Source: Candidatus Gottesmanbacteria bacterium
GTDB lineage: Bacteria > Patescibacteriota > Microgenomatia > UBA10105 > UBA927
Direction of reading: 5' to 3'
Assembly (NCBI GenBank): GCA_023245335.1
Contig: JAHFKK010000001.1
Coordinates: 872,019-936,018, forward strand
DNA length: 64,000 bases
Part shown: piece after piece, positions 1 through 64,000 of the stretch
Layout of the letters: each line of letters starts with the position of its first letter
How positions within the stretch are numbered: position 1 is the first letter of the stretch
Translations under genes and position numbers: made by a program
Notes under the pieces: model-generated
The model's database searches: none
What the model was told of the DNA's origin: nothing
The model's input: only the letters and a program-made list of their open reading frames with translations

Positions 1-1160
1 ATCTATTCAATCCGCTCATCGCACTCGGCAATATGTTCCTTATCTCTATGCTCTCACGCCGATTCGGGGCAGGGAAGTATGCCGGACTGTTGTCGGGATT
101 CCTTTTTCTTTTTGCGACCAACGGCCTTGCCTACACGCAAACCCTGACCCAGCACCAATTCACCTTGAGTCTCGTATTGCTCGCGCTGTATGCGATACTC
201 GGCAAGTCAACGTTCAAAAAAAATGTGCTCATGGGAATACTCATTGGGGTGGCGCTTATTATCGATATTCCGAATGTATTCATCCTTGCGCCATTTGTAC
301 TGTATTTGTTTTTTCAAAATCTCGTCATCAAAACCACATTGAGACGTGTGGTGGTAAAAGTTAAGTGGACACTTGTAGGCCTGGTTATCGGCACGCTCCC
401 ATTTCTTATGGTGTTTATGGGGTATAACTATCTTACGACGCACTCGCTATTCACGGTCGCGCAGTCGGTCGGATACGGAACCTATTCTGCTCCGGGAAAA
501 ACCGCCTCACCCGTTATCCCTGCCAGTATTTATGACACAAAGCTCGCCATAGACTCGCGCGCTCTTCTTCAGGGACTCTCTGTGCTTCTCATAAGTAACG
601 AGCGGAGTATTTTTTACTATAATGCCATCGTTCTTATCGGCATTCTCGGACTCGTTCTGGTCATCAAAGGCAGAAAAACCGACGAGTACCTTGCACAAAC
701 TATCCTTGGCAGCCTTATCGTGACCGTACTTCTCTATGCGATGTTTCATGACCCCTGGGGCGGATGGTCATTCGGACCCCGGTATCTTATTCCCGTAACA
801 GGATTGCTCACCGTGTTCGCGGGATCAGCACTCACGAGATACAAACGAAATTTCTTATTTATCGTGTTATTTGCTGGCATCTTCCTCTACAGTACTTCCA
901 TAAACGTGGCGGGAGTTCTGACCACCAATAATATACCGCCGAAGCAGGAAGCCGACCGGCTGCTCACGCCTATACCATATACCTACGCATATAATTTTCG
1001 CCTTATACAGGACAACACGACAAGCTCGCTTGTCTATAACGCGGTTTTCAAAAAAGCCATGAACGTACAAACGTTTTTTATCCTGTACACGAGCATCATC
1101 GTCCTTATGGGATTGACGCTTTATGCTCTCATGCTCAGGCATGATGACACAAACCTATGA
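1..1160 (+). CDS. Polytopic integral membrane protein, possibly GT-C-like glycosyltransferase. The reading frame is open to the window start, so it may be 5'-partial; the first in-frame ATG is at 33.
   Basis: 375-aa ORF made almost entirely of hydrophobic helices. No in-frame stop between nt 3 and 33. Its stop overlaps the start of the next membrane-protein gene. Confidence 0.45.
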   Translation, partial: LFNPLIALGNMFLISMLSRRFGAGKYAGLLSGFLFLFATNGLAYTQTLTQHQFTLSLVLLALYAILGKSTFKKNVLMGILIGVALIIDIPNVFILAPFVLYLFFQNLVIKTTLRRVVVKVKWTLVGLVIGTLPFLMVFMGYNYLTTHSLFTVAQSVGYGTYSAPGKTASPVIPASIYDTKLAIDSRALLQGLSVLLISNERSIFYYNAIVLIGILGLVLVIKGRKTDEYLAQTILGSLIVTVLLYAMFHDPWGGWSFGPRYLIPVTGLLTVFAGSALTRYKRNFLFIVLFAGIFLYSTSINVAGVLTTNNIPPKQEADRLLTPIPYTYAYNFRLIQDNTTSSLVYNAVFKKAMNVQTFFILYTSIIVLMGLTLYALMLRHDDTNL

Positions 1161-2785
1161 TATCGTTTGACAAAAAATATCTATCGTTCGGTATCCAGAT
1201 ACGGTCTTTCCGCCGTTTGGTACCGTTCTTTCAGTCGCTCTCTACATTCACGATTGGGGCGATACTCGTGTTGATCTCCGTGTATGAATATGTCCTGTAC
1301 ACCAAAAACGGTTTGGCCCTCGCCTATAACGATGCCCGGAGCCATTTAGATATCGGAAGGCGCGTCGTAGAAAACCTGAAACCCGGTATCGCACAGTTGG
1401 GGTCGGTCTGGCTGCCGCTCAATCATATACTCATGGTGCCAACCATATGGAACAGTTTCATGTGGCACTCTGGTCTCTCCGGAGCCATACAGTCTATGGC
1501 AGGATTCGTCGTAACTGCGCTCGTCATTTATGCCATGCTCAAAGAACTCAATGTCGGACTCTTGGGTCGACTGGTGGGGCTTGGCATATTTGTGGCAAAC
1601 ATAAATATTTTGTATCTGCAGTCAACCGCCATGACGGAGTTACTCCTCCTAGCCACCATGACGATGGGTGTCTACGAGCTTATACTCTGGCACAAATCCG
1701 ATAACATACTCAATCTCGTCAAGGCGGCATTCTGGATTATGCTCGCGACCCTTACCCGCTATGACGGGTGGTTTTTGCTCGCCTACGCGACGGGATTGGT
1801 TTTCATCCAGACATGGCGCCGTTACGACATAAAACGGACAGAGGGAGTCACAGTTCTCTTTCTCACCTTAGCTGCGTGGGGGATCGTGCTATGGTTACTT
1901 TGGAACCTGCTGATTTTTAAAGACGCATTCTATTTCGCCTTTGGCCCCTTTTCCGCCCACACGCAACAGGAGCAACTCAAAAAAGCGGGTGTATTAGTGA
2001 CACAGGGAAACTTCCTTCTCTCCCTGAAAGTCTACATGTATGCGCTATTCTATAACTCATATACCTATCCCATCATCCTTGCGATTATCGGCGCCGTCGG
2101 ACTATGGCTCGATAAAAAAATAACTCAATCTGTACGCATAGCGTCAACCGCACTTCTGGCTCCGCTATTCTTTAATGTACTCGCACTGTACTTGGGATTT
2201 TCCGTTCTATTTGTGCAGGGTATATCCGGCAACACATGGTTCAATGTGCGCTACGGCATCATGCTCATGCCGACTATCGCCGTCTTCATCGGATACCTCG
2301 TAGACCGGGCCAAGGCATACCGGCTGCTTATTATCGGCACATTGATTTTTGTTTTATTATTTGCATTCGCCAACCGGGATGCCGTGACCATCGATGACGC
2401 CCGGGTAGGGAGCAGTCAAAAAAACGTTTCTCAGGTTTCGGGATACCTCAAAACCGCAGCAGCAAACGAAAAAGGATTTATTTTGATCTCTGCCGCCTCT
2501 CACGATGCTATCATTTTCTCTTCGGGACTACCGATGAGCCGATTCATCCACGAGGGTACCGGTTCCTATTGGCGCTCGGCGACAACCAGTCCGGATCATT
2601 GGGCGAAGTGGATCGTCATGCGAACCTATGACAACAGCGACCTCACCTGGAAATCAGTGAGCAAAGTACCCGGTTTCAAATACTTCCATAAAGTAGCGAG
2701 CTATCCGTTTGCGGACGTCTATGAACTCGACGCGGCGCACACAACTCAACTCATCACGAGTCCCATTCTCGGCAAACAAAAATAA
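1157..2785 (+). CDS. Large polytopic membrane protein (GT-C/ArnT/PMT-like fold suspected), hypothetical.
   Basis: 542 aa with more than 10 predicted TM helices. It is translationally coupled to the upstream membrane protein by an ATGA overlap at 1157-1160. Confidence 0.4.
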   Translation: MISFDKKYLSFGIQIRSFRRLVPFFQSLSTFTIGAILVLISVYEYVLYTKNGLALAYNDARSHLDIGRRVVENLKPGIAQLGSVWLPLNHILMVPTIWNSFMWHSGLSGAIQSMAGFVVTALVIYAMLKELNVGLLGRLVGLGIFVANINILYLQSTAMTELLLLATMTMGVYELILWHKSDNILNLVKAAFWIMLATLTRYDGWFLLAYATGLVFIQTWRRYDIKRTEGVTVLFLTLAAWGIVLWLLWNLLIFKDAFYFAFGPFSAHTQQEQLKKAGVLVTQGNFLLSLKVYMYALFYNSYTYPIILAIIGAVGLWLDKKITQSVRIASTALLAPLFFNVLALYLGFSVLFVQGISGNTWFNVRYGIMLMPTIAVFIGYLVDRAKAYRLLIIGTLIFVLLFAFANRDAVTIDDARVGSSQKNVSQVSGYLKTAAANEKGFILISAASHDAIIFSSGLPMSRFIHEGTGSYWRSATTSPDHWAKWIVMRTYDNSDLTWKSVSKVPGFKYFHKVASYPFADVYELDAAHTTQLITSPILGKQK

Positions 2786-2845
2786 GTACTACCTTTATAG
2801 GGCGGTACTCATGAGAAAAACAAACAATTTGTTATAATTACCATA

Positions 2846-4099
2846 ATGCTCCGCTCCTTTGCCATCAGCTTTATTGTCATCCTGACATCTATATTTCTCA
2901 TCCGATATTTCGTCTATAGTAACCGGTCACAGACGGCAAACGTGCAGCAAGTCTGGTGGCAGGTGCAATCTATCGACACGATGAAGTATTCACGCGATCT
3001 TTCCCGCCAGATGCTAAACGATCCTGCGTTTGATACGACGATAGATATGCAGGTCGGCAATATCGCGAAAACCGGCGCGACGCATGTGGCCATAGCTACC
3101 CCGTATGACGAAGAATTCATTCCCATTCTGTCGCGGTGGGTAGCCGCTTCCCGCCGCTACAATCTGCACGTCTGGTTCCGCGGCAACTTCTCCGGCTGGG
3201 AACAATGGTTCGGGTATCCCAAAATATCAGGCGATGAACACGTACAAAAAACAGATGACTTTATTCGCAACCACCCGGACTTGTTTGTGGATGGCGACAT
3301 ATTCACACCCTGTCCGGAGTGCGAAAACGGCGGTCCCGGGGACCCGCGGCAGACGGGAGATGTCGCAGGTTTCCGACGGTTTCTGATACATGAACACCAA
3401 GTGGCCGCAAACGATTTCGTCAGCATTCACAAAAATGTTTCCACGTCATATAACTCAATGAACTATGACATAGCAACCCTCGTCATGGACCCCGCTACCA
3501 CGCGGGCGGTGGGAGGCGTTGTCGCCATAGATCATTATGTGGAAACACCCATTGATCTCGTCACCAATATACAAGCCCTCGCCACCCGTTCAAACGGCAA
3601 AATATTTTTGGGAGAATTCGGCGTACCGATACCGGACATAAACGGCACAATGAATGACGACCAGCAGGCGACATGGATCGATGACGCGTTAAACAAGTTG
3701 AGCCTGATGCCCATAGTCATCGGCGTCAATTACTGGGTCAATGTCGGAGGTTCTACTCAAATGTGGTCTGATAACGGAACAGCAAAACCTGCAGTCGGCG
3801 TCATCACGCAATATTACACACCCAAAATACTTCACGGCAGCGTATATGATCAATATAATAGCCCCATAGCAAATGTAGAAGTGTCTACGTCGTATAAAAC
3901 TGCAAAGACCGACGCATACGGACAATTCATTCTCCCCATACTACCATCGGACAAGACCGTTTTCGTACATACCAGTAAATATGATGATACAGAGACCCAA
4001 ATATCCAGCGATGATACGAATATACATATAATTATAACGAAAATACCTAAATCATTTTTTGATGCGATTTTAGGCTATATTAACGGCTTTCTTCACTAA
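2846..4099 (+). CDS. Membrane-anchored putative glycoside hydrolase (TIM-barrel clan GH-A-like) with a C-terminal beta-sandwich domain.
   Basis: N-terminal TM helix. Motifs such as CPECENGG and LGEFGVP resemble GH-A acid/base and nucleophile glutamate contexts. The C-terminal roughly 90 aa resemble a carboxypeptidase-regulatory/Cna-B-like fold. The family call is tentative. Confidence 0.35.
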   Translation: MLRSFAISFIVILTSIFLIRYFVYSNRSQTANVQQVWWQVQSIDTMKYSRDLSRQMLNDPAFDTTIDMQVGNIAKTGATHVAIATPYDEEFIPILSRWVAASRRYNLHVWFRGNFSGWEQWFGYPKISGDEHVQKTDDFIRNHPDLFVDGDIFTPCPECENGGPGDPRQTGDVAGFRRFLIHEHQVAANDFVSIHKNVSTSYNSMNYDIATLVMDPATTRAVGGVVAIDHYVETPIDLVTNIQALATRSNGKIFLGEFGVPIPDINGTMNDDQQATWIDDALNKLSLMPIVIGVNYWVNVGGSTQMWSDNGTAKPAVGVITQYYTPKILHGSVYDQYNSPIANVEVSTSYKTAKTDAYGQFILPILPSDKTVFVHTSKYDDTETQISSDDTNIHIIITKIPKSFFDAILGYINGFLH

Positions 4100-4180
4100 T
4101 TCCTCGAAATTTGTCCCACTTGCCATTGTATGATACAATACAGCCTATAATTTACGCACATAGTCAGGTGCGGCACTTAT

Positions 4181-4822
4181 ATGAATCGAATAGGCTGGAA
4201 AATCCTTACATTGCTTAGCTTAGCGGTGCTTATCACAAAACCCGTCTATGCCGTTGACGCGCCCAATTTCCCGTCCTGCTCGTCTCCACAAGGCCAGGTC
4301 ATAGCCTCCTATAACAACGGCACACACGGCATTCCCGGACAGGAAGGCACATTCACCGGCAGTGACACTGTGTATACGCTCAACTCCGATACTGTCATGC
4401 AATGCTTCTGCTCTGATGGAGGACAGGGTATGCAGACCAACTGGTGGAAAGCCAGCGCCCTGACACAGGATCAGATCTCCATACTGGAATCACAGGGTTG
4501 GTATTACATACCGGACGGCAGTCTCTGGGGATTGAATTCCGACCCGTATATTACCCAAAACATGCCTTTCAACTGTAAACCCGGGAGTCCTCAAAGTACG
4601 AACGGCGGGGGTGGCTCAAACCAGGGCGATGGCAGATCAGACGGTAGATCAAGCTGCCCGGAATGTACGGCAGCTCCCCAAATTTTATCTGCCCAAACCG
4701 GTCAGATACTGGGACTTGCCGACACTGGAGATATTTGGATTCTCTATTGCGTCTTTGGCCTTGCCATTGTTCTTCTGGGACTCGGATCCCGCATGCTTCG
4801 ACATTCAAACAAGAGATTATGA
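4181..4822 (+). CDS. Secreted cell-wall-anchored surface protein (sortase substrate; LADTG sorting signal).
   Basis: N-terminal signal peptide (MNRIGWKILTLLSLAVLITKPVYA). C-terminal LADTG, then a hydrophobic stretch, then RMLRHSNKRL (a positively charged tail). This is the classic cell-wall sorting signal architecture. Confidence 0.7.
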   Translation: MNRIGWKILTLLSLAVLITKPVYAVDAPNFPSCSSPQGQVIASYNNGTHGIPGQEGTFTGSDTVYTLNSDTVMQCFCSDGGQGMQTNWWKASALTQDQISILESQGWYYIPDGSLWGLNSDPYITQNMPFNCKPGSPQSTNGGGGSNQGDGRSDGRSSCPECTAAPQILSAQTGQILGLADTGDIWILYCVFGLAIVLLGLGSRMLRHSNKRL

Positions 4823-5379
4823 AACTTTTGCTCGCCAAATGTTTCGTAGGAATTTCCTGCATGCTCTTTATTGTGGGCGCGTACCTTATCTGGGAACGCA
4901 CCAATCCGGATCGACTTACCCTCATTCCGTATACAGCACCCGCACGTTTAGCGGGCCAGCCGGATACACTGACGATACCCGCCGCACATATTTCGCTACC
5001 CATCTACCCGGCACACCTCATCGGCACACATTGGGACCAGACAACCCGGGGTGTATCGTACCTTGTTTCTTCACCGCTCCCAGGAACACAGGGCAACAGC
5101 GTCGTATATGGCCATAACTGGACAAATCTCTTAGGGCCACTCAACAAGGTTAAACCGGGAGACGCGCTCTTCGTGAAGTACGGAACCAACTCAATGAAAT
5201 TCACCGTACAATTTGTCGGTATTGTGGCCGCCAATACCATGTCTATAATTGCTCCCACAACGGATACGAGGGTTACTCTATATACCTGTACCGGGTTTTT
5301 GGATTCCCAGCGGATTGTCGTCACCGCGATCAGGGACACACCGACGACTAGTGCCCAAAGCGCTTATTCTTCTGTATAA
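4819..5379 (+). CDS. Sortase (class E-like transpeptidase).
   Basis: N-terminal TM anchor. Catalytic His in VVYGHNW, the TLYTCTG (TLxTC) cysteine motif, and a downstream Arg (QRIVV). The start ATG overlaps the substrate gene's TGA (ATGA at 4819-4822). Confidence 0.8.
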   Translation: MKLLLAKCFVGISCMLFIVGAYLIWERTNPDRLTLIPYTAPARLAGQPDTLTIPAAHISLPIYPAHLIGTHWDQTTRGVSYLVSSPLPGTQGNSVVYGHNWTNLLGPLNKVKPGDALFVKYGTNSMKFTVQFVGIVAANTMSIIAPTTDTRVTLYTCTGFLDSQRIVVTAIRDTPTTSAQSAYSSV

Positions 5380-5388
5380 TCTTCGTAA

Positions 5389-5913
5389 ATGGGTATCATT
5401 GTATTTATCGCATTCACCATACTCCAGCTAGCTTTTGCCGCATTCATCCTATTCCTCTGTCTCGCCTTTGTGACGGGCGGACCGTTTGTCCCATCCACAA
5501 ATACCGCAGTAGAGGCGATGATAAAAGCCGCGCATATACATCCCGGTATGACCGTCTATGACGTGGGGTCCGGCGACGGAAGGGTGCTCTTTGCTGCAGC
5601 CCGGGAAGGAGCCAATGCCGTCGGCATAGAGATTAACCCCTATCTTGTGTGGTATACGCGTATCCGGGCCTTCTTTTCGCCTTACAGAGGCCGTATTAGG
5701 GTCGTTTGGGGTGACCTTTGGCGGACAGACCTCAAGCGGGCCGACCTCGTGTTTGTCTACCTCATTCCCTGGCGGATGGGGGACTTCGCCGCCAAGCTGA
5801 CCAGAGAACTTCCCAAAGGCGCCGCGGTCGTCTCCAACAGCTTTATTTTCCCAAACTGGAAAGCTATACACAAGGATCCCAGGCACCATATCTACACATT
5901 TCGCGTCTCCTGA
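5389..5913 (+). CDS. Small membrane-anchored class I SAM-dependent methyltransferase.
   Basis: N-terminal TM helix followed by the SAM-binding motif VYDVGSGDGRVL and an acidic loop (GIEINP) typical of Rossmann-fold methyltransferases. Confidence 0.55.
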   Translation: MGIIVFIAFTILQLAFAAFILFLCLAFVTGGPFVPSTNTAVEAMIKAAHIHPGMTVYDVGSGDGRVLFAAAREGANAVGIEINPYLVWYTRIRAFFSPYRGRIRVVWGDLWRTDLKRADLVFVYLIPWRMGDFAAKLTRELPKGAAVVSNSFIFPNWKAIHKDPRHHIYTFRVS

Positions 5914-5930
5914 TACCAGGAATACATAGC

Positions 5931-5958
5931 TTGACAAAGCACCTGGTCTCGGTACAAT
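5931..5958 (+). promoter_or_regulatory. Sigma70-like promoter for thrS (TTGACA, 16 nt, TACAAT).
   Basis: Perfect -35 TTGACA at 5931-5936 and -10 TACAAT at 5953-5958, about 150 nt upstream of the thrS ATG. Confidence 0.5.
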
Positions 5959-6034
5959 ACAATTACTTCCCGTTTGCATGAGATCTAACCAACCTCAAAG
6001 AGAAGCGCGACTTCCCGCGTAAAGGAAGAAATTG

Positions 6035-6094
6035 AGTCACCAGTTGGATGGAACCTTCCGGGAAACCGGGATCCAACAGAAGGTGACTTTTTTG
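6035..6094 (+). terminator. Intrinsic terminator-like hairpin inside the thrS 5' leader (candidate attenuator).
   Basis: 7-bp stem AGTCACC (6035-6041) paired with GGTGACT (6082-6088), followed by six T residues. It sits immediately before the GGGAGG Shine-Dalgarno and the ATG at 6108. Confidence 0.5.
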
Positions 6095-6107
6095 ATGGGA
6101 GGAAACT

Positions 6108-7931
6108 ATGTCACAAATCTTGAATGAAAAATTGGGAAAGCTCACGAAAGACGAACAGCATCTCTGGGCGCTTCGCCATACTGCCGAGCACATACTGCAT
6201 CAGGCGGTAAAGGATTTGTATCCGTCCATACTTCTTGCCATGGGCCCGGCGACGGATGAAGGATTTTATTTTGACTTCGATCACTCGCCAAAAGGAAAAA
6301 CGCCGGTTAAGATTTCCGACGAGGATTTACCGAGAATCGAGAAACGGATGCAGGAAATAATCGACGCCAACCTTCCGATGATACGGGAGGAAGTAGCCCC
6401 AGACGAAGCGGCCAAACTCTTTGCGGGCAACCCGTACAAAATGGAATGGATAGATGAAATCAAAAAGCGCGGAGAAAAAGTGACGATATACTGGACGGGT
6501 GAACCACATCAGCCCGGCTCCATGGTAGACCTCTGCGGCGGACCGCATGTCAAATCCACAGGGGAAGTGAGGGCGTTTAAGCTACTTTCGGTAGCCGGTG
6601 CATACTGGCATGGGAGTGAGAAAAACAAAATGCTCACGAGAATTTATGGGACGTGCTTTCCTTCTAAAAAAGAACTCGATGAACATCTTCATAATCTCGA
6701 AGAAGCCAAAAAAAGAGATCACCGCAAACTCGGTAAGGAACTGGGACTCTTCGTCTTCTCCGACCTGGTCGGTGCAGGACTGCCGCTCCTCACGCCGAAA
6801 GGCGCTACCATCCGACGGATACTCGAACGGTTCATCGTCGACGAGGAACTGCGTCGCGGATACCAGCACGTCGTCACCCCGCCGCTTGCGAAAGTAGATC
6901 TCTACCGTACCAGCGGGCACTACCCGTACTACAAAGACACGATGTATCCGCCGATGAAAGTCGACGATGACGAACTCATATTGCGTCCGATGACCTGTCC
7001 GCATCATTTCATGCTGTACAAATCACAGTCCAGGAGTTACCGGGATCTGCCGGTACGCTTCGCCGAGATTTCCCCGCAGTTCCGGTATGAAAAAAGCGGC
7101 GAACTCACGGGGCTTATGCGGGTCCGGATGTTTACGCTGACCGACGCGCACATCATAACACCGCCGAAAAAAGCCAAAGCTGAAGTTCTTGCCGTTTTGG
7201 ACCTCATTGACTACATAAACAAGTGTTTTGGGTTGGTCAAAGGCACGGATTACCGCTATCGGCTTTCTTTGGGGGATCGCAAGGACAACAAAAAATATTA
7301 CAAGGATGACGCTGCATGGGATAAAGCAGAGTCGGTACTTCGCGAGGTACTTGTCGAATCCAACGCGCCGTTTTTTGAAGCGCCCAACGAAGCGGCTTTT
7401 TATGGCCCCAAGATCGACGTCCAGATGAAAAACGTCTCGGGCAAAGAAGAAACCGCATTTACCGTACAGTATGACTTTGTCATGCCGAAACGGTTCGACC
7501 TCACCTATATCGACTCGGACGGCAAGGAAAAACAGCCGGTCGTCGTTCACCGGGCCAGTATGGGAGCTCTGGAGCGGACGATGGCGTTTCTCATCGAGCA
7601 CTATGCCGGGGCATTTCCGTTGTGGCTCGCGCCTATCCAAGCCGTCGTCATACCGATTGCTGAGCGTCATAACGATGGCGCTCAAATGATCGTTGATGCA
7701 TTGAAAGCCGCCGGCATCCGGGTCGAATCCGATACGCGGAGCGAACCTATGCAGGCTAAAGTACGAGATCATACGTTGCAAAAGGTGCCGTATTTGGCTA
7801 TAATCGGTGATAGAGAAATCGAAAACAAAACGGTTTCCGTTCGGAAACGGGGGATGAGGGAACTTCAAGCGCTTGCGCTTAGTGACTTCATCGCCCAATT
7901 AGTACACGAGATTGAACAGAAAACCAATTAA
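6108..7931 (+). CDS. thrS: Threonyl-tRNA synthetase (class II), lacking the N-terminal TGS domain.
   Basis: N-terminal HTAEHILH (HxxxH editing-domain zinc motif). Class II core motifs (FRYEKSGELTGLMRVRMFTLTDAH). C-terminal anticodon-binding domain. Followed by infC-rpmI-rplT-pheST as in many bacteria. Confidence 0.85.
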   Translation: MSQILNEKLGKLTKDEQHLWALRHTAEHILHQAVKDLYPSILLAMGPATDEGFYFDFDHSPKGKTPVKISDEDLPRIEKRMQEIIDANLPMIREEVAPDEAAKLFAGNPYKMEWIDEIKKRGEKVTIYWTGEPHQPGSMVDLCGGPHVKSTGEVRAFKLLSVAGAYWHGSEKNKMLTRIYGTCFPSKKELDEHLHNLEEAKKRDHRKLGKELGLFVFSDLVGAGLPLLTPKGATIRRILERFIVDEELRRGYQHVVTPPLAKVDLYRTSGHYPYYKDTMYPPMKVDDDELILRPMTCPHHFMLYKSQSRSYRDLPVRFAEISPQFRYEKSGELTGLMRVRMFTLTDAHIITPPKKAKAEVLAVLDLIDYINKCFGLVKGTDYRYRLSLGDRKDNKKYYKDDAAWDKAESVLREVLVESNAPFFEAPNEAAFYGPKIDVQMKNVSGKEETAFTVQYDFVMPKRFDLTYIDSDGKEKQPVVVHRASMGALERTMAFLIEHYAGAFPLWLAPIQAVVIPIAERHNDGAQMIVDALKAAGIRVESDTRSEPMQAKVRDHTLQKVPYLAIIGDREIENKTVSVRKRGMRELQALALSDFIAQLVHEIEQKTN

Positions 7932-8469
7932 GTTTTACAGGATCAATTACCAAATCCAAAGCCCGCAAATACGGCTTTTGGATGAAAAGGGCAATCAGAT
8001 CGGCATTGTCTCCAAAATAGAGGCATTGCAAAAGGCGAAGGAATTGAGTTTGGACGTAGTCGAGATCGCAGGAAACGCCAAACCTCCGGTTGCGAAGCTT
8101 ATCGATTTCAAGAAGTTCAAGTACCAGGAATCCAAAAAAGAGCGTGAGAGCCGCAAAAACGTTAAAAACGTCGGCGTCAAAGAAATACGATTGCGTCCGT
8201 TTATCGAACAGCATGACTTTGACACCCGCTTGAAGCGCGCGCAGGAGTTTATTGACGACGGCAACCAGGTCAAAGTGACCGTTTTGTTTAAAGGCAGGGA
8301 ACTCGGAAGAAAGCAGTTCGGATTTGAAGTCATGAACCGCTTTATCGCTTCCGTAACGGGTGCGAAGACGGTACGGGATCCGCGCATGGAAGGGCGAGTA
8401 CTTGCTTCCATGGTGGTTCCGGATAAAAAGGGAGATACGAAAGAAAAAGCCGAAATAATCGAAAAATAA
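7912..8469 (+). CDS. infC: Translation initiation factor IF-3.
   Basis: INYQIQSPQIRLLDEKGNQIGIVS and the C-terminal domain match IF3. The ORF begins with TTG at 7912 and overlaps the thrS stop; an in-frame ATT at about 7927 is an alternative start. The true start is uncertain. Confidence 0.8.
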   Translation: MNRKPIKFYRINYQIQSPQIRLLDEKGNQIGIVSKIEALQKAKELSLDVVEIAGNAKPPVAKLIDFKKFKYQESKKERESRKNVKNVGVKEIRLRPFIEQHDFDTRLKRAQEFIDDGNQVKVTVLFKGRELGRKQFGFEVMNRFIASVTGAKTVRDPRMEGRVLASMVVPDKKGDTKEKAEIIEK

Positions 8470-8474
8470 CGCAT

Positions 8475-8672
8475 ATGCCAAAACTGAAAACCAAAAAAAT
8501 AGCGGCGAAGCGATACAAAGTAACCGCGACAGGCAAACTGGTACATCGGGTACAGGGAGCACGCCACCTGCGGCGCCGCAAAGACAAACGCCGGCAACGC
8601 CGGCAGGACCGGGAAATAGTACTAAGTAAGAGCATGGCCAAACACGTTCAACGATATTTACCGTATCGGTAA
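8475..8672 (+). CDS. rpmI: 50S ribosomal protein L35.
   Basis: MPKLKTKKIAAKRYKVTATGKLV is a typical L35 N-terminus. Position between infC and rplT. Confidence 0.85.
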   Translation: MPKLKTKKIAAKRYKVTATGKLVHRVQGARHLRRRKDKRRQRRQDREIVLSKSMAKHVQRYLPYR

Positions 8673-8682
8673 GGAGGATCTT

Positions 8683-9033
8683 ATGAGAGTCAAACGGGGC
8701 ACCACATCACGAGCGAAACACAATAAATTATTCCAGGCGAACAAAGGATATCGCATGACCAAGCGCCGGCTTACTTCCGTCGCGACAGAAGCATACCTGC
8801 ATGCCGGAGAATACGCATTTGCAGGACGCAAGAACCGCAAACGCGACTTCCGCGAACTTTGGATTACCAGAATTTCCGAAGCGGTCAAGCTTCGGGGCCT
8901 CTCCTACAGTTCATTTGTACACAAACTCAAAGAAGCCAATATTGAGCTTGATCGGAAAACACTTGCAAATCTTGTCGTCGACGATCCGGATGTATTCGAT
9001 TCCATTCTTGACGAAATAAAATCCGTCAATTAA
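8683..9033 (+). CDS. rplT: 50S ribosomal protein L20.
   Basis: MRVKRGTTSRAKHNKLFQANKGY is a canonical L20 start. GGAGG Shine-Dalgarno upstream. Confidence 0.9.
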   Translation: MRVKRGTTSRAKHNKLFQANKGYRMTKRRLTSVATEAYLHAGEYAFAGRKNRKRDFRELWITRISEAVKLRGLSYSSFVHKLKEANIELDRKTLANLVVDDPDVFDSILDEIKSVN

Positions 9034-9134
9034 GATATTCTGTACATGCAAACCCAAAGATTTTTCTTTTGTTTCTTTACCTCGCACAAGCGGGGTTCTT
9101 TGGGTGAGTAAAAAGAAACAACATAATCCCAAGG

Positions 9135-9157
9135 ATCCCGCGAAAGCGGGATTTTTT
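9135..9157 (+). terminator. Rho-independent terminator after rplT.
   Basis: ATCCCGC-GAAA-GCGGGAT stem-loop followed by TTTTTT. Confidence 0.6.
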
Positions 9158-9229
9158 GTGGTTGAGGAGCAGTACATCTCCTTTTCCTGAAATCCCGCAG
9201 AACGGATTCCGGAAAGGAGGTGATTAGTC

Positions 9230-9469
9230 GTGACACATAGAAGAAAAACAATGATGCATCATTTAGAGGTATTGGCGAGCGGAAAAGAAGGGCCGGGTTA
9301 TCAGATAAGTCCGAAGCTTCTCAACTCAACGGTTTTTTTAGAATGGAGGAGGAATCTCGTCCACTCCGGGACGAATGAACACAGACAACGGATGAGCCTG
9401 CTTGTCGGAGACAAACGGGTCAGAGAGGCATTGGACCTCAATGTTCTGGAAGGGAATCACGGTTCATAA
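9230..9469 (+). CDS. Hypothetical small protein (79 aa) between rplT and pheS.
   Basis: GTG start preceded by AGGAGG 9 nt upstream. Flanked by a terminator upstream and a long hairpin downstream. No recognisable domain. Confidence 0.3.
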   Translation: MTHRRKTMMHHLEVLASGKEGPGYQISPKLLNSTVFLEWRRNLVHSGTNEHRQRMSLLVGDKRVREALDLNVLEGNHGS

Positions 9470-9482
9470 GGGAATCAAAAAA

Positions 9483-9539
9483 AGAAGAGGGCCCGGCCGG
9501 CCCGCTTCGACTCAACGAGGCGAGCAGGCGGGCCCTCTT
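9483..9539 (+). other. Long GC-rich imperfect hairpin (about 57 nt, 12-bp outer stem GAAGAGGGCCCG/CGGGCCCTCTTC), possibly a terminator or 3' stabiliser.
   Basis: The inverted repeat ends 2 nt before the pheS -35 box. Only a short T-tract follows it. Confidence 0.45.
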
Positions 9540-9540
9540 C

Positions 9541-9570
9541 TTGCCAAGATTGTAGCGCGAAACGTACAAT
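9541..9570 (+). promoter_or_regulatory. Sigma70-like promoter for pheST (TTGCCA, 18 nt, TACAAT).
   Basis: -35 at 9541-9546 and -10 at 9565-9570, 12 nt before the pheS ATG at 9583. Confidence 0.45.
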
Positions 9571-9582
9571 GATTATATTGGT

Positions 9583-11418
9583 ATGACTGATCTAATATAT
9601 CTTACGGACAGTTATCAAAAGGAGCTAAAAACCAAAGTGGTAAGCGCCGAAAAGCGCGGAAACCTTTGGGAGGTGGTACTCGCGTCAACCGTTTTCTATC
9701 CCGAAGGCGGGGGTCAGCCGTCAGATCGCGGAACCATAACAACGAAAAACGGTAAAGCTCACGTAAAACACGTACGAATGAAGGGAGAACTGGTTATCCA
9801 TGAGTGCACACTCGAAGGTATGCTAAAGCCGGACGACGATGTGCAATGCGTGATCGACTGGAACCTCCGCTATCATAACATGCGCGTCCACAGTGCCGGC
9901 CATATCGTGCATGAAGCAATCAAAAAAATCTCACCATCCCTTCTCCCGAAAAAAGGTCACCACATGGACTCTGCCTATATCGAATATGCCGGCAGTTTAC
10001 CGATAGACAAAAAATATGCCATCGAACAGGAATCAAATACTATCGTGGGAGACAAGCTTCCCCTAAAAACAGAGCTTGTCACACTTGCAGAACTCCAAAG
10101 ACGAAGCCCATGGGCACCCGAACACTTACCCAAAAACAAACCACTCCGTATATTATCGATCGGTGATTTGGCTCCTATCCCCGACGGCGGCACACAGGTA
10201 AAAACTAGCGATGAGGTCGGGCCCATCACAATCACCAATATAGATAACGCAGGAGACGTAGTTCGGGTATATTACAGTATACAAACTGAAGGACCGAAGG
10301 AAGCGAGTATTGAGTCGGAAAATTCGATGAAGGCTCCTGCATTTATCGGCCTTTTGCTGGAAGCACAACAAAATGCAATCCGTGAAATGGAAACGAGCGA
10401 TGCTTCCGCATTCGAACTCCGTTTGCAGCTCCTGGGACCTAAAAGCGAACTGACGGCGCTCACCCGTCAAATGCGGCAGGTCCCTGCGGCAGACCGTCAA
10501 CAGGTAGGCATAGTGGTGAATCAGGTAAAAAAGGCAATTGAGGAAAAACTGACCGAACGCAAAACTCCCTCTTCTTCGCCAAACAAGACACCGACCATTG
10601 GTACGGCACGCACCGACACATTTGACGTCACCATGCCCGGTATACGGCCGCCGGCTGGGCACCTCCATATAGTGAGCCAGGCAATCATGGAAATTACCCG
10701 CATTTTCGAACGCATCGGCTTCACCCGAGTGCGATACCCAGAAGCTGATTGGGACTGGTATGCATTCGAGTCTCTGAATATGCCCGTAAATCATCCAGCC
10801 CGAGATGAATGGGAGACATTTTTCATCGACTATCCCGGCAAACCGGGCAAAGACCCGCATAAACAAAAGATGGTTCTGACGCCACATACTTCAAACGGTC
10901 AGGTCCGCGAAATGGAAAAGGGGAACCTCCCCATACGCATGATCAATATAGCCAAATGTTACCGGCGCCAGATAGACGTCTCTCATACGCCCATGTTTCA
11001 CCAATTTGAGGGATTGTATGTCGATAAAAATGTCTCTATAGCGCACCTCAAAGGGGTCTTTGATTATTTCGCCGGAGCTTTTTTCGGGCCGGGCCGCAAA
11101 ACGCGCTTACGGCCGTTTCATTTCCAGTTTACCGAACCGTCATTTGAAGTAGACATCACCTGCGGCATCTGCAATGGCACCGGGATACTCGCAGGCGGCA
11201 CAAAATGCCGCTTATGTAAGTCCGGCTGGCTGGAACTGGGCGGCTCCGGCATGGTGCACCCAAACGTTCTTCGAAACGGCGGCATCGATCCTGACGTCTA
11301 CTCGGGATTTGCGTTCGGTTGGGGAGTAGAGCGGACCGCAATGATGAAATCAGGAACACAACTTGATGATATCCGATTGCTTTACGATAACGACGTACGG
11401 TTTTTGGAACAATTTTAA
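9583..11418 (+). CDS. pheS: Phenylalanyl-tRNA synthetase alpha subunit fused to an N-terminal AlaX-M-like (AlaRS/ThrRS-type editing, tRNA_SAD) domain.
   Basis: Residues 1-235 carry FYPEGGGQPSDRG (AlaRS/AlaX beta-barrel signature) and HSAGHIVH (HxxxH). The second zinc motif is degenerate (DGGTQ in place of CxxxH). Residues from about 260 onward are a complete PheS: coiled coil, HPARDEWETFF, motifs 2/3 FRxE and GFAFGWGVERTAMM. 611 aa versus the usual 340. Confidence 0.8.
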   Translation: MTDLIYLTDSYQKELKTKVVSAEKRGNLWEVVLASTVFYPEGGGQPSDRGTITTKNGKAHVKHVRMKGELVIHECTLEGMLKPDDDVQCVIDWNLRYHNMRVHSAGHIVHEAIKKISPSLLPKKGHHMDSAYIEYAGSLPIDKKYAIEQESNTIVGDKLPLKTELVTLAELQRRSPWAPEHLPKNKPLRILSIGDLAPIPDGGTQVKTSDEVGPITITNIDNAGDVVRVYYSIQTEGPKEASIESENSMKAPAFIGLLLEAQQNAIREMETSDASAFELRLQLLGPKSELTALTRQMRQVPAADRQQVGIVVNQVKKAIEEKLTERKTPSSSPNKTPTIGTARTDTFDVTMPGIRPPAGHLHIVSQAIMEITRIFERIGFTRVRYPEADWDWYAFESLNMPVNHPARDEWETFFIDYPGKPGKDPHKQKMVLTPHTSNGQVREMEKGNLPIRMINIAKCYRRQIDVSHTPMFHQFEGLYVDKNVSIAHLKGVFDYFAGAFFGPGRKTRLRPFHFQFTEPSFEVDITCGICNGTGILAGGTKCRLCKSGWLELGGSGMVHPNVLRNGGIDPDVYSGFAFGWGVERTAMMKSGTQLDDIRLLYDNDVRFLEQF

Positions 11419-11420
11419 CC

Positions 11421-13442
11421 ATGAACATCCTGGTACCCGATAGCTGGCTGAGAAAATTTTTGAAGACGAAGGCAACGCCATCGCAACTGAAGGAGTATCT
11501 CTCCTTGTGTGGTCCATCGGTTGAACGGATTTACGAGGAGTCAGGCGAGCCAGTGTATGACATAGAAATTACGACCAACCGCCCGGACGCAATGTCCGTC
11601 TTTGGCGTCGCCCGGGAAGCTTCCGTCATCCTGCCGCGGTTTGGTGTCGCAGCGACGCTCCTTCATGATCCCTATGCGACCAAATCTCTGAAGGATAAAA
11701 CGGTCAAATCGGATACCGCGCTTTCCGTCACGACTGATCCTTCCCTCAATCCGCGATGGACCAGTGTCATTATAAAAAATACTACGGTGAAGGACTCTCC
11801 GAAATGGCTTACGGACTGGCTGACCAAAACCGGCATCCGGCCCATAAATACCATCGTTGATGTCACGAACTACCTCATGCGGGCCTATGGCCAACCCGCA
11901 CACGCATTTGACTATGATCGCATCGGCAAAAAAAATGGCGTGCCGACCATGAAATTGCGCGCGTCCAAAAAGGGAGAACGGCTCACCACGCTCGATGGAA
12001 AAACTCATACGCTACCGGGTGACGACATCGTGATTGAAGACGGTACCGGAAGACTTATCGACCTATGCGGCATCATGGGAGGGGACAATTCAAGCATCAC
12101 TGACACGACGACAAGCGTTATCCTGTTTCTTCAGACCTACGATGCCGCCCATATCCGCAGGACATCCATGAAACTTGGGCACCGCACCGAGGCTGCATCG
12201 CTCTTTGAAAAAGGAGTAGACAGCGAGCTTGTTTTACCGGCTCTCCTTACCGGCATCACACTACTTAAAGAAATAGCAGGAGGCACGACTGAAGGTCCGA
12301 TCTATGATCTGTATCCCTCGCCGTACAAACCATATGCGGTATCCGTCAAGCACGACAAGGTACATAGCTATATCGGTAGAGCGTTATCTGACAAAGAAAT
12401 CACGGCGATCCTTTCTTCATTGGGTTTCGAACCCAAGATAACGAAAACAGACATAACGGTTTCCGTACCGAGTTTTCGCCGTGATGTCGCGCTCGATGTC
12501 GACGTCATCGAAGAAATTGCACGGATATACGGATACCACAACATACAAAATCGTCTGCCCCAGGGGGAGATGCCTTCGGCCGGTACTGATAACGAACTCA
12601 CGTGGGAAGAGGAAGTCAAAACGCGTCTCCGCGACTGGGGATTTACCGAACTTATTACGTACTCGATGATATCCGAAAAAACTATGGATCTGTTTGAGCA
12701 GGACAAAAATAAGGCGTACAAAATAAGCAATCCGCTATCAGTTGATTGGGTGTATATGCGCCCTCATCTCATACTAAGTATGCTCGATGTCGTACGGCAA
12801 AACCTGAATACACGGCCCCAATTACGGCTGTTCGAACTTGGAAACGTCTATAAATACCGCCACAACGACTTACCGCTTGAGGTGCCGACGCTTATGGTCA
12901 TTTGGACCGGACGTCATTTTCTGAAAGCAAAGGGGCTTGCCGAATCACTCCTCAATCTTTTCGGGCTTGACCCGGACGCCGTCTTTGCGGAACGGAGTGA
13001 CCAGCCTCTCGCATGGTACAACGACCGGAGACTATCCATCGGCCCATTCGGTTCGCTCGGGGAATTAAGCGACGAAAAACTTGCCGCTGCAGGAATTAAG
13101 GCACCGGTTACACGCGTGTATTTGGATTTTGCCATGCTCGCGGCTCACGCAAAATCCATGAAAAAATACATCACGGTGCCCAAGCATCCGCCGTCTGTTG
13201 AGGATCTTGCGTTTATCGTACCTGGCGGCTTTGCCATAGGTCCTCTCATGACGGCGCTCAAACACGCGGATCCGAAAGTATGCGCGGTAGAGCTTCTTGA
13301 CATACACGACAGCACACGCACGTTACACATCACCTATCTCGATCCCGCAAAAACGCTGACGAGCGATGATATTGCCGGGATCAGGAGAAAATTACTTGAT
13401 GTCGCGAAGAAAAAGTTTCACATCGACCTGAAAACGAATTAA
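11421..13442 (+). CDS. pheT: Phenylalanyl-tRNA synthetase beta subunit, short form lacking the B2/EMAP OB-fold tRNA-binding domain.
   Basis: The B1 domain (ITTNRPDAMSVFGVAREASV) begins near residue 40 with no intervening OB-fold. B3/B4, B5, B6/7 and the C-terminal FDX-ACB-like domain are present. 673 aa versus about 800. Confidence 0.8.
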   Translation: MNILVPDSWLRKFLKTKATPSQLKEYLSLCGPSVERIYEESGEPVYDIEITTNRPDAMSVFGVAREASVILPRFGVAATLLHDPYATKSLKDKTVKSDTALSVTTDPSLNPRWTSVIIKNTTVKDSPKWLTDWLTKTGIRPINTIVDVTNYLMRAYGQPAHAFDYDRIGKKNGVPTMKLRASKKGERLTTLDGKTHTLPGDDIVIEDGTGRLIDLCGIMGGDNSSITDTTTSVILFLQTYDAAHIRRTSMKLGHRTEAASLFEKGVDSELVLPALLTGITLLKEIAGGTTEGPIYDLYPSPYKPYAVSVKHDKVHSYIGRALSDKEITAILSSLGFEPKITKTDITVSVPSFRRDVALDVDVIEEIARIYGYHNIQNRLPQGEMPSAGTDNELTWEEEVKTRLRDWGFTELITYSMISEKTMDLFEQDKNKAYKISNPLSVDWVYMRPHLILSMLDVVRQNLNTRPQLRLFELGNVYKYRHNDLPLEVPTLMVIWTGRHFLKAKGLAESLLNLFGLDPDAVFAERSDQPLAWYNDRRLSIGPFGSLGELSDEKLAAAGIKAPVTRVYLDFAMLAAHAKSMKKYITVPKHPPSVEDLAFIVPGGFAIGPLMTALKHADPKVCAVELLDIHDSTRTLHITYLDPAKTLTSDDIAGIRRKLLDVAKKKFHIDLKTN

Positions 13443-16033
13443 GGAGTGGGAGCAGGAGCAGACGTCGGGGTCGCATATGCCTGGTTCACCCCGATATGGA
13501 CATCCCGGTCTGACGACGTGCCTCGTTTATCCACAGCATGAACATGTATCGTGTACTGCCCGTTGGACACGTTGAATGATTGGGAAAAATTCTTGTCCGA
13601 CGACTCTTTCGTTGTCCCATTCATGGTGACCTGAACCTTATCTATGTCGGCTGTCGAAATGACCTCGCCGGTAACCGTCACATTGTTATCACTTACCTGG
13701 CTCTGATCTGACGGAGATTTGATATTGATGACGATCTGGTTCGTGCCGTTATAGGTGTCCGTCGGCGGCTTGTATTTACCGTTGTCGCCCAAACCGTTTA
13801 TCCAGGCATTAATTGCGTCCTGCCAGCGGTTTTTGCCGTCGCCGGACACGGGATCGTCTTCTTTAAATACAATGAAATCCTTTTGATCATAATCGCCGGT
13901 CGCAACTTCCACGGGATTAGCAAGCTTACTCGAATCGTGATGGGAAATCTTGAGTTTCTGATAGATGACTGCTGGCCCCGTGGGTTCCGTTCCTTTGACA
14001 AAATATTCCTTTCGTTTCGGCTGTCCGTCTACCGGCAACCCGCCGCCGTAGCCGTCTATGTCCATTTGTATGACAGTATCCGGCTGAGTGAATGGCGCGT
14101 CGGGCAAATCTTTAATCGCGGCTTTCATAATCCGGTTCCAGATGGGGGCGGCACCGGTAATGCCGGAGGCAAGCGCAGGATTCATAGGAGAATTATCGTT
14201 ATTACCGACCCACGTCACGACCACCCGGTCTTTGGTGTATCCTGCGGTCCAGTTATCCCGCTTGTCATCCGTCGTACCGGTTTTGGCAGCGACCGTGCGG
14301 CCGGGAATCACTAAGTAGGAATTTGGTCCGAATTCGTCTTTCCTGGCGTCGTTATCAGAAAGAATCGATGAAATGATATAAGGAATAGACGGATCAAGGA
14401 CTTGCCTCGGAGGTGTCTGTTTATACTCATAGAGTATTTTCCCTTTCGTATCGGTCACTTTCAGAATCGCGACAGGGTCCATACGGTTGCCACCGGTCGC
14501 AAGAGTCCCGTATGCGACCGCTTCATCGATCATATGCACTTCAGCTCCACCCAAAGGAAGCGAGAGCCCGACACGCTTAAGCATTTCATCGGTCGGTTGC
14601 CAGGTGGACACTCCCATGTCGTACCCTAACTTCAGAATGTCCTTGACCCCGACGAGCGCCGTCATTTTCACTGCGACAGTGTTTATGGAATTGCCCAACG
14701 CATACCGCATTTGTATAGGCCCGCGGAATTTCCCGTCATAATTTTTGGGCTCATATTCCGGCTTCGTTGGATCCCCGGAAGGATATTTGGTATCGACATC
14801 CATAAGGAGGGCAGAAGCGGTGTATCCCTTGGAAAGGGCGGCCGCATAAATAATAGGTTTGAGCGACGAACCGGGCTGACGCTCCGCCTGAATAGCAACG
14901 TTATACTTGAGCCCCGAGCTATCGGTCGAGCTATAGTCTTTACTTCCCACCATGGCCAGAATTTCTCCCGTGTTGGGATTCAAAACGAGCGCGGCTCCGT
15001 TACTTACTTTCAATTTTTTTGCTTTATCGACTTCTTCACGGACTACGGTTTGTGCGGCTTCCTGCAAGTTCCAGTCAAGAGTAGTTGTCACCGTGAGACC
15101 GCCGGCATTCACTATTTTTTCACCTAACTGCTGTATCAACAACTCTTTGACGTACTGGACGAAATGCGGCGCCCGCAAATCCGAACCAGGAGAGGAGAAT
15201 GTAAGTGAAGGCAACGCATTATCCGCCTGTACTTCCTGAGACGCAGTAATATACCCGTCTTCCCGCATACGGCGAAGCACGTGCTGAGCTCTCGCAATGT
15301 ACGCTTTCGCATCACCGGTAAACGGCGAATAATAACTCGGGGACTGAGGAAGACCCGCGAGGACCGCACACTGTACCAGCGTCAGATCCTTGACCGGTTT
15401 GCCGAAATAGTCTTCTGCCGCAGCCTTCACTCCCGCAGCAGTCCCTCCATACGGCGCTTCATTGAGGTACATGAGAAGAATGTCGTTTTTGCTGTATTTA
15501 CGCTCGATTTGGATCGCGAGGATAGCCTCTTTTATCTTGCGGGGGAGTGTGCGTTCCTGTGACAAAAGAACTGTTTTCACGAGTTGTTGCGTAAGCGTTG
15601 AACCGCCCTGAAGAACTCCACCTGAAAAAACGTTGCTTAAAAGCGCACGGATGATGCCGGTCGTTGATAATCCCTGATGCTTATAGAAATCTTTATCTTC
15701 GACCGCGACCGTTGCATCCCTCAAGTATTGCGGTACTTCATCCCAGGCCGCCGGTATACGGTCGGCCTCCTGGAATATGTCATACAGCTTCACACCGTTT
15801 CTATCCAAAACGACAGTCGAAAGCCCTGTCGTCCGCTGCACTTTATCCGGTCGGGGAAGATCGCGCGAATACCAGGCAAAGAGCCCGATGACAAATATGA
15901 TGCCGACGACAAATGCGATGAATCCGCCGTAGACCAAACGGCTTATGAGGGTAATTCGTGCAGTTCTCGTTCCAAAAAGCTTTCGGCGCTGGCGATCGAG
16001 GTAGAAATCAAACATTTGAACCACATCCTTCAT
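13439..16033 (-). CDS. Class A penicillin-binding protein (bifunctional glycosyltransferase/transpeptidase) with a C-terminal Ig-like extension.
   Basis: GT51 motifs EDKDFYKHQG and GGSTLTQQLVK. Transpeptidase motifs SSLKP (SxxK) and KTGTT. N-terminal TM anchor. The ORF is open to 16114, but starting there would overlap the divergent tyrS; the MKDVV start at about 16033 is preferred. Confidence 0.8.
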   Translation of the reverse strand: MKDVVQMFDFYLDRQRRKLFGTRTARITLISRLVYGGFIAFVVGIIFVIGLFAWYSRDLPRPDKVQRTTGLSTVVLDRNGVKLYDIFQEADRIPAAWDEVPQYLRDATVAVEDKDFYKHQGLSTTGIIRALLSNVFSGGVLQGGSTLTQQLVKTVLLSQERTLPRKIKEAILAIQIERKYSKNDILLMYLNEAPYGGTAAGVKAAAEDYFGKPVKDLTLVQCAVLAGLPQSPSYYSPFTGDAKAYIARAQHVLRRMREDGYITASQEVQADNALPSLTFSSPGSDLRAPHFVQYVKELLIQQLGEKIVNAGGLTVTTTLDWNLQEAAQTVVREEVDKAKKLKVSNGAALVLNPNTGEILAMVGSKDYSSTDSSGLKYNVAIQAERQPGSSLKPIIYAAALSKGYTASALLMDVDTKYPSGDPTKPEYEPKNYDGKFRGPIQMRYALGNSINTVAVKMTALVGVKDILKLGYDMGVSTWQPTDEMLKRVGLSLPLGGAEVHMIDEAVAYGTLATGGNRMDPVAILKVTDTKGKILYEYKQTPPRQVLDPSIPYIISSILSDNDARKDEFGPNSYLVIPGRTVAAKTGTTDDKRDNWTAGYTKDRVVVTWVGNNDNSPMNPALASGITGAAPIWNRIMKAAIKDLPDAPFTQPDTVIQMDIDGYGGGLPVDGQPKRKEYFVKGTEPTGPAVIYQKLKISHHDSSKLANPVEVATGDYDQKDFIVFKEDDPVSGDGKNRWQDAINAWINGLGDNGKYKPPTDTYNGTNQIVINIKSPSDQSQVSDNNVTVTGEVISTADIDKVQVTMNGTTKESSDKNFSQSFNVSNGQYTIHVHAVDKRGTSSDRDVHIGVNQAYATPTSAPAPTP

Positions 16034-16096
16034 TGTAGCTACGATTGACAAAAATGACAAATTACGGAGGAAATATGGTATAGTGAATACGATTCT

Positions 16097-17293
16097 ATGG
16101 ATGCAATTGATCATCTACTTACACGCGGTGTCGATAGCATATACCCCAACCGTGAAGCGCTGGAAAAAGTACTTCGGAGCGGCAGGAAACTCCGGCTTTA
16201 CCAGGGATTTGATCCTACCGGCCCGCAGCTTCATATCGGACACGCGGTGGCGCTGCGAAAACTTCGGGAATTCCAGAAATTAGGCCATCACGTGATATTT
16301 TTGATCGGTGATTTCACAGGTATGATCGGGGATCCGACCGGTAAACTCTCGGACCGAAAAATTTTAACAAAAGAAACGGTGTCGGAAAATGCAAGAACAT
16401 ACAAAGAGCAGGCGTCCAGAATTCTTAAATTTGACGGCGACAATCCGGTAGAAATACTTCATAACAGCGACTGGTTAGGAAAAATGCCGGCGTTTGAATT
16501 TTTGCGAATCGCAAATCTCTTGTCCGTTCAACAAGTGGTCGAACGGGATATGTTTCAGGAACGCATAAAAAAGGACCAGGATATATTTATGAATGAGTTC
16601 CTGTATCCGGTTCTGCAGGCCTATGATTCGGTAGCTATGAACGTCGATCTTGAGATCGGGGGCTCGGACCAGATGTTTAACATGATGATGGGGCGAAAAC
16701 TCATGCGTCACATGCTTAAGAAAGAAAAATTTGTCATGACCGTGCCATTGTTAACTGACGCGAATGGAGTCAAAATCGGCAAAACAGAAGGGAACGTCAT
16801 CGGTTTGACGGATGCCCCAAATGAATTTTACGGCAAGATTATGTCATTGGGAGATGATGCCATCATTCCGTGCTTTAGGCTTTTAAGCGATGCCTCAGAT
16901 TTGGAAATCAACGCTATGAAAAAGAGCGTGTTGGCTGGAGAAAACCCAATGAACTTTAAAAAGAAACTGGCTTTTGAACTTACCAAGCAATTCAATTCGG
17001 AAAAAGAGGCAGCAGTCGCGCAGGAGGAATTTGAAACCCGTTTCCAAAAAGGCCAAATTTCGGAGGCGGCACTCCCGACCATGTCCATGAATTCCATGAA
17101 AACGAACTCATCGATCGTCGAGTCTCTTGTTTCTCTGGGGCTCGTCTCTAGTAAATCCGATGCTAAGCGCCTGATCGAGCAAAAAGCAGTCAAAGTAAAT
17201 GGGGGAGTCGTCGCGACATTTAAAGATGCCGCGAAACTTAAGCCGGGGGATACGGTTGAAGTTGGCCGGAAAGCTGTTAAAATAGTTTCTTGA
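16097..17293 (+). CDS. tyrS: Tyrosyl-tRNA synthetase.
   Basis: HIGH motif (QLHIGHAV), KIGKT (KMSKS-like), and a C-terminal S4 domain. Confidence 0.8.
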   Translation: MDAIDHLLTRGVDSIYPNREALEKVLRSGRKLRLYQGFDPTGPQLHIGHAVALRKLREFQKLGHHVIFLIGDFTGMIGDPTGKLSDRKILTKETVSENARTYKEQASRILKFDGDNPVEILHNSDWLGKMPAFEFLRIANLLSVQQVVERDMFQERIKKDQDIFMNEFLYPVLQAYDSVAMNVDLEIGGSDQMFNMMMGRKLMRHMLKKEKFVMTVPLLTDANGVKIGKTEGNVIGLTDAPNEFYGKIMSLGDDAIIPCFRLLSDASDLEINAMKKSVLAGENPMNFKKKLAFELTKQFNSEKEAAVAQEEFETRFQKGQISEAALPTMSMNSMKTNSSIVESLVSLGLVSSKSDAKRLIEQKAVKVNGGVVATFKDAAKLKPGDTVEVGRKAVKIVS

Positions 17294-17424
17294 TATGAAC
17301 TTCTTCCGCAAACACGAAAAATTTTGGAAAGTGGTCGTCGTCATAGCATCCGTCGCGCTTATCCTGTCGTCCTTTATCCCGCTTCTTGCGGGCGGACTCC
17401 GGTAATTCGCGATATAATCTCCTC

Positions 17425-19479
17425 ATGGAGCTCTCTCTCAATTCTTCCGTCCAGTATGTTCCCCGCGTCGGGCCCTCCATGGCAGGTAAACTACGAAATC
17501 TTGGCATAGAGACTGTCTATGACCTTTTGACATACGTACCGTTCCGTTATGACGATTATTCCCTGATTTCGCCCGTTGCCCGTGTGCAGCCCGGCGAAAC
17601 CATCACTGTTCTGGGGACGCTCACATCCATAAAAACATTCGTTACCAAGCATGGCAAACGGCTAGTGATGGCACGACTGACCGACGACACCGGACATATC
17701 GATATCGTCTGGTTTAATCAACAATACCTCGTAAAGGTATTACATCCGGGAGACACACTAAGTGTTTCGGGCAAGGTCGACTGGTTCGGACCCAAATTCG
17801 TATTCTCATCACCCGCCTATGAGGTCATTCATGATGAAGAAGGGAAGGGGAGTCTCCATACCGGACGGCTTGTACCGGTCTACTCTGAAACTGCCGGATT
17901 ATCTTCAAAGTGGCTTCGCGGACGCATAGATTATGTCCTTACCCATTGTCTCTCGCTCGTCACGGACCGGTTGCCAAAAGAAATCATAGAAAAAGAACAG
18001 CTCATGAATGTACGCGAAGCGATCCAGACCGTGCATTTCCCTGATAGTGCGGAGTCGGCCGACCGCGCCCGGGAAAGACTCGCGTTTGATGAGTTATTTC
18101 TCCTTCTTTTGCGTGCGTATGAACAAAAACATCTGTGGGACACCACACTCAAAGCGCATCCGCTTGGCGTGTTTGCGCCCTCCCTTCTTGCCTTTGAAAA
18201 AGCATTGCCCTTTACCCTCACGACCGACCAAAAAACCGCTATACAGGAAATTCTCAAAGACCTCGCCCGAAAAATCCCCATGAACCGGTTATTGGAAGGC
18301 GACGTAGGAAGCGGAAAAACCGTCGTTGCCTCAGCCGCCATGTATGCCGCGTATATAAACGGACAAAGCTCCATCCTCATGGCACCAACCCAAATCCTCG
18401 CGGAACAGCATTTTCAGACGTTGCAAATGATATTGAAGCCACTCGGCATCGAGACTGGGCTCGTCATCGGGGGACAGAAAAAGTCTAAACAGATCGAAAC
18501 GAAGACGGCACGCATCCTGGTCGGCACGCACGCTCTTTTGACTTCGGACATTTTACCCCGCAAAATCGGGTGCATCGTCATAGACGAACAGCAACGCTTC
18601 GGGGTCAATCAGCGCGCAGAACTTCGTAAATTAACTCACACGGCATTTACCCCTCATCAGCTCACTATGACGGCAACCCCCATCCCGCGAACACTCGCAC
18701 AAACGGTGTTCGGAAACGTAGATCTTTCGGTCCTCATAAGCCTCCCAAGCGGCAGGAAGCCAGTGAAAACCTGGGTTGTCCCGCAAACGAAACGCGCAGC
18801 CGCCTATGCCTGGATAGACAAAGAGCTCACGAAAGACCGTTCACAGGCATTTATCGTCTGTCCGCTTATAGATGAATCTGAATCGTTAGGCGCTGTAAAA
18901 GCCGCGACAGCAGAATACGCCCGTCTCAAAGAGCGTGTATTCCCCAAGCGCACCGTGGGCCTTTTGCATGGACGGATGAAATCGGACGAAAAAACAGCGG
19001 TACTCGACGCATTCCGCCAAAAATCCATCGACATCCTCGTCAGCACCCCGGTCGTAGAGGTTGGCATCGACATCCCCAACGCCACGATTATGGTTATTGA
19101 GGCAGCCGAACGGTTTGGACTATCGCAACTCCATCAACTACGGGGGCGGGTCGGCCGGAGCGATAAATCATCGTACTGTCTCCTGTTCACAGAGAACGAG
19201 ACCCCGGAGGTCATGACGCGCCTCAAGGCGCTTGAATCTGTGCACAACGGACCGAAACTCGCTGAACTCGATTTGACGCTTCGCGGACCCGGAGAACTGT
19301 TTGGAACCCGTCAACACGGTGTGCCGGGCCTGACGCTTGCACGTCTTACGGATACTGCGATGGTAGCCCGTGCCAGGCGCTCTGTCGGATCATTAGTTAC
19401 CAAAGACCCGAACCTTACTGCGTTTCCCCACTTGAGAGAAATCCTCGATCAGAGTAAAATAGACAGTATCAAAGACTAA
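17425..19479 (+). CDS. recG: ATP-dependent DNA helicase RecG.
   Basis: Wedge and N-terminal domains, Walker A GDVGSGKT, DEQQRFGV, and helicase motif VI QLRGRVGRS. The ORF is open from 17386; the internal Met at about 17425 is the likely start. Confidence 0.8.
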   Translation: MELSLNSSVQYVPRVGPSMAGKLRNLGIETVYDLLTYVPFRYDDYSLISPVARVQPGETITVLGTLTSIKTFVTKHGKRLVMARLTDDTGHIDIVWFNQQYLVKVLHPGDTLSVSGKVDWFGPKFVFSSPAYEVIHDEEGKGSLHTGRLVPVYSETAGLSSKWLRGRIDYVLTHCLSLVTDRLPKEIIEKEQLMNVREAIQTVHFPDSAESADRARERLAFDELFLLLLRAYEQKHLWDTTLKAHPLGVFAPSLLAFEKALPFTLTTDQKTAIQEILKDLARKIPMNRLLEGDVGSGKTVVASAAMYAAYINGQSSILMAPTQILAEQHFQTLQMILKPLGIETGLVIGGQKKSKQIETKTARILVGTHALLTSDILPRKIGCIVIDEQQRFGVNQRAELRKLTHTAFTPHQLTMTATPIPRTLAQTVFGNVDLSVLISLPSGRKPVKTWVVPQTKRAAAYAWIDKELTKDRSQAFIVCPLIDESESLGAVKAATAEYARLKERVFPKRTVGLLHGRMKSDEKTAVLDAFRQKSIDILVSTPVVEVGIDIPNATIMVIEAAERFGLSQLHQLRGRVGRSDKSSYCLLFTENETPEVMTRLKALESVHNGPKLAELDLTLRGPGELFGTRQHGVPGLTLARLTDTAMVARARRSVGSLVTKDPNLTAFPHLREILDQSKIDSIKD

Positions 19480-19555
19480 CCGGGCATATTGTCTTTATCC
19501 GGCATATGTTCGTCCGTCAAAAGTTACTTTGTCAATTTGTTAACTGTTACATACT

Positions 19556-19786
19556 ATGACTCCATTACCGAAACGCCGACATTCGACCAGGAGACAGGGG
19601 AAACGACAGGCGGCACTGTCGCTCAAGCTTCCCAGTCTTCTTACGTGCCCGAACTGCGGCAGTTTACGCTTGCCGCATCGGGTGTGTGAATACTGCGGCT
19701 ACTACGGCGGCAAACAAGTTATGACGGTAAAATCGAAGGACAAAAAGTCCGCCAAAGGCGGATCGGCCTCGGGCCGAAAAAAATAA
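19556..19786 (+). CDS. rpmF: 50S ribosomal protein L32.
   Basis: CPNCGSLRLPHRVCEYCGYYGGK is the L32 zinc-ribbon motif. Basic N-terminus. Confidence 0.75.
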   Translation: MTPLPKRRHSTRRQGKRQAALSLKLPSLLTCPNCGSLRLPHRVCEYCGYYGGKQVMTVKSKDKKSAKGGSASGRKK

Positions 19787-19847
19787 CGTGTCATGCGTCA
19801 CCTGTTATGGGAATAACTCCATAATGTGTGATACCTGATACCTCGAC

Positions 19848-20213
19848 ATGAAGACTGCGCTAGACCCCCGACATCAACATCGCATCACCAGGATGCAGCA
19901 ACTATTCAGCTTCAGTTTTGACGATAAGAATCCGCCGGAAGCAATCACTCCCATTCTCAAAAACATGGATGCTCTGGATGCGCTTATCCAAAAAGCTGCT
20001 CCGGAATGGCCGCTACCCAAAATCGCCAAAATCGACCTCGCTATCCTTCGGCTTGCCGTCTGGGAGCTCGCGTATGAGGGCAAGGAGCCCCCAAAAGTGA
20101 TTATCGATGAAGCGGTCGAACTCGCCAAATCCTACGGCAACGAGCATAGCGCCAAATTTATAAACGGAGCACTGGGTACCGTATTTAAATACATAGGAGA
20201 AAGGAAACCATGA
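19848..20213 (+). CDS. nusB: Transcription antitermination factor NusB.
   Basis: DLAILRLAVWELAY and VIIDEAVELAKSYGNEHSAKFINGALG match the NusB core. ATGA overlap with rnc. Confidence 0.75.
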   Translation: MKTALDPRHQHRITRMQQLFSFSFDDKNPPEAITPILKNMDALDALIQKAAPEWPLPKIAKIDLAILRLAVWELAYEGKEPPKVIIDEAVELAKSYGNEHSAKFINGALGTVFKYIGERKP

Positions 20214-20896
20214 CCCTCACCGACCTACGGGAAACGATTCATATTACGTTCAAAAACGAGGCGCTACTGAAACAAGCGTTTGTACACCGCTCATACCTTA
20301 ACGAGTCCAAAGAATTCAGGGAATCCAACGAACGGCTGGAATTCCTGGGCGACGCCGTTTTGTCCTTCATCACATCGCATTACCTCTTCACAACCTATCC
20401 GCATTTCCCCGAAGGGATCCTCACCAACATACGCTCGACACTCGTAAAAACCAAAAGTCTATCGGATGCCGCGACAGACCTCCATCTTGGCGAACTTCTG
20501 CTTTTAAGTCATGGGGAGGAGTCCTCCGGTGGCAGGAAGAACGAATCACTCCTCGCAGATTGTTTTGAGGCTCTCTTGGGAGCCATATTTCTCGATCAGG
20601 GCGTCGACGTCGCACGACAGTTTTTGCTCTCGGTTTTACTCCCACGATCCGAAGAAATCGTGCGTACCAAAAGTTATGTGGATTACAAAAGTCTGCTCCA
20701 GGAACTGGTACAGGAACAAACGAAAGTTTCTCCCACATACCGCGTCATCAAAAGTGAAGGACCCGACCACAACAAGATATTCTGGGTAGAAGTCCTGACG
20801 GGGGAAACGGTCCTCGGAGAGGGGAAAGGCAAATCCAAACAGGAAGCAGAGCAAGCTGCCGCGGCAACAGCGCTTGAGAAGTACCCCAAACCGTGA
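20210..20896 (+). CDS. rnc: Ribonuclease III.
   Basis: ERLEFLGDAVL signature and a C-terminal dsRBD. Confidence 0.9.
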   Translation: MTLTDLRETIHITFKNEALLKQAFVHRSYLNESKEFRESNERLEFLGDAVLSFITSHYLFTTYPHFPEGILTNIRSTLVKTKSLSDAATDLHLGELLLLSHGEESSGGRKNESLLADCFEALLGAIFLDQGVDVARQFLLSVLLPRSEEIVRTKSYVDYKSLLQELVQEQTKVSPTYRVIKSEGPDHNKIFWVEVLTGETVLGEGKGKSKQEAEQAAAATALEKYPKP

Positions 20897-20911
20897 TAAA
20901 ATATCATTCTT

Positions 20912-21145
20912 ATGCTCAAAATTCGCTTAGCCCAATACGGGTCTAAAAATCGCCGGACATTTAGGATCGTCGCGATCGATGAACGCAAACGCAGGAACGG
21001 CACCCCGGTCGAGATACTCGGGTTTTATAATCCGCTCGTTACACCCGCACAGATTTCCATCGACCATGACCGTTTAGCCTATTGGCAAAAACAGGGAGCT
21101 ATCGTCACCTCCGGAGTGATGAAGCTTCTCACCCCTTCAAAATGA
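20912..21145 (+). CDS. rpsP: 30S ribosomal protein S16.
   Basis: MLKIRLAQYGSKNRRTFRIVAIDERKRRNG. Confidence 0.9.
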   Translation: MLKIRLAQYGSKNRRTFRIVAIDERKRRNGTPVEILGFYNPLVTPAQISIDHDRLAYWQKQGAIVTSGVMKLLTPSK

Positions 21146-21399
21146 AAGACACCCTTCTCTACCTCGTGACCGCCCTTGTCGATCATCCTGAAGCGATCGA
21201 AATCGAAGAAAAGATGGATGGAGACGCGACGATATATATCCTGCATGTGCACCCCGATGACATGGGAAGAGTTATCGGCAAAAGCGGGCGCATCATACGA
21301 GCCGTTCGGGACCTCATGAAAATCATCGCAGCCAAACGGGATCAATTCGTCGACGTTGAGCTCTTTGAAGAACCGGAACCTCCGCAGCCGACTCCATAG
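21139..21399 (+). CDS. KH-domain RNA-binding protein (YlqC/UPF0109 family).
   Basis: KH GxxG motif VIGKSGRII. Conserved position between rpsP and trmD. The true start is the internal MKDTLLYL. Confidence 0.7.
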   Translation, partial: KMKDTLLYLVTALVDHPEAIEIEEKMDGDATIYILHVHPDDMGRVIGKSGRIIRAVRDLMKIIAAKRDQFVDVELFEEPEPPQPTP

Positions 21400-21401
21400 A
21401 T

Positions 21402-22109
21402 ATGATGCGTATCTCCATTCTGACTCTGTTTCCCGAAATGTTTAGGGGACCATTTGACGTGTCCATCATCGGGCGTGCCCAAAAAAAGCACGCTGTAGAC
21501 ATACATATGGTGAACCTACGGGACTATGCGACGGGCGCCTACAAATCCGTCGATGATCATCCCTACGGGGGAGGCATCGGTATGATTCTCCGGGTAGACG
21601 TCGTCGACCGCGCGATCTCTGCGATCAAAAAAACGGATCTCTCCCAAAAAATCCATACGGTACTCCTGGATCCCTCAGGCGTTCCTTACAAGGAAAAAGA
21701 TGCACAAAGGCTTACGACGTACACACACCTTATTCTCGTCTGCGCACATTACGAAGGGGTAGATGAACGCATACGCGGCCTGGTCGATGAAGAAATATCA
21801 GTCGGGGACTATATCCTGACCGGCGGCGAATTGCCTGCGATGATCGTGACAGATAGCATCGTTCGACTCATCCCCGGAGTTCTTACAAAAAAAGAAGCAA
21901 CGGTCGACGAGTCATTTGGCCCATCGGGAATCCTCGAATACCCGCAGTATACACGTCCCGACACCTATAAAAAACAAAAAGTTCCCTCTATTCTCCTTTC
22001 CGGGAATCACGCTGAAATTCACTCGTGGCGGAAGCGAGAAGCCCAAAAGCGTACTAAAATACGCCGTCCGGATCTTTTATTTCGAGAGAACGAAAACCAC
22101 GACCGTTAG
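21402..22109 (+). CDS. trmD: tRNA (guanine37-N1)-methyltransferase.
   Basis: MRISILTLFPEMF and YGGGIGMIL SPOUT motifs. Confidence 0.9.
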   Translation: MMRISILTLFPEMFRGPFDVSIIGRAQKKHAVDIHMVNLRDYATGAYKSVDDHPYGGGIGMILRVDVVDRAISAIKKTDLSQKIHTVLLDPSGVPYKEKDAQRLTTYTHLILVCAHYEGVDERIRGLVDEEISVGDYILTGGELPAMIVTDSIVRLIPGVLTKKEATVDESFGPSGILEYPQYTRPDTYKKQKVPSILLSGNHAEIHSWRKREAQKRTKIRRPDLLFRENENHDR

Positions 22110-22132
22110 ATCGTGGGATTTTTATCCTCTGA

Positions 22133-22867
22133 CTAGGGAGCAAACGGGTTGTCTTTAGCTTTTTCGGTGACCGGCGAAGGCAATATGGCCGAGGTCTGAT
22201 CAGTGAGAAGTGTAAGATTGGCGATTTTCTCCAAGGTTACTTGTTCGGCGTCGGTAAGCGGTGTCACTGCTTCTGCCGCGACCCCCAGAGTCGTAGGGAA
22301 CGGCTCATAAAACGCGTCCATATTCAGTACGACCGATATCGTGTTTGTCGTTTTCGGGAATGAGATAGCAAACGTACGGATCCGTAGAATTCTGCGGATC
22401 GTCGGCGCCTCGGATATGAATTGCTCGATCCCCGTAAACGTACCGACTATTGTCACGGTGAATGGTACCAAACGGGTGCCAAGCTGTCGTTCAACCGGTG
22501 TTTGTTTTGTAGCTGATGCTGTCGCTATGTAGCCACCCGCTGATACCTGCATTTTATCTACCGAAACGCCCGATTGCGCAGCCAATGATTCTACCGTGTT
22601 AAAAACCGTCGGAATGGATTTATCGGCAGGGACTGCCGATAACGCAGTCAATAACTGGTCACGCAAGGTGGATTCATCCAGCGACTGAAGGTACGAGAGC
22701 TTTTGTTTCAGGCCATCCCGTTCCTGAGTCAGGGTCGAAAGCTGTCCAAGCTCATCGGCAATTTTCAAAGCCGACGGGATGATACCGAAAACAAATCCGG
22801 CAACACAAATAATCAGTATGACGCCTGATATGATGAGATGCTCGTACGTTTGCAATAGTTTCTTCAT
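22133..22867 (-). CDS. pilO: Type IV pilus assembly protein PilO-like.
   Basis: Single N-terminal TM helix then coiled coil. Last gene of a pilM-pilN-pilO series. Confidence 0.55.
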   Translation of the reverse strand: MKKLLQTYEHLIISGVILIICVAGFVFGIIPSALKIADELGQLSTLTQERDGLKQKLSYLQSLDESTLRDQLLTALSAVPADKSIPTVFNTVESLAAQSGVSVDKMQVSAGGYIATASATKQTPVERQLGTRLVPFTVTIVGTFTGIEQFISEAPTIRRILRIRTFAISFPKTTNTISVVLNMDAFYEPFPTTLGVAAEAVTPLTDAEQVTLEKIANLTLLTDQTSAILPSPVTEKAKDNPFAP

Positions 22868-23403
22868 AGCATCGGAACGAATGTGAGACCCAGCTGTACC
22901 GTACCGTCCGCAAGCATGCTAAATGACGTGAGCTGGCTCAAGCGTAGCGACCCGTTATCGGACAAATCAATCACGTTTTTCACGAGCGTTACCACCGCGT
23001 CTACGCTGCCAAGCTTAAACTGCACGGCCACATGACCGGTACCGTCGACCGTTAGAGAATCATACGCTTCAGCCGGAGCTATAGCAGTCAAAAGCGGAAA
23101 GAGTTTTGCCCAATTTGTCGTGGAGCTAAGAGCCTTGCCGGCGAGGACAATGCGCTGTTTCAGGGATATGATGATCCCTTCTTTGACGCTTTGCGCCTGT
23201 ATCTGTACGGCTAAATCTACTTTCTCGTTGTTGAGGGCCTGAGCACGGGAAGCGATAACAAAATAGCTTATTCCTACCGTGATCCCGATACCGAAAAGTA
23301 TGCCGAGCGACCAAAGCGAAATGAGGCGGAGCCTCGCTTCGAGATCCTTGAAACCAGCGGATCCGCCGGTTTTTTTCAATAAGTTGATATTAGCGCTTTC
23401 CAT
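22864..23403 (-). CDS. pilN: Type IV pilus assembly protein PilN.
   Basis: N-terminal INLL motif, single TM helix, periplasmic domain. Overlaps pilO by 4 nt. Confidence 0.65.
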   Translation of the reverse strand: MESANINLLKKTGGSAGFKDLEARLRLISLWSLGILFGIGITVGISYFVIASRAQALNNEKVDLAVQIQAQSVKEGIIISLKQRIVLAGKALSSTTNWAKLFPLLTAIAPAEAYDSLTVDGTGHVAVQFKLGSVDAVVTLVKNVIDLSDNGSLRLSQLTSFSMLADGTVQLGLTFVPML

Positions 23404-23413
23404 GCGGTGCCTT

Positions 23414-24442
23414 CTATTCTCTTAGCGCCAATCCCATCGCGACGGTAAACGTCGGGCCTTCGCTATCCAGGACCCGGAATCTCGGATCACGCGTGATACC
23501 CACCCAAGGATTGGCAAGTTGCGCCTCTATGCCCACATTTTGTGCTATGTAGACAACCATTCCCGGCAATTTCGCTGTGCCGCCTGATAAAATAATCGCT
23601 TCTACACGCTCATCTTTATGCTTCTCTGCATAAAAGGCAAGCGCCCGCTTCATCTCACCTATTATCGTATCCATGATGGGCTTGACTGCTGTGACGATCT
23701 TGCCCTGTAATTTATCCTGTTCTAACCCGTAGGTGCGCTTAAATTCCTCCGCCTGATTGGTGTTAAAGTCCAGGCCGGAAACCAGAGCCCGTGACAGCGC
23801 TTCACCTCCCGCAGCAATCGAGCGAGTGAATGCGAGTACACCGTTTCGCAAAATCGCGAGATCAGTCGTCTGCGCGCCCAAGGACACCAAAAGCACGGCG
23901 TTTTTGACGGTCGCGACCGACCGGGAGAGGGCCCTTGCCGTCGCGATAATTTCCGTTTCCGCAGCGATAGGGATAAGCTCCGCCATCTCGATAATGGTAA
24001 GGTATTTTTCCAATAAGTTTTTCGGCGCTGCAACCAGGAGGACATCCATTTTATCCGTGCCGGTTTCTTTGGCATCACGCAATATGGAGTAGTCGAGATT
24101 GACCTGATCCAGGGGGAGGGGAATATATTGCTCCGCTTCCCAGCCTATGGCAGAGGTGAGCTCACGCTGTGACAGAGACGGCACTTCTATGACACGGGTA
24201 AATACCTGGGATTCGGGAAGGGCAAGTGCCACCTGATCTGCTTTTGCGCCAGTTTCCTTTATAAGCTGTGTTATGGCTTGTGCTACAGCTCTATGATCTC
24301 CTTCTACTGCTGACGCGAGGGCTTTGGGCGGCGTGGGGATGCTTCCTGCGGCGAGTAAAGTGAGTGTGGTACCGGATTGTCCTATTTCTATAAGCTTGAT
24401 GCTATGCGTACCGATATCCAGCCCGAGCAGGGATTTAGCCAT
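23414..24442 (-). CDS. pilM: Type IV pilus assembly ATPase-fold protein PilM (actin-like).
   Basis: GLDIGTHSIKLIE actin/FtsA-like N-terminus. 342 aa. Confidence 0.75.
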   Translation of the reverse strand: MAKSLLGLDIGTHSIKLIEIGQSGTTLTLLAAGSIPTPPKALASAVEGDHRAVAQAITQLIKETGAKADQVALALPESQVFTRVIEVPSLSQRELTSAIGWEAEQYIPLPLDQVNLDYSILRDAKETGTDKMDVLLVAAPKNLLEKYLTIIEMAELIPIAAETEIIATARALSRSVATVKNAVLLVSLGAQTTDLAILRNGVLAFTRSIAAGGEALSRALVSGLDFNTNQAEEFKRTYGLEQDKLQGKIVTAVKPIMDTIIGEMKRALAFYAEKHKDERVEAIILSGGTAKLPGMVVYIAQNVGIEAQLANPWVGITRDPRFRVLDSEGPTFTVAMGLALRE

Positions 24443-24495
24443 ACATTCAGTATCGGATATCGGATATCAGGAGTCAAGAATGAGAGAGGCCACAT

Positions 24496-25347
24496 TTAAT
24501 CTGACAGATCTTGCTGGCTATACAGGACGTTATCAAATAGGTTGAGAGGAGCCCGAAATTGCTGATAAACGACGATTCTGCGTGTGACTCCGGCGCCTGA
24601 CGTGCCGACCGACTCCACGCGCTTGCCCTGCTCGGGCAATGTGTTTGTACCCGTATCTATAGCGACATTGGTGTCAGCATAAATCGCACGAATCCGCATC
24701 ATGCGTAAATTGCCGGTTGCCGCACTCACATCTACTGTATTGCTAAAATCAGTTGCAAAAACTATGTGCTGGCGATACATAGTTGCGTTCCCGCATCCGT
24801 TACTCGTTGCGGTAGGAGTGATAAATCCGTTATCAGTCCGTCTCGTAGCATCCGGATCATAAGTTCTTCGAAATACCGTACCGTTTGATAACCACACGCT
24901 CACCTCCAGAGCCGGTTCCACGGTTTCCTGAGACCAGCAGACATCAATCGAATTGCCCCTGTATGCGGTCCCGGTCGGTGGCCCGAGCGTATTGTCCGTC
25001 GCATTATGACTTGCAAGCCATAACGTCTGAACCGTGCCTTGCAGAGTCTTTTGCGGAAATGTATACACCCCGGTCGCTCCTCCGATGGATGCCACGGATA
25101 CGGTGTACTGACTGCCATTAGACAACACCTGTGCGGAGGTACTGCCCTGACCGCTTCTGAGAGAATCTTCTATCCCTGCTTCGGCCGCATTAAATGCCCG
25201 GGCGGAATCTTCTACCTTATTACTAATCGACAAATCCGTCGTCGTACGCGCAATAAGAGCTAGAGCAATCGTCACGGCTATAGTGAGCACCAAAAGTGTC
25301 ACCAATAGAACTTGCCCTTCTGATTGCCGTATTATATTTCTTCTCAT
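24496..25347 (-). CDS. PilX-like minor pilin/pilus assembly protein.
   Basis: N-terminal RQSEGQVLLVTLLVLTIAVTIALALIARTT resembles the PilX_N hydrophobic segment. The remainder is Ser/Thr/Gly-rich. Confidence 0.45.
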   Translation of the reverse strand: MRRNIIRQSEGQVLLVTLLVLTIAVTIALALIARTTTDLSISNKVEDSARAFNAAEAGIEDSLRSGQGSTSAQVLSNGSQYTVSVASIGGATGVYTFPQKTLQGTVQTLWLASHNATDNTLGPPTGTAYRGNSIDVCWSQETVEPALEVSVWLSNGTVFRRTYDPDATRRTDNGFITPTATSNGCGNATMYRQHIVFATDFSNTVDVSAATGNLRMMRIRAIYADTNVAIDTGTNTLPEQGKRVESVGTSGAGVTRRIVVYQQFRAPLNLFDNVLYSQQDLSD

Positions 25348-25394
25348 ATATTATTTTTTTCTACTTACTACTTTCTATTTACTGTTTACTAAGT

Positions 25395-27128
25395 TTACGG
25401 TTCCACCTCCTGCCACGTCGTACCGACTTCTTTCATGGCGTCCGGCATAAGCCAAACGAGATTCGGATTGTAGATGAAAAGTTGCGCCGCATTATCCTTA
25501 TTATGGCCTATCGACTCAAAACTTCTGCCTAAGGTAAAATTATCTGCGATAAATATCCCCTTGCCGACGAAACGCTCTTTACCGGCTACTGTGCTTAAAC
25601 CGGTATTCAGTGTGCCGCCGCTTATGTAGATACCCTCCACATTCGGCGTCGTACTGTTGTATGCATCACCGACACTCGGATCGACAGTAATATTATTTCT
25701 CACAATAAATGTAACAAACCCAGTGCCGGTGATACGGATGTTACCGGCGATATTCAGGTTGCCGTCGATGATGAAAACAAGGTTCTGCCCGTCGCCTACT
25801 GACCAATCGCCGCTTGTGGTGACGTCTCCGGTCAGATAGTAGGGAGTCGTGCGACTTGCGGGCTGAGTGAGGGGAGTGGTCAGCGTATCCGGAGTCGTCG
25901 GAGCCCCAAGCCGACCGTAAAAATAATCATAAAAACTCATCTTCGCATTTGGTTTATCATTCACCAGCCAATGATCATTATTTACATACGCCGCACCCAA
26001 ACCGCCTTCCGGGTTGAAGTCAAAGCTTCCCAGTGCACCTCCGTATGTCACCACTCCGGATGTCCAGTCCGTTCCCACGGGATTATCAAGACCAAAGAAC
26101 CTCGGAGTCACGGTGCTAGGGACACCGGACGAGATAGCGTTTGCGGCGTAGACGTCTCCTCCCTGAGTTTGAAACCACGGTCCGATCGGGCCGTACGCGA
26201 CGTCAAATTGAGCGCTGTCACTCGCTTGCATAACCACCGAAAATGAACCGAAATGATGACCCACTTTATCAGTTAAACAGTCTCGAATTGATTCCGTCGT
26301 ACTAGCCTGCGGTATGAGTGTATATGTATCAGGAGGAACGAGAAAATGGACATATTCGCCATCTGTTTGTGTTAAAGGATCAGATGTGCTTGATCCTACC
26401 TTAATCGAAAATTGTGTTCCATTTCGTGTTGCAGAATCCGTACTATTTAATATCTCGTCACATGTAACTGGCATATGTGTCATAGTAACGGCGCGAGCCT
26501 GTATATATGCCGGGCTAATGGCTATTGGCGGCGTTGGGGTACTACCGGAGCCCCCACCTCCACTCCCATTATTCGTTTGGTTCGTGCTAAATGGAAAAAA
26601 AGCTTTTGAATATATTGGGTTATGGTTCGCGTCGTACCCTGTTATCGGTCCATTCCCTATATAATACCCTTGCAAACTCGACCCGGAGCTTATTTTAGCA
26701 ATGAAAGCACCCCATTGACCGGGAGCGTCCGATAAACCTAAAAATCCCTGCATTACCCCGCCAGTCACTTTTGACAAATCTATAAAACACGTACTGCCTG
26801 AACACGAGCCGGGAGTTAATTGTAAACCTAAGCTGGCTAATTGATTTTTGAGATCAGCTACCTGTCTTGACATCTCATTGTAATATGAGTTCGCCGCAGG
26901 ATTATTCGCCAAAAAATTATTCAGCGCTTCCCCCGATAATCCACTCGTGGGATTCCAGCTTCTGCAGCCACTGCCGCAATGTGGATTTTCATTACTATTC
27001 CACTTGCCCCCCGAAGAAAAACCATTGTGGATACCTGCTTGAACGGGAGATAATACAGATATAGAAACCGCTAAAACTAACGATAATCCTAAACTCACCA
27101 AAATGTTTCTAATGATTTTATGCTTCAT
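25395..27128 (-). CDS. Large secreted protein, possibly beta-helical (candidate pilus-associated adhesin).
   Basis: Signal peptide MKHKIIRNILVSLGLSLVLAVSISVLSPVQA. Gly/Ser/Thr/Asn-rich repeats in the C-terminal half. Lies inside the minor-pilin region. Confidence 0.35.
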   Translation of the reverse strand: MKHKIIRNILVSLGLSLVLAVSISVLSPVQAGIHNGFSSGGKWNSNENPHCGSGCRSWNPTSGLSGEALNNFLANNPAANSYYNEMSRQVADLKNQLASLGLQLTPGSCSGSTCFIDLSKVTGGVMQGFLGLSDAPGQWGAFIAKISSGSSLQGYYIGNGPITGYDANHNPIYSKAFFPFSTNQTNNGSGGGGSGSTPTPPIAISPAYIQARAVTMTHMPVTCDEILNSTDSATRNGTQFSIKVGSSTSDPLTQTDGEYVHFLVPPDTYTLIPQASTTESIRDCLTDKVGHHFGSFSVVMQASDSAQFDVAYGPIGPWFQTQGGDVYAANAISSGVPSTVTPRFFGLDNPVGTDWTSGVVTYGGALGSFDFNPEGGLGAAYVNNDHWLVNDKPNAKMSFYDYFYGRLGAPTTPDTLTTPLTQPASRTTPYYLTGDVTTSGDWSVGDGQNLVFIIDGNLNIAGNIRITGTGFVTFIVRNNITVDPSVGDAYNSTTPNVEGIYISGGTLNTGLSTVAGKERFVGKGIFIADNFTLGRSFESIGHNKDNAAQLFIYNPNLVWLMPDAMKEVGTTWQEVEP

Positions 27129-27131
27129 ATA

Positions 27132-27797
27132 TTATTTTGCGTTCGGAGTCACGTTCGTATCCGGAATCGCCTCGCCATTATAAGACGTATTTACACAGCT
27201 AGAATTACTCGTGAACAATATGACGTGTACTAGGGGATATGTACCATCCTTATCCTGCATCGGACGCAGTAAATAAAGCTTCGCGGGGTCACCGCTTATT
27301 AGATCTTGACGGAAATTGTTCAACGCGTCGGGAGCTAAATTCCCCCGGAATGCATCTCCGTTAAAAATAAATCCATAATTTACTAAATCAATTTTGGGGT
27401 TTACCGATTGGGGCGTATGAACAGTCACCATGTCCGGAGCGGCACATATGTAGCTCGTATCATTATTAAACCGATACCGTCGTTGTTCGAGGGAATTAAA
27501 CTCATGAGCATAAAGAATCCCTTCTACTTCGTGATCAACAATGACGTTTGCGACATATTTGGGTATCCGAATAGTTTGACCATCAGAGCCAATTTTTTTT
27601 TCAAAGGCCGACTCGATAGACTGGGACCAGACGCTCTGGACAAATCCTCCCAGTTGCAATATACGTTTACCCGCAATCACCACTTCAAAGCCTCTATCCG
27701 TATAGAGCAGAAGCAAATGGACACCCAAAATAAATACAGTTAGCAAGGCGAAGGCAGATGCTAAAAGCAGAATACGTCGCCTTATAGAACGACTCAT
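27132..27797 (-). CDS. Single-pass membrane protein, hypothetical.
   Basis: N-terminal TM anchor then a roughly 190-aa extracytoplasmic domain. No recognisable motif. Confidence 0.3.
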   Translation of the reverse strand: MSRSIRRRILLLASAFALLTVFILGVHLLLLYTDRGFEVVIAGKRILQLGGFVQSVWSQSIESAFEKKIGSDGQTIRIPKYVANVIVDHEVEGILYAHEFNSLEQRRYRFNNDTSYICAAPDMVTVHTPQSVNPKIDLVNYGFIFNGDAFRGNLAPDALNNFRQDLISGDPAKLYLLRPMQDKDGTYPLVHVILFTSNSSCVNTSYNGEAIPDTNVTPNAK

Positions 27798-27868
27798 ATT
27801 ATGATCATAGAGTCATTGGAAAAAAATAGTCAAGTAGCAATCGATTGATAACCGCAGAGTATTTATAG

Positions 27869-30223
27869 CTAAGGGAGAAGTCCCATTGAAGTTACTGGCC
27901 AAAGGTATTGTCCGGGGTCTTGGTCGCTTGTGCCGTTGAGTATACCCCGTAAAGTAGCCTCATTTGGGTTTTGTCCTGACTTAAACATTTCGACAACATC
28001 ACTATCTCCTAGTTGATCCATGTTCGAGTCTTCGGTATACGAAACAGCTGGACCAATATAATTCACCTGAGAACTTAGCGCTATTTGAGAAGGCCAGTAA
28101 ACCTCACTGTAAACCGATTGACCTTTATAGTTATGACCATTTACACTGTAATCAGGAGCCGTATTAATTCTATCTGTATCGCAAGGAGTCGGATACAGAG
28201 AATATGGATTACCCGGCTTGTTCGTGTATCGGATAATAGGAAATACCGACGTGTTGGGATGATCTACGTTTACCGTAAAAACCGGAAACGATCTGAATGG
28301 TACCTTAAGCCAGTGAACAGGCTGTGCCTGAGCTGGCGAGAAATCCCTAATCCCCTTTGGCAAGTAATATTCAGCGCCCAACGAATCGGGTTTTCCATCA
28401 CCATTGAAGTCATCGGGGAACTTTTTATTAATCGACACAAGATTGAATTGCATATCCGGATTTGCATCACCAAACGCAAGTTCGAACGAGCTGCCCCCTT
28501 TTTCCAATGCTTGTTTTAGGCCAGGCATCAGCCATTGTTCGTATGTCCCATCAGAATAGAAAGAATCGGTTAGCCAAACAGACTGATCGTTATTCAATAC
28601 ATCCGCGACCTGAACGACATCGGTCTTCCCAGTAGAAGGGTCAAGCTTATATAACGCTGCATGTAATTCATTGTTATAGAAATGAAACGTTCTCGCAGGT
28701 ACCGATTTCCATCCATCAGACATTTCCACATAGATATTTCCGTCAGTTCCAAGAAATACATGATCGATTGTGGCGCCATCCGTACCCATAATCGCATAAT
28801 CACCCGGATGGGCACTGTCGGCAGTAAATACATACGGACCTATGTCCTTTTGGGTATCAGTAATAATCTGATTAAGCTGATCGGGAGTGAGAGGAGTCTG
28901 TTCCGCTACACGCTGCGGCAAAGCGCTAGCGGGTACTTCTACCGTTGGAATGGATGATGCCACGGTTTCTACAGGGGTAACCACGCTTCCTTTGTCAATA
29001 TTTATCCAGCTCTCGGGAATATCTTTAGCGTCTACATTCACGAGTATAGGCCACGCCCCAACGAACCCAATACGGTCTGCCGTAAGCTGCTGGAATTCAA
29101 AATTATCCGTCCCTACGTCAACGAGCTTACCACCCTGAAAAACGTAATCATACGGAAGCTTGAGATCTCGGGTCACCTGACCATCTACCTTCGGCACTTC
29201 AAACGTTCCGTCGGATTTGCTACGGATTAATTCTGTTAAGCCTGCGTTAGTCGAATACAGCAAATAATCGTATTTTTTGTCGAAGTCTCTGTAGAGAGCA
29301 TCGACATCCGTGCCCGATATCTTCTTCTCTCGCCCCAATTCTGCTATATATCGATCGAAATAACCGCGAGTCACTTCGTCCATATTCGCACGGCCTTCCG
29401 GACCGCCGTAACTGTAGACTTTCGGCGATTCGACCGTACTCACGGCGGTCGGGTAGGAAGCGATTACGGGAACTGACGTCTCTACCGGAACTACCGGAGT
29501 ACTGGTAAGAATTTCATTTACCAATGGAATGGGTGTTACTTCAGCCGCGTGAGTAATTCCGACAGCAGGTCCGGGTTTTTCGACGGTCGCCGGAGCTGCG
29601 ATGGGCGCACAGGCTGCCAGTAAACTGACCGCTGTGGTAAGTAATACAGCTGTATTCCTTTTTTTGGAGTCACTGAGGATGCCGCCAAATATCACGGGGA
29701 ACATTAAGCTCGTTTCGCCGGTCATAGGTATTTGAACCGGGACTTCTGTATGATTGGGGGAGGCAATTGCCCACAGTACGGTCGACCGGAGTGCATCAGC
29801 TTGTCTTCCTTCACGAGCCGCACTACCGGCCCGTGCGACCCATCCTTCCTTTGCCCGTGCCTTTGCGCCGGTAGTCTTCGCAGACTGTGTTTCCCGTCCG
29901 GATACCGGTCCTCTGAACCTTCCCCGATCGGTAAATTGATGAGCGGGGATGGTGATCTGCTTTCCCTGATAATCAACCTTCACACTCCGAGAGGCACGAC
30001 CCCGTTGTTCACCTTTCGCATATGAAACGGCGAAGTCCGGAGCCATCTGGCTTAGGCTTTGTCGCGAGGAAAAAATCTCTGCACTCCGGGGAGCCCGTGA
30101 CGCTTGGGATCCGGCGGCTGCAAGTGAAAGTATTGTAAGTGCCGCAGGAAGGGGATGGAGTTGCCGATGCTTCCTCGGATATATTTTCGGACCTTTGTCT
30201 ACTTGTGATTCAGGCATAGTCAT
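27869..30223 (-). CDS. Large surface or membrane-anchored protein with an Arg-rich N-terminal region, an internal TM/lipobox-like segment and Ca-binding-like DxDGDG motifs.
   Basis: 784-aa ORF. The ATG at 30223 sits 9 nt downstream of a near-consensus promoter. The hydrophobic segment AVLLTTAVSLLAACAP lies near residue 190. FNGDGKPDS resembles Ca-binding loops. Confidence 0.5.
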   Translation of the reverse strand: MTMPESQVDKGPKIYPRKHRQLHPLPAALTILSLAAAGSQASRAPRSAEIFSSRQSLSQMAPDFAVSYAKGEQRGRASRSVKVDYQGKQITIPAHQFTDRGRFRGPVSGRETQSAKTTGAKARAKEGWVARAGSAAREGRQADALRSTVLWAIASPNHTEVPVQIPMTGETSLMFPVIFGGILSDSKKRNTAVLLTTAVSLLAACAPIAAPATVEKPGPAVGITHAAEVTPIPLVNEILTSTPVVPVETSVPVIASYPTAVSTVESPKVYSYGGPEGRANMDEVTRGYFDRYIAELGREKKISGTDVDALYRDFDKKYDYLLYSTNAGLTELIRSKSDGTFEVPKVDGQVTRDLKLPYDYVFQGGKLVDVGTDNFEFQQLTADRIGFVGAWPILVNVDAKDIPESWINIDKGSVVTPVETVASSIPTVEVPASALPQRVAEQTPLTPDQLNQIITDTQKDIGPYVFTADSAHPGDYAIMGTDGATIDHVFLGTDGNIYVEMSDGWKSVPARTFHFYNNELHAALYKLDPSTGKTDVVQVADVLNNDQSVWLTDSFYSDGTYEQWLMPGLKQALEKGGSSFELAFGDANPDMQFNLVSINKKFPDDFNGDGKPDSLGAEYYLPKGIRDFSPAQAQPVHWLKVPFRSFPVFTVNVDHPNTSVFPIIRYTNKPGNPYSLYPTPCDTDRINTAPDYSVNGHNYKGQSVYSEVYWPSQIALSSQVNYIGPAVSYTEDSNMDQLGDSDVVEMFKSGQNPNEATLRGILNGTSDQDPGQYLWPVTSMGLLP

Positions 30224-30232
30224 AACTACCCT

Positions 30233-30261
30233 ATAGTATCAATTTGACTTATCATTGTCAA
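30233..30261 (-). promoter_or_regulatory. Near-consensus leaderless promoter (TTGACA, 17 nt, TACTAT, 9 nt, ATG) for the 784-aa gene.
   Basis: On the minus strand: TTGACAatgataagtcaaattgaTACTATagggtagttATG. Confidence 0.6.
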
Positions 30262-30274
30262 ACCGGTTTTCTAC

Positions 30275-30295
30275 AAAAAATCCCCTCACGGGGAT
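30275..30295 (-). terminator. Rho-independent terminator ending the tandem-pilin operon.
   Basis: On the minus strand: ATCCCC-GTGA-GGGGAT followed by TTTTTT. Confidence 0.65.
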
Positions 30296-30418
30296 CGGAC
30301 ATATACGACTCGGACTGATCAAAAAGCTATATTGAAATCCGTGCCTCATAATATATAGTACTATACCTCACACCCGGACCTGTCAAGATATTAGAATCCC
30401 ATTCTTACGAGCGATATA

Positions 30419-30973
30419 CTAATTCCTCAGTGTTACCGTCGTACCAAATTTATTTGACGCTTGCTCATATGTTTTTGGTGAAGAACCCTTTTGAGTCAGA
30501 GTGAAATCTATTTTTATGCTCTGAGATCCGTCGGGCGCAACCACACAGGTAAATGCCAGGGCTGTCGTACAATCAGTACCCGCAAGCGTGACCGATGGAC
30601 TGGAAAGGTAGGCGGAGACTCCTGCGCTGGTCGATGCTATACGGAGGATCCCACCGTCGTCCCGGCATTCAAACGTCGTCGTGCCGCCATCAGGATTGAC
30701 GATATCAATAGAAGGATTAGAGGAAACCAGTGATCCACATGCAGAGGATACTTTTCTCGAATTTTGTATCATCCGGGTCATGATATCGAGGACGAAATCA
30801 CCGTTTTGTTTCACTTCCTTCTGTATCTGAGTCTTCGTGTTCGTGCGGAGTGTCGCAAAAAACACCGAACTCAAAACTCCGCTCATGAGCGCAAATATCC
30901 CGATTGCTACAAGAATCTCGACGAGGGTAAATCCTGCATCAGTCGAAAAGTACTGAGTAAAATTAAATTTCAT
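30419..30973 (-). CDS. Type IV prepilin-like protein (minor pilin).
   Basis: MKFNFTQYFSTDAG/FTLVEILVAIGIFALM is a class III signal peptide with G/F cleavage site and Glu+5. The ORF is open further upstream to 31102. Confidence 0.7.
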   Translation of the reverse strand: MKFNFTQYFSTDAGFTLVEILVAIGIFALMSGVLSSVFFATLRTNTKTQIQKEVKQNGDFVLDIMTRMIQNSRKVSSACGSLVSSNPSIDIVNPDGGTTTFECRDDGGILRIASTSAGVSAYLSSPSVTLAGTDCTTALAFTCVVAPDGSQSIKIDFTLTQKGSSPKTYEQASNKFGTTVTLRN

Positions 30974-30977
30974 ATAG

Positions 30978-31460
30978 TTATTGCCACTCAGTAAAGTCAC
31001 TTTCGACGTTACTGCGATAAACATTAACGCCGTCCTGCCAGGCGACAATGACCGTAACGTGCATATGCTCTTTATTGGGATCAGGATCCGATTTCCAATC
31101 AAAAAAAACCAGTCGGGAATACCTGTTATCTATATTATTCGAGCATTCATTTGTTACTGGCTGCAATACACTCCAATCGCCATTCGCGTTCAAACACCAC
31201 AAACACGTTCCCTCATCGTTTTGGCAGGCCACATCATTCAACTTTCGAAAATCTGACCAACCCTTATTCCGAAACAGCCTGGTCATCTCCATGCCCTCTT
31301 GGGCGTATTTTGTGGCTATACTCCTATCCTGTGCTAACCGACCCTTTTTGAGGGTGGCAGTCGTGGCAGCGACCAATCCGGTCACGAGAAGCAGCACCAC
31401 GCCCAACATGACGGAGACTTCCAGTAAAATCTGTCCGGAGGAAAACGTCCATCGCCTCAT
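30978..31460 (-). CDS. Type IV prepilin-like protein (minor pilin).
   Basis: MRRWTFSSG/QILLEVSVMLGVVLLL (cleavage after G, Glu+5). Confidence 0.6.
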   Translation of the reverse strand: MRRWTFSSGQILLEVSVMLGVVLLLVTGLVAATTATLKKGRLAQDRSIATKYAQEGMEMTRLFRNKGWSDFRKLNDVACQNDEGTCLWCLNANGDWSVLQPVTNECSNNIDNRYSRLVFFDWKSDPDPNKEHMHVTVIVAWQDGVNVYRSNVESDFTEWQ

Positions 31461-31533
31461 ACATCAAGTATCATGTGTCTGATACCAGGAATCAAGGGTT
31501 AAGTATCTAAAATAATCCTGACACTCACCGCAC

Positions 31534-32028
31534 TCACTGTAGCCCCTGGTCGACAACTTCACCCTGCTGGGTGACGCTTATGACGTACGTGAAATTACCG
31601 GAAATTGTGCCGATCGTTATGGTCGCGGGAGTATCCACACCGCGATTCAGCACGCGAAAAAGTATTGGTGACGGGACAGGCGTAAAATAAAGTTGGTTAT
31701 TGAGAGAAGTCGCAACAACTGGCGTCGTCACATCCGGATCACACACAGCTTCTACCCGATAACTATTCGCCTGGAAGCTTACTTGGTAACCGGTCAGACG
31801 CGTACAGGCGATATTTAGAGGTTTTTCCCCGGCAGAAGCCTGCGTCTGCGCATTTCTCAACGCGTCTTTCAAAGTCAGAGCCTCCTGGATAAGGACCTGC
31901 CGCTTCGTGTAGTTATTATACCCGACCGCCGTGATACTCATGACGATAGAAAGTATGACGATGCTTATGAGAAGCTCTATGAGGGTAAACCCTGTTTCAC
32001 GCGGTGTCTTATGGATTACGGCGGCCAT
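31534..32028 (-). CDS. Type IV prepilin-like protein.
   Basis: RETG/FTLIELLISIVILSIV. The likely start is the internal MAAVIHK. Confidence 0.7.
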   Translation of the reverse strand: MAAVIHKTPRETGFTLIELLISIVILSIVMSITAVGYNNYTKRQVLIQEALTLKDALRNAQTQASAGEKPLNIACTRLTGYQVSFQANSYRVEAVCDPDVTTPVVATSLNNQLYFTPVPSPILFRVLNRGVDTPATITIGTISGNFTYVISVTQQGEVVDQGLQ

Positions 32029-32461
32029 AATTGCATTGTGTGGTGGTGACGTTGGCTTCACAATTAGAATCTATATTGCTTGCATGTTCTATATACGCAC
32101 ACAGGCAATATCCGTAGTATTTACTGTTTGCCGCGTCATAATCAGTCGGGGTGTAATAGTAACGGTACAGGGACGGCATGGGGTCGGGGGGTATATCCGG
32201 CAAATAGTCACCCTGAACCGTGAGCGCATCGGATAGATTTGTCGCCACGTCAAAGCCCTGCGGATTCACGGCCGGGTACGATCCGACATCCGCCCGATAC
32301 ATCTCGAGAGCAGAACGAAGACCTTCGACATCGCTTTTCCTTTTGGTATTCCGGGACTGGACGTTCACCGTCGCATACGAAGCAATACCTATCGCCATGA
32401 GGATCGCCATAATGGATACAGTGACAAGAAGTTCTATGAGCGTAAATCCGCGCTTTGCCAT
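32009..32461 (-). CDS. Type IV pilin (PilA/pseudopilin-like).
   Basis: MAKRG/FTLIELLVTVSIMAIL is the canonical prepilin N-terminus. Confidence 0.8.
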   Translation of the reverse strand: MAKRGFTLIELLVTVSIMAILMAIGIASYATVNVQSRNTKRKSDVEGLRSALEMYRADVGSYPAVNPQGFDVATNLSDALTVQGDYLPDIPPDPMPSLYRYYYTPTDYDAANSKYYGYCLCAYIEHASNIDSNCEANVTTTQCNYGRRNP

Positions 32462-32471
32462 ATGAAAAATA

Positions 32472-32504
32472 AACCCGCCGGGTTGATTAGGTTCAAACCT
32501 CTTC
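32472..32504 (+). repeat. REP-like palindromic element, copy A (AACCCGCCGGGTTGATTAGGTTCAAACCTCTTC).
   Basis: Identical 33-mer to copy B. Lies in the intergenic spacer between the pilD stop and the pilin start. Confidence 0.8.
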
Positions 32505-32529
32505 TTCTAACCCGTTTTCCTACAATTTC

Positions 32530-33294
32530 TCAAAATAAGTGCCCCCACCAACCTAAAATCATTTGCCCCCAAAGCAGGGTCACCGCTATGCCGAAAATGA
32601 GAAATGGTCCAAAAGCGACCCGACTTCGCATCCCCGCTAACCTCAATATCATCAGTATGACACCGTACATGGCACCGGTCAAGAACGCCACATACAGGGC
32701 TATAATGACGCCCGGATAAGCTAACATTAGCCCTATGATTCCGGCTAGTTTGACGTCGCCAAACCCCATACCGCGCCGCCGGGTGATGCGATAGAGAAGG
32801 TAAAAAAATAGTCCCGACAGCACTCCGACTTCCAGATGCATGAGTTTATCGGCAGGGGAGAGGGATATGAATCGCGGGAGATAACCCACAAGACCTACAA
32901 CCAGCATACTGTCGGGGATAAAGTACGTTTTGACGTCTACCATAAAGATAACCAAAAAAGCCGACGAGACGACGAGAGCGCCGACAAATTCGATGACGCC
33001 GCGGGCGTCAGCCATCGGCAAAGCCGCCATATATATGAGAGTGTAGAGAACTGCTGTTGCTACCTCCATGAGGGGATATTGCCATGAAAGTCTTTTGTGA
33101 CAGCGGGCACATCGCCCGCGCTGGAACGCAAACGAGAGTAAAGGAATAAGTTCGTACCACCGGAGTATTTTTTTACAATGGTCGCAATGACTCCGTCCGT
33201 ATACGACATCCTCGCCTTTCGGCAGGCGATCAATAAGGACATTGAGAAACGAGCCCATGCATAGTCCCGCAATCCCAACCAAAAATGCATGCAT
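32530..33294 (-). CDS. pilD: Prepilin peptidase (A24 family).
   Basis: N-terminal CxxC...CxxC zinc motif (CDHCKK...CARCHK). Polytopic domain with GFGDVKL. Confidence 0.85.
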   Translation of the reverse strand: MHAFLVGIAGLCMGSFLNVLIDRLPKGEDVVYGRSHCDHCKKILRWYELIPLLSFAFQRGRCARCHKRLSWQYPLMEVATAVLYTLIYMAALPMADARGVIEFVGALVVSSAFLVIFMVDVKTYFIPDSMLVVGLVGYLPRFISLSPADKLMHLEVGVLSGLFFYLLYRITRRRGMGFGDVKLAGIIGLMLAYPGVIIALYVAFLTGAMYGVILMILRLAGMRSRVAFGPFLIFGIAVTLLWGQMILGWWGHLF

Positions 33295-33341
33295 ATAGGC
33301 TAGTGTCAGCTTTCCTTGTAGAGACTGTCAAGATATAGAAC

Positions 33342-33374
33342 AACCCGCCGGGTTGATTAGGTTCAAACCTCTTC
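33342..33374 (+). repeat. REP-like element, copy B, identical to copy A; the upstream flank of the RAYT gene.
   Basis: Exact 33/33 match to 32472-32504. Confidence 0.8.
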
Positions 33375-33375
33375 C

Positions 33376-33412
33376 TTGACATGCGTATCATAGATGATAC
33401 GTTAACATCATG
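33376..33412 (+). promoter_or_regulatory. Putative RAYT promoter (TTGACA -35) overlapped by a perfect 18-bp palindrome CGTATCATAGATGATACG (33384-33401), a candidate operator.
   Basis: TTGACA at 33376-33381. The palindrome occupies the spacer. A weak -10 (TACGTT) lies 6 nt before the ATG at 33410. Confidence 0.45.
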
Positions 33413-34087
33413 GGTTCCCCGCGATCAGTAAATTTTCGTAACGACTATATTTATCACGTCTTCAATCGCGGTGTAGAAAGACGCAACTTATTCCTTTCCA
33501 CCCGGGACAGCGAACGATTTATCATGCTTCTCGAATATTATCGATTCTTAGATATTCCAAAAAGCTTTTCTCACTACCTCAATCTCTCAATAGAAGAGCG
33601 CCAAATCTACTACGATACAATCCAAAAACTCCCTCTTACGATTGATATCCTGGCTTATTGCCTCATGCCTAATCATTTTCATCTACTCGTACGCCAAAAG
33701 GGTGATCTCGGAATCATAAAGGCAATCTCAAATATCGCAAACGGCTATGCGAAATATTTCAATGCCAAAAATAAGCGGGTAGGCCCATTGTTCCAAGGAC
33801 CTTTTAAGGCGGTGCGGATAGAGTCTGATGAACAACTCCTTCACGTCTCCCGATATATTCACCTGAATCCTGTCGTCAGCGGAATAATTCCCGAAAAGGA
33901 GCTTTTATCTTATCCTTGGTCATCTTTATCTTCTTATGTCGGCAAGCAACCATCGCGATGGGTAGAAGAACGAACCGTGCTTTCTCATTTCAAAAATTGT
34001 CAGGAATATCTGACGTTCGTATGTGATCAAATCAGCTTCGCTAAGGAATTACAGAAGATAAAACATATCATTCTAGAAGATGTTTGA
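33410..34087 (+). CDS. REP-associated tyrosine transposase (RAYT), an IS200-like HUH/Y1 transposase.
   Basis: YHVFNRGVERRNLF. HUH motif in YCLMPNHFHLLV. YAKYFN, GPLFQGPFK and RYIHLNPV are typical of the Transposase_17/RAYT family. Flanked by inverted REP copies. Confidence 0.8.
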   Translation: MGSPRSVNFRNDYIYHVFNRGVERRNLFLSTRDSERFIMLLEYYRFLDIPKSFSHYLNLSIEERQIYYDTIQKLPLTIDILAYCLMPNHFHLLVRQKGDLGIIKAISNIANGYAKYFNAKNKRVGPLFQGPFKAVRIESDEQLLHVSRYIHLNPVVSGIIPEKELLSYPWSSLSSYVGKQPSRWVEERTVLSHFKNCQEYLTFVCDQISFAKELQKIKHIILEDV

Positions 34088-36284
34088 ACCTAATCAACCC
34101 GCCGGGTTTATTTTCCGCGCATGGAAGGATATCGGGGCCCTCGTCCTCATCGGTGTTGTCGTCGTGATATTTTTTTTCCGTCTGTTTTTCCCAATCCCGA
34201 AACTCATCATGACACCGGACTTCGGCCGGAGTGATGCGTGGTCCTTTAGCTTCTCGACAAAGTATATGCTGGCAGAAAATCTGAAACACGGCACCTGGCC
34301 CCTCTGGTCGCGGCTCGTAGGTGACGGGTTTCCTATCCAGGCCGAAGGACAAATCGGAACATTCTTTCTCCCGAATCTCTTGCTATTCCGGCTATTTGAT
34401 GTCGTCACCGCCTACAACATCGCACTCCTCCTTACCTTTGTGACAGGGGGAGTAGGCATGTATGCCTGGTTACGACTCACGAAATTTCCGGTCGCGGTAT
34501 CGCTTTTTAGCGCCCTTGCATTTACGTTTTCCGGGCTCATGGTACCCCACCTTACCCATATCACACTCCTCCAGGGATTTACGTTACTCCCAGCTCTCAT
34601 GGCGATTACGTATCTTTTTGCCAAACGACCGTCCCCATTTCTCATGTGCGTGTTTGCCTTGGTCGCAAGTCAGCAATTTCTTGCCGGATTTCCGCAGGCG
34701 TCCTTTGTCACGCTCATATTTACGTCCGCCTATTTCATCTGGATCATACGGACCGAACGCCACAAGGTATCCTGCGTATTCTATTACACCGGCGCACTCC
34801 TTCTCATGGGACTTTTATCCATGGTACAGTTGCTGCCGTCGAAAGAATTTCTCACCACAATTCTCAATGCGGATGGTTTTTCTCTCTATGACGCATCGTT
34901 TTATTCATTCCCATTCCGGAATATCCTCACGCTCATCTATCCGTTTATCTTTGGGTCACCCGCCAACGGATCATACATGCAGGCCAACATATACGGAGGC
35001 AATGTCTTCTGGGAAAACGTCGCCTACATCGGCATCATTCCGACGTTCAGTATTTGCGGTCTCCTGTTTTATGATCACCGGAAATTTTTTCGGGCTCCTC
35101 AGATATTTTTTGCGCTCTCCGCATGTGTTGCGTTTCTTCTTATGACGGGACGGCACTCACCCGTATATTTCATTTATTCGTTCTGGCCGTTTGAACTCTT
35201 CCGCGTTCCATCCCGGTTTATCTGGATATTCGTGACCTCGCTTCTCGTTCTATCGACCGCAGGTCTTCATAAACTCTTGCGTACTATCCGCCCTGCGGCC
35301 GGAAAGGTACTGCTTCTTACTATCTGTGTACTTATATCAGGGTACTTTGGCGTACGATATTGGTGGAATTATCACATATTGGAACCGGCAAAAAATGTGC
35401 TTAGTGCGCCTGCATTTGCCCGTTATGTGAGTCCCGACGACCGGACAGACGGACTATTCACGACAGAACGCTATTCTTCTGAATTCATAAGAAGCGGTTG
35501 GACGCACCCCGAGGTATACCAGCTTTTTCAAAATACATTTCCGGCAAACGGCAATGTCATATGGCATATAGATGCACACGAAGTGGCTTCCGGCCGGTCT
35601 CTGAGACGAGCATCCATTATCGACAGCCTCATCGGCGTCAGTGAAACCATAGATGATACGCGGACCACAGCAACAGTGAGCGCATTCGGAGAAAAAGTCC
35701 TGAGCCTCACGGGAACGTCGAAACTTATAAGCAATGTGCCGGATCTTCGGACGACGTTTGTGCCAATGGCTACCATAAGCGCCGGAATCCAGCATATGAC
35801 CATGTATCAAAATCCGTCAGCTGTGCCGAAGGCGTATGTGGCGAGCGATGTCCGATTGGCGCATTCTGTCCAGGATGTAGGAATGATACTCAAGGACACG
35901 ACGTTTATTCCTGGGGCGTCCGTCATACTCGAATCATCGCCCTCGGCAGTATTATCAGACTCACCGGTATCGATACAACGAGTGCGTGAACGGGATACCG
36001 AGGAAATCTTTCGGGTCACCGGCGGAACCACCAATCAGATGTTTGTCGTAAACGAAACCTATTACCCCGGCTGGAAAGCATATATTGATGGGACAGATGC
36101 TCCCATCCTTCCCGCAAACATCCGATACCGTGCCATCTTCCTCCCCAAAGGTGACCATACGGTACGATTTGTCTACGACCCGCCATTTTTTCGAGTAGGG
36201 TTATGGATCAGCATCTTGTCTTATGCGGGTGTCATTGGATGGGCATTTCTGTCTGCTTTTTTGTCTTCTCGTACTCGGCCATGA
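34080..36284 (+). CDS. YfhO-family polytopic membrane protein (glycosylation-associated) with a C-terminal extracytoplasmic domain.
   Basis: SDAWSFSFSTKYMLAENLKHGTWPLWSRLVGDGFPIQAEGQIGTFFLPNLL matches the conserved YfhO N-terminal region. More than 10 TM helices. The first 12 codons are encoded by REP copy C. Confidence 0.6.
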   Translation: MFEPNQPAGFIFRAWKDIGALVLIGVVVVIFFFRLFFPIPKLIMTPDFGRSDAWSFSFSTKYMLAENLKHGTWPLWSRLVGDGFPIQAEGQIGTFFLPNLLLFRLFDVVTAYNIALLLTFVTGGVGMYAWLRLTKFPVAVSLFSALAFTFSGLMVPHLTHITLLQGFTLLPALMAITYLFAKRPSPFLMCVFALVASQQFLAGFPQASFVTLIFTSAYFIWIIRTERHKVSCVFYYTGALLLMGLLSMVQLLPSKEFLTTILNADGFSLYDASFYSFPFRNILTLIYPFIFGSPANGSYMQANIYGGNVFWENVAYIGIIPTFSICGLLFYDHRKFFRAPQIFFALSACVAFLLMTGRHSPVYFIYSFWPFELFRVPSRFIWIFVTSLLVLSTAGLHKLLRTIRPAAGKVLLLTICVLISGYFGVRYWWNYHILEPAKNVLSAPAFARYVSPDDRTDGLFTTERYSSEFIRSGWTHPEVYQLFQNTFPANGNVIWHIDAHEVASGRSLRRASIIDSLIGVSETIDDTRTTATVSAFGEKVLSLTGTSKLISNVPDLRTTFVPMATISAGIQHMTMYQNPSAVPKAYVASDVRLAHSVQDVGMILKDTTFIPGASVILESSPSAVLSDSPVSIQRVRERDTEEIFRVTGGTTNQMFVVNETYYPGWKAYIDGTDAPILPANIRYRAIFLPKGDHTVRFVYDPPFFRVGLWISILSYAGVIGWAFLSAFLSSRTRP
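34081..34113 (-). repeat. REP-like element, copy C (inverted), overlapping the RAYT stop and the annotated YfhO-like start.
   Basis: Its reverse complement, GGAAAATAAACCCGGCGGGTTGATTAGGTTCAAACATCTTC, matches the extended copy A. Confidence 0.75.
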
Positions 36285-38262
36285 GCGCATCCCCGCGGAC
36301 TGCATCATGAAGGCAATTTTTATATGTTACCCCTTCGTAGTAGAAAAGGAGGGCAGAAGGCGCAAGAGCCATCCGTCGTGACTCGGCAAAGTTTACGAGT
36401 GCTTCTTTGCAACTCCCTTTCGCAAGGTACGCGAGACCCGCATACTGATATGCCTGACCCAATGTATCGTCTCCAGCAAGCGTAATAGCATTGGTAAATT
36501 CCTTGATGGACTCATCAAATTTCCCGGCACGGAGAAGTGCCGCCCCCAGCGCGTTATGTGCGCCTCCATACACATCGTTTACGTCAGTCAACATAAGATG
36601 CGGGTAGCGCGATAAAAGTCCGGATTCGGGGTTGTGGAGTGAAGACCAGAGAAGGATATTTTGGGCATACACATCAGCGATACGTGGTGTCGTATCATCC
36701 CGTACCAACTCATAGAGAAGGCCGTACGGGACCCACGAATACCCCGCACCGACCGGAAATGCAGACGTTGCGAATATGGGTCGTTTCCCGTACGTCTCAC
36801 GGACAATTGCTGCCATTGGGTCTTTTTCGCCTTCAAATATCGGGAGATTAAACCCGGGGAAATTCTTTTGTATGGTGACAAAATAATCTTTGGACTGGAG
36901 GCGGCTCGCATGAAGCACAATGGTATCCGGCCGCATATGCAGGGCATAGCGCATATAGAGCGCGCTAAAAAGCGGTGTATCGCGATCCAAAAGGATAAGG
37001 CTTCCCGACGGAGCAGACGACAATACGTCACGGCCTAAATTTTCCATCGTTCTATCGGCGGGCAGTCCGTAAAATCTCCATGAGGTCACGAACATCTGAC
37101 TCGCGGGGAAAAAAAGAAACACGACATATGCGCATATGAGGATGACAGAACCAAATTTTTTCCACAGTTGCGGACGAAACGACTGCGCATATTCCAACAT
37201 TGCGTAGGCACCAACACCAAAAAGTATTGACAAGAAAAGATAGCTGGGGAGGAGAAACCGTTCATATGTTCCGAGCGTAAACCGGCTGATAAGCGGGAAA
37301 CTTGCATACGCAAAAAAAGCGGGTCCCACGCAAACTAACGCAATCAGGAAAAAATACGCAGTTTCACGGGCTTTTTTCCACAGATACCACCAACCGATAG
37401 CGGCCAGGAGTAACCCGATCCAGGTAAAATCAAGGAAAACAAATTGCACGTATGCCTGTACTTGGAGAGCACGTTGTATAAAAAGCGATCCGAACGCGTT
37501 ACTCGAGACAAATGTCCCGTAATCCGCCCGTGTGATAAGACGTATAAATCCCGCGATGTCACCGGGGCGGTCCCAATTGATCATGGACGAGCCTTGTCCG
37601 GCATACACGACGTAAAGATAGGGGAGTAAACCCGCCAAAAGCCACGCGCCGAGTTTGACGGTATAGGAACTCAAGCGCATGTGCCTGAACTTCTTGTCCT
37701 GTATAAGGAGATATGCGCAGGCAGGAACTAAGAAAAGTATGACCTGTTGATGCGTGAGGGACAATCCCAAAATGAATGCCGCAGCATACACCCACATCAT
37801 CCGATGTGTACGAATCCAAAGAAAAATAGTTGTCGTGAGAGAAATAACGAAAAAATCAAAAAGTCCGAATACTTCCGGCGTCACGCTATAGAGAAAAAAT
37901 ACGTAATTGCCGGCAAGCAGAAACCCGCTCAATAATCCCGCCCACATGCTTCCGGTCAACATGACCACTATGGCAAAAACAAGGCCAATCGTGAACGCGT
38001 GGGGCACGGAAGACAACAGCCCTACCCGCCAGGCAACCGTTTGTAAAGGAATCTTCGTGAGTATCCACCCGAAGCCTGTATACAGCGCATATCCCGGCGG
38101 ATGAGGCACACCCATAGTCGCAGCTGCTGCTACTAAATCACCACTGTCGCCGCCAAATATGGCTTTAGCCTGAAAAGCAAGAAACAAGAGAAGCGATGCG
38201 GCAGCCATGACAACCGCGCCTAGTATTATCTGTCGGAATTGAGGTTTGTGAGGTGACCTCAT
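36232..38262 (-). CDS. DUF2723 (TMEM260/GT117-like) membrane protein with C-terminal TPR repeats.
   Basis: N-terminal GDSGDLVAAAATMGVPHPPGYALYT motif. Many TM helices. C-terminal TPR-like repeats (AYQYAGLAYLAKGSCKEALVNF). Confidence 0.55.
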   Translation of the reverse strand: MRSPHKPQFRQIILGAVVMAAASLLLFLAFQAKAIFGGDSGDLVAAAATMGVPHPPGYALYTGFGWILTKIPLQTVAWRVGLLSSVPHAFTIGLVFAIVVMLTGSMWAGLLSGFLLAGNYVFFLYSVTPEVFGLFDFFVISLTTTIFLWIRTHRMMWVYAAAFILGLSLTHQQVILFLVPACAYLLIQDKKFRHMRLSSYTVKLGAWLLAGLLPYLYVVYAGQGSSMINWDRPGDIAGFIRLITRADYGTFVSSNAFGSLFIQRALQVQAYVQFVFLDFTWIGLLLAAIGWWYLWKKARETAYFFLIALVCVGPAFFAYASFPLISRFTLGTYERFLLPSYLFLSILFGVGAYAMLEYAQSFRPQLWKKFGSVILICAYVVFLFFPASQMFVTSWRFYGLPADRTMENLGRDVLSSAPSGSLILLDRDTPLFSALYMRYALHMRPDTIVLHASRLQSKDYFVTIQKNFPGFNLPIFEGEKDPMAAIVRETYGKRPIFATSAFPVGAGYSWVPYGLLYELVRDDTTPRIADVYAQNILLWSSLHNPESGLLSRYPHLMLTDVNDVYGGAHNALGAALLRAGKFDESIKEFTNAITLAGDDTLGQAYQYAGLAYLAKGSCKEALVNFAESRRMALAPSALLFYYEGVTYKNCLHDAVRGDALMAEYEKTKKQTEMPIQ

Positions 38263-38265
38263 TCG

Positions 38266-38760
38266 TTATTGGATACAGTAGTAGCAGACACTGGTACCGC
38301 TTCCGCAACTGGCTCCAGATCCACCCGTCTGATCATAGATGGTGTTGAGGTCAACCTGGAATCCTTTGGATTCGGGCTTGAAGCAAACGTGAAGATCTTC
38401 GGCCCCTTGGGAGGTGACGAAAATTTTCGCTAGATTGCCGGTACCCGCTAAGTTCATGAAATTTTGTTTCAGCTCACCTGCATCCATCAGAAGATTAATC
38501 GAAGTCGCCATCGCATCAACCGATGTCGTCGACATACCGGTCGTACCCCACGGAAACCCGCCTTTGGTGGAATAATACCTCAGGCTTGCGTTATAAAATT
38601 CAGAGACGGTGTTACGGGTTGCTGTATCGCGTCCTTTTTTGAGTTGTTCAAACGGATCGATGGTTGCAAGCAGTCCTACTGCGAGGGCACCCAAAAGTGC
38701 GATGACGATCAGAAGTTCGATAAGGGTAAACCCACGAGATTGAGCAGAATTATTTCTCAT
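38266..38760 (-). CDS. pilA: Type IV pilin, likely the major pilin of the pilB-pilT-pilC-pilA operon.
   Basis: MRNNSAQSRG/FTLIELLIVIALLGALAVGLL. Cys pair near the C-terminus (D-region-like). Confidence 0.8.
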   Translation of the reverse strand: MRNNSAQSRGFTLIELLIVIALLGALAVGLLATIDPFEQLKKGRDTATRNTVSEFYNASLRYYSTKGGFPWGTTGMSTTSVDAMATSINLLMDAGELKQNFMNLAGTGNLAKIFVTSQGAEDLHVCFKPESKGFQVDLNTIYDQTGGSGASCGSGTSVCYYCIQ

Positions 38761-38802
38761 ATATATATGGTGTATCATGTTCCAAAAACCCTTGTCAAGA
38801 GA

Positions 38803-40011
38803 TCACTTAAATTGATTCGTCAAATTATAAATTGGTGTGATGACCGAGATGACGATAAACCCTACGCCGACTCCCAAAACCACCATAATGAGAGGCTCAA
38901 TCGCGGTCGTCAGCCCTTTCACTAAATTTTCGGATTCGGATTGGAAGTAGCGCGACAGCTTGAGAAGTGTGTCATCAAGTTTTCCCGTTTCTTCTCCGAC
39001 CTTCATCATTTGGGAGACAATCGGCGGGAATACCGGATATTGGGCGAACGTCTCGCCGAGCGGGAAACCGCGCTCGACTTTTTTGGAAATATCCACGATC
39101 GCATTTCGAAAAAGCACATTGCCCATGGCATCTTTCAAAATATGCAGCGCGTCAAGTAATCGTATGCCGGAATTGATAAGCATGGACAGGGTCCGGGTAA
39201 ACTCAACCAGAATAATCTTCTTTTGCAACTCACCGAAAAGCGGAATTTTGAGAACAAGCGTGTCCAGCACTAATTCACCGGTTTTCGTTTTTTTCCACCG
39301 GTTAAATCCATAGGCTAACCCCACGATAACAAGGATGACGAACCACCACCAATGAACAAAAAAGGTGGACATCCCGATAAGAATCTGCGTCGAAACAGGG
39401 AGATCAACCCCAAAATCCTTATAGAGTTCTGTGAGTTTAGGGATAACGACCGTCATCATGATCCCGATGACAACCGTCATTGCGACCAAAATGATGATGG
39501 GGTATATCATGGCCCCCGTAACTTTGCTCTTGAACTCCCGCTGGGATTCCATGCTGTCCGCCAAACGCGCGAGTACTTGATCCAGCTGTCCTGACGATTC
39601 TCCCGCACGAACAAGCGCAATATAAATGGAAGAAAAATGCTGCGGGAACTTCGCGAGGCCATCACCGAAATTACCGCCGCTCACGACATGATTCTCAATA
39701 TCCGTAATGACGGTCGCGAAAAGCGGATTGGTCGTTTGTGTTTGAAGAATGCCGAGCGCCTCCGGCAACGACAATCCGGCAACAACCATCGTGGCAATTT
39801 GTCTCGTGAAGTTGACGATTTCACCGAATCCTACCCGCTGTAAGCGTATGATCTCCGAAGGATCAATCTTCCCTTTGGATTCCGAAACATCGATCACAAA
39901 AAGCTTTTTATCGTGAAGCAGCTTGGCCGCGGTTTCTTTGTTGGGCGATTCGACCAACCCTTCAACAACCTTACCGGTTGTATCGCGTGCTTTATAAGAA
40001 AAAAATGCCAT
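38803..40011 (-). CDS. pilC: Type IV pilus platform protein PilC (GspF family).
   Basis: Two T2SS-F domain repeats, three TM segments, 402 aa. Confidence 0.85.
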   Translation of the reverse strand: MAFFSYKARDTTGKVVEGLVESPNKETAAKLLHDKKLFVIDVSESKGKIDPSEIIRLQRVGFGEIVNFTRQIATMVVAGLSLPEALGILQTQTTNPLFATVITDIENHVVSGGNFGDGLAKFPQHFSSIYIALVRAGESSGQLDQVLARLADSMESQREFKSKVTGAMIYPIIILVAMTVVIGIMMTVVIPKLTELYKDFGVDLPVSTQILIGMSTFFVHWWWFVILVIVGLAYGFNRWKKTKTGELVLDTLVLKIPLFGELQKKIILVEFTRTLSMLINSGIRLLDALHILKDAMGNVLFRNAIVDISKKVERGFPLGETFAQYPVFPPIVSQMMKVGEETGKLDDTLLKLSRYFQSESENLVKGLTTAIEPLIMVVLGVGVGFIVISVITPIYNLTNQFK

Positions 40012-40022
40012 AGATAAATCGT

Positions 40023-41081
40023 TTAGATCGTCGTTTTGAGAAGGCGTCCTAGTTCTTCCGGTCGGAGTGCAAATGATTCGGCCATATCCATACCGATAAT
40101 TCCGGCTTTCACCGCAGCTGCGAGGGACGTCTCGAGCGTCATCATGCCGAATTCAGCGGATGTTTGGATAATGTTGTCAATCTGGTGCGTTTTTCCCTCC
40201 CGGATAAGTGTCCGTATGGCAGGAGTACCGGTCAAAATTTCTACGACAGGCACACGCCCTCCACTGGTTGCGGGCACCAGACGCATAGAAAGTATGCCTT
40301 CAAGAACGTTGGACAACTGTAAACGGATCTGGATTTGTTGGTTCTCCGGAAATACGTCAACGATACGGTCAACGGACTGCGCCGCTGAATTGGTGTGTAA
40401 GGTCGCAAAAACCAAATGTCCGGTTTCGGCAATGGTGAGCGCCGACTGAATCGTTTCCAAATCCCGCATTTCACCGATAAGAACGACATCGGGATCCTCA
40501 CGGAGCACACTCCGGAGGGCGACAGTCCATGAATGCGTATCCCCATGCATTTCCCGTTGGGATACCATCGCCCGAGCCGGAGGATATACATACTCGATCG
40601 GATCTTCTATGGTTACGATGTGTACGTTTTTTTCCTGATTGATGAGGTTGATCATGGAAGCAAGCGACGTGGATTTCCCGTGCCCCGTCGGCCCGGTCAC
40701 TAGAATGAATCCTTGCCGGAGTTTGACAAAATCTTGGCATATGGACGGCAACCCCAATTCTTCAAGCGTCTTTATACGATCCGGTATCAGTCGAAATGCG
40801 CCAGCCACGGTATTTTTTTGGATATACGCGTTGACCCTGAACCTGCCGACCAGAGTCGCTAGTGAATAGTCGATTTCCTTGTTTGTCGTGAAAATCTCTT
40901 TTTGTTCGGGATTGAGCGTGGAGTTGATAAGCCGCTCTGCCTCTTCTGGTGTTAAAACAGACGTCCCTTCTACCGGCGTAAGCAACCCGGAAACGCGGAT
41001 CATGGGCGGAAACCCGACGATGAGATGAAGGTCCGATGCTTCTTTCCGGGCCGTTTCTGAAAATAATTGCTGAATATCCAT
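40023..41081 (-). CDS. pilT: Twitching-motility retraction ATPase PilT.
   Basis: Walker A GPTGHGKST, the His box, and the AIRNLIRE-like PilT motif (AIRTLIREGK). 352 aa. Confidence 0.85.
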   Translation of the reverse strand: MDIQQLFSETARKEASDLHLIVGFPPMIRVSGLLTPVEGTSVLTPEEAERLINSTLNPEQKEIFTTNKEIDYSLATLVGRFRVNAYIQKNTVAGAFRLIPDRIKTLEELGLPSICQDFVKLRQGFILVTGPTGHGKSTSLASMINLINQEKNVHIVTIEDPIEYVYPPARAMVSQREMHGDTHSWTVALRSVLREDPDVVLIGEMRDLETIQSALTIAETGHLVFATLHTNSAAQSVDRIVDVFPENQQIQIRLQLSNVLEGILSMRLVPATSGGRVPVVEILTGTPAIRTLIREGKTHQIDNIIQTSAEFGMMTLETSLAAAVKAGIIGMDMAESFALRPEELGRLLKTTI

Positions 41082-41150
41082 AGGTTTAACTATTCACATG
41101 TAACTTGTAACGGTGCATTAAAAATATTCTATTTATAGTCAATTGTTAAT

Positions 41151-42872
41151 TTAATCCTGTGCAACCCTTAGCACTTCCTCAATGGTCGTTGCGCCCTCAA
41201 GTGCTTTTAAATACCCATCCTGTTTCATGGTTATCATACCTTCTTTGATAGCCTGCGTCTCAATATCTTTCATGGTAGAACGCGTAAGCGTCAGCTTACT
41301 GATCTCATCTGATACGGGGTAGAGCTCAAACACGCCCAGCCGTCCGAGATATCCCGACCCGCCGCACGATTCACAGGTGACGCCATTTACCGTGCCTTTT
41401 CCACGATAAAGCACCGTCGGCTTATCCGACGGCCAAAGCGGACCGACAACAGCGCGTATATCAGCCGCAACCGCGGCTTCTGGCGTATATTCTTCTTTAC
41501 AGGTCGGGCAAAGTCGACGGGCGATACGCTGACCCATGACCGCGTTTAATGCCGAAGCGACAAGAAACGGTTCAGCACCAAGGTCGATAAGCCGGGGGAT
41601 TGCTCCCGATGCGTTATTAGTGTGAAGCGTGGAAAACACAAGGTGTCCGGTAAGCGCTGCCTGGATAGCAAGCTCGGTCGTCTCCTGATCCCGGATTTCT
41701 CCGACCAGAATGATGTTCGGATCCTGACGCAGAAATGACCGCAACCCAGTCGCGAAATTGAGTCCCGCGGCAGGATTAATTTGCACCTGATTCACGCCGG
41801 CAATCTCATACTCGACCGGATCCTCAAGTGTCATGATATTGACTTTGGCATTATTGAGTATTGCAAGAACCGAATACAGTGTCGTCGTTTTGCCGGAACC
41901 CGTAGGCCCGGTGACGAGAATAATGCCGTGGGGCCGACGAATGGCTTGTTCCAGATGCTTGAGCGCCAACCCTCTAAGTCCTAATTCCGGGAGCGTTGGG
42001 ATACCGCCCGATTTTTTGAGTAACCGCATGACGACCTTCTCGCCATGCACGGTCGGTAATGTCGACACACGAAGATCTACTTCCGATTCTCCCATCTTGA
42101 AGTTAAACCGTCCGTCCTGCGGAAGACGCTTCTCATCTATTTTCATGTCGGCGAGAATCTTGATGCGGGATACGACAGCATCCTGCAGCCGGTGGGGGAG
42201 CATGAGACGTTCCTGTAAAATACCGTCCACACGATACCGGACCCTGGTTTCTCCGATGAGAGGCTCTATGTGTACGTCTGACGCTCGGATGCGTATAGCT
42301 TGTTCGAGTATTGCCGAAACGATCTGCGCGATCGGCGCCTCGCGTATAACTTGACCTAACTTGCCGGCTTCATATGTTTTGATGATGGGAGCCGTCTCCT
42401 CCATGGCGGCGGTCACGTCAGCCCCGAGATTCTGTGTATACAACGCCTCAATAGACGCAAGTATATCGTCGCGAAAGGCCATAAAAGGCTTGATCGCGCG
42501 GCCTGATTTTTTCTCCAAAAATTCTATGACCTGGAAATCCAAGGGGTCGAGCATTGCGACGGACAACGCGCCCTTGTCACCGGATTCTATCTGAAACGGG
42601 ACCAAGGTATAACGGCGGGCGACGGGTTCGGGGATATAATTGACGACATCAGGCGTGATTGCCTGGCCGCTCAATGTGACAAACGCAATCCCAAGAGAGC
42701 TCGCGCGTGCACGGGCGTAATCTTCATCCGAAACCAAATGTTTCCGGCGCAAAATTTCTTCCACTTGCTCACCGGTGTTTAGAGATTCGGTCCGGACGGT
42801 CTCCGCCACATCACCAGGGATATGACCTGCGGAAACAAGGTTTGATAATATGTCTTGGGCAGCTGCAGCCAT
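41151..42872 (-). CDS. pilB: Type IV pilus assembly ATPase PilB (GspE family).
   Basis: N-terminal GSPII domain. Walker [11 protein letters not shown]. Tetracysteine CPTC...CESCGGSGY. Confidence 0.85.
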
Positions 42873-42940
42873 ATCAAAAAGAACGAGTTACGCACTCCTT
42901 TATTCATTATGAGACAACCATCGTTTATAATGCAAGAGCG

Positions 42941-43615
42941 ATGCACGCCTTTCTTTTTATCGGTGGAACTGCGACGGAACGCCAGGACGCAATCAATCTG
43001 CAACTGGATACAAATGACATACCGTTATACGACCGGCTAACGCTTACACCACAAGAAAAAGCATCTATCGGCGTTGCCGACGCTCGCGTATTCATCCATG
43101 AGCTCTTCCTTAATCCACGAGGTACCAAAGGCACTGCAGCTATCATCCCGGACGCGGGGCTTCTGACGACCGAAGCGCAGCAAGCGCTTCTCAAAACCAT
43201 AGAGGAACCCCCGCCCCACGTACAACTCTATATAGGTACTGCTTCCGAGACCGTTGTATTGCCGACCATCGTATCCCGCTGCCAACTCGTACCCATATCC
43301 GCAAAAGACTCACTCTTTACCGAAAGTGAATTAGCCGCATGTACCAAACTCATAACCGAGATACGTGCAGCAAGCGCGGGGCACAAAATTTCCTCCATAC
43401 AGACCATCGGAAAAACGAGGGATGATGCGAAACGATGGATAGATTGCGCGGTCATTGCCTGTACAAACGCCGCACTTCTTGCTACCGCAACGGACGGGGA
43501 ATCCCAGGAAAAACTATACGTTGCATCACTCGTCCATGAACTTCTGGACGCAAAGAAACTATCACAAAATAACGTCAATCCGTTTCAACTCATAGAACAT
43601 ATATTTTTACACTAA
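42941..43615 (+). CDS. holB: DNA polymerase III delta-prime-like clamp-loader subunit (short).
   Basis: [20 protein letters not shown] and LPTIVSRCQ are the delta-prime/tau SRC motifs. TATAAT lies 9 nt before the ATG. The longer ORF from 42707 would overlap pilB and was rejected. Confidence 0.65.
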
Positions 43616-43622
43616 GCCGATC

Positions 43623-43651
43623 TAGACAACGCCAGTAGGCTTTTGTACAAT
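43623..43651 (+). promoter_or_regulatory. Sigma70-like promoter for gyrB (TAGACA, 17 nt, TACAAT).
   Basis: Followed by an 8-bp perfect hairpin GCCCCGAC/GTCGGGGC at 43661-43685 in the 5' UTR. Confidence 0.45.
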
Positions 43652-43714
43652 GGTACTAGATGCCCCGACGGTCCGATGGTCGGGGCAACGACGTCAATAC
43701 AGCTACATAGATAG

Positions 43715-45649
<1,935 letters not shown>

Positions 45650-45697
45650 ACGGATCTTTTGATATAAATTGAAAGCGTACATGAAGGAGGAATTATT

Positions 45698-47710
45698 ATG
45701 AATTCATTAGTATACATTGCACTTGGAGGTGGACTTCTCTCGGTTTTGTACGGACTGTATCTCTCTTCCAATATCCTGAAGCTCCCGGTCGGCACACCAG
45801 ACATGAATGCTATAGCCGATGCGATCGCAGAAGGTGCTGCGGCATTTCTCAAACGCGAATACACGGCTATAGCTGTATTATCCGTCATTATCGTTATTCT
45901 TTTGGGATTCACGCTCGGTTGGATGTCGGCCTTGGCATTTGCTATCGGTGCATTTTGTTCCGCACTTGCCGGAGCGATCGGCATGAATATTGCCGTACGC
46001 GCAAATATACGGACCAGTGAAGCCGCCAAAAAAGGTCTCAAAGAAGCGCTTGGCGTGGCTTTTTCCGGAGGAGCAGTCACCGGACTTATGGTCGCGGGAT
46101 TAGCACTTCTTGCTATCGCGGTTACCTACGTCATCACCATTTCACACCAGGTCGGCGTCGTGAGCCTGACGCCTTTAGTCGCGCTTGGATTTGGGGGATC
46201 GCTTATTTCAGTATTTGCCCGGCTTGGCGGCGGCATCTATACAAAAGGCGCTGATGTCGGCACGGACATGGTCGGAAAAATCGAAAAAGGGATTCCCGAA
46301 GATGATCCGAGAAATCCGGGCGTCATCGCAGATTTAGTCGGCGACAATGTCGGGGATGATGCCGGTATGGCGGCAGATCTTTTTGAAACCTATGTCGTCA
46401 CCGCCGTCGCCACAATGCTTTTGGGGCACCTCGTCATTCCGCAGGCGGCCAATGCCATGATGTTTCCCATGGTCGTGGGAGCTGCGGGTGTCGTCGCGTC
46501 AGTCCTCGGCACATTTTTTGTCAAACTCGGCAAATCCAAAGCCATCATGGGAGCTTTGTATAAAGGACTTATCGCAAGCAGCGTTATCTCAGCAGCACTC
46601 TTTTACCCGATTACGACCATGCTTATGGCTGATAACGGCAAATATGCAACGCTGAACCTGTATGGCGCGAGCCTTATAGGTATTGTCTTGACCGTTGTCA
46701 TGGTTGGCATCACGGAATTCTTTACATCAAAGGATTTCGGATCAGTAAAAAGGATAGCAGAAGCATCCAATACCGGTCATGGGACCAACATCATTGCGGG
46801 CCTTGCGGTCTCTATGAAATCGACATTTCCTCCCGTGCTTGCTATTGCGGGGGCTATGTTGGGAGCCTACTTGTTCGCAGGACTCTATGGTGTGGCGCTG
46901 GCGGCTATGGCTATGTTGTCTTTGGCAGGTATTGTCATAGCGATCGACGCATTTGGTCCGATTACGGACAATGCGGGGGGAATTGCGGAAATGACCAATC
47001 AACCGGAAAAAGTCCGCGACGTCACTGACGCTCTCGACGCCGTAGGCAACACGACAAAAGCAGTCACCAAAGGATACGCAATCGCCTCAGCGGGATTGGC
47101 GGCTTTAGTTTTGTTTGCCAGCTACACACAGGAATTGGGAAGCAGAGCATCCATGGGATTCAGATTGGATGATCCGTTTGTCTTAGTCGGACTCTTTGTG
47201 GGAGCCGCGCTTCCGTACGTATTCGGGGCTCTAGCGATGGAGGCCGTCGGAAACGCCGCAGGAGCGGTAGTTGTCGAAGTCCGACGCCAGTTTAAAACGA
47301 TCAAAGGCATTATGGAAGGCAAAGCAAAGCCGAATTACGGCAAAGCGGTTGATATAGTAACGCAAGCCGCCCTAAAGGAAATGATTTTACCGGCATCGTT
47401 GCCGGTCGTTGTTCCCGTCGTCGTCGGATTCACTCTTGGAGCCGCAGCCCTCGGAGGATTTCTCATGGGTACGATCATCACAGGACTTTTTGTCGCAATC
47501 TCCATGACGACAGGAGGAGCAGCCTGGGATAATGCCAAAAAGTATATAGAGGCAGGTCATTTCGGCGGGAAAGGCTCGCCGGCCCACCAGGCCGCGGTGA
47601 CCGGTGACACGGTTGGTGATCCGTACAAGGATACGGCTGGCCCTGCCATCAATCCGATGATCAAAGTGGCAAACATCGTCGCCCTGCTTATCGCGGCGTA
47701 TATTCACTAG
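45698..47710 (+). CDS. hppA: Membrane-bound proton-translocating inorganic pyrophosphatase (H+-PPase), apparently the K+-independent type.
   Basis: [18 protein letters not shown] and [15 protein letters not shown] motifs. GNTTKA (Lys variant). 15-16 TM helices. Confidence 0.85.
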
Positions 47711-47742
47711 AAATAACACCGACAAAACGCTAAATATACCGT

Positions 47743-50262
47743 ATGAACATAGGAAAAATTAATCAGTCGGAAATAGTGACGGAAATGCAGAAGTCGTACC
47801 TCGACTATGCGATGTCTGTCATCGTGGCACGTGCACTTCCGGACGTACGGGACGGATTGAAGCCGGTGCATCGACGGATACTCTTTGCGATGCATCAAAC
47901 CGGTCTTCACCACACGAGTAAGTATAAAAAAAGTGCGTCTGTTGTCGGAGAAGTATTGGGCAAATATCACCCACATGGCGACTCATCGGTCTACGAAGCG
48001 CTGGTACGTCTGGCGCAGGATTTTTCCATGCGCTATACATTAGTCGATGGCCAGGGGAACTTCGGCTCAATAGACGGCGATCCGCCGGCCGCCATGCGGT
48101 ACACGGAATGTCGCCTTGACAGTATTGCCGACGAAATGCTTCTCGACATAGAAAAGGAAACGGTTGATTTTATACCGAACTTCGACGGCACCATTCAGGA
48201 GCCGGTTTACCTTCCGGCCAAACTTCCGAACCTTCTCCTTATGGGTTCTGAGGGAATCGCCGTCGGCATGGCGACCAAAATTCCGCCGCACAATCTCTCC
48301 GAGATCATTGACGCGATTACCTTCATGATCAACAAATCCAAAGTGGAAAAGGCCCCGAAAAAAGCAGACGGCACCGAAGCCGTCCACAAAAAATTCTCTC
48401 TGACGTTTGACGTCACACTCGAAGATCTCATGGAGTTTGTCCAGGGCCCTGATTTCCCGACGGCCGGAGCTATCTATGACATAAGCGAGATCAAAAACGC
48501 GTATGCCACGGGTCGCGGCAAGATCGTCATGCGCGGCAAAGCGGAAATTGAGGAAATGGGCAACGGCAAAAGTATGATCGGCATTACCGAGCTTCCGTAT
48601 CAGGTCAACAAAGCCAACTTGGTCGCAAAAATCGCGGATTTGGTCAAAGACAAAAAACTTGACGGTATTTCGGATCTCCGTGACGAATCCGATCGCCGGG
48701 GCATCAGGGTCGTTGTCGAACTCAAACGCGATGCCCAACCAAACAAAGTATTAAATAATTTGTACAAGTTTACCGAACTTCAGACCACATTCCCCATGAA
48801 CGTCGTCGCATTGGTCGACGGTACACCCCGAACGCTGACGCTTCGCGAGATCCTGGAAGAATACTTACGGCATCGTCATGACGTCATTTATCGACGAAGT
48901 GAATTTGAGCTCAAAGAAGCCAAAGCCCGCGAGCACATCCTTGAAGGACTCAAAATCGCGGTCGACCATATCGATGAAGTCATCGCGATCATCAAAAAAG
49001 CCAAGGATGCCGACGACGCCAAAGTGAAGCTGATGGCGCGGTTTAAGCTTTCTGACCTCCAGGCAACGGCAATTCTCGACATGCAACTTCGCAAGCTTGC
49101 GGCCCTCGAGCGCCAGAAGATCGAGGATGAACTTGCCATGGTGCGCGAAACGATTGCATACCTTGAAGATCTATTGGCCCACCCGGACAAAATTCTCAAA
49201 GTGATCAAAGTAGAATTAGCCAAACTCAAAGAAAAATACGGAGACAACAGAAAAACCCGCGTATATAAATCCCGAGTCGGCGAACTTTCCGACGAACAAC
49301 TTATTCCAAACGAAGAAACGATCATCACCATGACCGAAACCGGGTATATCAAACGCGTACCACGGAGCACCTTTAAACTCCAGGAACGCGGCGGCAAAGG
49401 CGTTATCGGCATGGCGACCAAAGAAGAAGATGCGATCGACAAACTGATATCCGCCCACACGCACGACAACATGCTCTTCTTCAGTGAAAAAGGCAAAGTC
49501 TATCAGGTGCGGGTATGGGATATCCCGGAGGCAAGCCGCCAAAGTAAAGGCCAGGCCGCCGTTAACCTCATAAACATCGAAAGCAGCGAAAAGGTGACGT
49601 CGATTCTGACCTACAGTCTCAAACGCACAGAACAAAAAGAAAAGGGGATCGAATATATCCTCATGGCGACCAAAAAAGGAGTCGTCAAAAAAACCAAACT
49701 CTCTCAATTCGAAAACATACGGAGAAACGGCTTAGTTGCCATCAAACTCGAAGCCGGAGACGAACTCATCTGGGCGAGGCTCACCGGCGGATCGGATGAT
49801 GTACTCCTCGTCACACACGACGGCAAATCCATACGGTTCTCCGAATCCGAAGTCCGGCACACCGGACGGGATACCATGGGCGTCCGGGGTATTTTACTCA
49901 AACCGGGCGATTACGTCGTGACCATGGAAATTATCAACAGCGAAACCAAAAAGGCCGATTTCCTGACGATCATGGAAAAAGGCATCGGCAAAAAAACAGC
50001 CGCATCCGGATTCCCCAAACAGAAACGCGGCGGGCAAGGGGTGAAAGTTGCCGAAATCAAAGAAAAAACCGGTAAGGTCGCGGTTTCCCAGATGGTCCCT
50101 GCGGGAAGTGAAGAAGTCATCCTCACTTCAACCAAAGGCCAGGTCGTCAAACTCCCGATGAAGTCCGTGCCGGAGCTCTCACGTGCGACCAGTGGTGTCA
50201 TCCTCATGCGGTTTACCGACAAGCACGACACGATCGCCGCGGCGACCTGCCTCACGAAATAA
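47743..50262 (+). CDS. gyrA: DNA gyrase subunit A.
   Basis: [19 protein letters not shown], and HPHGDSSVY with the quinolone-resistance-determining region context. C-terminal beta-pinwheel. Confidence 0.9.
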
Positions 50263-50302
50263 TATGCGTGGACTAAATTTCAGGGAAGAAATTCCTCTGG
50301 CG

Positions 50303-50337
50303 ACAACCCGGCGGGTTAAATAGGTTTAAACCTCTTC
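50303..50337 (+). repeat. REP-like element, copy D (diverged: AACCCGGCGGGTTAAATAGGTTTAAACCTCTTC).
   Basis: 28/33 identity with copies A and B. The core palindrome is flipped (GCC to GGC). Confidence 0.6.
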
Positions 50338-51081
50338 TTATTCTAACTCGTAGGTCACGGTAACCGTCTTCGTCACCGTCCCGCTGCCGGCTTCGGTCGG
50401 TGCACCGCTTCCGCCTCCCAATCCGCCTCCACCCATCATATAGACAGGAGTTGACGGGTTATACCCTTCGGTCACATTGACGACCTTGCCGAGCTTCCTG
50501 CCGCTTGATTGTGCTATCTTTGCTGCCTTATCAGAAGCGTTCTTCAAAGCATCAGCCATGAGACCGTTTGCGACACCGGACGTATCATCCATGTTAAACG
50601 TCGGACCATTTACGTTGGTCGCACCGCTTTTAGAAAGGATGTTCGAAAGCGCGGATGCCTGATCGACATTCCGTAACTTTATGCTTATGGTATTTCCCAC
50701 GTTCCACTGCCCGGGCCGGTATTTCTGATGGCCATCGCTATCGTAATATGACTCCTGATTCTGATAGATACTCATATTTTCCGTCTGTATATCCTCGGGC
50801 TGAACCCCAAATGTCTTGACCGCATCGACAATCGCCGTCACTTTACGGTTTACCTCATCGACAGCCGCCTGCTTGTCGTCATTAAACGCATTCACCCCGG
50901 CACTAAACATGGCAATCTGTGTTTTCGTTTGGGATTTCGCCTCACCGACGACCGTGACGCTCTGGATGGGCTTCACCTGAAAACTCCCCCATGACGGCAA
51001 AAACGTACCGCCTGCAACGATAAGGAAACCGATAATGACCGTACTGATGATGACGGCAACACCCGTTGATTTGTCTGGCAT
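50338..51081 (-). CDS. SIMPL-domain (DUF541) secreted or membrane-anchored protein.
   Basis: N-terminal TM or signal segment then the SIMPL fold. Gly-rich tail. AGGAG Shine-Dalgarno 9 nt upstream of the ATG at 51081. The ORF is open to 51195. Confidence 0.55.
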   Translation of the reverse strand: MPDKSTGVAVIISTVIIGFLIVAGGTFLPSWGSFQVKPIQSVTVVGEAKSQTKTQIAMFSAGVNAFNDDKQAAVDEVNRKVTAIVDAVKTFGVQPEDIQTENMSIYQNQESYYDSDGHQKYRPGQWNVGNTISIKLRNVDQASALSNILSKSGATNVNGPTFNMDDTSGVANGLMADALKNASDKAAKIAQSSGRKLGKVVNVTEGYNPSTPVYMMGGGGLGGGSGAPTEAGSGTVTKTVTVTYELE

Positions 51082-51178
51082 AATAAATAACTCCTCTATA
51101 TCCCATTGAACGCCGAAAGTCGTATGCGTGTCAATCGTGAATTTGGTATACTTCCTTACAGAGAAACACACACCAACC

Positions 51179-51562
51179 ATGAAATCCCTCCGCAAAACCT
51201 ACGACATCAATGCACCGGTCGCCCGTGTCTGGCAGGCGTTAGTCAATCCGAAGGATATCGTTGGCTGGGGGGCGGGACCCGCAAAAATGTCGGCAAAAGT
51301 AGATACATCTTTCTCCCTCTGGGGCGGGGATATACACGGCATGAACATCGAGATTATTCCCGAAAAGAAACTTGTCCAGAACTGGTACGGCGGCAAATGG
51401 CCGGCCCCGTCAATCCTCACGATCGCCTTGCACGAAGAAAGGGGAGGCACTCGCATTGAACTCACGCATACCAATGTTCCGGATGACGAGGAAGAAGGCA
51501 TCGACGAAGGCTGGACAGGCTACTATTTCGGGCCGATGAAAGAGTATCTGGAGTCCAAATGA
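51179..51562 (+). CDS. SRPBCC-superfamily protein (Aha1/START-like).
   Basis: TYDINAPVARVWQALVNPKDIVGW matches the AHSA1/polyketide_cyc2-like N-terminus. Overlaps the folD start by 4 nt. Confidence 0.5.
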   Translation: MKSLRKTYDINAPVARVWQALVNPKDIVGWGAGPAKMSAKVDTSFSLWGGDIHGMNIEIIPEKKLVQNWYGGKWPAPSILTIALHEERGGTRIELTHTNVPDDEEEGIDEGWTGYYFGPMKEYLESK

Positions 51563-52431
51563 TCATTGACGGTAAAAAAATAGCCGACGACATCCTTTCC
51601 CGCTTAACCACGGAAGCAACAACACTGAAAACGTACGGCATCATCCCGACGCTTGCCGTTATCCAAGTGGGGGATGATCCCGCATCGCTTGCCTATATCC
51701 GGCAAAAACAGAAAGCCGCGGACCGAATCGGGGCAAAAATTATCTTGAGCCATCAACCCTCAGATATAAACAAAATACAACTCAAAGCACTCGTCGATCA
51801 ATTTAACGGCGATCCGCACGTCCATGGACTCATCATCCAGCGCCCGATCCCTCCCGGACTCGGAGACGTATCAACAATTCTTGACTCTGTGACCCCACGA
51901 AAAGATGTAGACGGATTTGTAAATAATTCGCTCTTTGAAGTACCCGTTGCGGCTGCGGTGCTTGCGTGTATTCAGGTTGCATATGCGCACATACAGGCAC
52001 TTCATCCTGAACAAAAAAATCCATTTGATATATGGCTCAAAACACAATGCGCTGCCGTTATAGGTAGGGGAGACACCGCAGGCAAACCTATCTTTACAAG
52101 CCTTTCAGCGAGAGGATGTGCGACGTCCGTCATCCATTCGCAAACCGCCGACCCGGACACATTAGTCAAAAAAATGGTGCTTGTTGTCTCCTGTGTAGGG
52201 AAAGAACGGGTAGTGACACGGCAGATGGTGACCCGCGATACTATCCTCATCGGGGTTGGCATTTGGCGCGATAGCGATGGCAAACTGCACGGCGATTACG
52301 ACGAAGAGGAAATAAAAGACATCGTCGCCTTTTATACTCCGACGCCCGGCGGGGTGGGACCCGTAAATGTCGCATGCCTCATGCAAAATCTCGTAAAAGC
52401 GTGTACACTACAAAAAGGGGGTATACTATGA
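51559..52431 (+). CDS. folD: Bifunctional methylenetetrahydrofolate dehydrogenase/cyclohydrolase.
   Basis: MIIDGKKIADDILSRL and VGDDPASLAYIRQKQKAA. Rossmann domain. Confidence 0.85.
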   Translation: MIIDGKKIADDILSRLTTEATTLKTYGIIPTLAVIQVGDDPASLAYIRQKQKAADRIGAKIILSHQPSDINKIQLKALVDQFNGDPHVHGLIIQRPIPPGLGDVSTILDSVTPRKDVDGFVNNSLFEVPVAAAVLACIQVAYAHIQALHPEQKNPFDIWLKTQCAAVIGRGDTAGKPIFTSLSARGCATSVIHSQTADPDTLVKKMVLVVSCVGKERVVTRQMVTRDTILIGVGIWRDSDGKLHGDYDEEEIKDIVAFYTPTPGGVGPVNVACLMQNLVKACTLQKGGIL

Positions 52432-53159
52432 AAGACATTGCCGGTGCCGTGGTTGTTTTCTTCATTTGCTTGTTCGCATTCACCAAGTTTGTCGGTCCGA
52501 TACCCATATCCGTTTCCAGTGTCGTCACGCAAAAAACAGATACATTCAGCGTTTCGGGAGAAGGAAAAGTGACGATGGTTCCGGATATCGCACTCGTCAA
52601 TGTCGGCGTCACGGCCCAGGGACCGAACGTTACACAGGTCCAGCAACAGCTCAATAAAAAAATGAACGCAATATCCGATGCCGTCAAGCGTCTGGGTGTT
52701 GACGGTAAAGACGTAAAGACCACGAATTATAATATTTCGCCCACCTATGATTATACGGACGGCACCCAACGGGTAACCGGATACCAGGCGAATTCAAATC
52801 TTACGATAAAGGTCAGAAAAATCGACAATGCTAATGGTGTCATAGACGCGGCAACAGCAAATGGCGCGAACCAAATCGGCGGAATTTCATTCGACGTCGA
52901 TGACAAAACCAAAGCTGAGAATCAGGCGCGCGAACAGGCTGTAGCAGATGCCAAATCGAAAGCGGAGATAGCGGCGCGCGCGGCGGGCTTCAGGCTTGGC
53001 CGGGTCATCAATTACAGTGAGGGAGGCGGGTCATCGCCTCGGCCGGTCCCGATGATGGACAAAGCCATAAACGGCATGGCAGCAAACGCCCCCACCCAAG
53101 TGGAACCAGGCTCTTCCGAGCTCACACTGACGGTCAATTTAAGTTACGAAATCAACTGA
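52428..53159 (+). CDS. SIMPL-domain (DUF541) protein, a paralog of 50338-51081.
   Basis: Same architecture: TM anchor plus SIMPL domain. Clear sequence similarity to the first copy, for example GxxxVTxxxxxTxxxxAQ..., KxxNY and SxxLxVxYE-type endings. Confidence 0.55.
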   Translation: MKDIAGAVVVFFICLFAFTKFVGPIPISVSSVVTQKTDTFSVSGEGKVTMVPDIALVNVGVTAQGPNVTQVQQQLNKKMNAISDAVKRLGVDGKDVKTTNYNISPTYDYTDGTQRVTGYQANSNLTIKVRKIDNANGVIDAATANGANQIGGISFDVDDKTKAENQAREQAVADAKSKAEIAARAAGFRLGRVINYSEGGGSSPRPVPMMDKAINGMAANAPTQVEPGSSELTLTVNLSYEIN

Positions 53160-53270
53160 AAATGAGGCTATCTAGCCTCAAAAAACCTATTCTTATAGGT
53201 CTTGCTCCTACTACCCCACGGGAGTAAAATGGTTGTTCCGACGCCCCTTTTGTCATATTTGGAGTCTCAT

Positions 53271-53864
53271 ATGGGAAGAAGCCACATCAAAGCGATCAAA
53301 CAACCGGACGACACGACCTGCGGACCCGCTGCTTTGCAGATCGCACTCCGCGTTCTCGGCGTCCGAAAATCGCTCGATACACTTATTACGCTTTGCAAAA
53401 CCAACAGAAACGGTACGTCTACCGCACATATGATCCAAGCGGTCAACAAACTGGGACTTTCGTGTCTCGTCATGGAATATACGACGCTTCATCATCTACA
53501 AAGCGCTTTGAAATATCGTCCCAACGAAGCACGCGCCGTCTTGGTATCGTACCTTTATGATCTGGACGACAAAGACGAACCGCATCCTGAGTCCGGCCAT
53601 TGGGCGACCGTCGCCTCATATCTTGCGAGCAAAAGCAGAATCGTACTTCTCGACAGTTCGACAGGAAAACGCAAATCATATGACTGGGCGGATTTCCGCG
53701 ACCGCTGGTACGATTATGATTACAAACGCCGGAAATTGAAGCGCCGCGGGCGGAAATTCCGGCTCATTCACAAATGGCAGGCCCAACTTATGCTGGTCGT
53801 CGCGCGGGATCCGGAATCGCTGCCATACTTCCGTATCGCGACTGCACGAGTATTCATACCTTAA
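53271..53864 (+). CDS. Papain-like cysteine peptidase domain protein (C39/BtrH-N-like).
   Basis: QPDDTTCGPAALQIAL is a C39-type catalytic Cys context and GHWATV a His context. Basic C-terminal tail. The start could also be at 53229. Confidence 0.5.
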   Translation: MGRSHIKAIKQPDDTTCGPAALQIALRVLGVRKSLDTLITLCKTNRNGTSTAHMIQAVNKLGLSCLVMEYTTLHHLQSALKYRPNEARAVLVSYLYDLDDKDEPHPESGHWATVASYLASKSRIVLLDSSTGKRKSYDWADFRDRWYDYDYKRRKLKRRGRKFRLIHKWQAQLMLVVARDPESLPYFRIATARVFIP

Positions 53865-53915
53865 CCTCTGGGACAAAACCTTACGGTTTTTTCCCAACGA
53901 TTTTCCCTCATAAGT

Positions 53916-53954
53916 GTCGCGAAGGGCTCAGGTCATAAAGCACTCCTTCGCGAC
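53916..53954. other. 10-bp inverted repeat GTCGCGAAGG/CCTTCGCGAC with a 19-nt loop between convergent genes.
   Basis: Possible bidirectional terminator. No strong U-tract. Confidence 0.35.
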
Positions 53955-53956
53955 AG

Positions 53957-54955
53957 TTAGACTGTGCGGCGACGCAGGGCAGACTCTACAATCTTCCAGA
54001 CAAAGTCCGCAAACGACATACAGATTGCTTTGTACGATACGGTCATCCCATATTCAGGATCATCTCCTAATCCGGGATTGGAGTTGACCTCCAGAAAATA
54101 CGGGGTACTGTCGCTGCTGCAACGTATATCAAACCGTGCGTAATCCCGAAATCCCAGAGACCGGAATGCAGCCCTGCTCATCGACTCGACCATAAGAGCG
54201 AGCTTAGGTTCTATCGCGGCAAGTGTCACGTTCGAATTGTTATAGTCGGGATGCGTCATATCCCATCGGCTCTCATAGGTGAGAAATGGTACGTCCGTCG
54301 TCTTGGTAAAAATAATTTCCGACGGGGGCAACATAAAAAGTTTCTGATTCATTTCAAGGAGCGTCACCTGAAACTCCCGCCCCGACAAAAATTCTTCCGC
54401 ATACACCGGCTGTTTATATTGGAGGAGACATTTGCGAATTCGATCCCGGAGTGCCTCTTCATTTTCGACAACTGCTTCTTTGGATAGTCCGACACTCGAG
54501 TGCTCACTGCTTACTTTTACGATGACGGGATAGTGGAAATCTGTACGTATCGGTTCATCACCGCTTATATATAATTGCCAGCGTGCGGTCGGAAGGCGGA
54601 GCTCCTCAAGCCGCTTTTTCATGAGACTTTTATCACAGGTTAAGAGGTAATTGTCTTTCGTCGCGCCGGTATAACGCAAATGCTTTGCATCCATGAGATC
54701 AAACGTCTGCATGGCATACTTCGTATCAATACCGGTCCACTCAATGAGATTAAATACCAAATCCCCGGTGAGGGACGCAACCGTTGCATCAATCGTGTGT
54801 TCTGTGATGGGCACCAGCCGGGTCTGAACGCCTTTGGTTTCTAACGCGTCGGCTACTTCCTGAGCGGATTCCTCTGTATCTTCTTCCGCTTCCCAATGCG
54901 CAGCGTGTTCAGCGAATCTCTCCGTCGGCTTGTTATATAAAACTGAAATTTTCAT
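53957..54955 (-). CDS. ATP-grasp ligase of the D-Ala-D-Ala ligase family with a divergent N-terminus.
   Basis: EEFLSGREFQVTLLE. C-terminal RFDIRCSSDSTPYFLEVNSNPGLG and the SFADFVWKIVESAL ending match the Ddl family. The N-terminal Gly-rich P-loop-like motif is absent. Confidence 0.55.
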   Translation of the reverse strand: MKISVLYNKPTERFAEHAAHWEAEEDTEESAQEVADALETKGVQTRLVPITEHTIDATVASLTGDLVFNLIEWTGIDTKYAMQTFDLMDAKHLRYTGATKDNYLLTCDKSLMKKRLEELRLPTARWQLYISGDEPIRTDFHYPVIVKVSSEHSSVGLSKEAVVENEEALRDRIRKCLLQYKQPVYAEEFLSGREFQVTLLEMNQKLFMLPPSEIIFTKTTDVPFLTYESRWDMTHPDYNNSNVTLAAIEPKLALMVESMSRAAFRSLGFRDYARFDIRCSSDSTPYFLEVNSNPGLGDDPEYGMTVSYKAICMSFADFVWKIVESALRRRTV

Positions 54956-54974
54956 GATTTCTTTCTATAAAGTA

Positions 54975-56111
54975 TCACGACGGATGTATATTCCGTTTGG
55001 CAATTTGTTCAGTAATATAGGAGTTTGCTTTTTCTAACCGATACGGCAACGTTCTTGGATCTTTCCATACATCCGTAACCATCTTATGCACCTGCGTACG
55101 AGCATAATCATCAGGGGTCATAACATCTTGAAGAATATCCGGCATATTCAATGCAGCGTTCACATAGCCCAGCTCGACCCCTGCCTGAAATTTGTATCCG
55201 TCTGTCGAAGGGCTTTTTAATAAATCTTGTGTGATTTTGATCACTTGCTCCTGATCAACCAATGAAGGATTTTTTCGCATGCCCATGAGCAAATCATTGG
55301 TCTTTTTGTCATTAATCATTTCTTTGACGCCATTAATACCAATACCGATCGCAATAGCAACACTTGTAAGTCCCATAAGTGCCGACACAGTTTGGGTGAG
55401 CTTAGTTTCTGGAAAAATTCCATTTTTCAATTTGACTCCAGTCTCGAATCTAAAGGCCATATCGGAAAGAGAACCATGAAAAAGATATAAATTTAATAAA
55501 CCTAAACTGTTGTTAACTACATGCACTGTCATTGACTGGGCAAGACCCTTTTTTTGTGATTCTCCTGTCAAATTGGCGGCATCGATTGTTTCCTTGATTG
55601 GTTTCGCTAACCCTAAAGACCGATAAATACCTCCGGTATGTCCGAATCCAAAAAGGACGTCTGCCGTGCGTCTGGCAACATCCGGGCGTACGTCAATTCC
55701 TACGATTTTACCAACAGCTGTTACTATGGTAGGAATTGCTTTACTCCGAAAAATAAGTTCTTCTAAAACTGGCGCCCCTAAAGTACCATACCAAAGCATT
55801 TTGATATCACGCGAATCCATGCCTTTTCGTGCTCCGGCAACCGAGATACCCAAATTAGCTAGCCCAACGCTACCTAATGTTGCCAGAAACAGCTTTTTTG
55901 ACGACGAGTGCTCCCAGGTCTTAGCCAACCACGAACCTTTGATCTCTCGTTTATTATCGTCGATGGTTTTTGTCGACCAGTCAACGAATTTTTGTGTTTC
56001 GGCAACGGCATCAGCAACAAATTGTTGTCGCTCTGTCGGGCTCAGTTGCTCCAAGTGTTTTTGCGAAATTCCGATTTTATGATCCTGACGTATCCCGGAT
56101 GTTGTTTCCAT
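54975..56111 (-). CDS. CPBP-family (CAAX protease/Abi-like) intramembrane metalloprotease homolog, unusually long.
   Basis: Motif 1 LEELIFR, motif 2 FGFGH and motif 3 HVVNN, in the correct order and spacing. 378 aa, with N- and C-terminal extensions. Confidence 0.5.
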   Translation of the reverse strand: METTSGIRQDHKIGISQKHLEQLSPTERQQFVADAVAETQKFVDWSTKTIDDNKREIKGSWLAKTWEHSSSKKLFLATLGSVGLANLGISVAGARKGMDSRDIKMLWYGTLGAPVLEELIFRSKAIPTIVTAVGKIVGIDVRPDVARRTADVLFGFGHTGGIYRSLGLAKPIKETIDAANLTGESQKKGLAQSMTVHVVNNSLGLLNLYLFHGSLSDMAFRFETGVKLKNGIFPETKLTQTVSALMGLTSVAIAIGIGINGVKEMINDKKTNDLLMGMRKNPSLVDQEQVIKITQDLLKSPSTDGYKFQAGVELGYVNAALNMPDILQDVMTPDDYARTQVHKMVTDVWKDPRTLPYRLEKANSYITEQIAKRNIHPS

Positions 56112-56116
56112 ATGGG

Positions 56117-57118
56117 CTATATGTGATGAAACTTATCGTGGATTTGTTTCAACTGCGGGTTCGTGACATGGGTATAAATCTGCGTCGTCGAGACATTTTT
56201 GTGACCCAAGAGTTCTTGGATCGCCCGCAGATCTGCGCCATTTCCCAAGAGATCTGTCGCAAACGTGTGCCGCAACCCGTGCGGCGTAATTTTGATCGGG
56301 AGCTTCGCCTTTTTGGCGTACTTTTCGACGAGGCGCTGGACGCTTCGCGCCGTCAGGCGGATGGATTCTCCGGTCTTGTCATCCTCATCGGGTTTTTTAC
56401 CGGAATAGCGGATAAAAATCGGTTTCAAATCATCCTCACGGCTTCCGATATATCGCTTCAGCCAATCGGCTGACGCGTCGGATAAAAATACGACGCGTAG
56501 TCTGCGGCCTTTCCCGATGACGCCAAACTCCCGGCGATCGAGATTTATCCCGTCACGGTTAAGCGCCACGAGTTCCGAAACCCGCAGTCCGGTAGAAAAA
56601 AGCACTTCCAGAATTGCTTTATCTCGTAACCCCTCGGGCGTAGAAATTTCCGGCATGTTCAGGAGCCGGTCCACTTGCTCCCGATCCAAAAATTTTATCG
56701 AGTGACTTTCCGCTTTCGGCAAATCAATTTTGTCCGGCGTAATCGAGGGGATATCGCGCTTGGCGAGATATTTGAGAAAACTCCGAAGCGCTATCAGATG
56801 ATAATTTTGCGTGACTCGCTTGAGCGTCATGCCGTGCGGATCAGAAAAACGCGCTAAATATAACCGGTATTGCCGGATGCTTTCAGACGTAATGTCATTC
56901 ACCTTCGCTGAAGCTACGGTGGACAAGGAAGTTTTTCCGCCAGAGGCGGATCGGCCTCCGGCCGACACATCAGCTCCGGCAGGGGAGGGGATTTGGCCTG
57001 TCAGAAAGGCCAAAAACCTAGTCAGATAATGTTTGTAATTGCGAATCGTCAATTGCGAAACATTTCGTTCAATTTCGAGATATTCCAAAAATTCTTTCAG
57101 AAGCTTTTCGAGATCCAT
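56117..57118 (-). CDS. Tyrosine recombinase (XerC/XerD/integrase family) with a low-complexity insertion in the N-terminal domain.
   Basis: N-terminal SAM-like core-binding domain (LEYLEIERNVSQLTIRNYKHYL). C-terminal HGLRHTFATDLL...LLGHKNVSTTQIYTHV (R..HxxR..Y). Insertion PSPAGADVSAGGRSASGGKTS. Confidence 0.8.
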   Translation of the reverse strand: MDLEKLLKEFLEYLEIERNVSQLTIRNYKHYLTRFLAFLTGQIPSPAGADVSAGGRSASGGKTSLSTVASAKVNDITSESIRQYRLYLARFSDPHGMTLKRVTQNYHLIALRSFLKYLAKRDIPSITPDKIDLPKAESHSIKFLDREQVDRLLNMPEISTPEGLRDKAILEVLFSTGLRVSELVALNRDGINLDRREFGVIGKGRRLRVVFLSDASADWLKRYIGSREDDLKPIFIRYSGKKPDEDDKTGESIRLTARSVQRLVEKYAKKAKLPIKITPHGLRHTFATDLLGNGADLRAIQELLGHKNVSTTQIYTHVTNPQLKQIHDKFHHI

Positions 57119-57150
57119 AATGATACAGTAACGTCTACACAATCAATAAT

Positions 57151-57891
57151 GTGCGACATTATATGATTTGTCAATATGGTACAATGTGTATCATGACGCT
57201 ATTTCAAAGGACACAACTTGATCTGATGCGTCAAATGGAGCTTACGCTCGCCTCGGATTCAAACACTTCTACGATCGTACCGTTTCAGGCTGATTACGCC
57301 ACAGACAACCAGATGTGTTTGAGCGTCAACGCCTTCTTATCTCGTGCAATTGGATTGTCCATACAAACCAAACTAATCGACCCGTTACGGCAAATCGATC
57401 CTACCCAATACTATTACTCAAACGGCTCTCTACATATTACGTTTCACAGCGTCCGAATCATCCATAACCCGCCATCATATACGGACTTGGATATCAAAAA
57501 CTCCAAGCAGTTACTAGCGAAATTCGTCCCGCCGGAACGACCGTTTCCGTTTGTCCTACAGGGCGTTCTATCCATGCCGACAAGCGTTTCGCTCATAGCG
57601 CTTGTGACTCCGGAATATGATCAATTTATACGGCGCCTTCGGCATGAATTTATTTCATCCGGTATCCCTGATGACAAAAAATATTTCACTGACAAAATGG
57701 TTTTTGCCAATACAACGATTTGCCGGTATACCCATAAACCGTCACAAGAATTTTTGGAAAAGGTTGCGGAGTTAAAAAATTTGTTTATCGGAGAGTACAC
57801 CGCAGAAAAAGTCTGTCTGGTAGAGACCAATGCAGGGGCATACCCATCAAAAACGACCGTTTTGGCTGAATATCGGTTCAGCCAAATTTAG
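57151..57891 (+). CDS. Hypothetical protein, divergent from the recombinase gene.
   Basis: 246-aa ORF. A single HxT-like motif (LHITFHS). No confident family assignment. Confidence 0.3.
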   Translation: MRHYMICQYGTMCIMTLFQRTQLDLMRQMELTLASDSNTSTIVPFQADYATDNQMCLSVNAFLSRAIGLSIQTKLIDPLRQIDPTQYYYSNGSLHITFHSVRIIHNPPSYTDLDIKNSKQLLAKFVPPERPFPFVLQGVLSMPTSVSLIALVTPEYDQFIRRLRHEFISSGIPDDKKYFTDKMVFANTTICRYTHKPSQEFLEKVAELKNLFIGEYTAEKVCLVETNAGAYPSKTTVLAEYRFSQI

Positions 57892-58409
57892 CCTCAAATT
57901 TGAGCTCCTGTAGTGACCTACAAGGCCTTCGTTTCCACAAAGACGTACATGCGATCGTCTTATCCAACGCACAAAATGAGTTTTGGCCCGTTATGACAAA
58001 ATAAAGGTCAATTGTCAAAAAATCATAGACAGCTAAAACTAGGTGTCGGAGAGATCCTATATATGGAGGCAAATAAATAGGAGAGCTATAGAAAACAAAT
58101 GAAGAACAATGTGTAAACAAATGCGCATATTTATGATGAAAGTATCGTATGGCAAAAGCAGCGGTTTACAGCACACCTCGTGCATGACGTCGCAAAAGTA
58201 TTATTGTGCGACATAGTATATCATTTATTCCCCGGGCGGGGGTAAATCGCTTAAAGACCTGAAACCTCCCAATAAATAATGGCAAGGCATGTTATTCGGG
58301 GAGACGGAAGCCCTTTACTTCGTGAGAGAACCCTTGCTTGAGGCCTTTGACTGCATGAACTGGTTCTCCCGCCGATTGTGCACACAAATGACCACAGTTA
58401 TGTAAGCCT

Positions 58410-58960
58410 CAAAGAGCGTCATTCGGGTTATTTATGACGTCGCTATTTAGAGCATCAATATGCGCTAAACGACTGGTTTCGAGGCCAGAACTGCTCCACT
58501 CTACGCGATGTCCTATATGGCACATTTATGAGTTTAGCGCATTATTACGTGCTATAGTTACATTATCAAGGCTACCTATTCGTCCTGTCAAACGAGCGTC
58601 ATGTAGTATATGTGTCATTTTGGCGCTTTAATACGCTCTATATCAATATATTTGAGGCTATTCTGACAATATCTTTTATTTAAGGTGTATATGCATAGAT
58701 AGAGCGTAATAACAGCCTGTATATGTTATTTTAGCCTTACATAGACATACTCATACGAGCTTCTGCGCTCATGGGGAATGGTAATTAGCGTTCACCAGGC
58801 GTGGCTGCCAGTCATTATTTCTTTTCGGTTATATTTAGCCCATTAATACGCGCTAACCAGGTGTTTTCAAGGCTGATTCTCATCTATCTTCGACGTGATA
58901 TATGAGTATTTAGAGCGTAATAACAATCTAAACAACCATTTTATCGCACAACTTGTGTAC
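58410..58960. repeat. Array of degenerate iteron-like repeats of about 80-90 bp in a 1.3 kb noncoding region.
   Basis: Units share AAAgAGCGTCAT...TATTTAGAGCatcAATAtGCGCTAAA...TTTCGAGGC. The 19-mer TATTTAGAGCGTAATAACA occurs identically at about 58699 and 58907. Confidence 0.5.
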
Positions 58961-59091
58961 TCAAGGGAGCGGAAGGAGTGCGGTCCAGGCTCAATAGTAT
59001 GGTTGTATGTGGTATTACCCCTACCCTGGAACAGACGTTTCATGAAGCTAAATGAGGCTGTGAAAATAGTTTAGCCAAACCGTGAAATAAA

Positions 59092-59100
59092 TTATCCACA
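59092..59100 (+). promoter_or_regulatory. Perfect DnaA-box consensus TTATCCACA.
   Basis: Single exact match. A weaker TTATCCAAC lies at about 57960. AT-rich sequence lies around 58000-58130. Confidence 0.3.
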
Positions 59101-59192
59101 TTGTGTCCTATAATTCTATAGGCCTATGACTTAACTATATCAAACTATATCTACCATAAACACCCATACTATACTTCCCTCTTCCCCAGTCC

Positions 59193-60032
59193 TTATATGG
59201 CTGTATACCAGTCCGCCGTAAGCATCAGAATCATGAATACGATCGCAACGACCGCAAAAAATTCCCAAACGGTGCGTTTATAAAGCCGGTCAGATAGATA
59301 CTGTTGGGCCATCCCTACCAGCCCATAAAAACAAGTTGCCAAAAAAAGCGCGAATAATGTCGTCCTGACGGGCCAAAATGAAAATATCCAGGCTATTTCA
59401 CACAAAACAACAGTTATGACGGCGGCCAAATCTCTTACCCGCTTCCCTATCATGGGTTCAAGGTCCATCGCCCATAATATTTGCAGTGTTAAAGGATACG
59501 TCATGACGCCTATGAGAATCCCATTAAAAACTGCGTTTAATCTGTATGCGACAATCGTCTGCGCCAAAAGATAATACGTAATGAGGGTAAGTAAAAATCC
59601 TACGGAATGTGCAGCCCGAAGAAGCGCAATAGTCCTGGCCGCCGCGACATTATAGATATTTTCCGTAAGAAGAAGTGCATACATTCCAACAGCGTAAAGC
59701 ACCGCAACCGGCAGCCTCGTCAACCATCGGGTCGGCAATAAGAAATAAAACACGGCTACAGCCATGGTAAAAAGCGTCGGTAACGTCAAAAGGGTCACCC
59801 ATTCCGTGCCACGTAAGTCCTCCCGCAGACCAAATGCACACAATAAGTACGCGAGGAGAGATAAGACGGCAACCATGGGATACCGCCAATCCAACGGCAC
59901 CAATTGCGTAAACATGAGGACGGCGGTCAAAATCCCCGTAATCACGACAAACTGTTGACGTTTGGTGAAGGCGTTTGCGCGATCCCATCGTTTAAACCAC
60001 TTTGTAACTTTCGAGATAATTGCGATTTTCAT
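59193..60032 (-). CDS. Polytopic membrane protein, hypothetical.
   Basis: 279 aa with about 8 TM helices. Confidence 0.4.
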   Translation of the reverse strand: MKIAIISKVTKWFKRWDRANAFTKRQQFVVITGILTAVLMFTQLVPLDWRYPMVAVLSLLAYLLCAFGLREDLRGTEWVTLLTLPTLFTMAVAVFYFLLPTRWLTRLPVAVLYAVGMYALLLTENIYNVAAARTIALLRAAHSVGFLLTLITYYLLAQTIVAYRLNAVFNGILIGVMTYPLTLQILWAMDLEPMIGKRVRDLAAVITVVLCEIAWIFSFWPVRTTLFALFLATCFYGLVGMAQQYLSDRLYKRTVWEFFAVVAIVFMILMLTADWYTAI

Positions 60033-60047
60033 ATGACTCCTACTCCC

Positions 60048-60767
60048 CTATTCGAGATTACTGAACACTTGTTGTACATCTTCCAATATTTCTAATTCAG
60101 AAATTAAGGTTTCATTTTTTTGCCGGACATCTTCAGTTGGAGTAATGTGGGCGGTGGGTTTCATAATAAGTTCCCAATTATCGACCATCCACCCTGCGGT
60201 CATGAGGTTTTCCCGAACGGACATGAGCGTATGTGCTGACGTATAGACCTCAAACATATCCGTGCGTTCAATGATGTCATCCGCTCCGCTAGAAACCGCC
60301 GCATCCAAAATCGCATCGTACGACTTACCGTTTTTTTCCACAACCAGGACCCCCGCCCGCGCAAACTGAAAACTCACGGCCCCAGGTGATGCCAAGGATC
60401 CGCCGCCCCGGTCAAACTGATGTTTGATATTTGCCGATGTCCGCTGATGATTATCCGTCGCGGCTTCCACGATGATCGCGACCCCGCCCGGTCCGTATCC
60501 TTCGTACATGACCTGCTCATAGGAAGCTCCGCCGGCCGCTGCGGCTTTTTCGATCGCGCGCTCTATGTTTTCTTTGGGCATATTGACGTCATGCGCTTTT
60601 TCGATCGCAAGTCTCAAGTGAAAATTTTTATTCGGATCAGCAATGCCCCCACCCTCGTGGACAGCAACGGTAATAGCACGCGAGGCTCTAGTAAAGGCCG
60701 CACTTTTCACAGCGTCCGTCGTCGCCTTCTGATGTTTCACTTTACTCCATTTGGAATGGCCGCTCAT
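60048..60767 (-). CDS. yebC: YebC/PmpR-family transcriptional regulatory protein.
   Basis: MSGHSKWSKVKHQKATTDAVKSAAFTRASRAITVAV is the canonical YebC N-terminus. Confidence 0.9.
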   Translation of the reverse strand: MSGHSKWSKVKHQKATTDAVKSAAFTRASRAITVAVHEGGGIADPNKNFHLRLAIEKAHDVNMPKENIERAIEKAAAAGGASYEQVMYEGYGPGGVAIIVEAATDNHQRTSANIKHQFDRGGGSLASPGAVSFQFARAGVLVVEKNGKSYDAILDAAVSSGADDIIERTDMFEVYTSAHTLMSVRENLMTAGWMVDNWELIMKPTAHITPTEDVRQKNETLISELEILEDVQQVFSNLE

Positions 60768-60776
60768 AGCCTACTC

Positions 60777-60805
60777 ATTCTATCTTCTATATTGACTTTT
60801 CTCAA
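60777..60805 (-). promoter_or_regulatory. Leaderless-type promoter for yebC (TTGAGA, 17 nt, TAGAAT, 9 nt, ATG).
   Basis: On the minus strand: TTGAGAaaagtcaatatagaagaTAGAATgagtaggctATG. It overlaps the divergent promoter TTGACT...TACACT, which lies 8 nt before the ATG at 60828. Confidence 0.5.
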
Positions 60806-60827
60806 GAAACCGATACACTTTCACCCC

Positions 60828-61526
60828 ATGAGCGATTCTTCAATTTCTGACAGAGACGCGATCGCTGCCGCCCTCCGGCAGGACTGGAAAGAAGCCATCC
60901 GTATAAACGTAGCTCTCCTCAAAGCCGATAAGCAAAATATCAATGTATTAAACCGTTTAGGCTTTGCATACATGCAAAGCGGCCATCTCACTGCCGCAAA
61001 GAAAACATTCCTCAAAGTGACGAAGCTCGACACATATAACCAGATCGCGGTCAAAAATCTCAAAAAACTGAGTAACGTGCGCCAAAAGGATCTTCTGAAA
61101 ACGCCGAAACAGCAGGTTTCTCCTATGTTTTTCCTGGAAGAACCGGGGAAAACCAAAATCGTGGAATGCGTAAACGCCGCGCCTGTTGCGGTACTCTCTA
61201 CCGTATCCCCAGGCGAAGAAGTCATACTTCATGCACGAAATCATGTAGTCGAAATACGAAACGCCCAGAATGCCTATCTCGCGGCTCTTCCGGATGACCT
61301 TTCGTTTCGCCTCATCAAATTTTTTTCCGGCGGCAATACCTATCAGGCGCTCATAAAATCAGTTAAGAAAAATTCCATTTCCGTGTTTATCCGCGAAATG
61401 TCGCGCGGCAAGCGATTTGTCACACAACCATCATTCGCATCGACCGGGATCTACATGCCCTTCGGAGGCACTGAACATGCGGTAACCGGCCAGGATCAGG
61501 AAGAAACGGCGGACGCCGAGGAATGA
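60828..61526 (+). CDS. TPR-like repeat protein, hypothetical.
   Basis: N-terminal TPR-like helices (AIRINVALLKADKQNINVLNRLGFAYMQSGHLTAAKKTF). The longer ORF from 60420 overlaps yebC and was rejected. Confidence 0.4.
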   Translation: MSDSSISDRDAIAAALRQDWKEAIRINVALLKADKQNINVLNRLGFAYMQSGHLTAAKKTFLKVTKLDTYNQIAVKNLKKLSNVRQKDLLKTPKQQVSPMFFLEEPGKTKIVECVNAAPVAVLSTVSPGEEVILHARNHVVEIRNAQNAYLAALPDDLSFRLIKFFSGGNTYQALIKSVKKNSISVFIREMSRGKRFVTQPSFASTGIYMPFGGTEHAVTGQDQEETADAEE

Positions 61527-61547
61527 AAGGAGAAAGAGCCAACCTCG

Positions 61548-62519
61548 TCAGTTTTGAACCGCGAACTGCGTCGCATATTGTTTCCCCAGTAGCACAACGA
61601 TATCTGCCCCGGTGGGATTATCCAACGCGCCTTGCGACTCACCGTTTTTACAGTGAAAATAATCTTTGATAAATTGAGTAGTTTTTGTCACCAACGCCTT
61701 CTGGCTTCCTACGACCGCACAATCTTCCCTCGCGGGATGCGAATTGCCTACAAACAAAAGTTGAATCCCTAACCTGGTCATAAGCCGTGCGGCGTGCTGG
61801 CCGACCGAGGGAATGTCCGTCGTATTGTAGACGGCAACGGAAAGACCTTCGCTTCGGAGCCCGCTATCCAAAAACGCATTGTTCGTGAGGTAATCAAGCC
61901 TACTCTGATCAAGCGCCCTGACGCTACTTCCGTCCGGCAACCCGTGATCTATAAACGCATTCCGTGCGTCAACGGAAACGACTCCGTCGGCAGAAATCGA
62001 CTGTGACGCGGCAACGAACGAGAGCCACACGCCCAACGGGACTGAACTTTTTATCTGATGCGTCAGTATGGCGAGGATACTGCTCCAAGAAAAGAGTCTT
62101 CGTATCATGCTGACGCCGGGTTCGGTAAGTACCTTTGGGTCGCTTGGAACTATATACCAAGAAATCGGCAGGCCGACGGCATCGCTGACGCTTGAGACGA
62201 AAAGCGTGCCGTTTTTGTGATCCAGATCATCGAGTTTAAATAAAGATCCTACAGCATACTTCCCGTAGCCGCTCGTCGCGTCTATGGTGACATCCTGAGG
62301 TATATCTAGGATGGTTATTTGGCTCTTGAGAGCGTTCCAGGATACGACGCGCACGGGATCTCCTACGATGACGACGCTCTGACGGTACGGTGCAGTCCGT
62401 ACAATGCCTTGCATCGAAAAAAACCCAACAAAAATGACACCTATGACAGCCGCTATCCATCCCACGTGTGCAATCGCGCGCTTTCCCTGTCTTTTGTATG
62501 ACGAGGCTTCTTTAGTCAT
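61548..62519 (-). CDS. LytR-CpsA-Psr (LCP)-like cell-envelope protein with a LytR_C-like C-terminal domain.
   Basis: N-terminal TM anchor then an extracytoplasmic LCP-like domain. The C-terminal LSVAVYNTTDIPSVGQHAARLMTRLGIQLLFVGN resembles the LytR C-terminal domain. Confidence 0.45.
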   Translation of the reverse strand: MTKEASSYKRQGKRAIAHVGWIAAVIGVIFVGFFSMQGIVRTAPYRQSVVIVGDPVRVVSWNALKSQITILDIPQDVTIDATSGYGKYAVGSLFKLDDLDHKNGTLFVSSVSDAVGLPISWYIVPSDPKVLTEPGVSMIRRLFSWSSILAILTHQIKSSVPLGVWLSFVAASQSISADGVVSVDARNAFIDHGLPDGSSVRALDQSRLDYLTNNAFLDSGLRSEGLSVAVYNTTDIPSVGQHAARLMTRLGIQLLFVGNSHPAREDCAVVGSQKALVTKTTQFIKDYFHCKNGESQGALDNPTGADIVVLLGKQYATQFAVQN

Positions 62520-62535
62520 GGCAGATTACACCCAA

Positions 62536-62682
62536 TTACCAGTCTTTTTTCGTCTTTTTAATTATCTCGACTTGCGGGACCTGCCACGAACCGCCGGATA
62601 GTTGTTTCTGCGCTTTTTTCTCAAGCGATGATTTCTTTTGTTTCTTTTTCTCGCCTTTATAAAATCCGCCAAATGAACCCAT
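62536..62682 (-). CDS. Unannotated small basic protein (48 aa) with a consensus Shine-Dalgarno.
   Basis: On the minus strand: GGAGGaaatacatATGGGTTCATTTGGCGGATTTTATAAAGGCGAGAAAAAG..., translating to MGSFGGFYKGEKKKQKKSSLEKKAQKQLSGGSWQVPQVEIIKKTKKDW. It falls below the 60-aa cutoff of the ORF track. Confidence 0.4.
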   Translation of the reverse strand: MGSFGGFYKGEKKKQKKSSLEKKAQKQLSGGSWQVPQVEIIKKTKKDW

Positions 62683-62698
62683 ATGTATTTCCTCCTAT

Positions 62699-64000
62699 TC
62701 ACCTATTGTAAAGCCAGCGTTTCTTCAATTCAAGGAACGTCCCATGCTCGATAGACCTTCGAATCTCAAGAACCAACGTGTTGATGTAGTGTATGTTGTG
62801 AATGGTCGCCAATCGGTATCCTAGGAGCTCACGAACCCTGAACAGATGATGGATATACGCGCGCGAAAAATGACGGCAACAGTAACAGGCACAATGCTCA
62901 TCAATCGGCCTTGTATCCTTTTTGTACGTCGCATGGGTTATATCTATTTCGCGCTTGCCCTTTGGATGATTGGGCGCGCTGTATAGCTTCCCCATGCGCG
63001 CGAGGCGGGTGGGCTGCACGCAATCAAATGTATCAATCCCGTGTTCGATAAGTGCAAATATATCGTCTATTTCTCCCACGCCCAGTAGGTGCCGTGGTTT
63101 GGCATCGGGCAGGAAAGGACTCACCCAATCTAGTACATCTACCATTTCTTTCTTGCTCTCCCCGACCGACACACCGCCAATGGCAATGCCATCCGTATCA
63201 AGGTGACTGATAAATTGCGCTGACTCTTTACGCAAATCCTCGTAAACACTTCCCTGCACGACCCCATAGAGCGCCTGATATGGATTGTCATTGCGAGGAG
63301 TTCCCGACGCGGCAATCCCGTCATGCGCGGGCCTGCTTCGCTTCGCCCGCAATGACAGTCGCTTGTGTTCGCTAAGACTCCGTATTGCCCACCGATGCGT
63401 TCTGTTCATGGCTTTGACCGCATATTCATGCGTCGCGGGATATGGCGTACACTCATCAAACGCGATATGGATATCGCTCCCGAGCGTCCACTGATACTGC
63501 ATGGAAGACTCGGGACTGAACCGGTGCTTCGTTCCGTCCCAGTGCGAGGTAAATGTCACCCCGTCTTCGTCGATCGCGACCAGTTCTCCGATCGGTTTAT
63601 AGTCGTCGGGATATATATCGTTCTTCGCATCTTCCCGATGCGACCGGCGCTTGGCAAAACGCTCTCGATCAAGTACTGCGGATTCTGATATGGCGATATT
63701 GATAAGCTTTTTGCCTCCCAAGGAAAATACCTGGAATCCCCCGCTGTCGGTAATGATGGGACCCTGCCAATCCATGAACGTGTGCAATCCGCCGAATTTC
63801 TTGATTACGGTGAGGTCGGGCCGCAAGTACGTGTGGTACGTATTGACGAAAAATAACTGAACACCAAGTGTGCTCAATTCGTCCGGTGTCAATGACTTCA
63901 CCGCAGCTTGAGTACCCACAGGCACGAATGTTGGAGTTTTGATGATCCCATGTGGAGTGATAATTTCACCGATCCGTGCATTACTTTTTTTATCCCTCCT
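62699..64000 (-). CDS. tgt: Queuine tRNA-ribosyltransferase (tRNA-guanine transglycosylase), 5'-partial; the start lies beyond the window end.
   Basis: FVPVGTQAAVK and the zinc site CACYCCRHFSRAYIHHL. The reading frame stays open upstream of 63925 (ARIGEIITPHGIIKTPTF) to the window edge. Confidence 0.85.
   Translation of the reverse strand, partial: RRDKKSNARIGEIITPHGIIKTPTFVPVGTQAAVKSLTPDELSTLGVQLFFVNTYHTYLRPDLTVIKKFGGLHTFMDWQGPIITDSGGFQVFSLGGKKLINIAISESAVLDRERFAKRRSHREDAKNDIYPDDYKPIGELVAIDEDGVTFTSHWDGTKHRFSPESSMQYQWTLGSDIHIAFDECTPYPATHEYAVKAMNRTHRWAIRSLSEHKRLSLRAKRSRPAHDGIAASGTPRNDNPYQALYGVVQGSVYEDLRKESAQFISHLDTDGIAIGGVSVGESKKEMVDVLDWVSPFLPDAKPRHLLGVGEIDDIFALIEHGIDTFDCVQPTRLARMGKLYSAPNHPKGKREIDITHATYKKDTRPIDEHCACYCCRHFSRAYIHHLFRVRELLGYRLATIHNIHYINTLVLEIRRSIEHGTFLELKKRWLYNR

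What the first reader, a model, noticed from the sequence alone, without database searches (positions are those of the whole stretch)
9583..13442. PheRS alpha subunit fused to an AlaX-like editing/tRNA-binding domain, paired with a PheRS beta subunit that has lost its B2 tRNA-binding domain
Seen in sequence: pheS encodes 611 aa, against about 340 aa in typical bacteria. The extra N-terminal roughly 235 aa carry the AlaRS/AlaX beta-barrel signature FYPEGGGQPSDRG. They also carry the first zinc motif HSAGHIVH of the AlaX/ThrRS-N2 editing fold. The second zinc motif is replaced by DGGTQ, that is Cys to Asp and His to Gln, which suggests a degenerate or altered active site. The adjacent pheT is about 120 aa shorter than usual. 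Its B1 domain starts right after the N-terminus, with no EMAP/OB-fold B2 insertion. Established knowledge: AlaX proteins are free-standing trans-editing factors for Ser/Gly-tRNA(Ala), and PheRS normally edits with the beta-subunit B3/4 domain. Inference: I am not aware of a described AlaX-PheS fusion. It may be a compensatory tRNA-binding module for the missing B2 domain, or a new editing activity attached to PheRS.
Basis: partly seen in the sequence, partly recalled or inferred. Interest (0 to 1): 0.78.

Follow-up and report, generated by a model that had tools for sequence, protein, structure and literature searches.

The report
AlaX-type editing module fused to PheRS
In this candidate-phyla bacterium the enzyme that loads phenylalanine onto tRNA carries an extra, well-conserved proofreading-type domain borrowed from the alanine system; the same domain has been attached to this enzyme several times independently, apparently without being described, and its job is still unknown.

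Summary
pheS (9583-11418, 611 aa) is a real fusion of an AlaX-M-type module (beta-barrel plus editing core, residues 1-233) to a complete PheRS alpha subunit. pheT (11421-13442, 673 aa) lacks the B2 domain.

The fusion is not an assembly artefact: 117 of the 120 closest protein clusters (50-77% identical; those named are Ca. Gottesmanbacteria or Patescibacteria) are full-length fusions.

The second zinc motif is DGGTQ where AlaX has CGGTH. It is not decayed: D201 is present in 116/117 family members, Q205 in 113/117, and H103, H107 and H127 are invariant.

- The Asp variant defines a wider AlaX-M subfamily, mostly free-standing.
- The module has joined PheRS repeatedly: at the PheS N-terminus, at the PheT C-terminus, and as a separate gene in the pheST operon.
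- B2 loss is much broader than the fusion. B2-less PheT occurs with ordinary PheS, and one AlaX-PheS fusion pairs with a B2-containing PheT. "Compensation for B2" is therefore not supported.

Separately, the PheT editing site has the Tyr-hydroxyl-reading Glu334 replaced by Phe in 120/120 clade members.

Most likely the module is a tethered, still-active aminoacyl-tRNA deacylase recruited to PheRS. Its substrate is unknown. I found no prior description.

The parts
9583..11418 (+). pheS fusion gene, 611 aa: AlaX-M-like module, tether, helical arm, class II PheRS alpha core
   Evidence: ORF. Pfam and NCBIfam domains. 117 full-length homologues among the 120 closest clusters.
9583..9858 (+). AlaX/AlaRS-type beta-barrel subdomain (residues 1-92). 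Contains the Gly-rich motif FYPEGGGQPSDRG (residues 38-50, nt 9694-9732).
   Evidence: Pfam tRNA-synt_2c positions 474-551 of 552, E=6.9e-15. Y39, Q45 and D48 are 117/117; G43 and G50 are 116/117. Fold match.
9859..10281 (+). AlaX editing-core subdomain (residues 93-233)
   Evidence: NCBIfam AlaXM end-to-end match. AlphaFold pLDDT above 90 over most of it, and Foldseek hits to AlaRS, AlaX-M and AlaX-S.
9889..9912 (+). First metal motif HSAGHIVH (H103, H107, H110)
   Evidence: H103 and H107 are 117/117; H110 is 112/117. Aligns to HxxxH of AlaX-M.
9961..9963 (+). H127 in the K-G-x-H motif
   Evidence: 117/117 in the family. Also present in most free-standing bacterial AlaX-M-like relatives.
10183..10197 (+). 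Variant second metal motif DGGTQ, in place of CGGTH
   Evidence: D201 116/117, G202 116/117, G203 and T204 117/117, Q205 113/117. Aligned onto CGGTH of 2E1B and 9IUW.
10282..10332 (+). Disordered tether between the module and the helical arm (residues 234-250)
   Evidence: pLDDT below 50 at 237-246 and pTM 0.44 for the whole chain. The 234-277 stretch has column identity 0.31 and varies from 33 to 85 aa.
10333..10617 (+). PheS N-terminal helical (coiled-coil) arm and connector (residues 251-345)
   Evidence: Pfam Phe_tRNA-synt_N at 278-328. Helices at 251-327 in the model.
10618..11415 (+). PheRS alpha class II catalytic core (residues 346-611). Includes an invariant CxxC-x11-CxxC insert (nt 11161-11217).
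   Evidence: Pfam tRNA-synt_2d E=2.8e-78; TIGR00468 above cutoff. Cys residues invariant in A3.
11421..13442 (+). pheT, 673 aa, PheRS beta subunit without the B2 (tRNA_bind/EMAP-like OB) domain
   Evidence: TIGR00472 at 443.7 bits but only model positions 160-797. No PF01588 hit. All 120 closest homologues also lack PF01588.
11526..11552 (+). Junction where B2 would be inserted (residues 36-44). B1 runs straight on.
   Evidence: Alignment to T. thermophilus PheT covers residues 3-35, then jumps to 153.
11751..12281 (+). B3/B4 editing domain (residues 111-287)
   Evidence: Pfam B3_4 E=7.9e-52. R140, T149, N150, H161 and the RTEA motif conserved.
12126..12140 (+). Remodelled strand of the B3/B4 editing pocket: F236-L-Q238-T-Y240, equivalent to T. 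thermophilus E334-V-A336-C-F338
   Evidence: E334->F, A336->Q and F338->Y in 120/120 clade members. Other Microgenomates PheT keep E334. Role of Glu334 from PMC8599791.
12339..13430 (+). B5, catalytic-like module (B6/7) and FDX-ACB (B8) anticodon-binding domain
   Evidence: Pfam B5 at 307-372, tRNA_synthFbeta at 375-569, FDX-ACB at 587-670.

Best explanation
The 611-aa protein is a true, clade-wide gene fusion. A complete AlaX-M-type module (beta-barrel plus editing core) is joined by a short disordered tether to the start of the tRNA-binding helical arm of an otherwise normal PheRS alpha subunit.

The module belongs to a subfamily of AlaX-M, seen mostly in Patescibacteria, in which the Cys metal ligand has become Asp and the fourth ligand position is free to vary (Q, H, L, I). 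This subfamily occurs in four forms: as free-standing ~240-aa proteins, as a separate gene inside the thrS-infC-rpmI-rplT-pheS-pheT operon, fused to the PheS N-terminus, and fused to the PheT C-terminus.

My best reading is that the module is still a metal-dependent aminoacyl-tRNA deacylase, with a His-His-Asp site, that has been physically recruited to PheRS as a tethered proofreading factor. The loss of B2 from PheT is an older, unrelated trait of this bacterial group.

Shown here: homology, fold, conservation, recurrence of the PheRS linkage, and independence from B2.

Inferred: retained catalysis, and that the linkage reflects a function on tRNA handled by PheRS. The substrate is unknown.
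For: Homology and fold:
- AlaXM HMM end-to-end, E=4e-39.
- AlphaFold pLDDT 94.6, with TM 0.83-0.86 to the AlaRS editing region and good matches to AlaX-M.

Real fusion:
- 117 of the 120 closest clusters (50-77% identity) are full-length fusions from many assemblies, and the start MTDLIYLTDSY matches the AlaX-M N-terminus.

Selection on the pocket:
- H103, H107, H127, Y39, Q45, D48, G203 and T204 are 117/117; D201 is 116/117; Q205 is 113/117.
- Mean column identity is 0.66 for the module, against 0.41 for the coiled-coil and 0.31 for the linker.

Recurrent linkage to PheRS:
- Alpha-fusions: P0113, P0124, P0127, P0129, P0131, P0134, P0138, P0142, P0170, P0223.
- Beta C-terminal fusions: P0125, P0135, P0141, P0146, P0157. 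Their context in the same operon is seen in L081 and L082.
- Split arrangement alaX-NUDIX-pheS-pheT in L003.
- Module signatures separate the groups: DGGT[QLI] is mostly alpha, DGG[VI][HQ] is mostly beta, and one alpha-fusion has canonical CGGTH.

Tether:
- pTM 0.44 and a disordered segment at 237-246.
Against: - No biochemical data exist.
- The canonical Cys and His ligands are gone, and the fourth ligand position is variable, so metal binding is not assured.
- In beta-fusions the module follows the anticodon-binding B8 domain after a short linker. By my recollection of the T. thermophilus complex, that is far from the CCA end, which fits cis-editing poorly.
- Free-standing Asp-variant genes in related lineages are not near pheST (L004, L005, L007, L089), so the module has a PheRS-independent life.
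- Operon adjacency alone gives an opportunity for neutral fusion.
- PheRS is not known to mischarge the small amino acids that AlaX removes.
- The only studied AlaX-like domain on a non-Ala synthetase (Plasmodium TrpRS) is non-catalytic.
Confidence: 0.5

Rival explanations
1. The module is a non-catalytic tRNA-binding appendage, like the AlaX-like domain of Plasmodium TrpRS. It would raise tRNA(Phe) affinity or aminoacylation efficiency, possibly making up for domains that PheT has lost (B2, and B8 in some lineages).
For: - Precedent: Pf-TrpRS AXD is tethered by a 72-residue linker and is needed for tRNA binding and aminoacylation, not editing (PMC3680381).
- PheT here lacks B2.
- Cys and His of the second motif are replaced, and the fourth position varies across the subfamily.
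- In beta-fusions the module sits next to the anticodon-binding domain.
- Foldseek also finds the same fold as a structural mitoribosomal protein.
Against: - Unlike Pf-AXD, which lost all four ligands, both His ligands, the Asp, H127 and the Gly-rich pocket motif are essentially invariant. That is not expected for a mere RNA-body binder.
- B2-less PheT is common without any AlaX link.
- An alpha-fusion co-occurs with a B2-containing PheT (L087).
- P0146 carries both a tRNA_bind domain and the module.
Confidence: 0.25
2. The module is an ordinary Ser/Gly-tRNA(Ala) trans-editing factor. It landed in the pheST operon and became fused by chance or for co-expression and stability, with no PheRS-specific function.
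For: - Closest characterised relatives (AlaX-M, AlaRS editing domain) act on tRNA(Ala) (PMC11295145).
- Free-standing Asp-variant genes occur away from pheST.
- L003 shows the gene as an operon neighbour that could fuse by a small deletion.
- R228, at the offset of the AlaRS Arg that I recall reading G3:U70, is R or K in 97/117 family members.
- The flexible tether would allow action in trans.
Against: - The module is attached to two different subunits at opposite termini, and by modules from different subclades, including a canonical CGGTH one. That is hard to explain without selection for proximity to PheRS.
- In the top 150 representatives no comparable fusions to other synthetases were seen, apart from odd single cases.
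- R228 is not conserved in beta-fusions.
Confidence: 0.2
3. The long pheS is an assembly or frameshift artefact that joins two separate genes.
For: None found. L003 shows that separate genes do exist in another lineage.
Against: - 117 full-length fused ORFs from NCBI, ENA, JGI and Logan assemblies, including contigs above 1 Mb.
- The linker is in frame and variable in length in all of them.
Confidence: 0.01

Closest known systems
AlaX-M (AlaXp-M) trans-editing protein, e.g. Pyrococcus horikoshii PH0108 (PDB 2E1B) and P. furiosus (9IUW)
   Same: Same two-subdomain layout (Gly-rich beta-barrel plus editing core), same length, HxxxH motif, and the GGT core of the second motif. End-to-end HMM match and fold match.
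   Different: - Cys->Asp and His->Gln in the second metal motif.
- Scores below the NCBIfam equivalog cutoff.
- Not free-standing: it is covalently joined to PheRS alpha.
- Activity and tRNA specificity untested.
AlaRS and ThrRS cis-editing domains (tRNA_SAD superfamily)
   Same: Same fold. As in ThrRS, the editing-type domain lies N-terminal to a class II catalytic core.
   Different: [quoted passage not shown] The connection is a flexible tether and not a packed interface.
AlaX-like domain (AXD) appended to apicomplexan TrpRS (PMC3240968, PMC3680381)
   Same: An AlaX-family domain fused through a linker to the N-terminus of a synthetase for a different amino acid.
   Different: - Pf-AXD is AlaX-S-sized (155 aa) and has lost all four metal ligands (D, S, N, V).
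- It is thought to be a tRNA-binding aid.
- Here the module is AlaX-M-sized, and three of the four ligand positions hold conserved potential ligands (His, His, Asp).
Canonical bacterial PheRS (T. thermophilus 1PYS/2IY5, E. coli 3PCO)
   Same: Alpha coiled-coil plus core. Beta subunit has B1, B3/B4, B5, B6/7 and B8. Editing residues equivalent to R244, N254, H265, T354 and A356 (E. coli numbering) are conserved.
   Different: No B2. The Tyr-OH-reading Glu334 is replaced by Phe, with Gln two residues on. The alpha subunit carries the extra 250-aa N-terminal module.

Membership tests
AlaX-M (AlaXp-M) trans-editing proteins | N-terminal beta-barrel subdomain with Gly-rich motif (FYPxGGGQxxD) | tested here: met
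   Pfam tRNA-synt_2c C-terminal part, E=6.9e-15. Motif conserved. Fold TM 0.75-0.86.
AlaX-M (AlaXp-M) trans-editing proteins | Editing-core fold (tRNA_SAD-type) following the barrel | tested here: met
   Foldseek hits to AlaRS, AlaX-M and AlaX-S. The Pfam tRNA_SAD sequence hit is only 17.3 bits, below the gathering score of 24.
AlaX-M (AlaXp-M) trans-editing proteins | HxxxH metal motif | tested here: met
   H103 and H107 are 117/117.
AlaX-M (AlaXp-M) trans-editing proteins | CxxxH metal motif | tested here: not met
   DGGTQ aligns to CGGTH. D is 116/117 and Q is 113/117.
AlaX-M (AlaXp-M) trans-editing proteins | Reaches the curated NCBIfam equivalog score (NF040865, 300 bits) | tested here: not met
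   134.7 bits.
AlaX-M (AlaXp-M) trans-editing proteins | Free-standing protein | tested here: not met
   Fused in frame to PheS in 117 homologues. Free-standing relatives do exist.
AlaX-M (AlaXp-M) trans-editing proteins | Hydrolyses Ser- and Gly-tRNA(Ala) with G3:U70 dependence | not testable with these tools
   Needs enzymology. R228, at the presumed G3:U70-reading position, is R or K in 97/117 but variable in beta-fusions. This is inconclusive.
PheRS alpha subunit (TIGR00468 pheS) | Class II core with the PheS signature, plus the N-terminal coiled-coil, above the curated cutoff | tested here: met
   257.2 bits against a cutoff of 237.45. Pfam tRNA-synt_2d E=2.8e-78 and Phe_tRNA-synt_N E=2.1e-14.
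Bacterial PheRS beta subunit (TIGR00472 pheT_bact) | B3/B4, B5, B6/7 and B8 domains, above the curated cutoff | tested here: met
   443.7 bits against a cutoff of 402.65. Pfam B3_4, B5, tRNA_synthFbeta and FDX-ACB all hit.
Bacterial PheRS beta subunit (TIGR00472 pheT_bact) | B2 (tRNA_bind / EMAP-like OB) domain inserted in B1 | tested here: not met
   No PF01588 hit. The alignment skips T. thermophilus residues ~36-152. The same holds in 120/120 relatives.
Bacterial PheRS beta subunit (TIGR00472 pheT_bact) | Complete Tyr-tRNA(Phe) editing site (E. coli R244, N254, H265, G318, E334, T354, A356) | tested here: inconclusive
   Six of the seven residues are conserved. E334 is Phe in 120/120 and A336 is Gln in 120/120. 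Whether Tyr editing survives needs an assay.
Non-catalytic AlaX-like appended domain (Plasmodium TrpRS AXD type) | Loss of the HxxxH and CxxxH ligands | tested here: not met
   HxxxH is intact and there is a conserved Asp at the Cys position. Compare D, S, N, V in Pf-AXD.
Non-catalytic AlaX-like appended domain (Plasmodium TrpRS AXD type) | Tethered by a flexible linker to the N-terminus of a non-Ala synthetase | tested here: met
   Disordered at 237-246, pTM 0.44, variable linker.

The most novel reading that the evidence does not exclude
The Asp-variant AlaX module is an active deacylase with a new specificity that works on tRNA(Phe). That would give these PheRS enzymes two unrelated post-transfer editing sites: B3/B4 in the beta subunit and the AlaX-type module tethered to alpha or beta. 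In the window's clade, where the Tyr-reading Glu334 of B3/B4 is replaced by Phe, the two sites may have divided or swapped substrates.
Probability: 0.2. Interest if true: 0.8.

Novelty: new variant of a known kind. Interest (0 to 1): 0.62.

Why it matters
AlaX-type domains are known as proofreaders for the alanine and threonine systems. Their only reported attachment to another synthetase is a decayed copy in malaria-parasite TrpRS.

Here a well-preserved copy has been joined to PheRS several times, on either subunit. That kind of recurrent fusion usually signals a real functional partnership.

If the module is active, it would reveal either a new proofreading reaction around tRNA(Phe) or a way of stationing an alanine-system proofreader on another synthetase in organisms with minimal genomes.

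The His-His-Asp site would also be a natural experiment on the metal chemistry of this editing fold.

The system is small and soluble. It could be tested directly with recombinant protein and mischarged tRNAs.

Tried and rejected
Ideas tested and rejected:
- **B2 compensation.** I tested it by co-occurrence and rejected it as a general explanation.
- **Coupling between the AlaX link and the Glu334->Phe change in B3/B4.** Rejected. The L084 alpha-fusion partner and all beta-fusions keep Glu334.
- **NUDIX as a constant partner of the module.** It is adjacent in L003 and L081 but not next to the free-standing genes.
- **Assembly artefact.** Rejected.

Searches that led nowhere:
- No T-box or other RNA leader, and no tRNA genes, in the window.
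- No tRNA(Phe) or tRNA(Ala) in the 15 related loci I scanned; the only tRNA found was a tRNA-Val in L083. I therefore could not test whether tRNA(Phe) carries AlaRS-like identity elements.
- alaS is not in the window. I had no way to fetch the AlaRS of this genome, so whether AlaRS keeps its own editing domain is unknown.

Limits of the analyses:
- The neighbour-joining tree is rough. The count of independent fusions (at least two, probably four or more) rests mainly on architecture plus motif signatures.

Full report
**Observation.** The window holds the classic thrS-infC-rpmI-rplT-pheS-pheT cluster: thrS 6108-7931, infC 7912-8469, rpmI 8475-8672, rplT 8683-9033. pheS (9583-11418) encodes 611 aa and pheT (11421-13442) encodes 673 aa.

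**Domain content of PheS.**
- Pfam finds the C-terminal beta-barrel part of tRNA-synt_2c at 18-94 (E=6.9e-15) and a sub-threshold tRNA_SAD at 188-228.
- It also finds Phe_tRNA-synt_N at 278-328 and the PheS core at 347-611.
- NCBIfam's AlaXM model matches residues 2-233 end to end (E=4e-39, 134.7 bits, below the 300-bit equivalog cutoff). PheS passes its own cutoff.
- phmmer against the PDB places IPDGGTQVK on IPCGGTHVK of Pyrococcus AlaX-M.
- An AlphaFold model of residues 1-245 (pLDDT 94.6) superposes on the beta-barrel plus editing region of P. horikoshii AlaRS (TM 0.86) and on AlaX-M.

**Domain content of PheT.** PheT matches the bacterial model only from position 160. It aligns to T. thermophilus PheT residues 3-35 and then from 153 on, so B2 is absent and B1 is continuous.

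**Not an artefact, and not decayed.** Of the 120 closest clusters, 117 are full-length fusions (50-77% identical). They come from NCBI, ENA, JGI and Logan assemblies, and those with names are Ca. Gottesmanbacteria or Patescibacteria. The exact protein lies on a 1.22-Mb contig. Across these 117:
- H103, H107, H127, Y39, Q45, D48, G203 and T204 are invariant.
- D201 is 116/117 and Q205 is 113/117.
- Mean column identity is 0.66 for the module, 0.81 for the PheS core, 0.41 for the coiled-coil and 0.31 for the 33-85-aa linker.

The second motif is therefore a selected variant, not a wreck. A full-length model gives confident domains but pTM 0.44, with a disordered segment at 237-246. In the monomer model the module is tethered, not docked.

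**The module has a wider family.** An exhaustive HMMER search of 1.84 billion representatives with residues 1-245 gave 7668 hits, 41 of them below 1e-30. Aligning the best ones shows a subfamily with Asp at the Cys position and a variable fourth position (DGGTQ, DGGTL, DGGTI, DGGVH, DGGVQ, DGGIQ). It sits next to canonical CGGTH AlaX-M-like proteins. Many members are free-standing ~240-aa proteins, for example L004 (Roizmanbacteria), L005, L007 and L089. Some archaeal-labelled proteins have DGGTH.

**Recurrent linkage to PheRS.**
- Several more distant 50%-identity representatives are also N-terminal PheS fusions: P0113, P0124, P0127, P0129, P0131, P0134, P0138, P0142, P0170 and P0223.
- Five others carry the module at the C-terminus of PheT: P0125 (909 aa), P0141, P0157, the fragment P0135, and P0146. 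P0146 also has a tRNA_bind domain moved to the C-terminus.
- Loci L081 and L082 show these beta-fusions in the same infC-rpmI-rplT-pheS-pheT operon, with a normal 327-334-aa PheS. L081 also shares the window's downstream PBP1A(-)/recG synteny.
- L003 has the module as a separate 239-aa gene with its own stop. It is followed by a NUDIX gene, a complete pheS and a B2-less pheT.
- A rough distance tree and the motif signatures separate a DGGT clade (mostly alpha-fusions) from a DGG[V/I] clade (beta-fusions, L003 and free forms). One alpha-fusion, P0223/P0391, falls among canonical CGGTH proteins.

At least two, and probably four or more, independent joinings to PheRS have occurred. That argues for selection on proximity to PheRS.

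**B2 loss is a separate matter.**
- All 120 closest PheT relatives lack PF01588.
- A search with the PheT part of a beta-fusion found about 90 further B2-less PheT clusters (570-695 aa; named ones are Microgenomates and Amesbacteria). Apart from the query's own cluster, none has an AlaX domain. B2-containing PheT appear only at Chloroflexota-level distance.
- Context look-ups show B2-less PheT with ordinary PheS and no AlaX gene in the operon in L083 (Amesbacteria), L085 and L086. There is an alpha-fusion in L084.
- Conversely, L087 pairs an alpha-fusion with an 860-aa PheT that has tRNA_bind.

The compensation idea is not supported.

**A second peculiarity in PheT.** I mapped the B3/B4 editing site onto T. 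thermophilus numbering. The window's clade conserves R240, T249, N250, H261, G315, T354 and A356. However, Glu334 is Phe, Ala336 is Gln and Phe338 is Tyr in 120/120 members.

According to PMC8599791, Glu334 recognises the Tyr hydroxyl, R244 binds C75, N254 and T354 hold the catalytic waters, and H265 stacks on Tyr. Other B2-less PheT keep Glu334, including the L084 partner and all beta-fusions; L003 also has Phe.

So the catalytic machinery is kept while the discriminator residue is changed. Gln336 on the same strand face might take over (inference). The change does not track the AlaX link.

**Mechanism.** I favour a still-active, metal-dependent deacylase tethered to PheRS (confidence about 0.5). 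The reasons are that the pocket is under strong purifying selection in fused and free forms, and that a His-His-Asp triad is a plausible catalytic metal site (established knowledge of zinc hydrolases; inference here).

The rivals are:
- a non-catalytic tRNA-binding appendage, as shown for the fully degenerate AlaX-like domain of Plasmodium TrpRS (PMC3680381);
- a generic tRNA(Ala) proofreader that merely rides on PheRS.

R228, at the offset of the AlaRS Arg that I recall reading G3:U70, is R or K in 97/117 family members but variable in beta-fusions. It therefore does not settle tRNA specificity.

**Prior knowledge.** Full-text searches for AlaX together with PheRS, fusion, CPR or Patescibacteria found no description of this architecture. 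Database entries call these proteins simply PheS or PheT. The nearest published analogue is the apicomplexan TrpRS-AlaX-like fusion.

**Verdict.** The feature is real and widespread in one candidate-phylum lineage, and it appears to be undescribed. It is best filed as a new variant of a known kind: an AlaX-family editing-type domain appended to a synthetase. Interest 0.62.

Noticed in passing
window 9034-9582: The 550-nt gap between rplT and the fusion gene holds four features: a terminator-like hairpin with a T-run (~9126-9157); a possible 79-aa ORF (9230-9469, GTG start) preceded by a strong AAGGAGGTGA Shine-Dalgarno sequence; a long GC-rich hairpin (~9485-9543); and a promoter-like TTGCCA-18-TACAAT site (9541-9570). 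There were no Rfam hits.
   Followed up: partly
window 11161-11217 (PheS residues 527-545): The PheS catalytic core carries a CxxC-x11-CxxC insert. Its four Cys are invariant in a 65-sequence family alignment, so it looks like a zinc-ribbon-type insertion.
   Followed up: no
window 12126-12140 (PheT residues 236-240): In the B3/B4 editing pocket, the Tyr-hydroxyl-reading Glu334 (T. thermophilus / E. coli numbering) is Phe, Ala336 is Gln and Phe338 is Tyr in 120/120 clade members. The catalytic residues are kept. Other Microgenomates PheT keep Glu334.
   Followed up: yes
P0146 (1089 aa, JGI metagenome): This is a PheT with no N-terminal B2. Instead it has a tRNA_bind (B2-type OB) domain after B8 at the C-terminus, followed by the Asp-variant AlaX module.
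   Followed up: partly
P0404, P0405, P0453 and about 35 others; L083: Many Microgenomates PheT proteins of 570-636 aa (for example Amesbacteria) have no Pfam hit to the FDX-ACB (B8) anticodon-binding domain. They may therefore lack both B2 and a recognisable B8.
   Followed up: no
L003 6714-7064; L081 5963-6436: A small NUDIX hydrolase gene directly follows the AlaX module in two different arrangements: the split operon and the PheT C-terminal fusion. It is not found next to the free-standing module genes.
   Followed up: partly
P0269 (595 aa); P0241 (678 aa): Other odd architectures of the AlaX-M-like module: a class-V aminotransferase fused to a canonical CGGTH module, and an AlaX-like region fused to an Snf7 domain.
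   Followed up: no
L013, L014, L024; P0229, P0252, P0258: Archaeal-labelled (Woesearchaeota, Thermoplasmatota) free-standing AlaX-M-like proteins have DGGTH, with Asp for Cys and the His kept. The Cys-to-Asp change is therefore not confined to Patescibacteria.
   Followed up: no
window 13439-19479; L085: The synteny pheT / PBP1A (minus strand) / tyrS / recG is conserved between the window and a distant Microgenomates contig. tyrS (16097-17293) lies close to the PheRS genes.
   Followed up: no
window 6108-7931: ThrRS (607 aa) keeps its tRNA_SAD editing domain, but no TGS (N1) domain was detected at E<1e-5.
   Followed up: no
L002, L003, L007 record titles: Several MAG records carrying these Patescibacteria-type operons are labelled 'uncultured Gammaproteobacteria' or 'Pseudomonadales'. 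L002 carries a fusion 62% identical to the window's over the AlaX module, so these taxonomic labels look wrong.
   Followed up: no

Follow-up and report, generated by a model that had tools for sequence, protein, structure and literature searches.

The locus studied here poses two linked questions: what kind of element consists of a small transposase-like gene bracketed by inverted copies of a 33-bp repeat, and what has its arrival done to the type IV pilus locus in which it sits? The original prediction was a REPtron, in which a REP-associated tyrosine transposase (RAYT) accompanies REP-like palindromes, together with possible remodelling of the pilus locus by its activity. From an analysis of the window (the whole 64-kb stretch of DNA in which the locus lies) and of related loci, we propose that the locus is probably a TIRtron, that is, a RAYT-like Y1 HUH endonuclease gene (TnpA-Y1 subclass 2.1, RAYT group 1, TIRYT) carried with its cognate 33-bp terminal inverted repeats (TIRs). 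It is a known kind of element in a lineage, the Patescibacteria (candidate phyla radiation), for which we found no published description of it, and not an abundant REP family. The features on which this reading draws are the following.

32472-32504, plus strand: copy A, a solo repeat between the pilD stop (25 nt) and the major pilin ATG (10 nt)
33342-33374, plus strand: copy B, which forms the left end of the cassette as a terminal inverted repeat and separates the starts of the divergent pilD and Y1 genes; its inner box is TAGGTTCAAACCTCTTC
33342-33354: outer palindrome of copy B, AACCCGCCGGGTT
33376-33403, plus strand: predicted Y1 promoter, abutting the left repeat, as read from the sequence
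33410-34087, plus strand: Y1 HUH tyrosine nuclease/transposase gene, RAYT-like, 225 aa
34076-34108, minus strand: copy C, which closes the cassette on the right as its second terminal inverted repeat and overlaps the Y1 stop and the YfhO start
34096-34108: palindrome of copy C, followed by TATTTT
34080-36284, plus strand: YfhO-family membrane protein gene, overlapping the Y1 stop by 8 nt
50305-50337, plus strand: copy D, a solo repeat located where gyrA and a SIMPL/DUF541 gene converge, directly adjoining the SIMPL/DUF541 stop codon

A search of the window with the 33-mer returned the two identical copies that had been predicted (A and B, 0 mismatches), the inverted copy C with 2 mismatches, and the diverged copy D with 4 (29/33, 88% identity), the last two slightly offset from their predicted positions of 34081 and 50303; 100 shuffled windows gave zero matches. 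In a position-weight scan the four copies reach 54-56 bits, whereas 20 shuffled windows never exceed 8.7 bits, and no further diverged copy appears in the window, the copy number being 4 in 81.4 kb of contiguous sequence. Copies A and C, expected to share a flank, match at 95% over 40 nt (32466-32505 / 34075-34114) and have the outer flank AAAATAA in common. A longer homology between solo copies A and D is ruled out by the multiple alignment, in which conservation is confined to about 35 nt. As anticipated, all four copies are intergenic or at gene ends: copy A is downstream of the pilD stop and upstream of the pilin ATG (both genes on the minus strand), and copy C codes the final Y1 codons (E-D-V-stop) and also holds the YfhO ATG. 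Both in the window and in four JGI contigs, solo copies occupy intergenic DNA, and most of those with a clear context lie just past a stop codon in the same orientation.

The open reading frame between copies B and C is an HUH/Y1 protein. It contains the predicted NHFH and RYIHLNPV motifs and scores 34.9 bits against Pfam PF01797 (Y1_Tnp, cut-off 23); the HUH motif H89-F-H91 and the candidate catalytic tyrosine Y149, within RYIHLNP, are invariant in 37 homologs. Foldseek with the AlphaFold model (pLDDT 91.4) places 4er8, the structure of TnpA-REP with a bound REP hairpin, at the top (E 1.5e-6), followed by IS608 and ISDra2 TnpA; 4er8 also leads a profile search of PDB sequences, with the HUH and YIxxNPV motifs aligned. 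Single-sequence phmmer against the PDB gave no meaningful match; it took the profile or the predicted structure to find 4er8. The score against the NCBIfam REP_Tyr_transpos equivalog (NF047646) is 47.3 bits, below its cut-off of 80. The motifs NHFH, FQ (LFQG), YIHLNP and WSS (W170-S171-S172) are conserved across homologs and agree with those that Quentin et al., 2018 (PMC6006769, Table 1) list for subclass 2.1, an assignment made by comparison of motifs and not with the authors' HMMs. Residues 160-224 form a helical extension. At E ≤ 0.01 Pfam reports Y1_Tnp only, with no C-terminal HTH (Bac_DnaA_C, HTH_23 or HTH_28); this is not decisive, since a C-terminal HTH occurs in part of subclass 2.1 (median 238 aa) and is described there as heterogeneous (PMC6006769).

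The bracketing of the Y1 gene by inverted repeats, also foreseen, is conserved in relatives. The cassette in the window is about 770 bp long, and nine distinct related loci from other genomes share its layout of inverted repeat, predicted TTGACA promoter, 225-aa Y1 gene and inverted repeat over the stop codon; the layout is complete in L004/L009 (one sequence from two collections), L005, L006, L007, L014, L021 and L025, and partial in L018, whose left repeat is truncated where the contig ends, and in L011, where just the right repeat is present. The terminal inverted repeats span 33-40 nt. Left repeats keep the position and orientation of copy B. Between loci the non-coding left repeat is 79-91% identical, compared with 31-39% at third codon positions, and it therefore looks like a selected cis site. 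Distant relatives have different terminal hairpin sequences at the same position, with outer palindromes AACACC-CTCCA-GGTGTT in L015, AACCT-GGA-AGGTT in L019 and CAGGTGG-N10-CCACCTG in L023, so that the repeat sequence shifts together with the Y1 protein subtype. The palindrome CACCCG-T-CGGGTG occurs in a copy from L010, on a contig with no Y1 gene.

The family of about 225-aa Y1 proteins has several thousand database relatives. The window has one copy of the Y1 gene; in the three GTDB genomes with the repeat pattern, the Y1 locus is the sole stretch matched in each. Genomic context differs among the loci examined, and each homolog looked up has one context across samples; the exact Y1 protein is found on 4 contigs, whose places, shown or collapsed as similar, represent one context. 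Phage carriage was rejected, a search of viral contigs giving neither a repeat match nor a relative of the Y1 gene.

The repeat itself departs from what the original prediction expected, namely a REP hairpin with a conserved 5′ tetranucleotide. No GT[AG]G adjoins the palindrome on either strand and flanking bases differ between copies; the outer flanks (TA, TC, AC and others) likewise reject any conserved tetranucleotide. The hairpin stem is 5-6 bp, with DNA energies of -4.6 to -5.5 kcal/mol (z -0.8 to -1.7 relative to shuffles), and RNA folding is no better than that of shuffles (z -0.07 to -1.6). A second palindrome, AGGTTYAAACCT, is not maintained as a hairpin, its pair 20/28 varying without compensation among the listed copies. 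Neither inverted doublets of the 33-mer (REPINs) nor a target-site duplication at the outer repeat flanks was seen. A structural RNA was also considered and rejected, the window having no tRNA and no Rfam family match. What stands of the REPtron reading is the HUH/Y1 protein, the inverted bracketing and the solo intergenic copies; a canonical REP family is not supported.

Comparison with L021, collinear with the window across 11 genes, bears on how the cassette reached its place. The L021 cassette lies between holB and gyrB instead, which indicates that the cassette has moved. At the pilus genes of L021, YfhO and a TMEM260-like gene adjoin with no cassette present, and remodelling of the pilus locus is for this reason not supported. 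Divergence of the Y1 protein between the window and L021 (51%) falls within the range of neighbouring host proteins (27-70%), suggesting long residence. The intergenic DNA is not alignable between the two. The right repeat does reach into one neighbouring gene: it gives YfhO an in-frame ATG and lengthens it by about ten codons, the annotated start and the ~10 codons from there on (MFEPNQPAGF) deriving from the repeat. Among YfhO homologs, the nearest shares no more than 51% identity.

On the other side of the cassette, the left repeat is followed by TTGACA (33376-33381), a 16-nt spacer, TACGTT (33398-33403) and 6 nt to the ATG, a distance that implies a leaderless mRNA. A TTGACA-like hexamer, a 16-18 nt spacer and a -10-like hexamer are found in 8/8 loci, with 6 nt from -10 to start in seven of these and about 13 in L006. 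The hexamers are a putative promoter of the Y1 gene. We found no description in the literature of a promoter abutting a TIR or of this leaderless layout.

Among known systems, the closest is the TIRYT/TIRtron of Di Nocera et al., 2013 (PMC3733652), with which Quentin et al. equate TnpA-Y1 subclass 2.1 (PMC6006769); RAYT group 1, in which flanking 16-mers occur about 12 times per replicon, is that of Bertels et al., 2017 (PMC5581495). In both the published elements and ours, a RAYT-like Y1 gene of about 230 aa with NH[YF]H / FQ / Y[IV]HLNP motifs and a C-terminal extension with conserved serines lies between terminal inverted repeats without GTAG REPs, and the flanking repeats are of low to moderate copy number; self-complementarity, or overlap with the 3′ end of the gene, is likewise a feature of some published TIRs. 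The present element differs in its Patescibacteria (Microgenomates-like) host, in a new TIR sequence without GGGGWSAS, the motif common in published TIRs, and in lacking a DnaA_C/HTH C-terminal domain by Pfam. TIRYT/TIRtron, the name for TIR-flanked relatives of RAYTs, is the better label (PMC3733652, PMC6006769). The E. coli REPtron (TnpA-REP/RAYT YafM, REP/BIME, 4er8) is the best sequence-profile and structural match, and shares the aligned HUH and YIxxNPV motifs, inverted cognate repeats around the gene and dispersed extragenic copies. E. coli REPs, however, have a GTAG foot, a long imperfect hairpin, hundreds of copies and inverted doublets, and the E. coli protein is 165 aa, without the 70-aa C-terminal extension. 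With IS200/IS605 elements (IS608 and ISDra2 TnpA) the cassette shares the HUH/Y1 fold and small end hairpins that are likely recognition sites; as at IS608 ends, the hairpin loop of L015 and L019 keeps one strand orientation at both ends. Unlike the present cassette, those elements have no terminal inverted repeats, and their Y---Q motif, multiple identical copies and frequent tnpB are not seen here.

These comparisons allow the alternatives to be weighed. An ordinary, currently active IS200/IS605-type insertion sequence, present in one copy by chance, would account for the compact 0.77-kb unit with its own predicted promoter, for the different site in collinear L021 and for the varied contexts of the loci examined; it is nonetheless unlikely, given the YIHLNP tyrosine motif in place of the IS200 transposase Y---Q (PMC6006769, Table 1), the single context across samples of the exact protein and of each homolog looked up, a divergence from L021 that suggests long residence, the lack of a tnpB gene adjoining the Y1 gene and the lack of relatives in viral contigs. 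We regard as very unlikely a canonical REPtron, in which a RAYT amplifies an abundant genome-wide REP/REPIN family. The inverted flanking copies, the solo intergenic copies placed, as REPs often are, mostly just past stop codons, the Y---NP tyrosine motif (class 2) and the structural proximity to E. coli TnpA-REP all fit it, but the missing GT[AG]G foot and REPINs, the four copies in 81.4 kb, the Y1 locus as sole match in each GTDB genome, the sub-threshold NF047646 score and protein motifs that fit subclass 2.1, for which REPs were not found (PMC6006769), do not.

It is more improbable still that the 33-mer is a host regulatory signal (a terminator, operator or promoter element) lying beside the Y1 gene by coincidence. 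A consensus scan makes terminator-like calls at copies A, B and C, T-rich tails come after several right repeats, and the placement of most solo copies with a clear context right after a stop codon in the same orientation would suit such a signal. Yet the stem is only 5-6 bp and neither DNA nor RNA folding exceeds shuffles, on which grounds an intrinsic terminator was rejected; copy B separates two divergent gene starts and the left repeats precede the Y1 gene; and the repeat changes with the Y1 subtype, with nothing found by Rfam. An antisense TTGAAC-N17-TTTATT is readable as a promoter in copies A and C, but was rejected as a general explanation: copy D is located where two genes converge, a setting that rules a promoter out, and the consensus scan does not call it.

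Returning to the TIRtron, we propose the following working model. The outer tip of each repeat is a short palindrome that could form a hairpin in single-stranded DNA, and inside it lies a conserved box; the -35 element of the Y1 gene's own putative promoter lies directly beside the left repeat, and the right repeat overlaps the stop codon of the gene. If it acts as IS608 TnpA and E. coli TnpA-REP do, the Y1 protein would bind the terminal hairpin on single-stranded DNA and would cut and rejoin beside it through Tyr149. The cassette, the solo repeats or both may still be mobile. Over evolutionary time the cassette would have come to occupy new sites, with a few solo repeats (A and D) left behind; these could instead be relics of decayed cassettes and not transposition products. 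A bolder extension, which we consider doubtful, is that the ~225-aa Y1 family and its hairpin-plus-box repeats constitute an autonomous 0.77-kb transposon class, with an HUH tyrosine enzyme, true TIRs and a leaderless, repeat-controlled promoter, that is still reshaping gene starts and ends, such as the YfhO start codon, in streamlined Patescibacteria.

We know of no experimentally defined DNA substrate or function for the RAYT relatives flanked by TIRs, which form subclass 2.1 and are the largest RAYT group. The Patescibacteria family offers a clean test case, with a very compact cassette, few solo copies, a sharply defined 33-bp site under clear purifying selection, and subtype variation that preserves the terminal hairpin. 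For annotation, the message is that the pilus locus holds a small insertion and is not rearranged. The locus also shows an element rewriting its neighbours, through the start codon and N-terminal extension of YfhO and through copy A, placed directly before the major pilin gene.

Four copies of a 33-nt repeat lie in the window, and two of these flank a gene for an HUH tyrosine (Y1) transposase-like protein.

Repeat copies and neighbouring genes in the window
32472-32504, + strand, copy A (solo), 10 nt upstream of the major pilin start codon
32530-33294, - strand, pilD
33342-33374, + strand, copy B, left repeat of the cassette
33410-34087, Y1 gene, 225 aa, Pfam Y1_Tnp
34076-34108, - strand, copy C, right repeat of the cassette
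50305-50337, copy D (solo)

The 33-mer AACCCGCCGGGTTGATTAGGTTCAAACCTCTTC is exact in copies A and B, carries two mismatches in copy C and is 29/33 identical in copy D; copies A and C have 40 nt in common (32466-32505 and 34075-34114, 95%). No match to the 33-mer was found in shuffled windows. With a weight matrix made from 23 copies of the repeat, the four copies of the window reach 54-56 bits, shuffled windows do not exceed 8.7 bits, and no weaker fifth copy is detected in the window. All four are intergenic or at gene ends. The pattern and weight-matrix matches thus bear out the four-copy family of the original prediction, some of whose positions were off by a few bases. A 30-nt repeat at 19748-19777 and 56936-56965, a 93% identical "double palindrome", was rejected as a DNA element; it is coding, and the peptide motif that it specifies, S-A-x-G-G-S-A-S-G, lies close to protein ends. 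The 64-kb window holds no tRNA genes or Rfam family matches.

The Y1 protein scores 34.9 bits with Pfam Y1_Tnp (cut-off 23), and a word-seeded search limited to 8,000 candidates gave at least 7,877 relatives at E <= 0.001. The best of these have a length of about 225 aa, and the named ones among them belong to Patescibacteria, including Gottesmanbacteria and Levybacteria. Invariant or nearly so across 37 aligned relatives are H89 and H91 (NHFH), an FQ pair, Y149 in RYIHLNP and a W-S-S motif. When PDB sequences were searched with a profile of this alignment, the top match was E. coli TnpA-REP (4er8), at a marginal E of 0.015, with the HUH and YIxxNPV motifs aligned. The same entry is the best structural match of the AlphaFold model (pLDDT 91.4; E 1.5e-6, TM 0.73 on target), followed by the TnpA proteins of IS608 and ISDra2. 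The Pfam score and the two matches to 4er8 place the protein in the HUH/Y1 family, as had been anticipated. The more specific assignment to the RAYT family was close, but the NCBIfam RayT equivalog score (47.3 bits) falls below its cut-off of 80, and TIRtron/TIRYT is the better label.

Exact-pattern scans gave three matches in GTDB representative genomes and eight in JGI metagenomes. In the related loci with a Y1 homolog, an inverted repeat stands at both sides, about 700 nt apart (L004/L009, which are one sequence in two collections, L005, L006, L007, L014, L021 and L025). Of two incomplete loci, L018 has its left copy truncated by the contig end, and L011 retains only the 3' part of the gene with the right copy. 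The last Y1 residues, L-E-E/D-V-stop, are always encoded by the right copy. The predicted bracketing of the gene by inverted copies is therefore confirmed and recurs in related loci. Between loci whose Y1 third codon positions agree at only 31-39%, the non-coding left repeat retains 79-91% identity, a difference that points to strong purifying selection on the left repeat.

More distant homologs (about 50% identity; L015, L019 and L023) keep this layout with a different outer palindrome.

Outer palindromes of divergent repeat copies
L015, AACACC-CTCCA-GGTGTT
L019, AACCT-GGA-AGGTT
L023, CAGGTGG-N10-CCACCTG
L010 copy (short contig without Y1 gene), CACCCG-T-CGGGTG

A terminal stem of 5-7 bp is retained across cassette subtypes although its sequence differs, and mainly for this reason we take a hairpin or palindrome to be the probable recognised feature of the repeat. 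The terminal hairpin is thermodynamically weak, no better than shuffles, and the second palindrome of the window copies is not kept in other copies. In L015 (9944-9960 and 10688-10704; loop CTCCA) and L019 (~9935-9947 and ~10705-10717; loop GGA), the hairpin loop is direct at the two ends, while the rest of the repeat, the inner box included, is inverted. This arrangement, in which the loop keeps one strand orientation as it does at the left and right ends of IS608, hints that one DNA strand may be recognised or used at both ends.

Several further arrangements were observed. About 170 nt upstream of the L025 cassette (9831-9863; also L026 1606-1638) lies a perfect 16+16-nt palindrome of two inverted inner-box copies (TAGCTTTACACATC), a REPIN-like doublet of half-sites. 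At L010 114-240, inverted copies of AACGAGGTGTCACC stand on either side of a solo copy, which looks as though it had been inserted into, or was framed by, a further palindromic repeat. L015 also has two intergenic 27-nt repeats (TACNCCCTCCAAGTGTTAATTATAATT; 6874-6900 and 11444-11470), 96% alike; both are similar to the terminal hairpin of that locus and finish with a TATAAT-like motif.

The repeat appears to form a low-copy family, unlike REP families, which have tens to hundreds of copies. Extension of the window in both directions on the source contig (L029 + window + L027) gave 81.4 kb of contiguous sequence, in which the four copies were the only ones and half-sites were absent. Because the exact pattern detects roughly 40% of known copies by our own count and matched only the Y1 locus in the three GTDB genomes, large families are unlikely there. 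The canonical REP system originally envisaged is not supported by these counts. Among the eight JGI stretches, 4/8 have a Y1 gene and 4/8 only solo copies (L008, L010, L012 and L013), all intergenic. Most solo copies with clear neighbour genes, including A and D, lie 4-70 nt past a stop codon in the right-end orientation. Around the solo copies, conservation extends over no more than about 35 nt.

Based on these features, we consider this Patescibacteria element to be probably a TIRtron/TIRYT cassette of low copy number. TnpA-Y1 subclass 2.1 is characterised by NH[YF]H, FQ and Y[IV]HLNP motifs; its proteins have a median of 238 aa and a conserved serine in a C-terminal extension, and no REPs were found in this subclass (Quentin et al., 2018, PMC6006769). 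Those authors equate it with the TIRYT/TIRtron of Di Nocera et al., 2013 (PMC6006769, PMC3733652), RAYT-like genes with terminal inverted repeats at their flanks; some of these repeats are self-complementary or overlap the gene 3' end, and their families range from absent to moderately abundant (PMC3733652). Flanking 16-mers of the corresponding group 1 occur about 12 times genome-wide (Bertels et al., 2017, PMC5581495). The window element agrees on all of these points. Our literature searches turned up no account of RAYT- or TIRYT-type elements from Patescibacteria.

An ordinary active IS of the IS200/IS605 type is unlikely, since the element is without the Y---Q motif and tnpB, and multiple identical copies were not seen. 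Less likely again is a true high-copy REP system: the GT[AG]G foot and RayT equivalog score of a canonical REPtron are unmatched, as is its abundance in the sequences scanned. That the repeat is a host regulatory signal unrelated to the Y1 enzyme is the least probable of these explanations.

For a TIRtron/TIRYT cassette, the most likely mechanism, by analogy with the biochemistry of IS608 TnpA and E. coli TnpA-REP, would be recognition of the terminal hairpin on single-stranded DNA by the Y1 protein, which would cut and rejoin near the hairpin through Y149. Such cleavage and rejoining could occasionally relocate the cassette or seed solo repeats. The left repeat may also bear on expression. 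In 8/8 Y1 loci compared (window 33375-33410, L004, L005, L006, L007, L014, L021 and L025), a TTGACA-like hexamer directly follows it, with a 16-18-nt spacer and a -10-like hexamer, the latter 6 nt from the start codon in seven and ~13 nt in L006. This layout suggests that a promoter abuts the left repeat and that the Y1 mRNA is leaderless; autoregulation by Y1 protein bound at the repeat is possible. In L010, TTGACC follows the repeat copy on a contig without a Y1 gene.

Within the window, the cassette separates pilD from YfhO. The pilus genes at 22133-42872 (PilM, several pilins and PilD, then a pilin, PilC, PilT and PilB) are interrupted by the YfhO-family gene and a TMEM260-like/PMT_2 glycosyltransferase-like gene, an adjacency that is also seen in L021 and hints at pilin glycosylation. 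Because the YfhO and TMEM260-like genes of L021 neighbour pilus genes without a cassette beside them, the proposal that the element remodelled the pilus locus is unsupported. The local consequence of insertion appears instead to be a repeat-encoded annotated YfhO start and N-terminal extension: in the stretch 34076-34120, the right repeat contains the annotated ATG (34080) and first ~10 codons, with an 8-nt overlap at the Y1 stop, and eight YfhO homologs begin ~10 residues later, at MKxxW(R/K)D, without the extension.

L021 is collinear with the window (YfhO, TMEM260-like gene, a pilin, PilC, PilT, PilB, holB, gyrB, H+-PPase, gyrA and folD; 27-70% amino-acid identity). Its cassette lies between holB and gyrB, and the window's 117-bp holB-gyrB spacer has no repeat trace, which indicates that the cassette has changed place within this conserved gene block. 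In other loci it stands in unrelated gene contexts, and no relatives were found in viral contigs. The exact window Y1 protein is present on four contigs, with the same neighbours at all the places that were shown or collapsed as similar; Y1 homologs looked up have one context each across samples, as shown. Y1 divergence between the window and L021 (51%) is inside the range of neighbouring host proteins. This pattern fits an element that is present once, has long been resident and moves rarely.

Follow-up and report, generated by a model that had tools for sequence, protein, structure and literature searches.

A convergent C39 peptidase and ATP-grasp ligase gene pair in Microgenomates, with a CPBP-like gene inserted beside it

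The window analysed here is a 64,000-nucleotide stretch of DNA from a Candidatus Gottesmanbacteria genome. An earlier interpretation made from its sequence (the original prediction) proposed that three adjacent genes form a single convergent cassette, and reading of the ORFs agrees as far as adjacency and order are concerned: all three are present, the first converging on the other two (Table 1). The translations also contain the motifs quoted for them: the peptidase has TCGPAALQIAL and GHWATV, and the third protein EELIFR, FGFGH and HVVNN. A xerC gene of the same orientation precedes the CPBP-like gene by 5 nt, and the sole strong promoter-like match is on the minus strand at 57174-57146; the xerC, CPBP-like and ligase genes are probably co-transcribed. 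The peptidase and ligase genes are not, since they converge.

Table 1. Features of the locus, in window coordinates
Feature	Position	Strand	Basis
C39-fold cysteine peptidase, stand-alone, soluble, 197 aa	53271..53864	+	PF03412 match
Longer ORF variants of the peptidase	start 53202 (TTG) or 53229 (ATG)	+	
Spacer, 92 nt, between the convergent peptidase and ligase stop codons	53865..53956		read from sequence
ATP-grasp amide ligase, Ddl lineage, 332 aa	53957..54955	-	PF07478 match
CPBP/Rce1-like protein, 378 aa, with soluble N- and C-terminal extensions	54975..56111	-	motifs, and PF02517 in homologues
XerC/D-type tyrosine recombinase gene	56117..57142	-	Phage_integrase PF00589 (E 5e-43) and SAM-like N-terminal domain

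Among the possible peptidase starts, the ATG at 53271 is judged from the sequence to be the most likely, because GGAG lies 7 nt upstream of it and because MGRSH is the N-terminus conserved in all homologues. The spacer contains two inverted repeats, AAAACC..GGTTTT followed by a T-run, and GTCGCGAAGG..CCTTCGCGAC; in many relatives there is no such spacer, and the 3′ ends of the two genes overlap by 4-26 nt instead. Intergenic spaces at the locus are 5-112 nt, with one sizeable gap of 1.3 kb. RNA genes were found nowhere in the window by Rfam at the gathering threshold or by tRNA/tmRNA scans, and relaxed Rfam thresholds applied to the 1.3-kb gap gave one snoRNA match, at chance level.

The assignment of the first protein to C39 was confirmed by profile search, with a match to Peptidase_C39 (PF03412) at E 4e-10 and 40 bits against a cut-off of 22. 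The more specific label ‘BtrH-like’ has to be dropped, as BtrH_N (PF14399) gave no match at E<=0.1. The catalytic residues Q11, C17, H110 and D128 do not vary in the family (alignments A2, A4, A5), and for this reason the peptidase looks catalytically active; in one lineage that has no adjacent ligase (L088) Glu replaces D128. An AF2 model (pLDDT 78.5) was compared using Foldseek, and its best structural matches are the peptidase domains of ComA, PCAT1 and LahT150, at TM 0.77-0.82; it also resembles the pseudomurein endoisopeptidase PeiR. The protein has an invariant MGRS N-terminus and a conserved basic C-terminal extension of ~45 residues, and no hydrophobic segment was found in it. It is encoded as a stand-alone ORF and has no ABC transporter for a neighbour, either in the window or in the related loci that were examined.

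The second protein matches Dala_Dala_lig_C (PF07478) at E 6e-25, so that the Ddl-like ATP-grasp assignment stands, for a non-canonical member of the Ddl lineage. The best 25 of the 32 NCBIfam families matched are all of Ddl/Van type, and the best PDB relatives are all Ddl (55-96 bits), but the scores against the Ddl models TIGR01205 and NF002378 are 102-110 bits with cut-offs of 243-246. In E. coli DdlB numbering, K97, K144, S151, E180, E187, R255, D257, E270, N272 and G276 are kept in 16/16 sequences. Replacements are found at the second-substrate and omega-loop positions: H63→E/D, K215→R, Y216→W, S281→D/E/P/H (mostly acidic) and L282→E/D. An acidic loop, GDD(D/P)EYG, is also present in the ligase. 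The N-terminus had been called atypical. In favour of this, it reads VLYNKP (the ‘LYN-type’ subfamily), with YNKPT replacing GGxS and an insertion of ~10 residues after strand 1, and the profile search found no match to Dala_Dala_lig_N (PF01820); it is nevertheless less atypical than was supposed, since the stretch E-E-D-T-x-x-S-A-x-x-V resembles the ExxVSxxSAxxV of Ddl and appears to be its remnant. The enzyme looks catalytically active, given that the ATP, Mg and catalytic residues are all invariant. To judge from its sequence it is not a canonical Ddl, because it scores under the family cut-offs, its pocket residues are changed, and ligases of the same type occur elsewhere as extra tandem pairs.

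These pairs, found in Alphaproteobacteria, Phycisphaerae and Omnitrophota, bear on the reading in which the two peptidase-like genes would be bystanders and the ATP-grasp protein the lineage's own D-Ala-D-Ala ligase, a housekeeping enzyme that has diverged strongly. Ddl is indeed the sole family that it resembles, over its full length; the catalytic residues are all there; and nearly every genome of the clade has the ligase. A query with E. coli DdlB recovered only this same ATP-grasp family in Microgenomates loci, and the 1.29 Mb of loci that were fetched, targeted to this region alone, contained no canonical Ddl. A housekeeping enzyme is, however, hard to reconcile with 110 bits where the cut-off is 243, with the replacement of the D-Ala2 and omega-loop residues listed above, or with a gene that is missing from its slot in four lineages and duplicated in others. 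Alphaproteobacteria, Phycisphaerae and Omnitrophota normally carry a canonical ddl, so that there the same-type ligase is an extra gene. We consider the housekeeping role quite unlikely.

Distant relatives of the ligase adjoin polyamine-synthesis genes. In L051 and L103 the ligase is coupled to a ~440-aa protein, whose invariant GCQT motif raised the suspicion of a cysteine amidase; this stays speculative, as its Pfam matches are at chance level (E 0.0045 and 0.13, well below the cut-offs) and it has no PDB match.

For the third protein the CPBP assignment holds at the level of the family. The window protein alone falls short of the Rce1-like/CPBP model PF02517 (E 0.066, 13.9 bits, cut-off 22.4), but each of the 11 family members reaches E<=0.1 against this model (1.4e-7 in the best case) and carries the three motifs E117-E118-x-x-F-R122, F154-x-x-x-H158 and H197-x-x-x-N201. 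Across these 11 sequences E118, F121, R122, H158, H197 and N201 are invariant, and E117 and F154 are at least 90% conserved. Strong hydrophobicity is limited to two segments; the N- and C-terminal domains are long and soluble, and conservation is highest over the last ~90 residues. AF2 predicts an all-helical protein (pLDDT 80), for which the PDB gave no significant fold match.

This gene does not belong with its neighbours. Its GC content is 42.6% and its GC3 38.5%, compared with 48-52% and 53-60% in the neighbouring genes. It adjoins the ligase in the window genome and L006/L013 only, and in four of six contexts it lies elsewhere (L008/9, L073, L074 and L075); in two genomes that have both, it and the pair are on different contigs. 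The slot between ligase and xerC is itself variable, for in most relatives xerC abuts or overlaps the ligase gene, and in others unrelated genes fill the space. From its foreign composition, the variable slot and its separate location in most contexts, the CPBP-like gene is a foreign accessory insert and no partner of the pair. The three-gene cassette of the original prediction therefore fails on this gene, by the refuting observation that the prediction itself had named, unrelated neighbours in relatives. A search for mobile-element scars found only short, chance-level repeats flanking the insert, and no toxin or bacteriocin gene was found near the CPBP-like gene in its six contexts, which are variable regions.

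The peptidase and ligase genes, for their part, sit in a conserved chromosomal block in a Microgenomates clade (Gottesmanbacteria/Woesebacteria-like) that runs from gyrA through folD, SIMPL and the C39 gene to the oppositely oriented ATP-grasp and xerC genes. We collected 74 related loci, comprising GTDB Microgenomates loci and those from a metagenome scan seeded with divergent C39 sequences. In 70 of them the C39 gene is followed directly by one or two convergent ATP-grasp genes, which upholds the adjacency expected of a pair. Every GTDB Microgenomates locus with enough flank has the convergent C39 gene directly past the ligase, at ligase identities down to 41%. We found no literature on this gene pair, or on ddl in Microgenomates.

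Adjacency alone is weak evidence of a common function because synteny extends over the entire region and the clade is fairly shallow (GyrA is 75-91% identical across it). The peptidase and ligase could be functionally unrelated, neighbours through the synteny of the gyrA-to-xerC block alone. This would account for the conservation of the block as a whole and for the convergent orientation. It is also what would be expected from the loci where one gene does without the other: the C39 gene is intact with no adjacent ligase in L088, L093, L098 and L102, and the ligase has no C39 gene near it in L051 (39% identity) or in any of the distant tandem pairs. The C39 protein is much more conserved (69%) than the ligase (53%), and a mirror-tree co-evolution test gave no specific C39-ligase signal (partial r 0.28, as against 0.29 for C39-FolD and 0.43 for C39-XerC). 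Three observations tell against synteny as the whole explanation. The adjacency persists in some loci where SIMPL or FolD has dropped out. It is kept in divergent lineages whether there is one ligase or, as in several of them, two tandem paralogues beside the C39 gene. Finally, a convergent pair overlapping by 4 nt is found again on a distant non-CPR contig (L110, GC 51%), where a 285-aa C39 protein (PF03412, 26 bits) faces a 396-aa LYN-type ATP-grasp protein. In L111 and L112, homologues of this peptidase stand without a ligase beside them. For the L110 arrangement to have arisen by chance is very unlikely, given that six outgroup C39 loci were examined. We regard neighbourhood by synteny alone as rather unlikely.

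The original prediction had looked to peptide maturation and immunity for the function of the locus, as a graspetide/microviridin-like RiPP or bacteriocin cassette in which the ligase would modify a precursor, the C39 protein cut its leader and the CPBP protein confer immunity. There are grounds for such a reading in the families concerned: C39 peptidases cleave double-glycine leaders, and CPBP/Abi proteins include bacteriocin immunity proteins. In graspetide ATP-grasp loci, moreover, ABC transporters with a C39 double-glycine peptidase domain are the commonest family (PMC8939145). The locus nevertheless departs from this pattern. The NCBIfam matches of the ligase, in the best 25 of 32, include none of graspetide type, and an ABC transporter is missing. 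The pair belongs to a syntenic housekeeping block in which it is fixed, its distribution being neither patchy nor sporadic, and the CPBP-like gene is unlinked.

Precursor peptides were sought among all ORFs of at least 20 aa in the sole sizeable non-coding stretch, there being hardly any other intergenic space, and its stop-to-stop segments were compared with related loci by tblastn. Matches appeared in several frames and on both strands, and conservation of the gap is therefore at the nucleotide level, not coding. With no conserved small ORF in the 1.3-kb gap, no double-glycine leader substrate was found encoded near the peptidase, in accord with the remark in the original prediction that no precursor was visible. 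PADLOC found no defence-system match for the three proteins or for a 246-aa ORF at 57151-57891. The gene content of published graspetide loci of CPR genomes (Makarova et al. 2022, PMC8939145) differs: the ligases there are of graspetide type, and the loci also encode precursor peptides, metallopeptidases, and TPR and ‘cluster 23’ proteins. Lacking precursor ORF, transporter and graspetide-type ligase, the locus does not support the RiPP or immunity reading, which is largely refuted and to us scarcely credible.

A second suggestion, remodelling of the cell wall, has the ligase adding an amino acid to the side-chain amine of a stem-peptide precursor and the papain-fold peptidase trimming or recycling such peptides. 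D-aspartate ligase carries out an addition of this kind, joining an amino acid to the side-chain amine of a peptidoglycan stem-peptide precursor. The descent of the ligase from Ddl is in keeping with this, as are its acidic second-substrate pocket, which would suit the amine of Lys, Orn or DAP, and the likeness of the peptidase model to PeiR. So are the position of the L110 pair beside murB and murA, the weak matches of relatives to an archaeal pseudomurein ATP-grasp model, and an S66 LD-carboxypeptidase neighbour in one distant relative. Each of these is an analogy or a single case, however, and in no Microgenomates locus examined does a mur, ddl or pbp gene adjoin the pair; both proteins are, besides, cytosolic, without an envelope-targeting signal. 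Cell-wall remodelling seems to us improbable.

The locus, then, is no single three-gene cassette, and next to the pair the CPBP-like gene is an unrelated insert. The reading that we prefer, and put forward tentatively, is that the cytosolic ligase and peptidase are coupled. That they form an amide ligase and hydrolase couple, with a substrate other than D-Ala-D-Ala, is a best guess that we hold with no more than moderate confidence. The ligase, which keeps all the residues required for ATP-dependent formation of an acyl-phosphate, would join a small amino-acid-like carboxylate to an amine different from that of D-alanine and probably positively charged, given that the residues for the second D-alanine are replaced, mostly by acidic ones; its product would then not be D-Ala-D-Ala. 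The same amide-linked compound or peptide would be the target of the peptidase, which would trim the substrate or else hydrolyse the product, so that the two enzymes might write and erase a bond much as glutathionylspermidine synthetase/amidase does. A bolder proposal, to which we give little credence, is a new two-enzyme system, found mainly in Microgenomates so far, by which an amide bond on some cytosolic target would be written and erased. On this proposal the ligase might, through an acyl-phosphate, join an amine to a C-terminal Gly-Gly that the protease has exposed on a peptide or protein, or the pair might form a branched cell-wall precursor.

If the pairing is functional, a large group of bacteria that are uncultured and host-dependent has an enzyme couple so far uncharacterised: a Ddl descendant with a new substrate, and a soluble protease of double-glycine type working with no transporter. 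It would add one more reaction to the sparse known metabolism of the CPR, and would caution against annotating these proteins as Ddl or bacteriocin exporter, as public sources do for some homologues. Gly-Gly ligation or a branched precursor, if true, would be new chemistry for both families. If the pairing is synteny only, the finding is an ordinary one.

The peptidase has the fold and the Q/C/H/D set of the double-glycine peptidase domains of PCAT/AMS ABC transporters (MEROPS C39), which are its best match in sequence (3k8u, E 3e-6) as well as in structure, but it stands alone in the cytosol with no transporter near and has its own basic extension and MGRS N-terminus. With D-alanine--D-alanine ligase (E. 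coli DdlB, 2dln; A. baumannii 5d8d) the window ligase has in common the three-domain ATP-grasp layout, in a near full-length alignment, and identical ATP, Mg and catalytic residues; it differs in falling below all family cut-offs, in lacking a Dala_Dala_lig_N match, and in the replacement of HGxxGEDG, Y216, S281 and L282. The third protein carries the three signature motifs of the CPBP/Abi (Rce1-like, PF02517) intramembrane glutamic proteases, yet is below the Pfam cut-off, with two clearly hydrophobic segments, long soluble domains and no PDB match. The graspetide gene clusters of CPR genomes resemble the window locus in setting an ATP-grasp enzyme near peptidases, but their ligases, precursors, TPR/‘cluster 23’ proteins and metallopeptidases have no counterpart at it (PMC8939145).

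An analogy to the pair as a couple is offered by glutathionylspermidine synthetase/amidase, in which an ATP-dependent amide ligase is accompanied by a Cys-His amidase able to reverse or edit the bond. In that enzyme a papain-like CHAP amidase is fused to a synthetase of ATP-grasp type, whereas the window ligase and peptidase come from other subfamilies and are encoded by separate convergent genes. The polyamine link that might be likened to it has so far been seen in distant relatives of the ligase only.

The observation behind the original prediction, that three adjacent genes form a cassette for RiPP maturation, immunity or cell-wall remodelling, was confirmed, and the interpretation was partly supported. 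All quoted motifs were found in the three ORFs, and the domain calls were correct. All three proteins fall within known superfamilies, each in an uncharacterised subfamily. The gene content of the window fits a Patescibacteria (CPR) chromosome, and all close homologues are proteins of Gottesmanbacteria, Woesebacteria or others of the Microgenomates group. No tRNA, tmRNA or Rfam family (gathering threshold) was found in these 64 kb (window 1-64000). Elsewhere in the window a long series of genes resembles a type IV pilus cluster, with a prepilin-peptidase-like ORF, ORFs similar to PilB/T/C and pilin-like N-termini (for example GFTLIELL), as judged from N-terminal sequences only.

Features of the window and of related genomic or metagenomic loci fetched for comparison (L numbers)
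Locus	Feature	Position	Strand	Match or remark
Window	Pilus-like run	~22100-42900
Window	C39 peptidase ORF	53202/53271-53864	+	Pfam Peptidase_C39, E 4e-10
Window	ATP-grasp ligase ORF	53957-54955	-	Pfam Dala_Dala_lig_C, E 6e-25
Window	Variable slot	54956-56116
Window	CPBP-like ORF	54975-56111	-	Sub-threshold Pfam Rce1-like/CPBP match, E 0.066
Window	XerC/D-type recombinase gene	56117-57142	-	5 nt upstream of CPBP-like ORF
Window	Promoter-like site	57174-57146	-
Window	ORF-free gap	57892-59192
Window	28-bp site	~58186-58213
L010	Slot protein	9025-9987		320 aa
L011	Slot protein	9346-9936		196 aa
L041	Slot protein	8902-9984		360 aa
L051	~440-aa protein	2488-3831
L103	~440-aa protein	6084-7406
L054	Ligase pair and neighbour	9995-12483
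L055	Ligase pair and neighbours	7164-12558
L058	Split or start-less ligase ORF	7285-8300
L077	Split or start-less ligase ORF	743-1282
L103	Split or start-less ligase ORF	5003-6181
L110	C39 and ATP-grasp region	4124-8878

Spacers of 5 and 19 nt separate the xerC, CPBP-like and ligase genes, which lie downstream of one promoter-like site and probably form a single transcript, a predicted co-transcription that does not imply shared function. The CPBP-like gene does not belong to a cassette with the other two, since its position varies among relatives and its composition is foreign (GC 42.6% and GC3 38.5%, against 48-52% and 53-60% in its neighbours); flanking repeats were searched for and none found. 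Only in the window genome and L006/L013 is it found between xerC and the ligase gene; its contexts in L008/L009, L073, L074 and L075 are unrelated and variable. The assemblies that gave L073 and L074 also gave L018 and L028, and in these two loci xerC directly abuts the ligase gene. CPBP membership of the protein is plausible: among 5.8 billion clustered proteins the family has no more than 11 members, and all 11 match PF02517 (best 1.4e-7) with the three CPBP motifs invariant. The protein has only two strongly hydrophobic segments, and its confident all-helical model gave no PDB match.

The slot just downstream of xerC varies, holding unrelated genes in different species: an uncharacterised 320-aa protein in L010 and L014, an opposite-strand protein in L011 read by eye as NUDIX-like (no Pfam match), an apparently related sequence in L022, and a protein read by eye as a sugar-phosphate nucleotidyltransferase in L041. 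Small genes are occasionally inserted between ligase and C39 (L031, L036, L052).

All relatives share the position of a 1.3-kb ORF-free gap, which has unalignable flanks and no Rfam match. It holds a near-invariant 28-bp site, ACGTCGCAAAA-GTATTA-TTGTGCGACAT, whose two 11-bp imperfect inverted arms and 6-bp AT-rich centre are arranged as in a Xer/dif recombination site. Present in a single copy in the window, ~1 kb from the xerC-like gene, the site shows symmetric arm changes in several loci. Cumulative GC skew does not turn there, which is evidence against a replication terminus and leaves an operator as the alternative.

The C39 gene follows the ligase gene convergently in every species-level GTDB locus of Microgenomates that has enough flank (ligase identity 41-65%), frequently with a 4-26 nt overlap of the 3′ ends, and in some loci with this adjacency the block neighbours SIMPL or FolD have been lost. 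Scanning metagenomes with the most divergent C39 proteins as seeds yielded divergent lineages with one ligase or two tandem paralogous ligases (L079/L080, L096, L097) beside C39. The arrangement is present in 70 of the 74 loci with enough flank. It appears also on L110, a non-CPR metagenome contig of 51% GC with response regulators, where a 285-aa C39 protein (PF03412, 26 bits) with a C-terminal extension of ~130 aa overlaps convergently, by 4 nt, a 396-aa ATP-grasp protein of the same type as the window ligase (DYARFDIR motif identical), the pair standing immediately beside murB and murA. As L110 was one among only six outgroup C39 loci retrieved, chance pairing there is unlikely.

The two genes could instead be adjacent through conserved synteny of the block alone: within a shallow clade (GyrA 75-91% identical) synteny extends over the whole block, the genes are convergent and a C39-ligase mirror-tree test was null. 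The peptidase is intact in all four ligase-less lineages, lying directly against xerC in L088, L098 and L102, and in L093 the place of the ligase is taken by a 430-aa protein that carries an OmpR-type DNA-binding domain. For the L051 ligase (39% identity) and the distant relatives in L054, L055, L057 and L059-L065 no C39 was found, even with the family HMM, and the homologues of the L110 peptidase in L111 and L112 have no ligase nearby. On these points for and against, functional coupling of peptidase and ligase is therefore rated the best reading, by a small margin over plain synteny.

The most likely start of the peptidase is the ATG at 53271, with GGAG 7 nt upstream; its homologues are as a rule ~197 aa with the N-terminus MGRS in common. 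It is soluble, without a hydrophobic segment, and Q11, C17, H110 and D128 are invariant in the family at identities down to 31%. Its AlphaFold model (pLDDT 78.5) best matched the double-glycine peptidase domains of ComA, PCAT1 and LahT150 (target TM 0.77-0.82), with weaker matches to the phytochelatin-synthase-like Alr0975 and the pseudomurein endoisopeptidase PeiR; the label 'BtrH-like' did not hold, as the BtrH_N profile gave no match. The family is narrow, with only 17 clusters at E<=1e-30 (library of 1.8 billion representatives), mostly of ~200 aa with a few fragments and sharing a basic C-terminal extension, beyond which lie generic ~150-aa C39 domains. Conservation of the peptidase within the clade is good: its homologues average 69% identity to the window protein, and the corresponding means are 81% (GyrA), 72% (XerC), 53% (ligase) and 52.5% (FolD).

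The ligase was rightly called an atypical Ddl. Its recognisable relatives are D-Ala-D-Ala ligases only, with 110 bits against NCBIfam Ddl models (cut-off 243), and 55 bits alone or 96 bits as a family profile against PDB Ddl sequences. Sixteen family members were aligned with E. coli DdlB, whose reference sequence agreed with PDB alignments over residues 56-304. In DdlB numbering, K97, K144, S151, E180, E187, R255, D257, E270, N272 and G276 are kept in the 16, and H63 is changed to E/D, K215-Y216 to R-W, S281 to D/E/P/H and L282 to E/D. YNKPT plus a ~10-residue insertion stands in place of the GGxS motif, and an EEDTxxSAxxV stretch is similar to ExxVSxxSAxxV of Ddl. The alignment shows a putatively competent, acyl-phosphate-forming enzyme with a rebuilt, more acidic second-substrate site, whose nucleophile may be a cationic amine instead of D-alanine. 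It is probably not the housekeeping Ddl, because its Ddl scores fall below the cut-off, its second-substrate residues and N-terminal motif are replaced, and the same type forms extra tandem pairs in other phyla (Alphaproteobacteria, Phycisphaerae, Omnitrophota). Searching 1.29 Mb of fetched loci with E. coli DdlB matched, in Microgenomates, this ligase family only. In L058, L077 and L103 the ligase ORF is frameshift-split or without a usable start codon, which may be gene decay or assembly error.

Distant ligase relatives (32-34% identity) occur as tandem pairs in other Patescibacteria. One pair, in L055, lies between serS and secA with genes for S-adenosylmethionine decarboxylase, a spermidine-synthase-like methyltransferase, an S66 LD-carboxypeptidase and an uncharacterised 456-aa protein; another, in L054, has the spermidine-synthase-like gene only. 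These neighbours hint at a link of the wider family to polyamines or stem peptides. In L051 and L103 a ~440-aa protein is encoded directly upstream of the ligase (4-nt overlap in L051), with invariant motifs GCQT, HMEEN, YPGL..GG.SMGV and GYAIH, chance-level Pfam matches and no PDB sequence match; that it is an N-terminal-nucleophile-type amidase is speculation only.

The RiPP and immunity reading was not supported, and a RiPP or bacteriocin cluster was rejected. No graspetide-type model was among the 25 best listed matches of the ligase; no ABC exporter lies at the pair locus, and PADLOC found nothing among the locus proteins. As predicted, no precursor peptide ORF is visible: neighbouring genes are 5-112 nt apart, and no conserved small ORF lies in the one long gap. 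The pair is a fixed part of a housekeeping block. CPR graspetide loci, as described by Makarova et al. (PMC8939145), carry precursors, TPR and 'cluster 23' proteins and metallopeptidases, a difference counted against the RiPP reading here.

Both enzymes are predicted to be intact and cytosolic; the ligase has kept its ATP and catalytic machinery with a changed nucleophile pocket, and the C39-ligase adjacency is stable with one independent recurrence. The ligase would phosphorylate a small amino-acid-type carboxylate and couple it to an amine other than D-Ala, probably cationic. In a possible cell-wall variant, branching of a stem peptide would be followed by its trimming, with hints from the murB-murA neighbours in L110, the likeness of the peptidase model to PeiR and the S66 LD-carboxypeptidase beside a distant ligase relative. 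As far as could be found in literature searches, the recurrent pairing of C39 and Ddl-type proteins has no earlier description; there is as yet no evidence for a new kind of system, and the pair is a clean target for biochemistry. The coupling of peptidase and ligase proposed here follows the ligase-plus-amidase logic of glutathionylspermidine synthetase/amidase, and by that analogy the papain-fold peptidase would prepare the ligase substrate or hydrolyse the ligase product.

Follow-up and report, generated by a model that had tools for sequence, protein, structure and literature searches.

The intergenic gap at positions 57892–59192 of the window, by which we mean the whole 64-kb stretch of DNA that was analysed, most likely holds a candidate dif-like target for the neighbouring Xer recombinase. 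In the best reading, to which we give about an even chance, it is a recombination locus linked to xer, with an accessory array of unusual size and a function that is predicted. Its anatomy, its conservation, its linkage to xer, the absence of RNA signals and its position off the GC-skew shift are established. Xer/dif systems are near-universal, and full-text searches of one literature library found no description of Xer/dif in the candidate phyla radiation (CPR). A concrete 28-bp candidate site, conserved in many uncultivated lineages and linked to a recombinase gene, is now available for this group; because a conserved 28-mer and its linked xer are both in hand, the proposal is directly testable with purified protein and oligonucleotides.

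The gap, its dif-like core and the linked recombinase gene

No conserved ORF lies in the gap, which far exceeds all others of the window in length, the runners-up being about 560 bp; this agrees with the initial annotation, which had called it the only long noncoding stretch. It is flanked by converging genes, a 2H-phosphoesterase-like hypothetical gene on the left (57163–57891, plus strand) and a DUF5656 membrane-protein gene with yebC on the right (59193–60767, minus strand). The divergent pair of recombinase and hypothetical protein genes that had been described upstream does lie to the left, but the gap itself sits between convergent genes. Both the flanking gene order and a gap of 0.95–1.3 kb are retained in 18 related Gottesmanbacteria-type genomes, whose neighbouring 2H-like proteins are 44–71% identical to that of the window, and nhmmer gave a near-full-length gap match in most of them. 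Small conserved ORFs were not found: none of the 78 ORFs of at least 45 aa in the 19 gaps is retained in more than six, and the similarity between ORFs of different gaps is due only to the conserved DNA blocks.

The recombinase gene (56117–57118, minus strand), whose Xer-like character had been recognised from the outset, encodes a protein of 333 aa with Pfam Phage_integrase and SAM-like N-terminal domains. The NCBIfam models for XerC (240 bits), XerD (235 bits) and archaeal XerA (218.6 bits, cut-off 220) match it at E-values of 1e-65 to 1e-71, all under the equivalog cut-offs, and its closest solved relatives are XerD (1a0p), which is the best, and XerA (4a8e). The 2H-like protein had no match in Pfam, NCBIfam or PDB, and a profile of its family likewise found no relative among PDB sequences; some of its homologues are called 2'-5' RNA ligase by JGI. 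With the window's protein as query, tblastn detected this gene between xer and the core in Gottesman-type loci only. DUF5656-yebC is the constant right-hand neighbour: nearly every locus with sufficient flank has it on that side of the core.

The core of the locus is a 28-bp element, ACGTCGCAAAA GTATTA TTGTGCGACAT, at 58187–58214 on the plus strand, near-invariant in the 19 related gaps. Its layout is 11-6-11: two inverted arms of 11 bp, symmetric at 9 of 11 positions and each carrying GTCGYA, surround the 6-bp centre GTATTA. In length (about 28 bp), imperfect inverted arms, centre (6–8 bp) and resemblance to known sites it has the features by which a dif is recognised. Aligned in register with the dif sites of E. 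coli and B. subtilis, it is identical at 15 of 28 positions, against 7.7 ± 2.3 for shuffled sequences (P about 0.002), and it shares with them CGCA.AA in the left inner arm and TATT.TG spanning the centre and right arm. For comparison, archaeal dif shares 14–18 of 28 positions with the bacterial consensus (PMC2958812). This most conserved element had escaped the initial annotation.

The window has one copy of the core, as does each of at least 120 metagenome contigs, and wherever the left flank is long enough, xer faces the core with its 5' end, 220–3400 bp away. Conservation is limited to about -2 to +28 of the core and falls sharply beyond about 30 bp. Two of its positions vary, 4 (C/T) and 19 (G/A), and the four combinations (CG 50, TG 35, TA 21, CA 18) reveal that they do so independently, which fits half-sites read by protein and does not fit a hairpin or stem. 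The centre and the inner arm positions are invariant in the 19 gaps anchored by the neighbouring protein; the metagenome set is uninformative on this point because its search pattern had fixed those positions. Since both arms are nearly alike, the sequence suggests that one recombinase, and not a XerC/XerD pair, would act here. The earlier proposal of a dif or att site for the adjacent recombinase is therefore supported in kind, although through a 28-bp element that it had not listed and at a place off the skew shift.

Just upstream of the xer start codon lies a second, degenerate dif-like site (ACGTCTACACAATCAATAATGTGCGACAT; 57131–57159, plus strand), termed site 2, which has in common with the core an ACGTC start and the right arm TGTGCGACAT. 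Its conserved position relative to the core is about -1040 in most Gottesman-clade loci; where the 2H gene is missing, it is -340 to -450. Because its centre differs from that of the core, recombination between the two is not expected. Its place directly upstream of xer invites a regulatory explanation, in which the 28-mer, site 2 and the 24-bp repeats described below are operators for Xer and/or another repressor that controls xer, the 2H-like gene or an unannotated transcript, without recombination. The dyad symmetry of the sites is typical of operators, an ATAAT-like consensus follows at +24 to +28 after the core, and a location off the skew shift point agrees with this as well. We nevertheless regard it as rather unlikely: a 6-bp centre that is invariant, together with the inner arms, in the 19 protein-anchored gaps would be unusual in the spacer of an operator, the match to dif at 15/28 positions and the 11-6-11 layout better suit a recombination site, and the array of the Gottesman clade lies between two convergent gene ends with no downstream gene to control.

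The array of 24-bp repeats and the question of a structured RNA

The repeats that had been noted as iterons are 24-bp dyad-symmetric sites, TTTAGMGCRTTAATAYGCKCYAAA, with a bimodal spacing of 77 and 86 bp; the first copy lies 245–290 bp from the core. The pattern TTTAG-N14-CTAAA (at most one mismatch) has five matches in the window, four of them in the gap, against 1.5 in shuffled sequences, and two further degenerate copies begin at 58619 and about 58697, which bears out the earlier count of at least six related units. A module consists of TTCGGGTTWTTTAT, which is near-invariant over 18–19 related gaps, then a 24-mer and then TTTYGAGGCTA.

Read from left to right, the gap opens with a block on the plus strand (57892–57927) that is conserved in the 19-sequence alignment and contains CTGTAGTGACCTA (57908–57920); 32 of 116 distinct loci have it at -280 to -300 relative to the core. 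A poorly conserved A-rich spacer follows (57936–58184, plus strand; 40% A, 38% G+C), and the AT-rich composition that had been reported for 58000–58130 was confirmed (33% G+C, 47% A). In five related lineages, an extra left-arm half-site precedes the core by about 40 nt; the window lacks one there. After the core, repeat module 1 begins on the plus strand with the motif TTCGGGTTATTTAT (58422–58435) and continues with an extra half-site of the core left arm, ACGTCGCTA (58437–58445, plus strand), that abuts the first 24-mer, the dyad-symmetric TTTAGAGCATCAATATGCGCTAAA (58446–58469), which is followed by TTTCGAGGCC (58476–58485). The second 24-mer is TTTAGCGCATTATTACGTGCTATA (58533–58556), then ATCAAGGCTA, and the third is TTTGGCGCTTTAATACGCTCTATA (58619–58642), then TTTGAGGCTA (58650–58659). 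The fourth is degenerate, starting with ATAGAGCGTAATAACA (58697–58741), and includes both a reversed TTTTAGCCTTA motif and the AATAACA/TGTTATT inverted repeat, correctly reported before, at 58708–58730. A second copy of the TTCGGGTTATTTAT motif, TTCGGTTATATTT (58824–58836), leads into the fifth 24-mer, TTTAGCCCATTAATACGCGCTAAC (58834–58857), then TTTCAAGGCT; the sixth, TTTAGAGCGTAATAACAATCTAAA, and the strongly conserved block TATCGCACAACTTGTGTACTCAAGGGAGCG make up 58909–58975 on the plus strand. The exact duplication of TATTTAGAGCGTAATAACA that had been claimed does not hold, since the copy at 58696 has two mismatches; what is exactly shared is the 15-mer TAGAGCGTAATAACA, at 58700 and 58911.

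Toward the right end, a 3' conserved block (59059–59114, plus strand) contains TGTGAAAATA, CCGTGAAATAAATTATCCACA and CCTATAAT and includes a single DnaA-box-like TTATCCACA, and a tandem 10-mer, AACTATATCA (59133–59151, plus strand; two to three copies in relatives), is followed by a C-rich tract. Tandem Repeats Finder reported only two short arrays. A scan for promoters and terminators gave four promoter-like sites, against 4.6 expected, and no terminator, and in four relatives hairpin-like insertions separate CCACA from CCTATA, which argues against a fixed promoter spacing.

Left-arm half-sites of the form A[CT]GTCG[CT][ATC]A are found 39 times in forward and never in reverse orientation in the 19 gaps, against 0.9 in shuffled sequences. 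In the clade, an array has three to six 24-mers in about 700–1000 bp of accessory DNA; across lineages the module number ranges from 0 to 8, and about half of the core-keeping lineages are without 24-mers. When the 24-mers were examined for helical phasing, a Rayleigh test came out 'significant' at each period tried, as follows from the bimodal spacings and the phylogenetic non-independence of the copies, and was discarded as uninformative. Judged from their sequences, the repeats appear to be protein-binding sites at the DNA level, for the form of which 'iteron-like' is a fair term. The sequences do not fit parS, Ter or matS when read by eye.

A large structured non-coding RNA had been among the initial proposals. 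Such an RNA would have repeated domains here, and a long conserved non-coding stretch flanked by convergent genes does recall one. The covariance-model search that had been recommended found no family: with Rfam 15, the window had no match at gathering thresholds and, with E-values up to 10, two chance snoRNA matches only, and ARAGORN found neither tRNA nor tmRNA in the window. Over about 1,240 columns, RNAalifold gave -2.87 kcal/mol on the plus and -10.08 kcal/mol on the minus strand with near-zero covariation terms (+0.22 and -0.33), and hence no consensus fold, although MAFFT aligned the variable parts poorly and short local hairpins may have been missed there. By eye, a few such hairpins do seem to stay paired despite sequence change (GAGAGAACC/GGTTCTCCC in the window; GAGAGTA/TACTCTC and GAGGAGA/TCTCCTC in relatives), and a C-run/G-run hairpin following the core seems to keep its pairing. 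Against this, local fold z-scores (-0.1 to -0.5) are indistinguishable from those of a control segment, no consensus terminator was found, and the most conserved palindromes, the core and the 24-mers, do not covary: over 92 distinct copies of the 24-mer, Watson-Crick counts at every variable pair equal the expectation under independence (43, 59 and 28 against 42.3, 60.4 and 38.9). An RNA gene is already largely refuted, and we consider it highly improbable. In our reading the gap is neither an RNA gene nor a protein gene; that it is a recombination locus acting at the DNA level has in our judgement an evenly balanced chance of being correct.

For such a recombination locus we propose the following mechanism. 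Two subunits of the adjacent Xer-family recombinase would bind the core and exchange strands across its 6-bp centre, as at dif, and xer and its site would form one linked module, like the single-recombinase pairs XerS/difSL and XerH/difH. The clade-specific accessory DNA of about 1 kb that follows the core, with its 24-mers and extra left-arm half-sites, and site 2 on the promoter side of xer, may be assembled by a putative dimeric DNA-binding protein and further recombinase subunits into a large nucleoprotein complex. This complex would control the timing and topology of recombination at the core, as the accessory sequences of cer and psi do. Binding by Xer, recombination, dimer resolution and an accessory role of the array are what we infer.

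The repeats have also been considered as remnants of small mobile elements, either Xer-exploiting or miniature, that inserted successively, with the 2H-like gene as a cassette between two dif-like sites. This would account for the exact placement of the gene between site 2 and the core and for the failure of tblastn with the window's protein to detect it in wider loci, as well as for the varying module number, for GC-rich mini-hairpins inserted at differing places among relatives and for 24-mer copies that are often more alike within one genome than orthologous copies are. We think it unlikely, because the modules keep their orthologous position, sequence and spacing even where the neighbouring protein of a relative has only about 45% identity, which implies long-term selection and not decay; in addition, site 2 is present where the 2H gene is absent, its centre differs from that of the core, and scans of viral contigs gave no match to the full site. 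Half-site scans of the viral contigs gave 3 and 14 matches; most of these came from a single phage coding sequence, and all lacked a second arm. The scans thus revealed neither a phage nor another integrative element with the site.

Replication origin and terminus

Between -58 kb and +42 kb of the site, a range equal to 8.2% of the 1.218-Mb genome, the GC skew does not change sign, so that the inflection which the initial annotation had proposed to look for is absent; this rules out an origin here and likewise speaks against a dif located at the terminus. Predicted bacterial dif sites lie within 3% of genome length from the skew shift point (PMC3025954), a limit that the unshifted skew does not allow for a canonical, terminus-located and FtsK-guided dif at this place. 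Being at least 42 kb and at least 58 kb from any GC-skew shift on its two sides, the site calls into question the rule that bacterial dif is terminal. When 117 metagenome loci are aggregated, the site shows a step in skew, from about 0 to about -0.12, with no clear sign change. The genes flanking the locus converge on it and do not diverge, and this convergence is real across the metagenome loci. We rejected it as a signature of the terminus, because the genes of the window genome are oriented likewise although its skew does not flip there; it may therefore be attributed to shared gene order.

The initial annotation had also proposed a replication origin or an iteron-type replicon remnant. As features suggestive of a chromosomal or plasmid-derived origin, the gap has the iteron-like repeats, an A-rich segment that could serve for unwinding, tandem AT-rich 10-mers and one perfect and conserved TTATCCACA, and a DnaB helicase gene is located about 20 kb to its right. 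The DnaA box at 59092–59100 is indeed perfect, as had been stated, but it stands alone: each of the 19 gaps has exactly one, allowing one mismatch adds a single extra site in total, no cluster was found in the gap, and the count in the window with at most one mismatch is at chance (14 against 14.6). Among 87 distinct loci, 66 carry the same 9-mer on the plus strand no further than 1.5 kb from the core. An oriC is known by clustered DnaA boxes together with an AT-rich unwinding element and by a skew sign change with diverging genes; here we found a single box, a constant skew sign through 100 kb and converging genes, and neither rep, dnaA nor dnaN adjoins the gap. An iteron-type plasmid replicon was rejected for the same lack of an adjoining rep-like gene and because the repeats are dyad-symmetric and 77–86 bp apart, and are not tandem iterons of 17–22 bp. 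An origin of either type is already largely refuted and scarcely credible, and iteron-like describes the form of the repeats only. In practice, this long conserved gap is best left unannotated as an RNA gene or an origin.

The array might alternatively organise the chromosome or act on replication, for instance by blocking forks or by serving for loading or pairing, with the Xer site adjacent by linkage only. Its sites do keep one orientation and fixed spacing, its DnaA-box-like 9-mer is single and invariant, and the direction of replication over the locus is identical in all loci examined. However, the skew does not shift at the locus, an informal reading by eye recognised no consensus of Tus, RTP, ParB or MatP, and 24-mers are missing from about half of the core-bearing lineages; we judge this very unlikely.

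Comparison with known systems

Among integrase systems, an integron, which would have an IntI-type integrase with an extra domain, attC sites with GTTRRRY boxes and variable cassettes, was rejected: the integron integrase models gave 108 and 60 bits, far from their cut-offs of 265 and 435, no GTTRRRY boxes were seen when the modules were read by eye, and the modules are orthologously conserved and free of ORFs. With canonical XerCD/dif, the locus has in common a site of 28 bp, the 11-6-11 layout, the 15/28 identity and a single copy per contig. It differs in that predicted canonical sites have a skew shift point at most 3% of genome length away, whereas none occurs here from -58 kb to +42 kb, and in that canonical XerD has RQ-QQ as its FtsK-gamma contact, where the recombinase here has KQ-DK.

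In the XerS and XerH systems, dif adjoins the xer gene (PMC5357621), and the same linkage was found here in all loci with enough left flank. XerS/difSL and XerH/difH are alike to the present locus in having a Xer gene linked to its own site, imperfect inverted arms and a short centre. The recombinase here, however, fits the models of XerC, XerD and XerA better than those of XerS (129 bits) or XerH; the centre of difSL is 11 bp against 6 bp here; difSL is at the terminus and depends on FtsK, whereas the present site is off the skew shift point; and neither system has an accessory-site array of about 1 kb.

The archaeal XerA/dif system is another close comparison, its model giving the recombinase here 218.6 bits against the cut-off of 220, and the key K of XerA (XKX) is matched by K here, where XerD has R. 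Archaeal dif is a highly symmetric 11-6-11 site that was recombined in vitro without FtsK, and for Thermococcales the inverted repeats flanking dif have been proposed as sites for a partner (PMC2958812). Unlike the present xer-linked site, archaeal dif is not reported to be linked to xerA (PMC2958812), and the host here is bacterial. Independence from FtsK is, for the site described here, our conjecture.

The attP-type intasome of lambda, made up of a core, arm-type sites and sites for bending proteins, resembles the locus in that half-sites of recombinase type and sites for other proteins, the latter predicted here, surround one crossover core. Its arm-type sites have a separate sequence, whereas the extra half-sites here copy the core arm, and no phage context, integration junctions or viral contigs with the site were seen.

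The plasmid sites cer and psi, listed in PMC5357621, consist of a Xer core and accessory sequences bound by ArgR/PepA or ArcA/PepA, and they function off the terminus and without FtsK by means of a topological filter. The likeness lies in a Xer core with protein-binding accessory DNA, predicted in our case, on one side only; no ArgR box was recognised in the accessory DNA here. On this model one might suppose, as a tentative and rather doubtful scenario, that CPR bacteria of the Microgenomates type carry out dimer resolution or another essential Xer reaction at an xer-linked, non-terminal dif-like site independent of FtsK guidance, and that the accessory array of about 1 kb, bound by a putative protein, acts on the chromosome as a topological filter like that of cer and psi. 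To our knowledge, a large ordered array of protein-binding sites at a dif-like site has no described chromosomal counterpart. The accessory DNA of cer and psi is about 180 bp long, whereas that of the present locus is about 700–1000 bp with three to six 24-mers and is situated on a chromosome.

The conserved gap and its gene neighbourhood

The 1.3-kb region at 57892–59192 lacks any conserved ORF and exceeds all other gaps of the window, of which the largest have about 560 bp, in agreement with the initial annotation, which had singled it out as a long noncoding stretch beside a divergent pair of recombinase and hypothetical genes. It is flanked by convergent genes, a 2H-phosphoesterase-like hypothetical gene (2H-like; 57163–57891, +) on the left and a DUF5656 membrane-protein gene (59193–60032, −), followed by yebC, on the right; the Xer-family tyrosine recombinase gene (xer; 56117–57118, −) is indeed divergent from the 2H-like gene. 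No relative of the 2H-like protein family was found in Pfam, NCBIfam or PDB, and its homologues belong to Microgenomates, uncultivated members of the candidate phyla radiation (CPR), whose deposits are labelled Gottesmanbacteria, Woesebacteria or "Patescibacteria group". The same gene order with a gap of 0.95–1.3 kb was found in 18 further loci, whose 2H-like proteins are 44–71% identical to that of the window, and nhmmer with the window gap as query gave a nearly full-length match in most of them (E 1e-83 to 1e-20). These alignments indicate that selection acts on the gap, because neutral noncoding DNA is not alignable at such divergence. Distant 2H-like homologues (30–37% identity) lie in other contexts, without the gap.

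Several neighbouring genes were also recorded. Between xer and a D-Ala-D-Ala ligase-like gene (ddl) is a 378-aa hypothetical gene (54975–56111, −) with a weak, sub-threshold match to DUF7167; among the relatives checked, a counterpart was present only in the related locus L025 (44% identity), and in the others ddl directly follows xer or tblastn gave no homologue. The queuine tRNA-ribosyltransferase (TGT) gene (62699–64000, −) is cut by the right window edge; its full product is 442 aa in another locus (L152), and the 408-aa ORF of the window is N-terminally truncated by the edge and its start is not real. Outside the window, about 33–35 kb right of the gap, a RuBisCO large-subunit homologue adjoins an IF-2B-family (ribose-1,5-bisphosphate isomerase-like) gene (locus L156:1943–4064), with rpsF-ssb-rpsR and a dnaB helicase gene nearby; this pairing corresponds to the nucleoside-salvage pathway known from CPR bacteria.

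The dif-like core and the recombinase

In alignments of the related gaps, the most conserved element is the near-invariant ACGTCGCAAAAGTATTATTGTGCGACAT at 58187–58214, here called the core, and its conservation is confined to about positions −2 to +28. It has an 11-6-11 layout with the centre GTATTA, and the left arm ACGTCGCAAAA is equal at 9 of 11 positions to ATGTCGCACAA, which is the right arm in reverse complement. When compared in register with the dif sequences of E. coli and B. subtilis (references from PMC3025954), the core agrees at 15/28 positions with each (shuffles 7.7 ± 2.3, P ~0.002); archaeal dif and the bacterial consensus have 14–18 of 28 positions in common (PMC2958812). Metagenome contigs were scanned with GTCGYAAAAGTATTAWTGTRCGWC, and at least 120 contigs contained exactly one copy apiece. 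With the loci oriented by the core, xer is always on the left, its 5' end toward the core and 220–3400 bp off (loci with enough left flank), and DUF5656-yebC is on the right in nearly all loci with enough flank; therefore, the ancestral minus-strand order is yebC, DUF5656, site, xer. Only in the Gottesman-type clade did a tblastn search with the window 2H-like protein place this gene between core and xer.

Two variable core positions that would pair in a stem occur as C/G (50), T/G (35), T/A (21) and C/A (18), approximately the product of the marginals, and therefore each arm tolerates a pyrimidine by itself. Such independent variation is the signature by which we read the core as two putative protein-read half-sites, and a hairpin is not indicated.

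On NCBIfam models, the Xer protein scores 240 bits for XerC, 235 for XerD and 218.6 for archaeal XerA, all under the equivalog cut-offs and narrowly so for XerA (218.6 versus 220), and XerS and integron integrase models score far lower. Among solved structures, it is closest to E. coli XerD and Pyrococcus XerA. In the alignment to the XerD-FtsK-gamma fusion, LRQLHQQ of XerD corresponds to LKQIHDK, and thus the RQ-QQ contact for FtsK-gamma is kept only in part; the lysine aligned with the XerD arginine matches the key position of archaeal XerA (PMC2958812).

The repeat array and further sites

The repeated units regarded initially as iterons are real: with at most one mismatch, TTTAG-N14-CTAAA occurs five times in the window, four of them in the gap (shuffles 1.5), and the gap holds two further degenerate copies. 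The exact duplication of a 19-mer was overstated, since the copies differ at two positions and only the 15-mer TAGAGCGTAATAACA, at 58700 and 58911, is exact. For 92 distinct copies of the 24-mer (consensus TTTAGMGCRTTAATAYGCKCYAAA) from 35 loci, Watson-Crick pairs at mirror positions have the frequency expected under independence: 43 against 42.3 at positions 6–19, 59 against 60.4 at 4–21, 61 against 63.7 at 7–18 and 28 against 38.9 at 9–16. The halves vary separately (M at position 6 and R at position 4), which suits a protein-dimer site, and the dyad-symmetric 24-mers appear to be DNA-level sites, not RNA stems. Each belongs to a module composed of TTCGGGTTWTTTAT, 0–14 nt, the 24-mer, 7 nt and TTTYGAGGCTA; the first 24-mer lies 245–290 bp right of the core, and the spacing between 24-mers is sharply bimodal, at about 77 and about 86 bp. 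About half of 108 distinct core-bearing loci have at least one 24-mer, with a maximum of eight per locus, which argues that the core is the older part and the array a clade-specific elaboration upon it. A mobile-element origin of the repeats is possible.

The left-arm half-site A[CT]GTCG[CT][ATC]A occurs in 19 gaps 39 times forward and never in reverse (shuffles 0.9). Nineteen of these are the cores themselves; the 20 extra copies either precede the core by about 40 nt, in five lineages, or directly adjoin a 24-mer as GAYGTCGCAATTTAGCGC, as does the window copy at 58437–58445 (+). Just upstream of the xer start is another dif-like site of more degenerate sequence, ACGTCTACACAATCAATAATGTGCGACAT (57131–57159, +). 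It is conserved, at about −1040 relative to the core in most loci of the Gottesman clade and at −340 to −450 where the 2H gene is missing. The 2H-like gene sits between the two sites, which have the same orientation and different centres, and a tblastn search with the window protein did not detect it in wider relatives having both sites; the gene resembles a cassette gained between a pair of recombinase sites.

Other conserved blocks are CTGTANTGACCTA right after the 2H stop codon (32/116 loci), about 70 nt strongly conserved around 58909–58975, and a 3' block (59059–59114, +) with a single TTATCCACA at 59092–59100. This is the perfect DnaA box noted initially; it is present, but as a single copy, and near-matches across the window are at chance level. 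All 19 gaps have one TTATCCACA each, with no cluster, and 66 of 87 wider loci keep it near the Xer site, in the same strand orientation. It might serve DnaA binding for regulation or be a piece of another protein's site. Four relatives have a GC-rich hairpin insertion that separates CCACA from CCTATA, which is hard to reconcile with a fixed-spacing promoter. A tandem 10-mer AACTATATCA (59133–59151; 2–3 copies in relatives) precedes a conserved C-rich tract that reads CTCTCCCACTCCCC in relatives and lies shortly after the stop codon of DUF5656. The alignment also contains short GC-rich palindromes, CGCCTTGCCGGCGAGGCG or CCGCCTGCC...GGCAGGCGG, at differing positions in differing relatives (L005:5700–5745; near the gap 3' end in L010 and L014; between TTATCCACA and CCTATA in L024 and L025), suggesting a small mobile hairpin repeat or terminator-like element of these genomes.

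Replication, RNA and known Xer systems

GC skew is negative across the whole window, remains so when genes are separated by strand (replication component about −0.04 left and −0.10 right), and keeps its sign for 36 kb more past the window end in the adjoining sequence of the source contig. The skew flip proposed as a check for an origin at the gap is thus absent from −58 kb to +42 kb, or 8.2% of the 1.218-Mb genome, and the constant skew, the converging genes and the single DnaA box together exclude a replication origin. For predicted bacterial dif sites, the distance to the skew shift point is within 1.39% of genome length at one sigma and 3% at most (PMC3025954), whereas the nearest possible shift is >3.4% or >4.8% of the genome away from the core. 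The initial dif/att candidate is supported in general terms, by the xer-linked dif-like core, which the annotation had not named, but not in canonical terminus position. In 117 metagenome loci, skew steps from about 0 left to about −0.12 right of the core and genes converge on it; the strand-corrected replication component is negative on both sides. Gene orientation is the same in the window genome, so we read step and convergence as shared gene order and rejected a terminus.

A large structured RNA, also proposed initially, found no support. Rfam at gathering thresholds gave no match in the whole window (at E ≤10, only two chance snoRNA matches), and ARAGORN found no tRNA-like gene there. RNAalifold on 18 gaps (about 1,240 columns, poorly aligned in variable parts) gave −2.87 kcal/mol (+) and −10.08 (−), with covariation terms of +0.22 and −0.33, and local fold z-scores around the core were −0.1 to −0.5 on both strands, equal to a control segment. 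Having no Rfam family, consensus fold or covariation in the palindromes, an RNA gene was rejected. At 58322–58372 and its equivalents, a purine-rich arm (GAGAGAACC, GGAGGAGA or GAGAGTA) and a pyrimidine-rich arm (GGTTCTCCC, TCTCCTC or TACTCTC) stand 15–30 nt apart; the automatic alignment is poor there, and by eye the pairing of these complementary segments, noticed initially as GAGAGAACC/GGTTCTCCC, seems kept despite sequence change. A C-run/G-run hairpin 35–55 nt past the core behaves similarly by eye, and small local RNA structures in the gap are possible.

The evidence supports a DNA-level locus around a putative Xer-type crossover site, co-inherited with the recombinase gene, and, in this clade, a core joined to an ordered array of putative dimeric-protein sites and extra recombinase half-sites. 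Most economically, Xer would bind the core and exchange strands there, and the array would be architectural or accessory DNA for this reaction, by analogy with cer and psi of plasmids or with a lambda-type intasome. Accessory-driven systems need neither FtsK nor a terminus position, and such a mode would reconcile a dif-like sequence with a non-terminal location and fits the XerA-like features of the Xer protein. Alternatively, the sites of this locus may be purely regulatory. A full-text literature search found no paper linking Xer/dif to the CPR or to Patescibacteria. In the single-recombinase systems XerS/difSL and XerH/difH, dif adjoins the xer gene (PMC5357621), and the core-xer linkage is the same here; xer-linked dif-like modules are thus already known, and what is unusual here is the position and the large putative accessory array.
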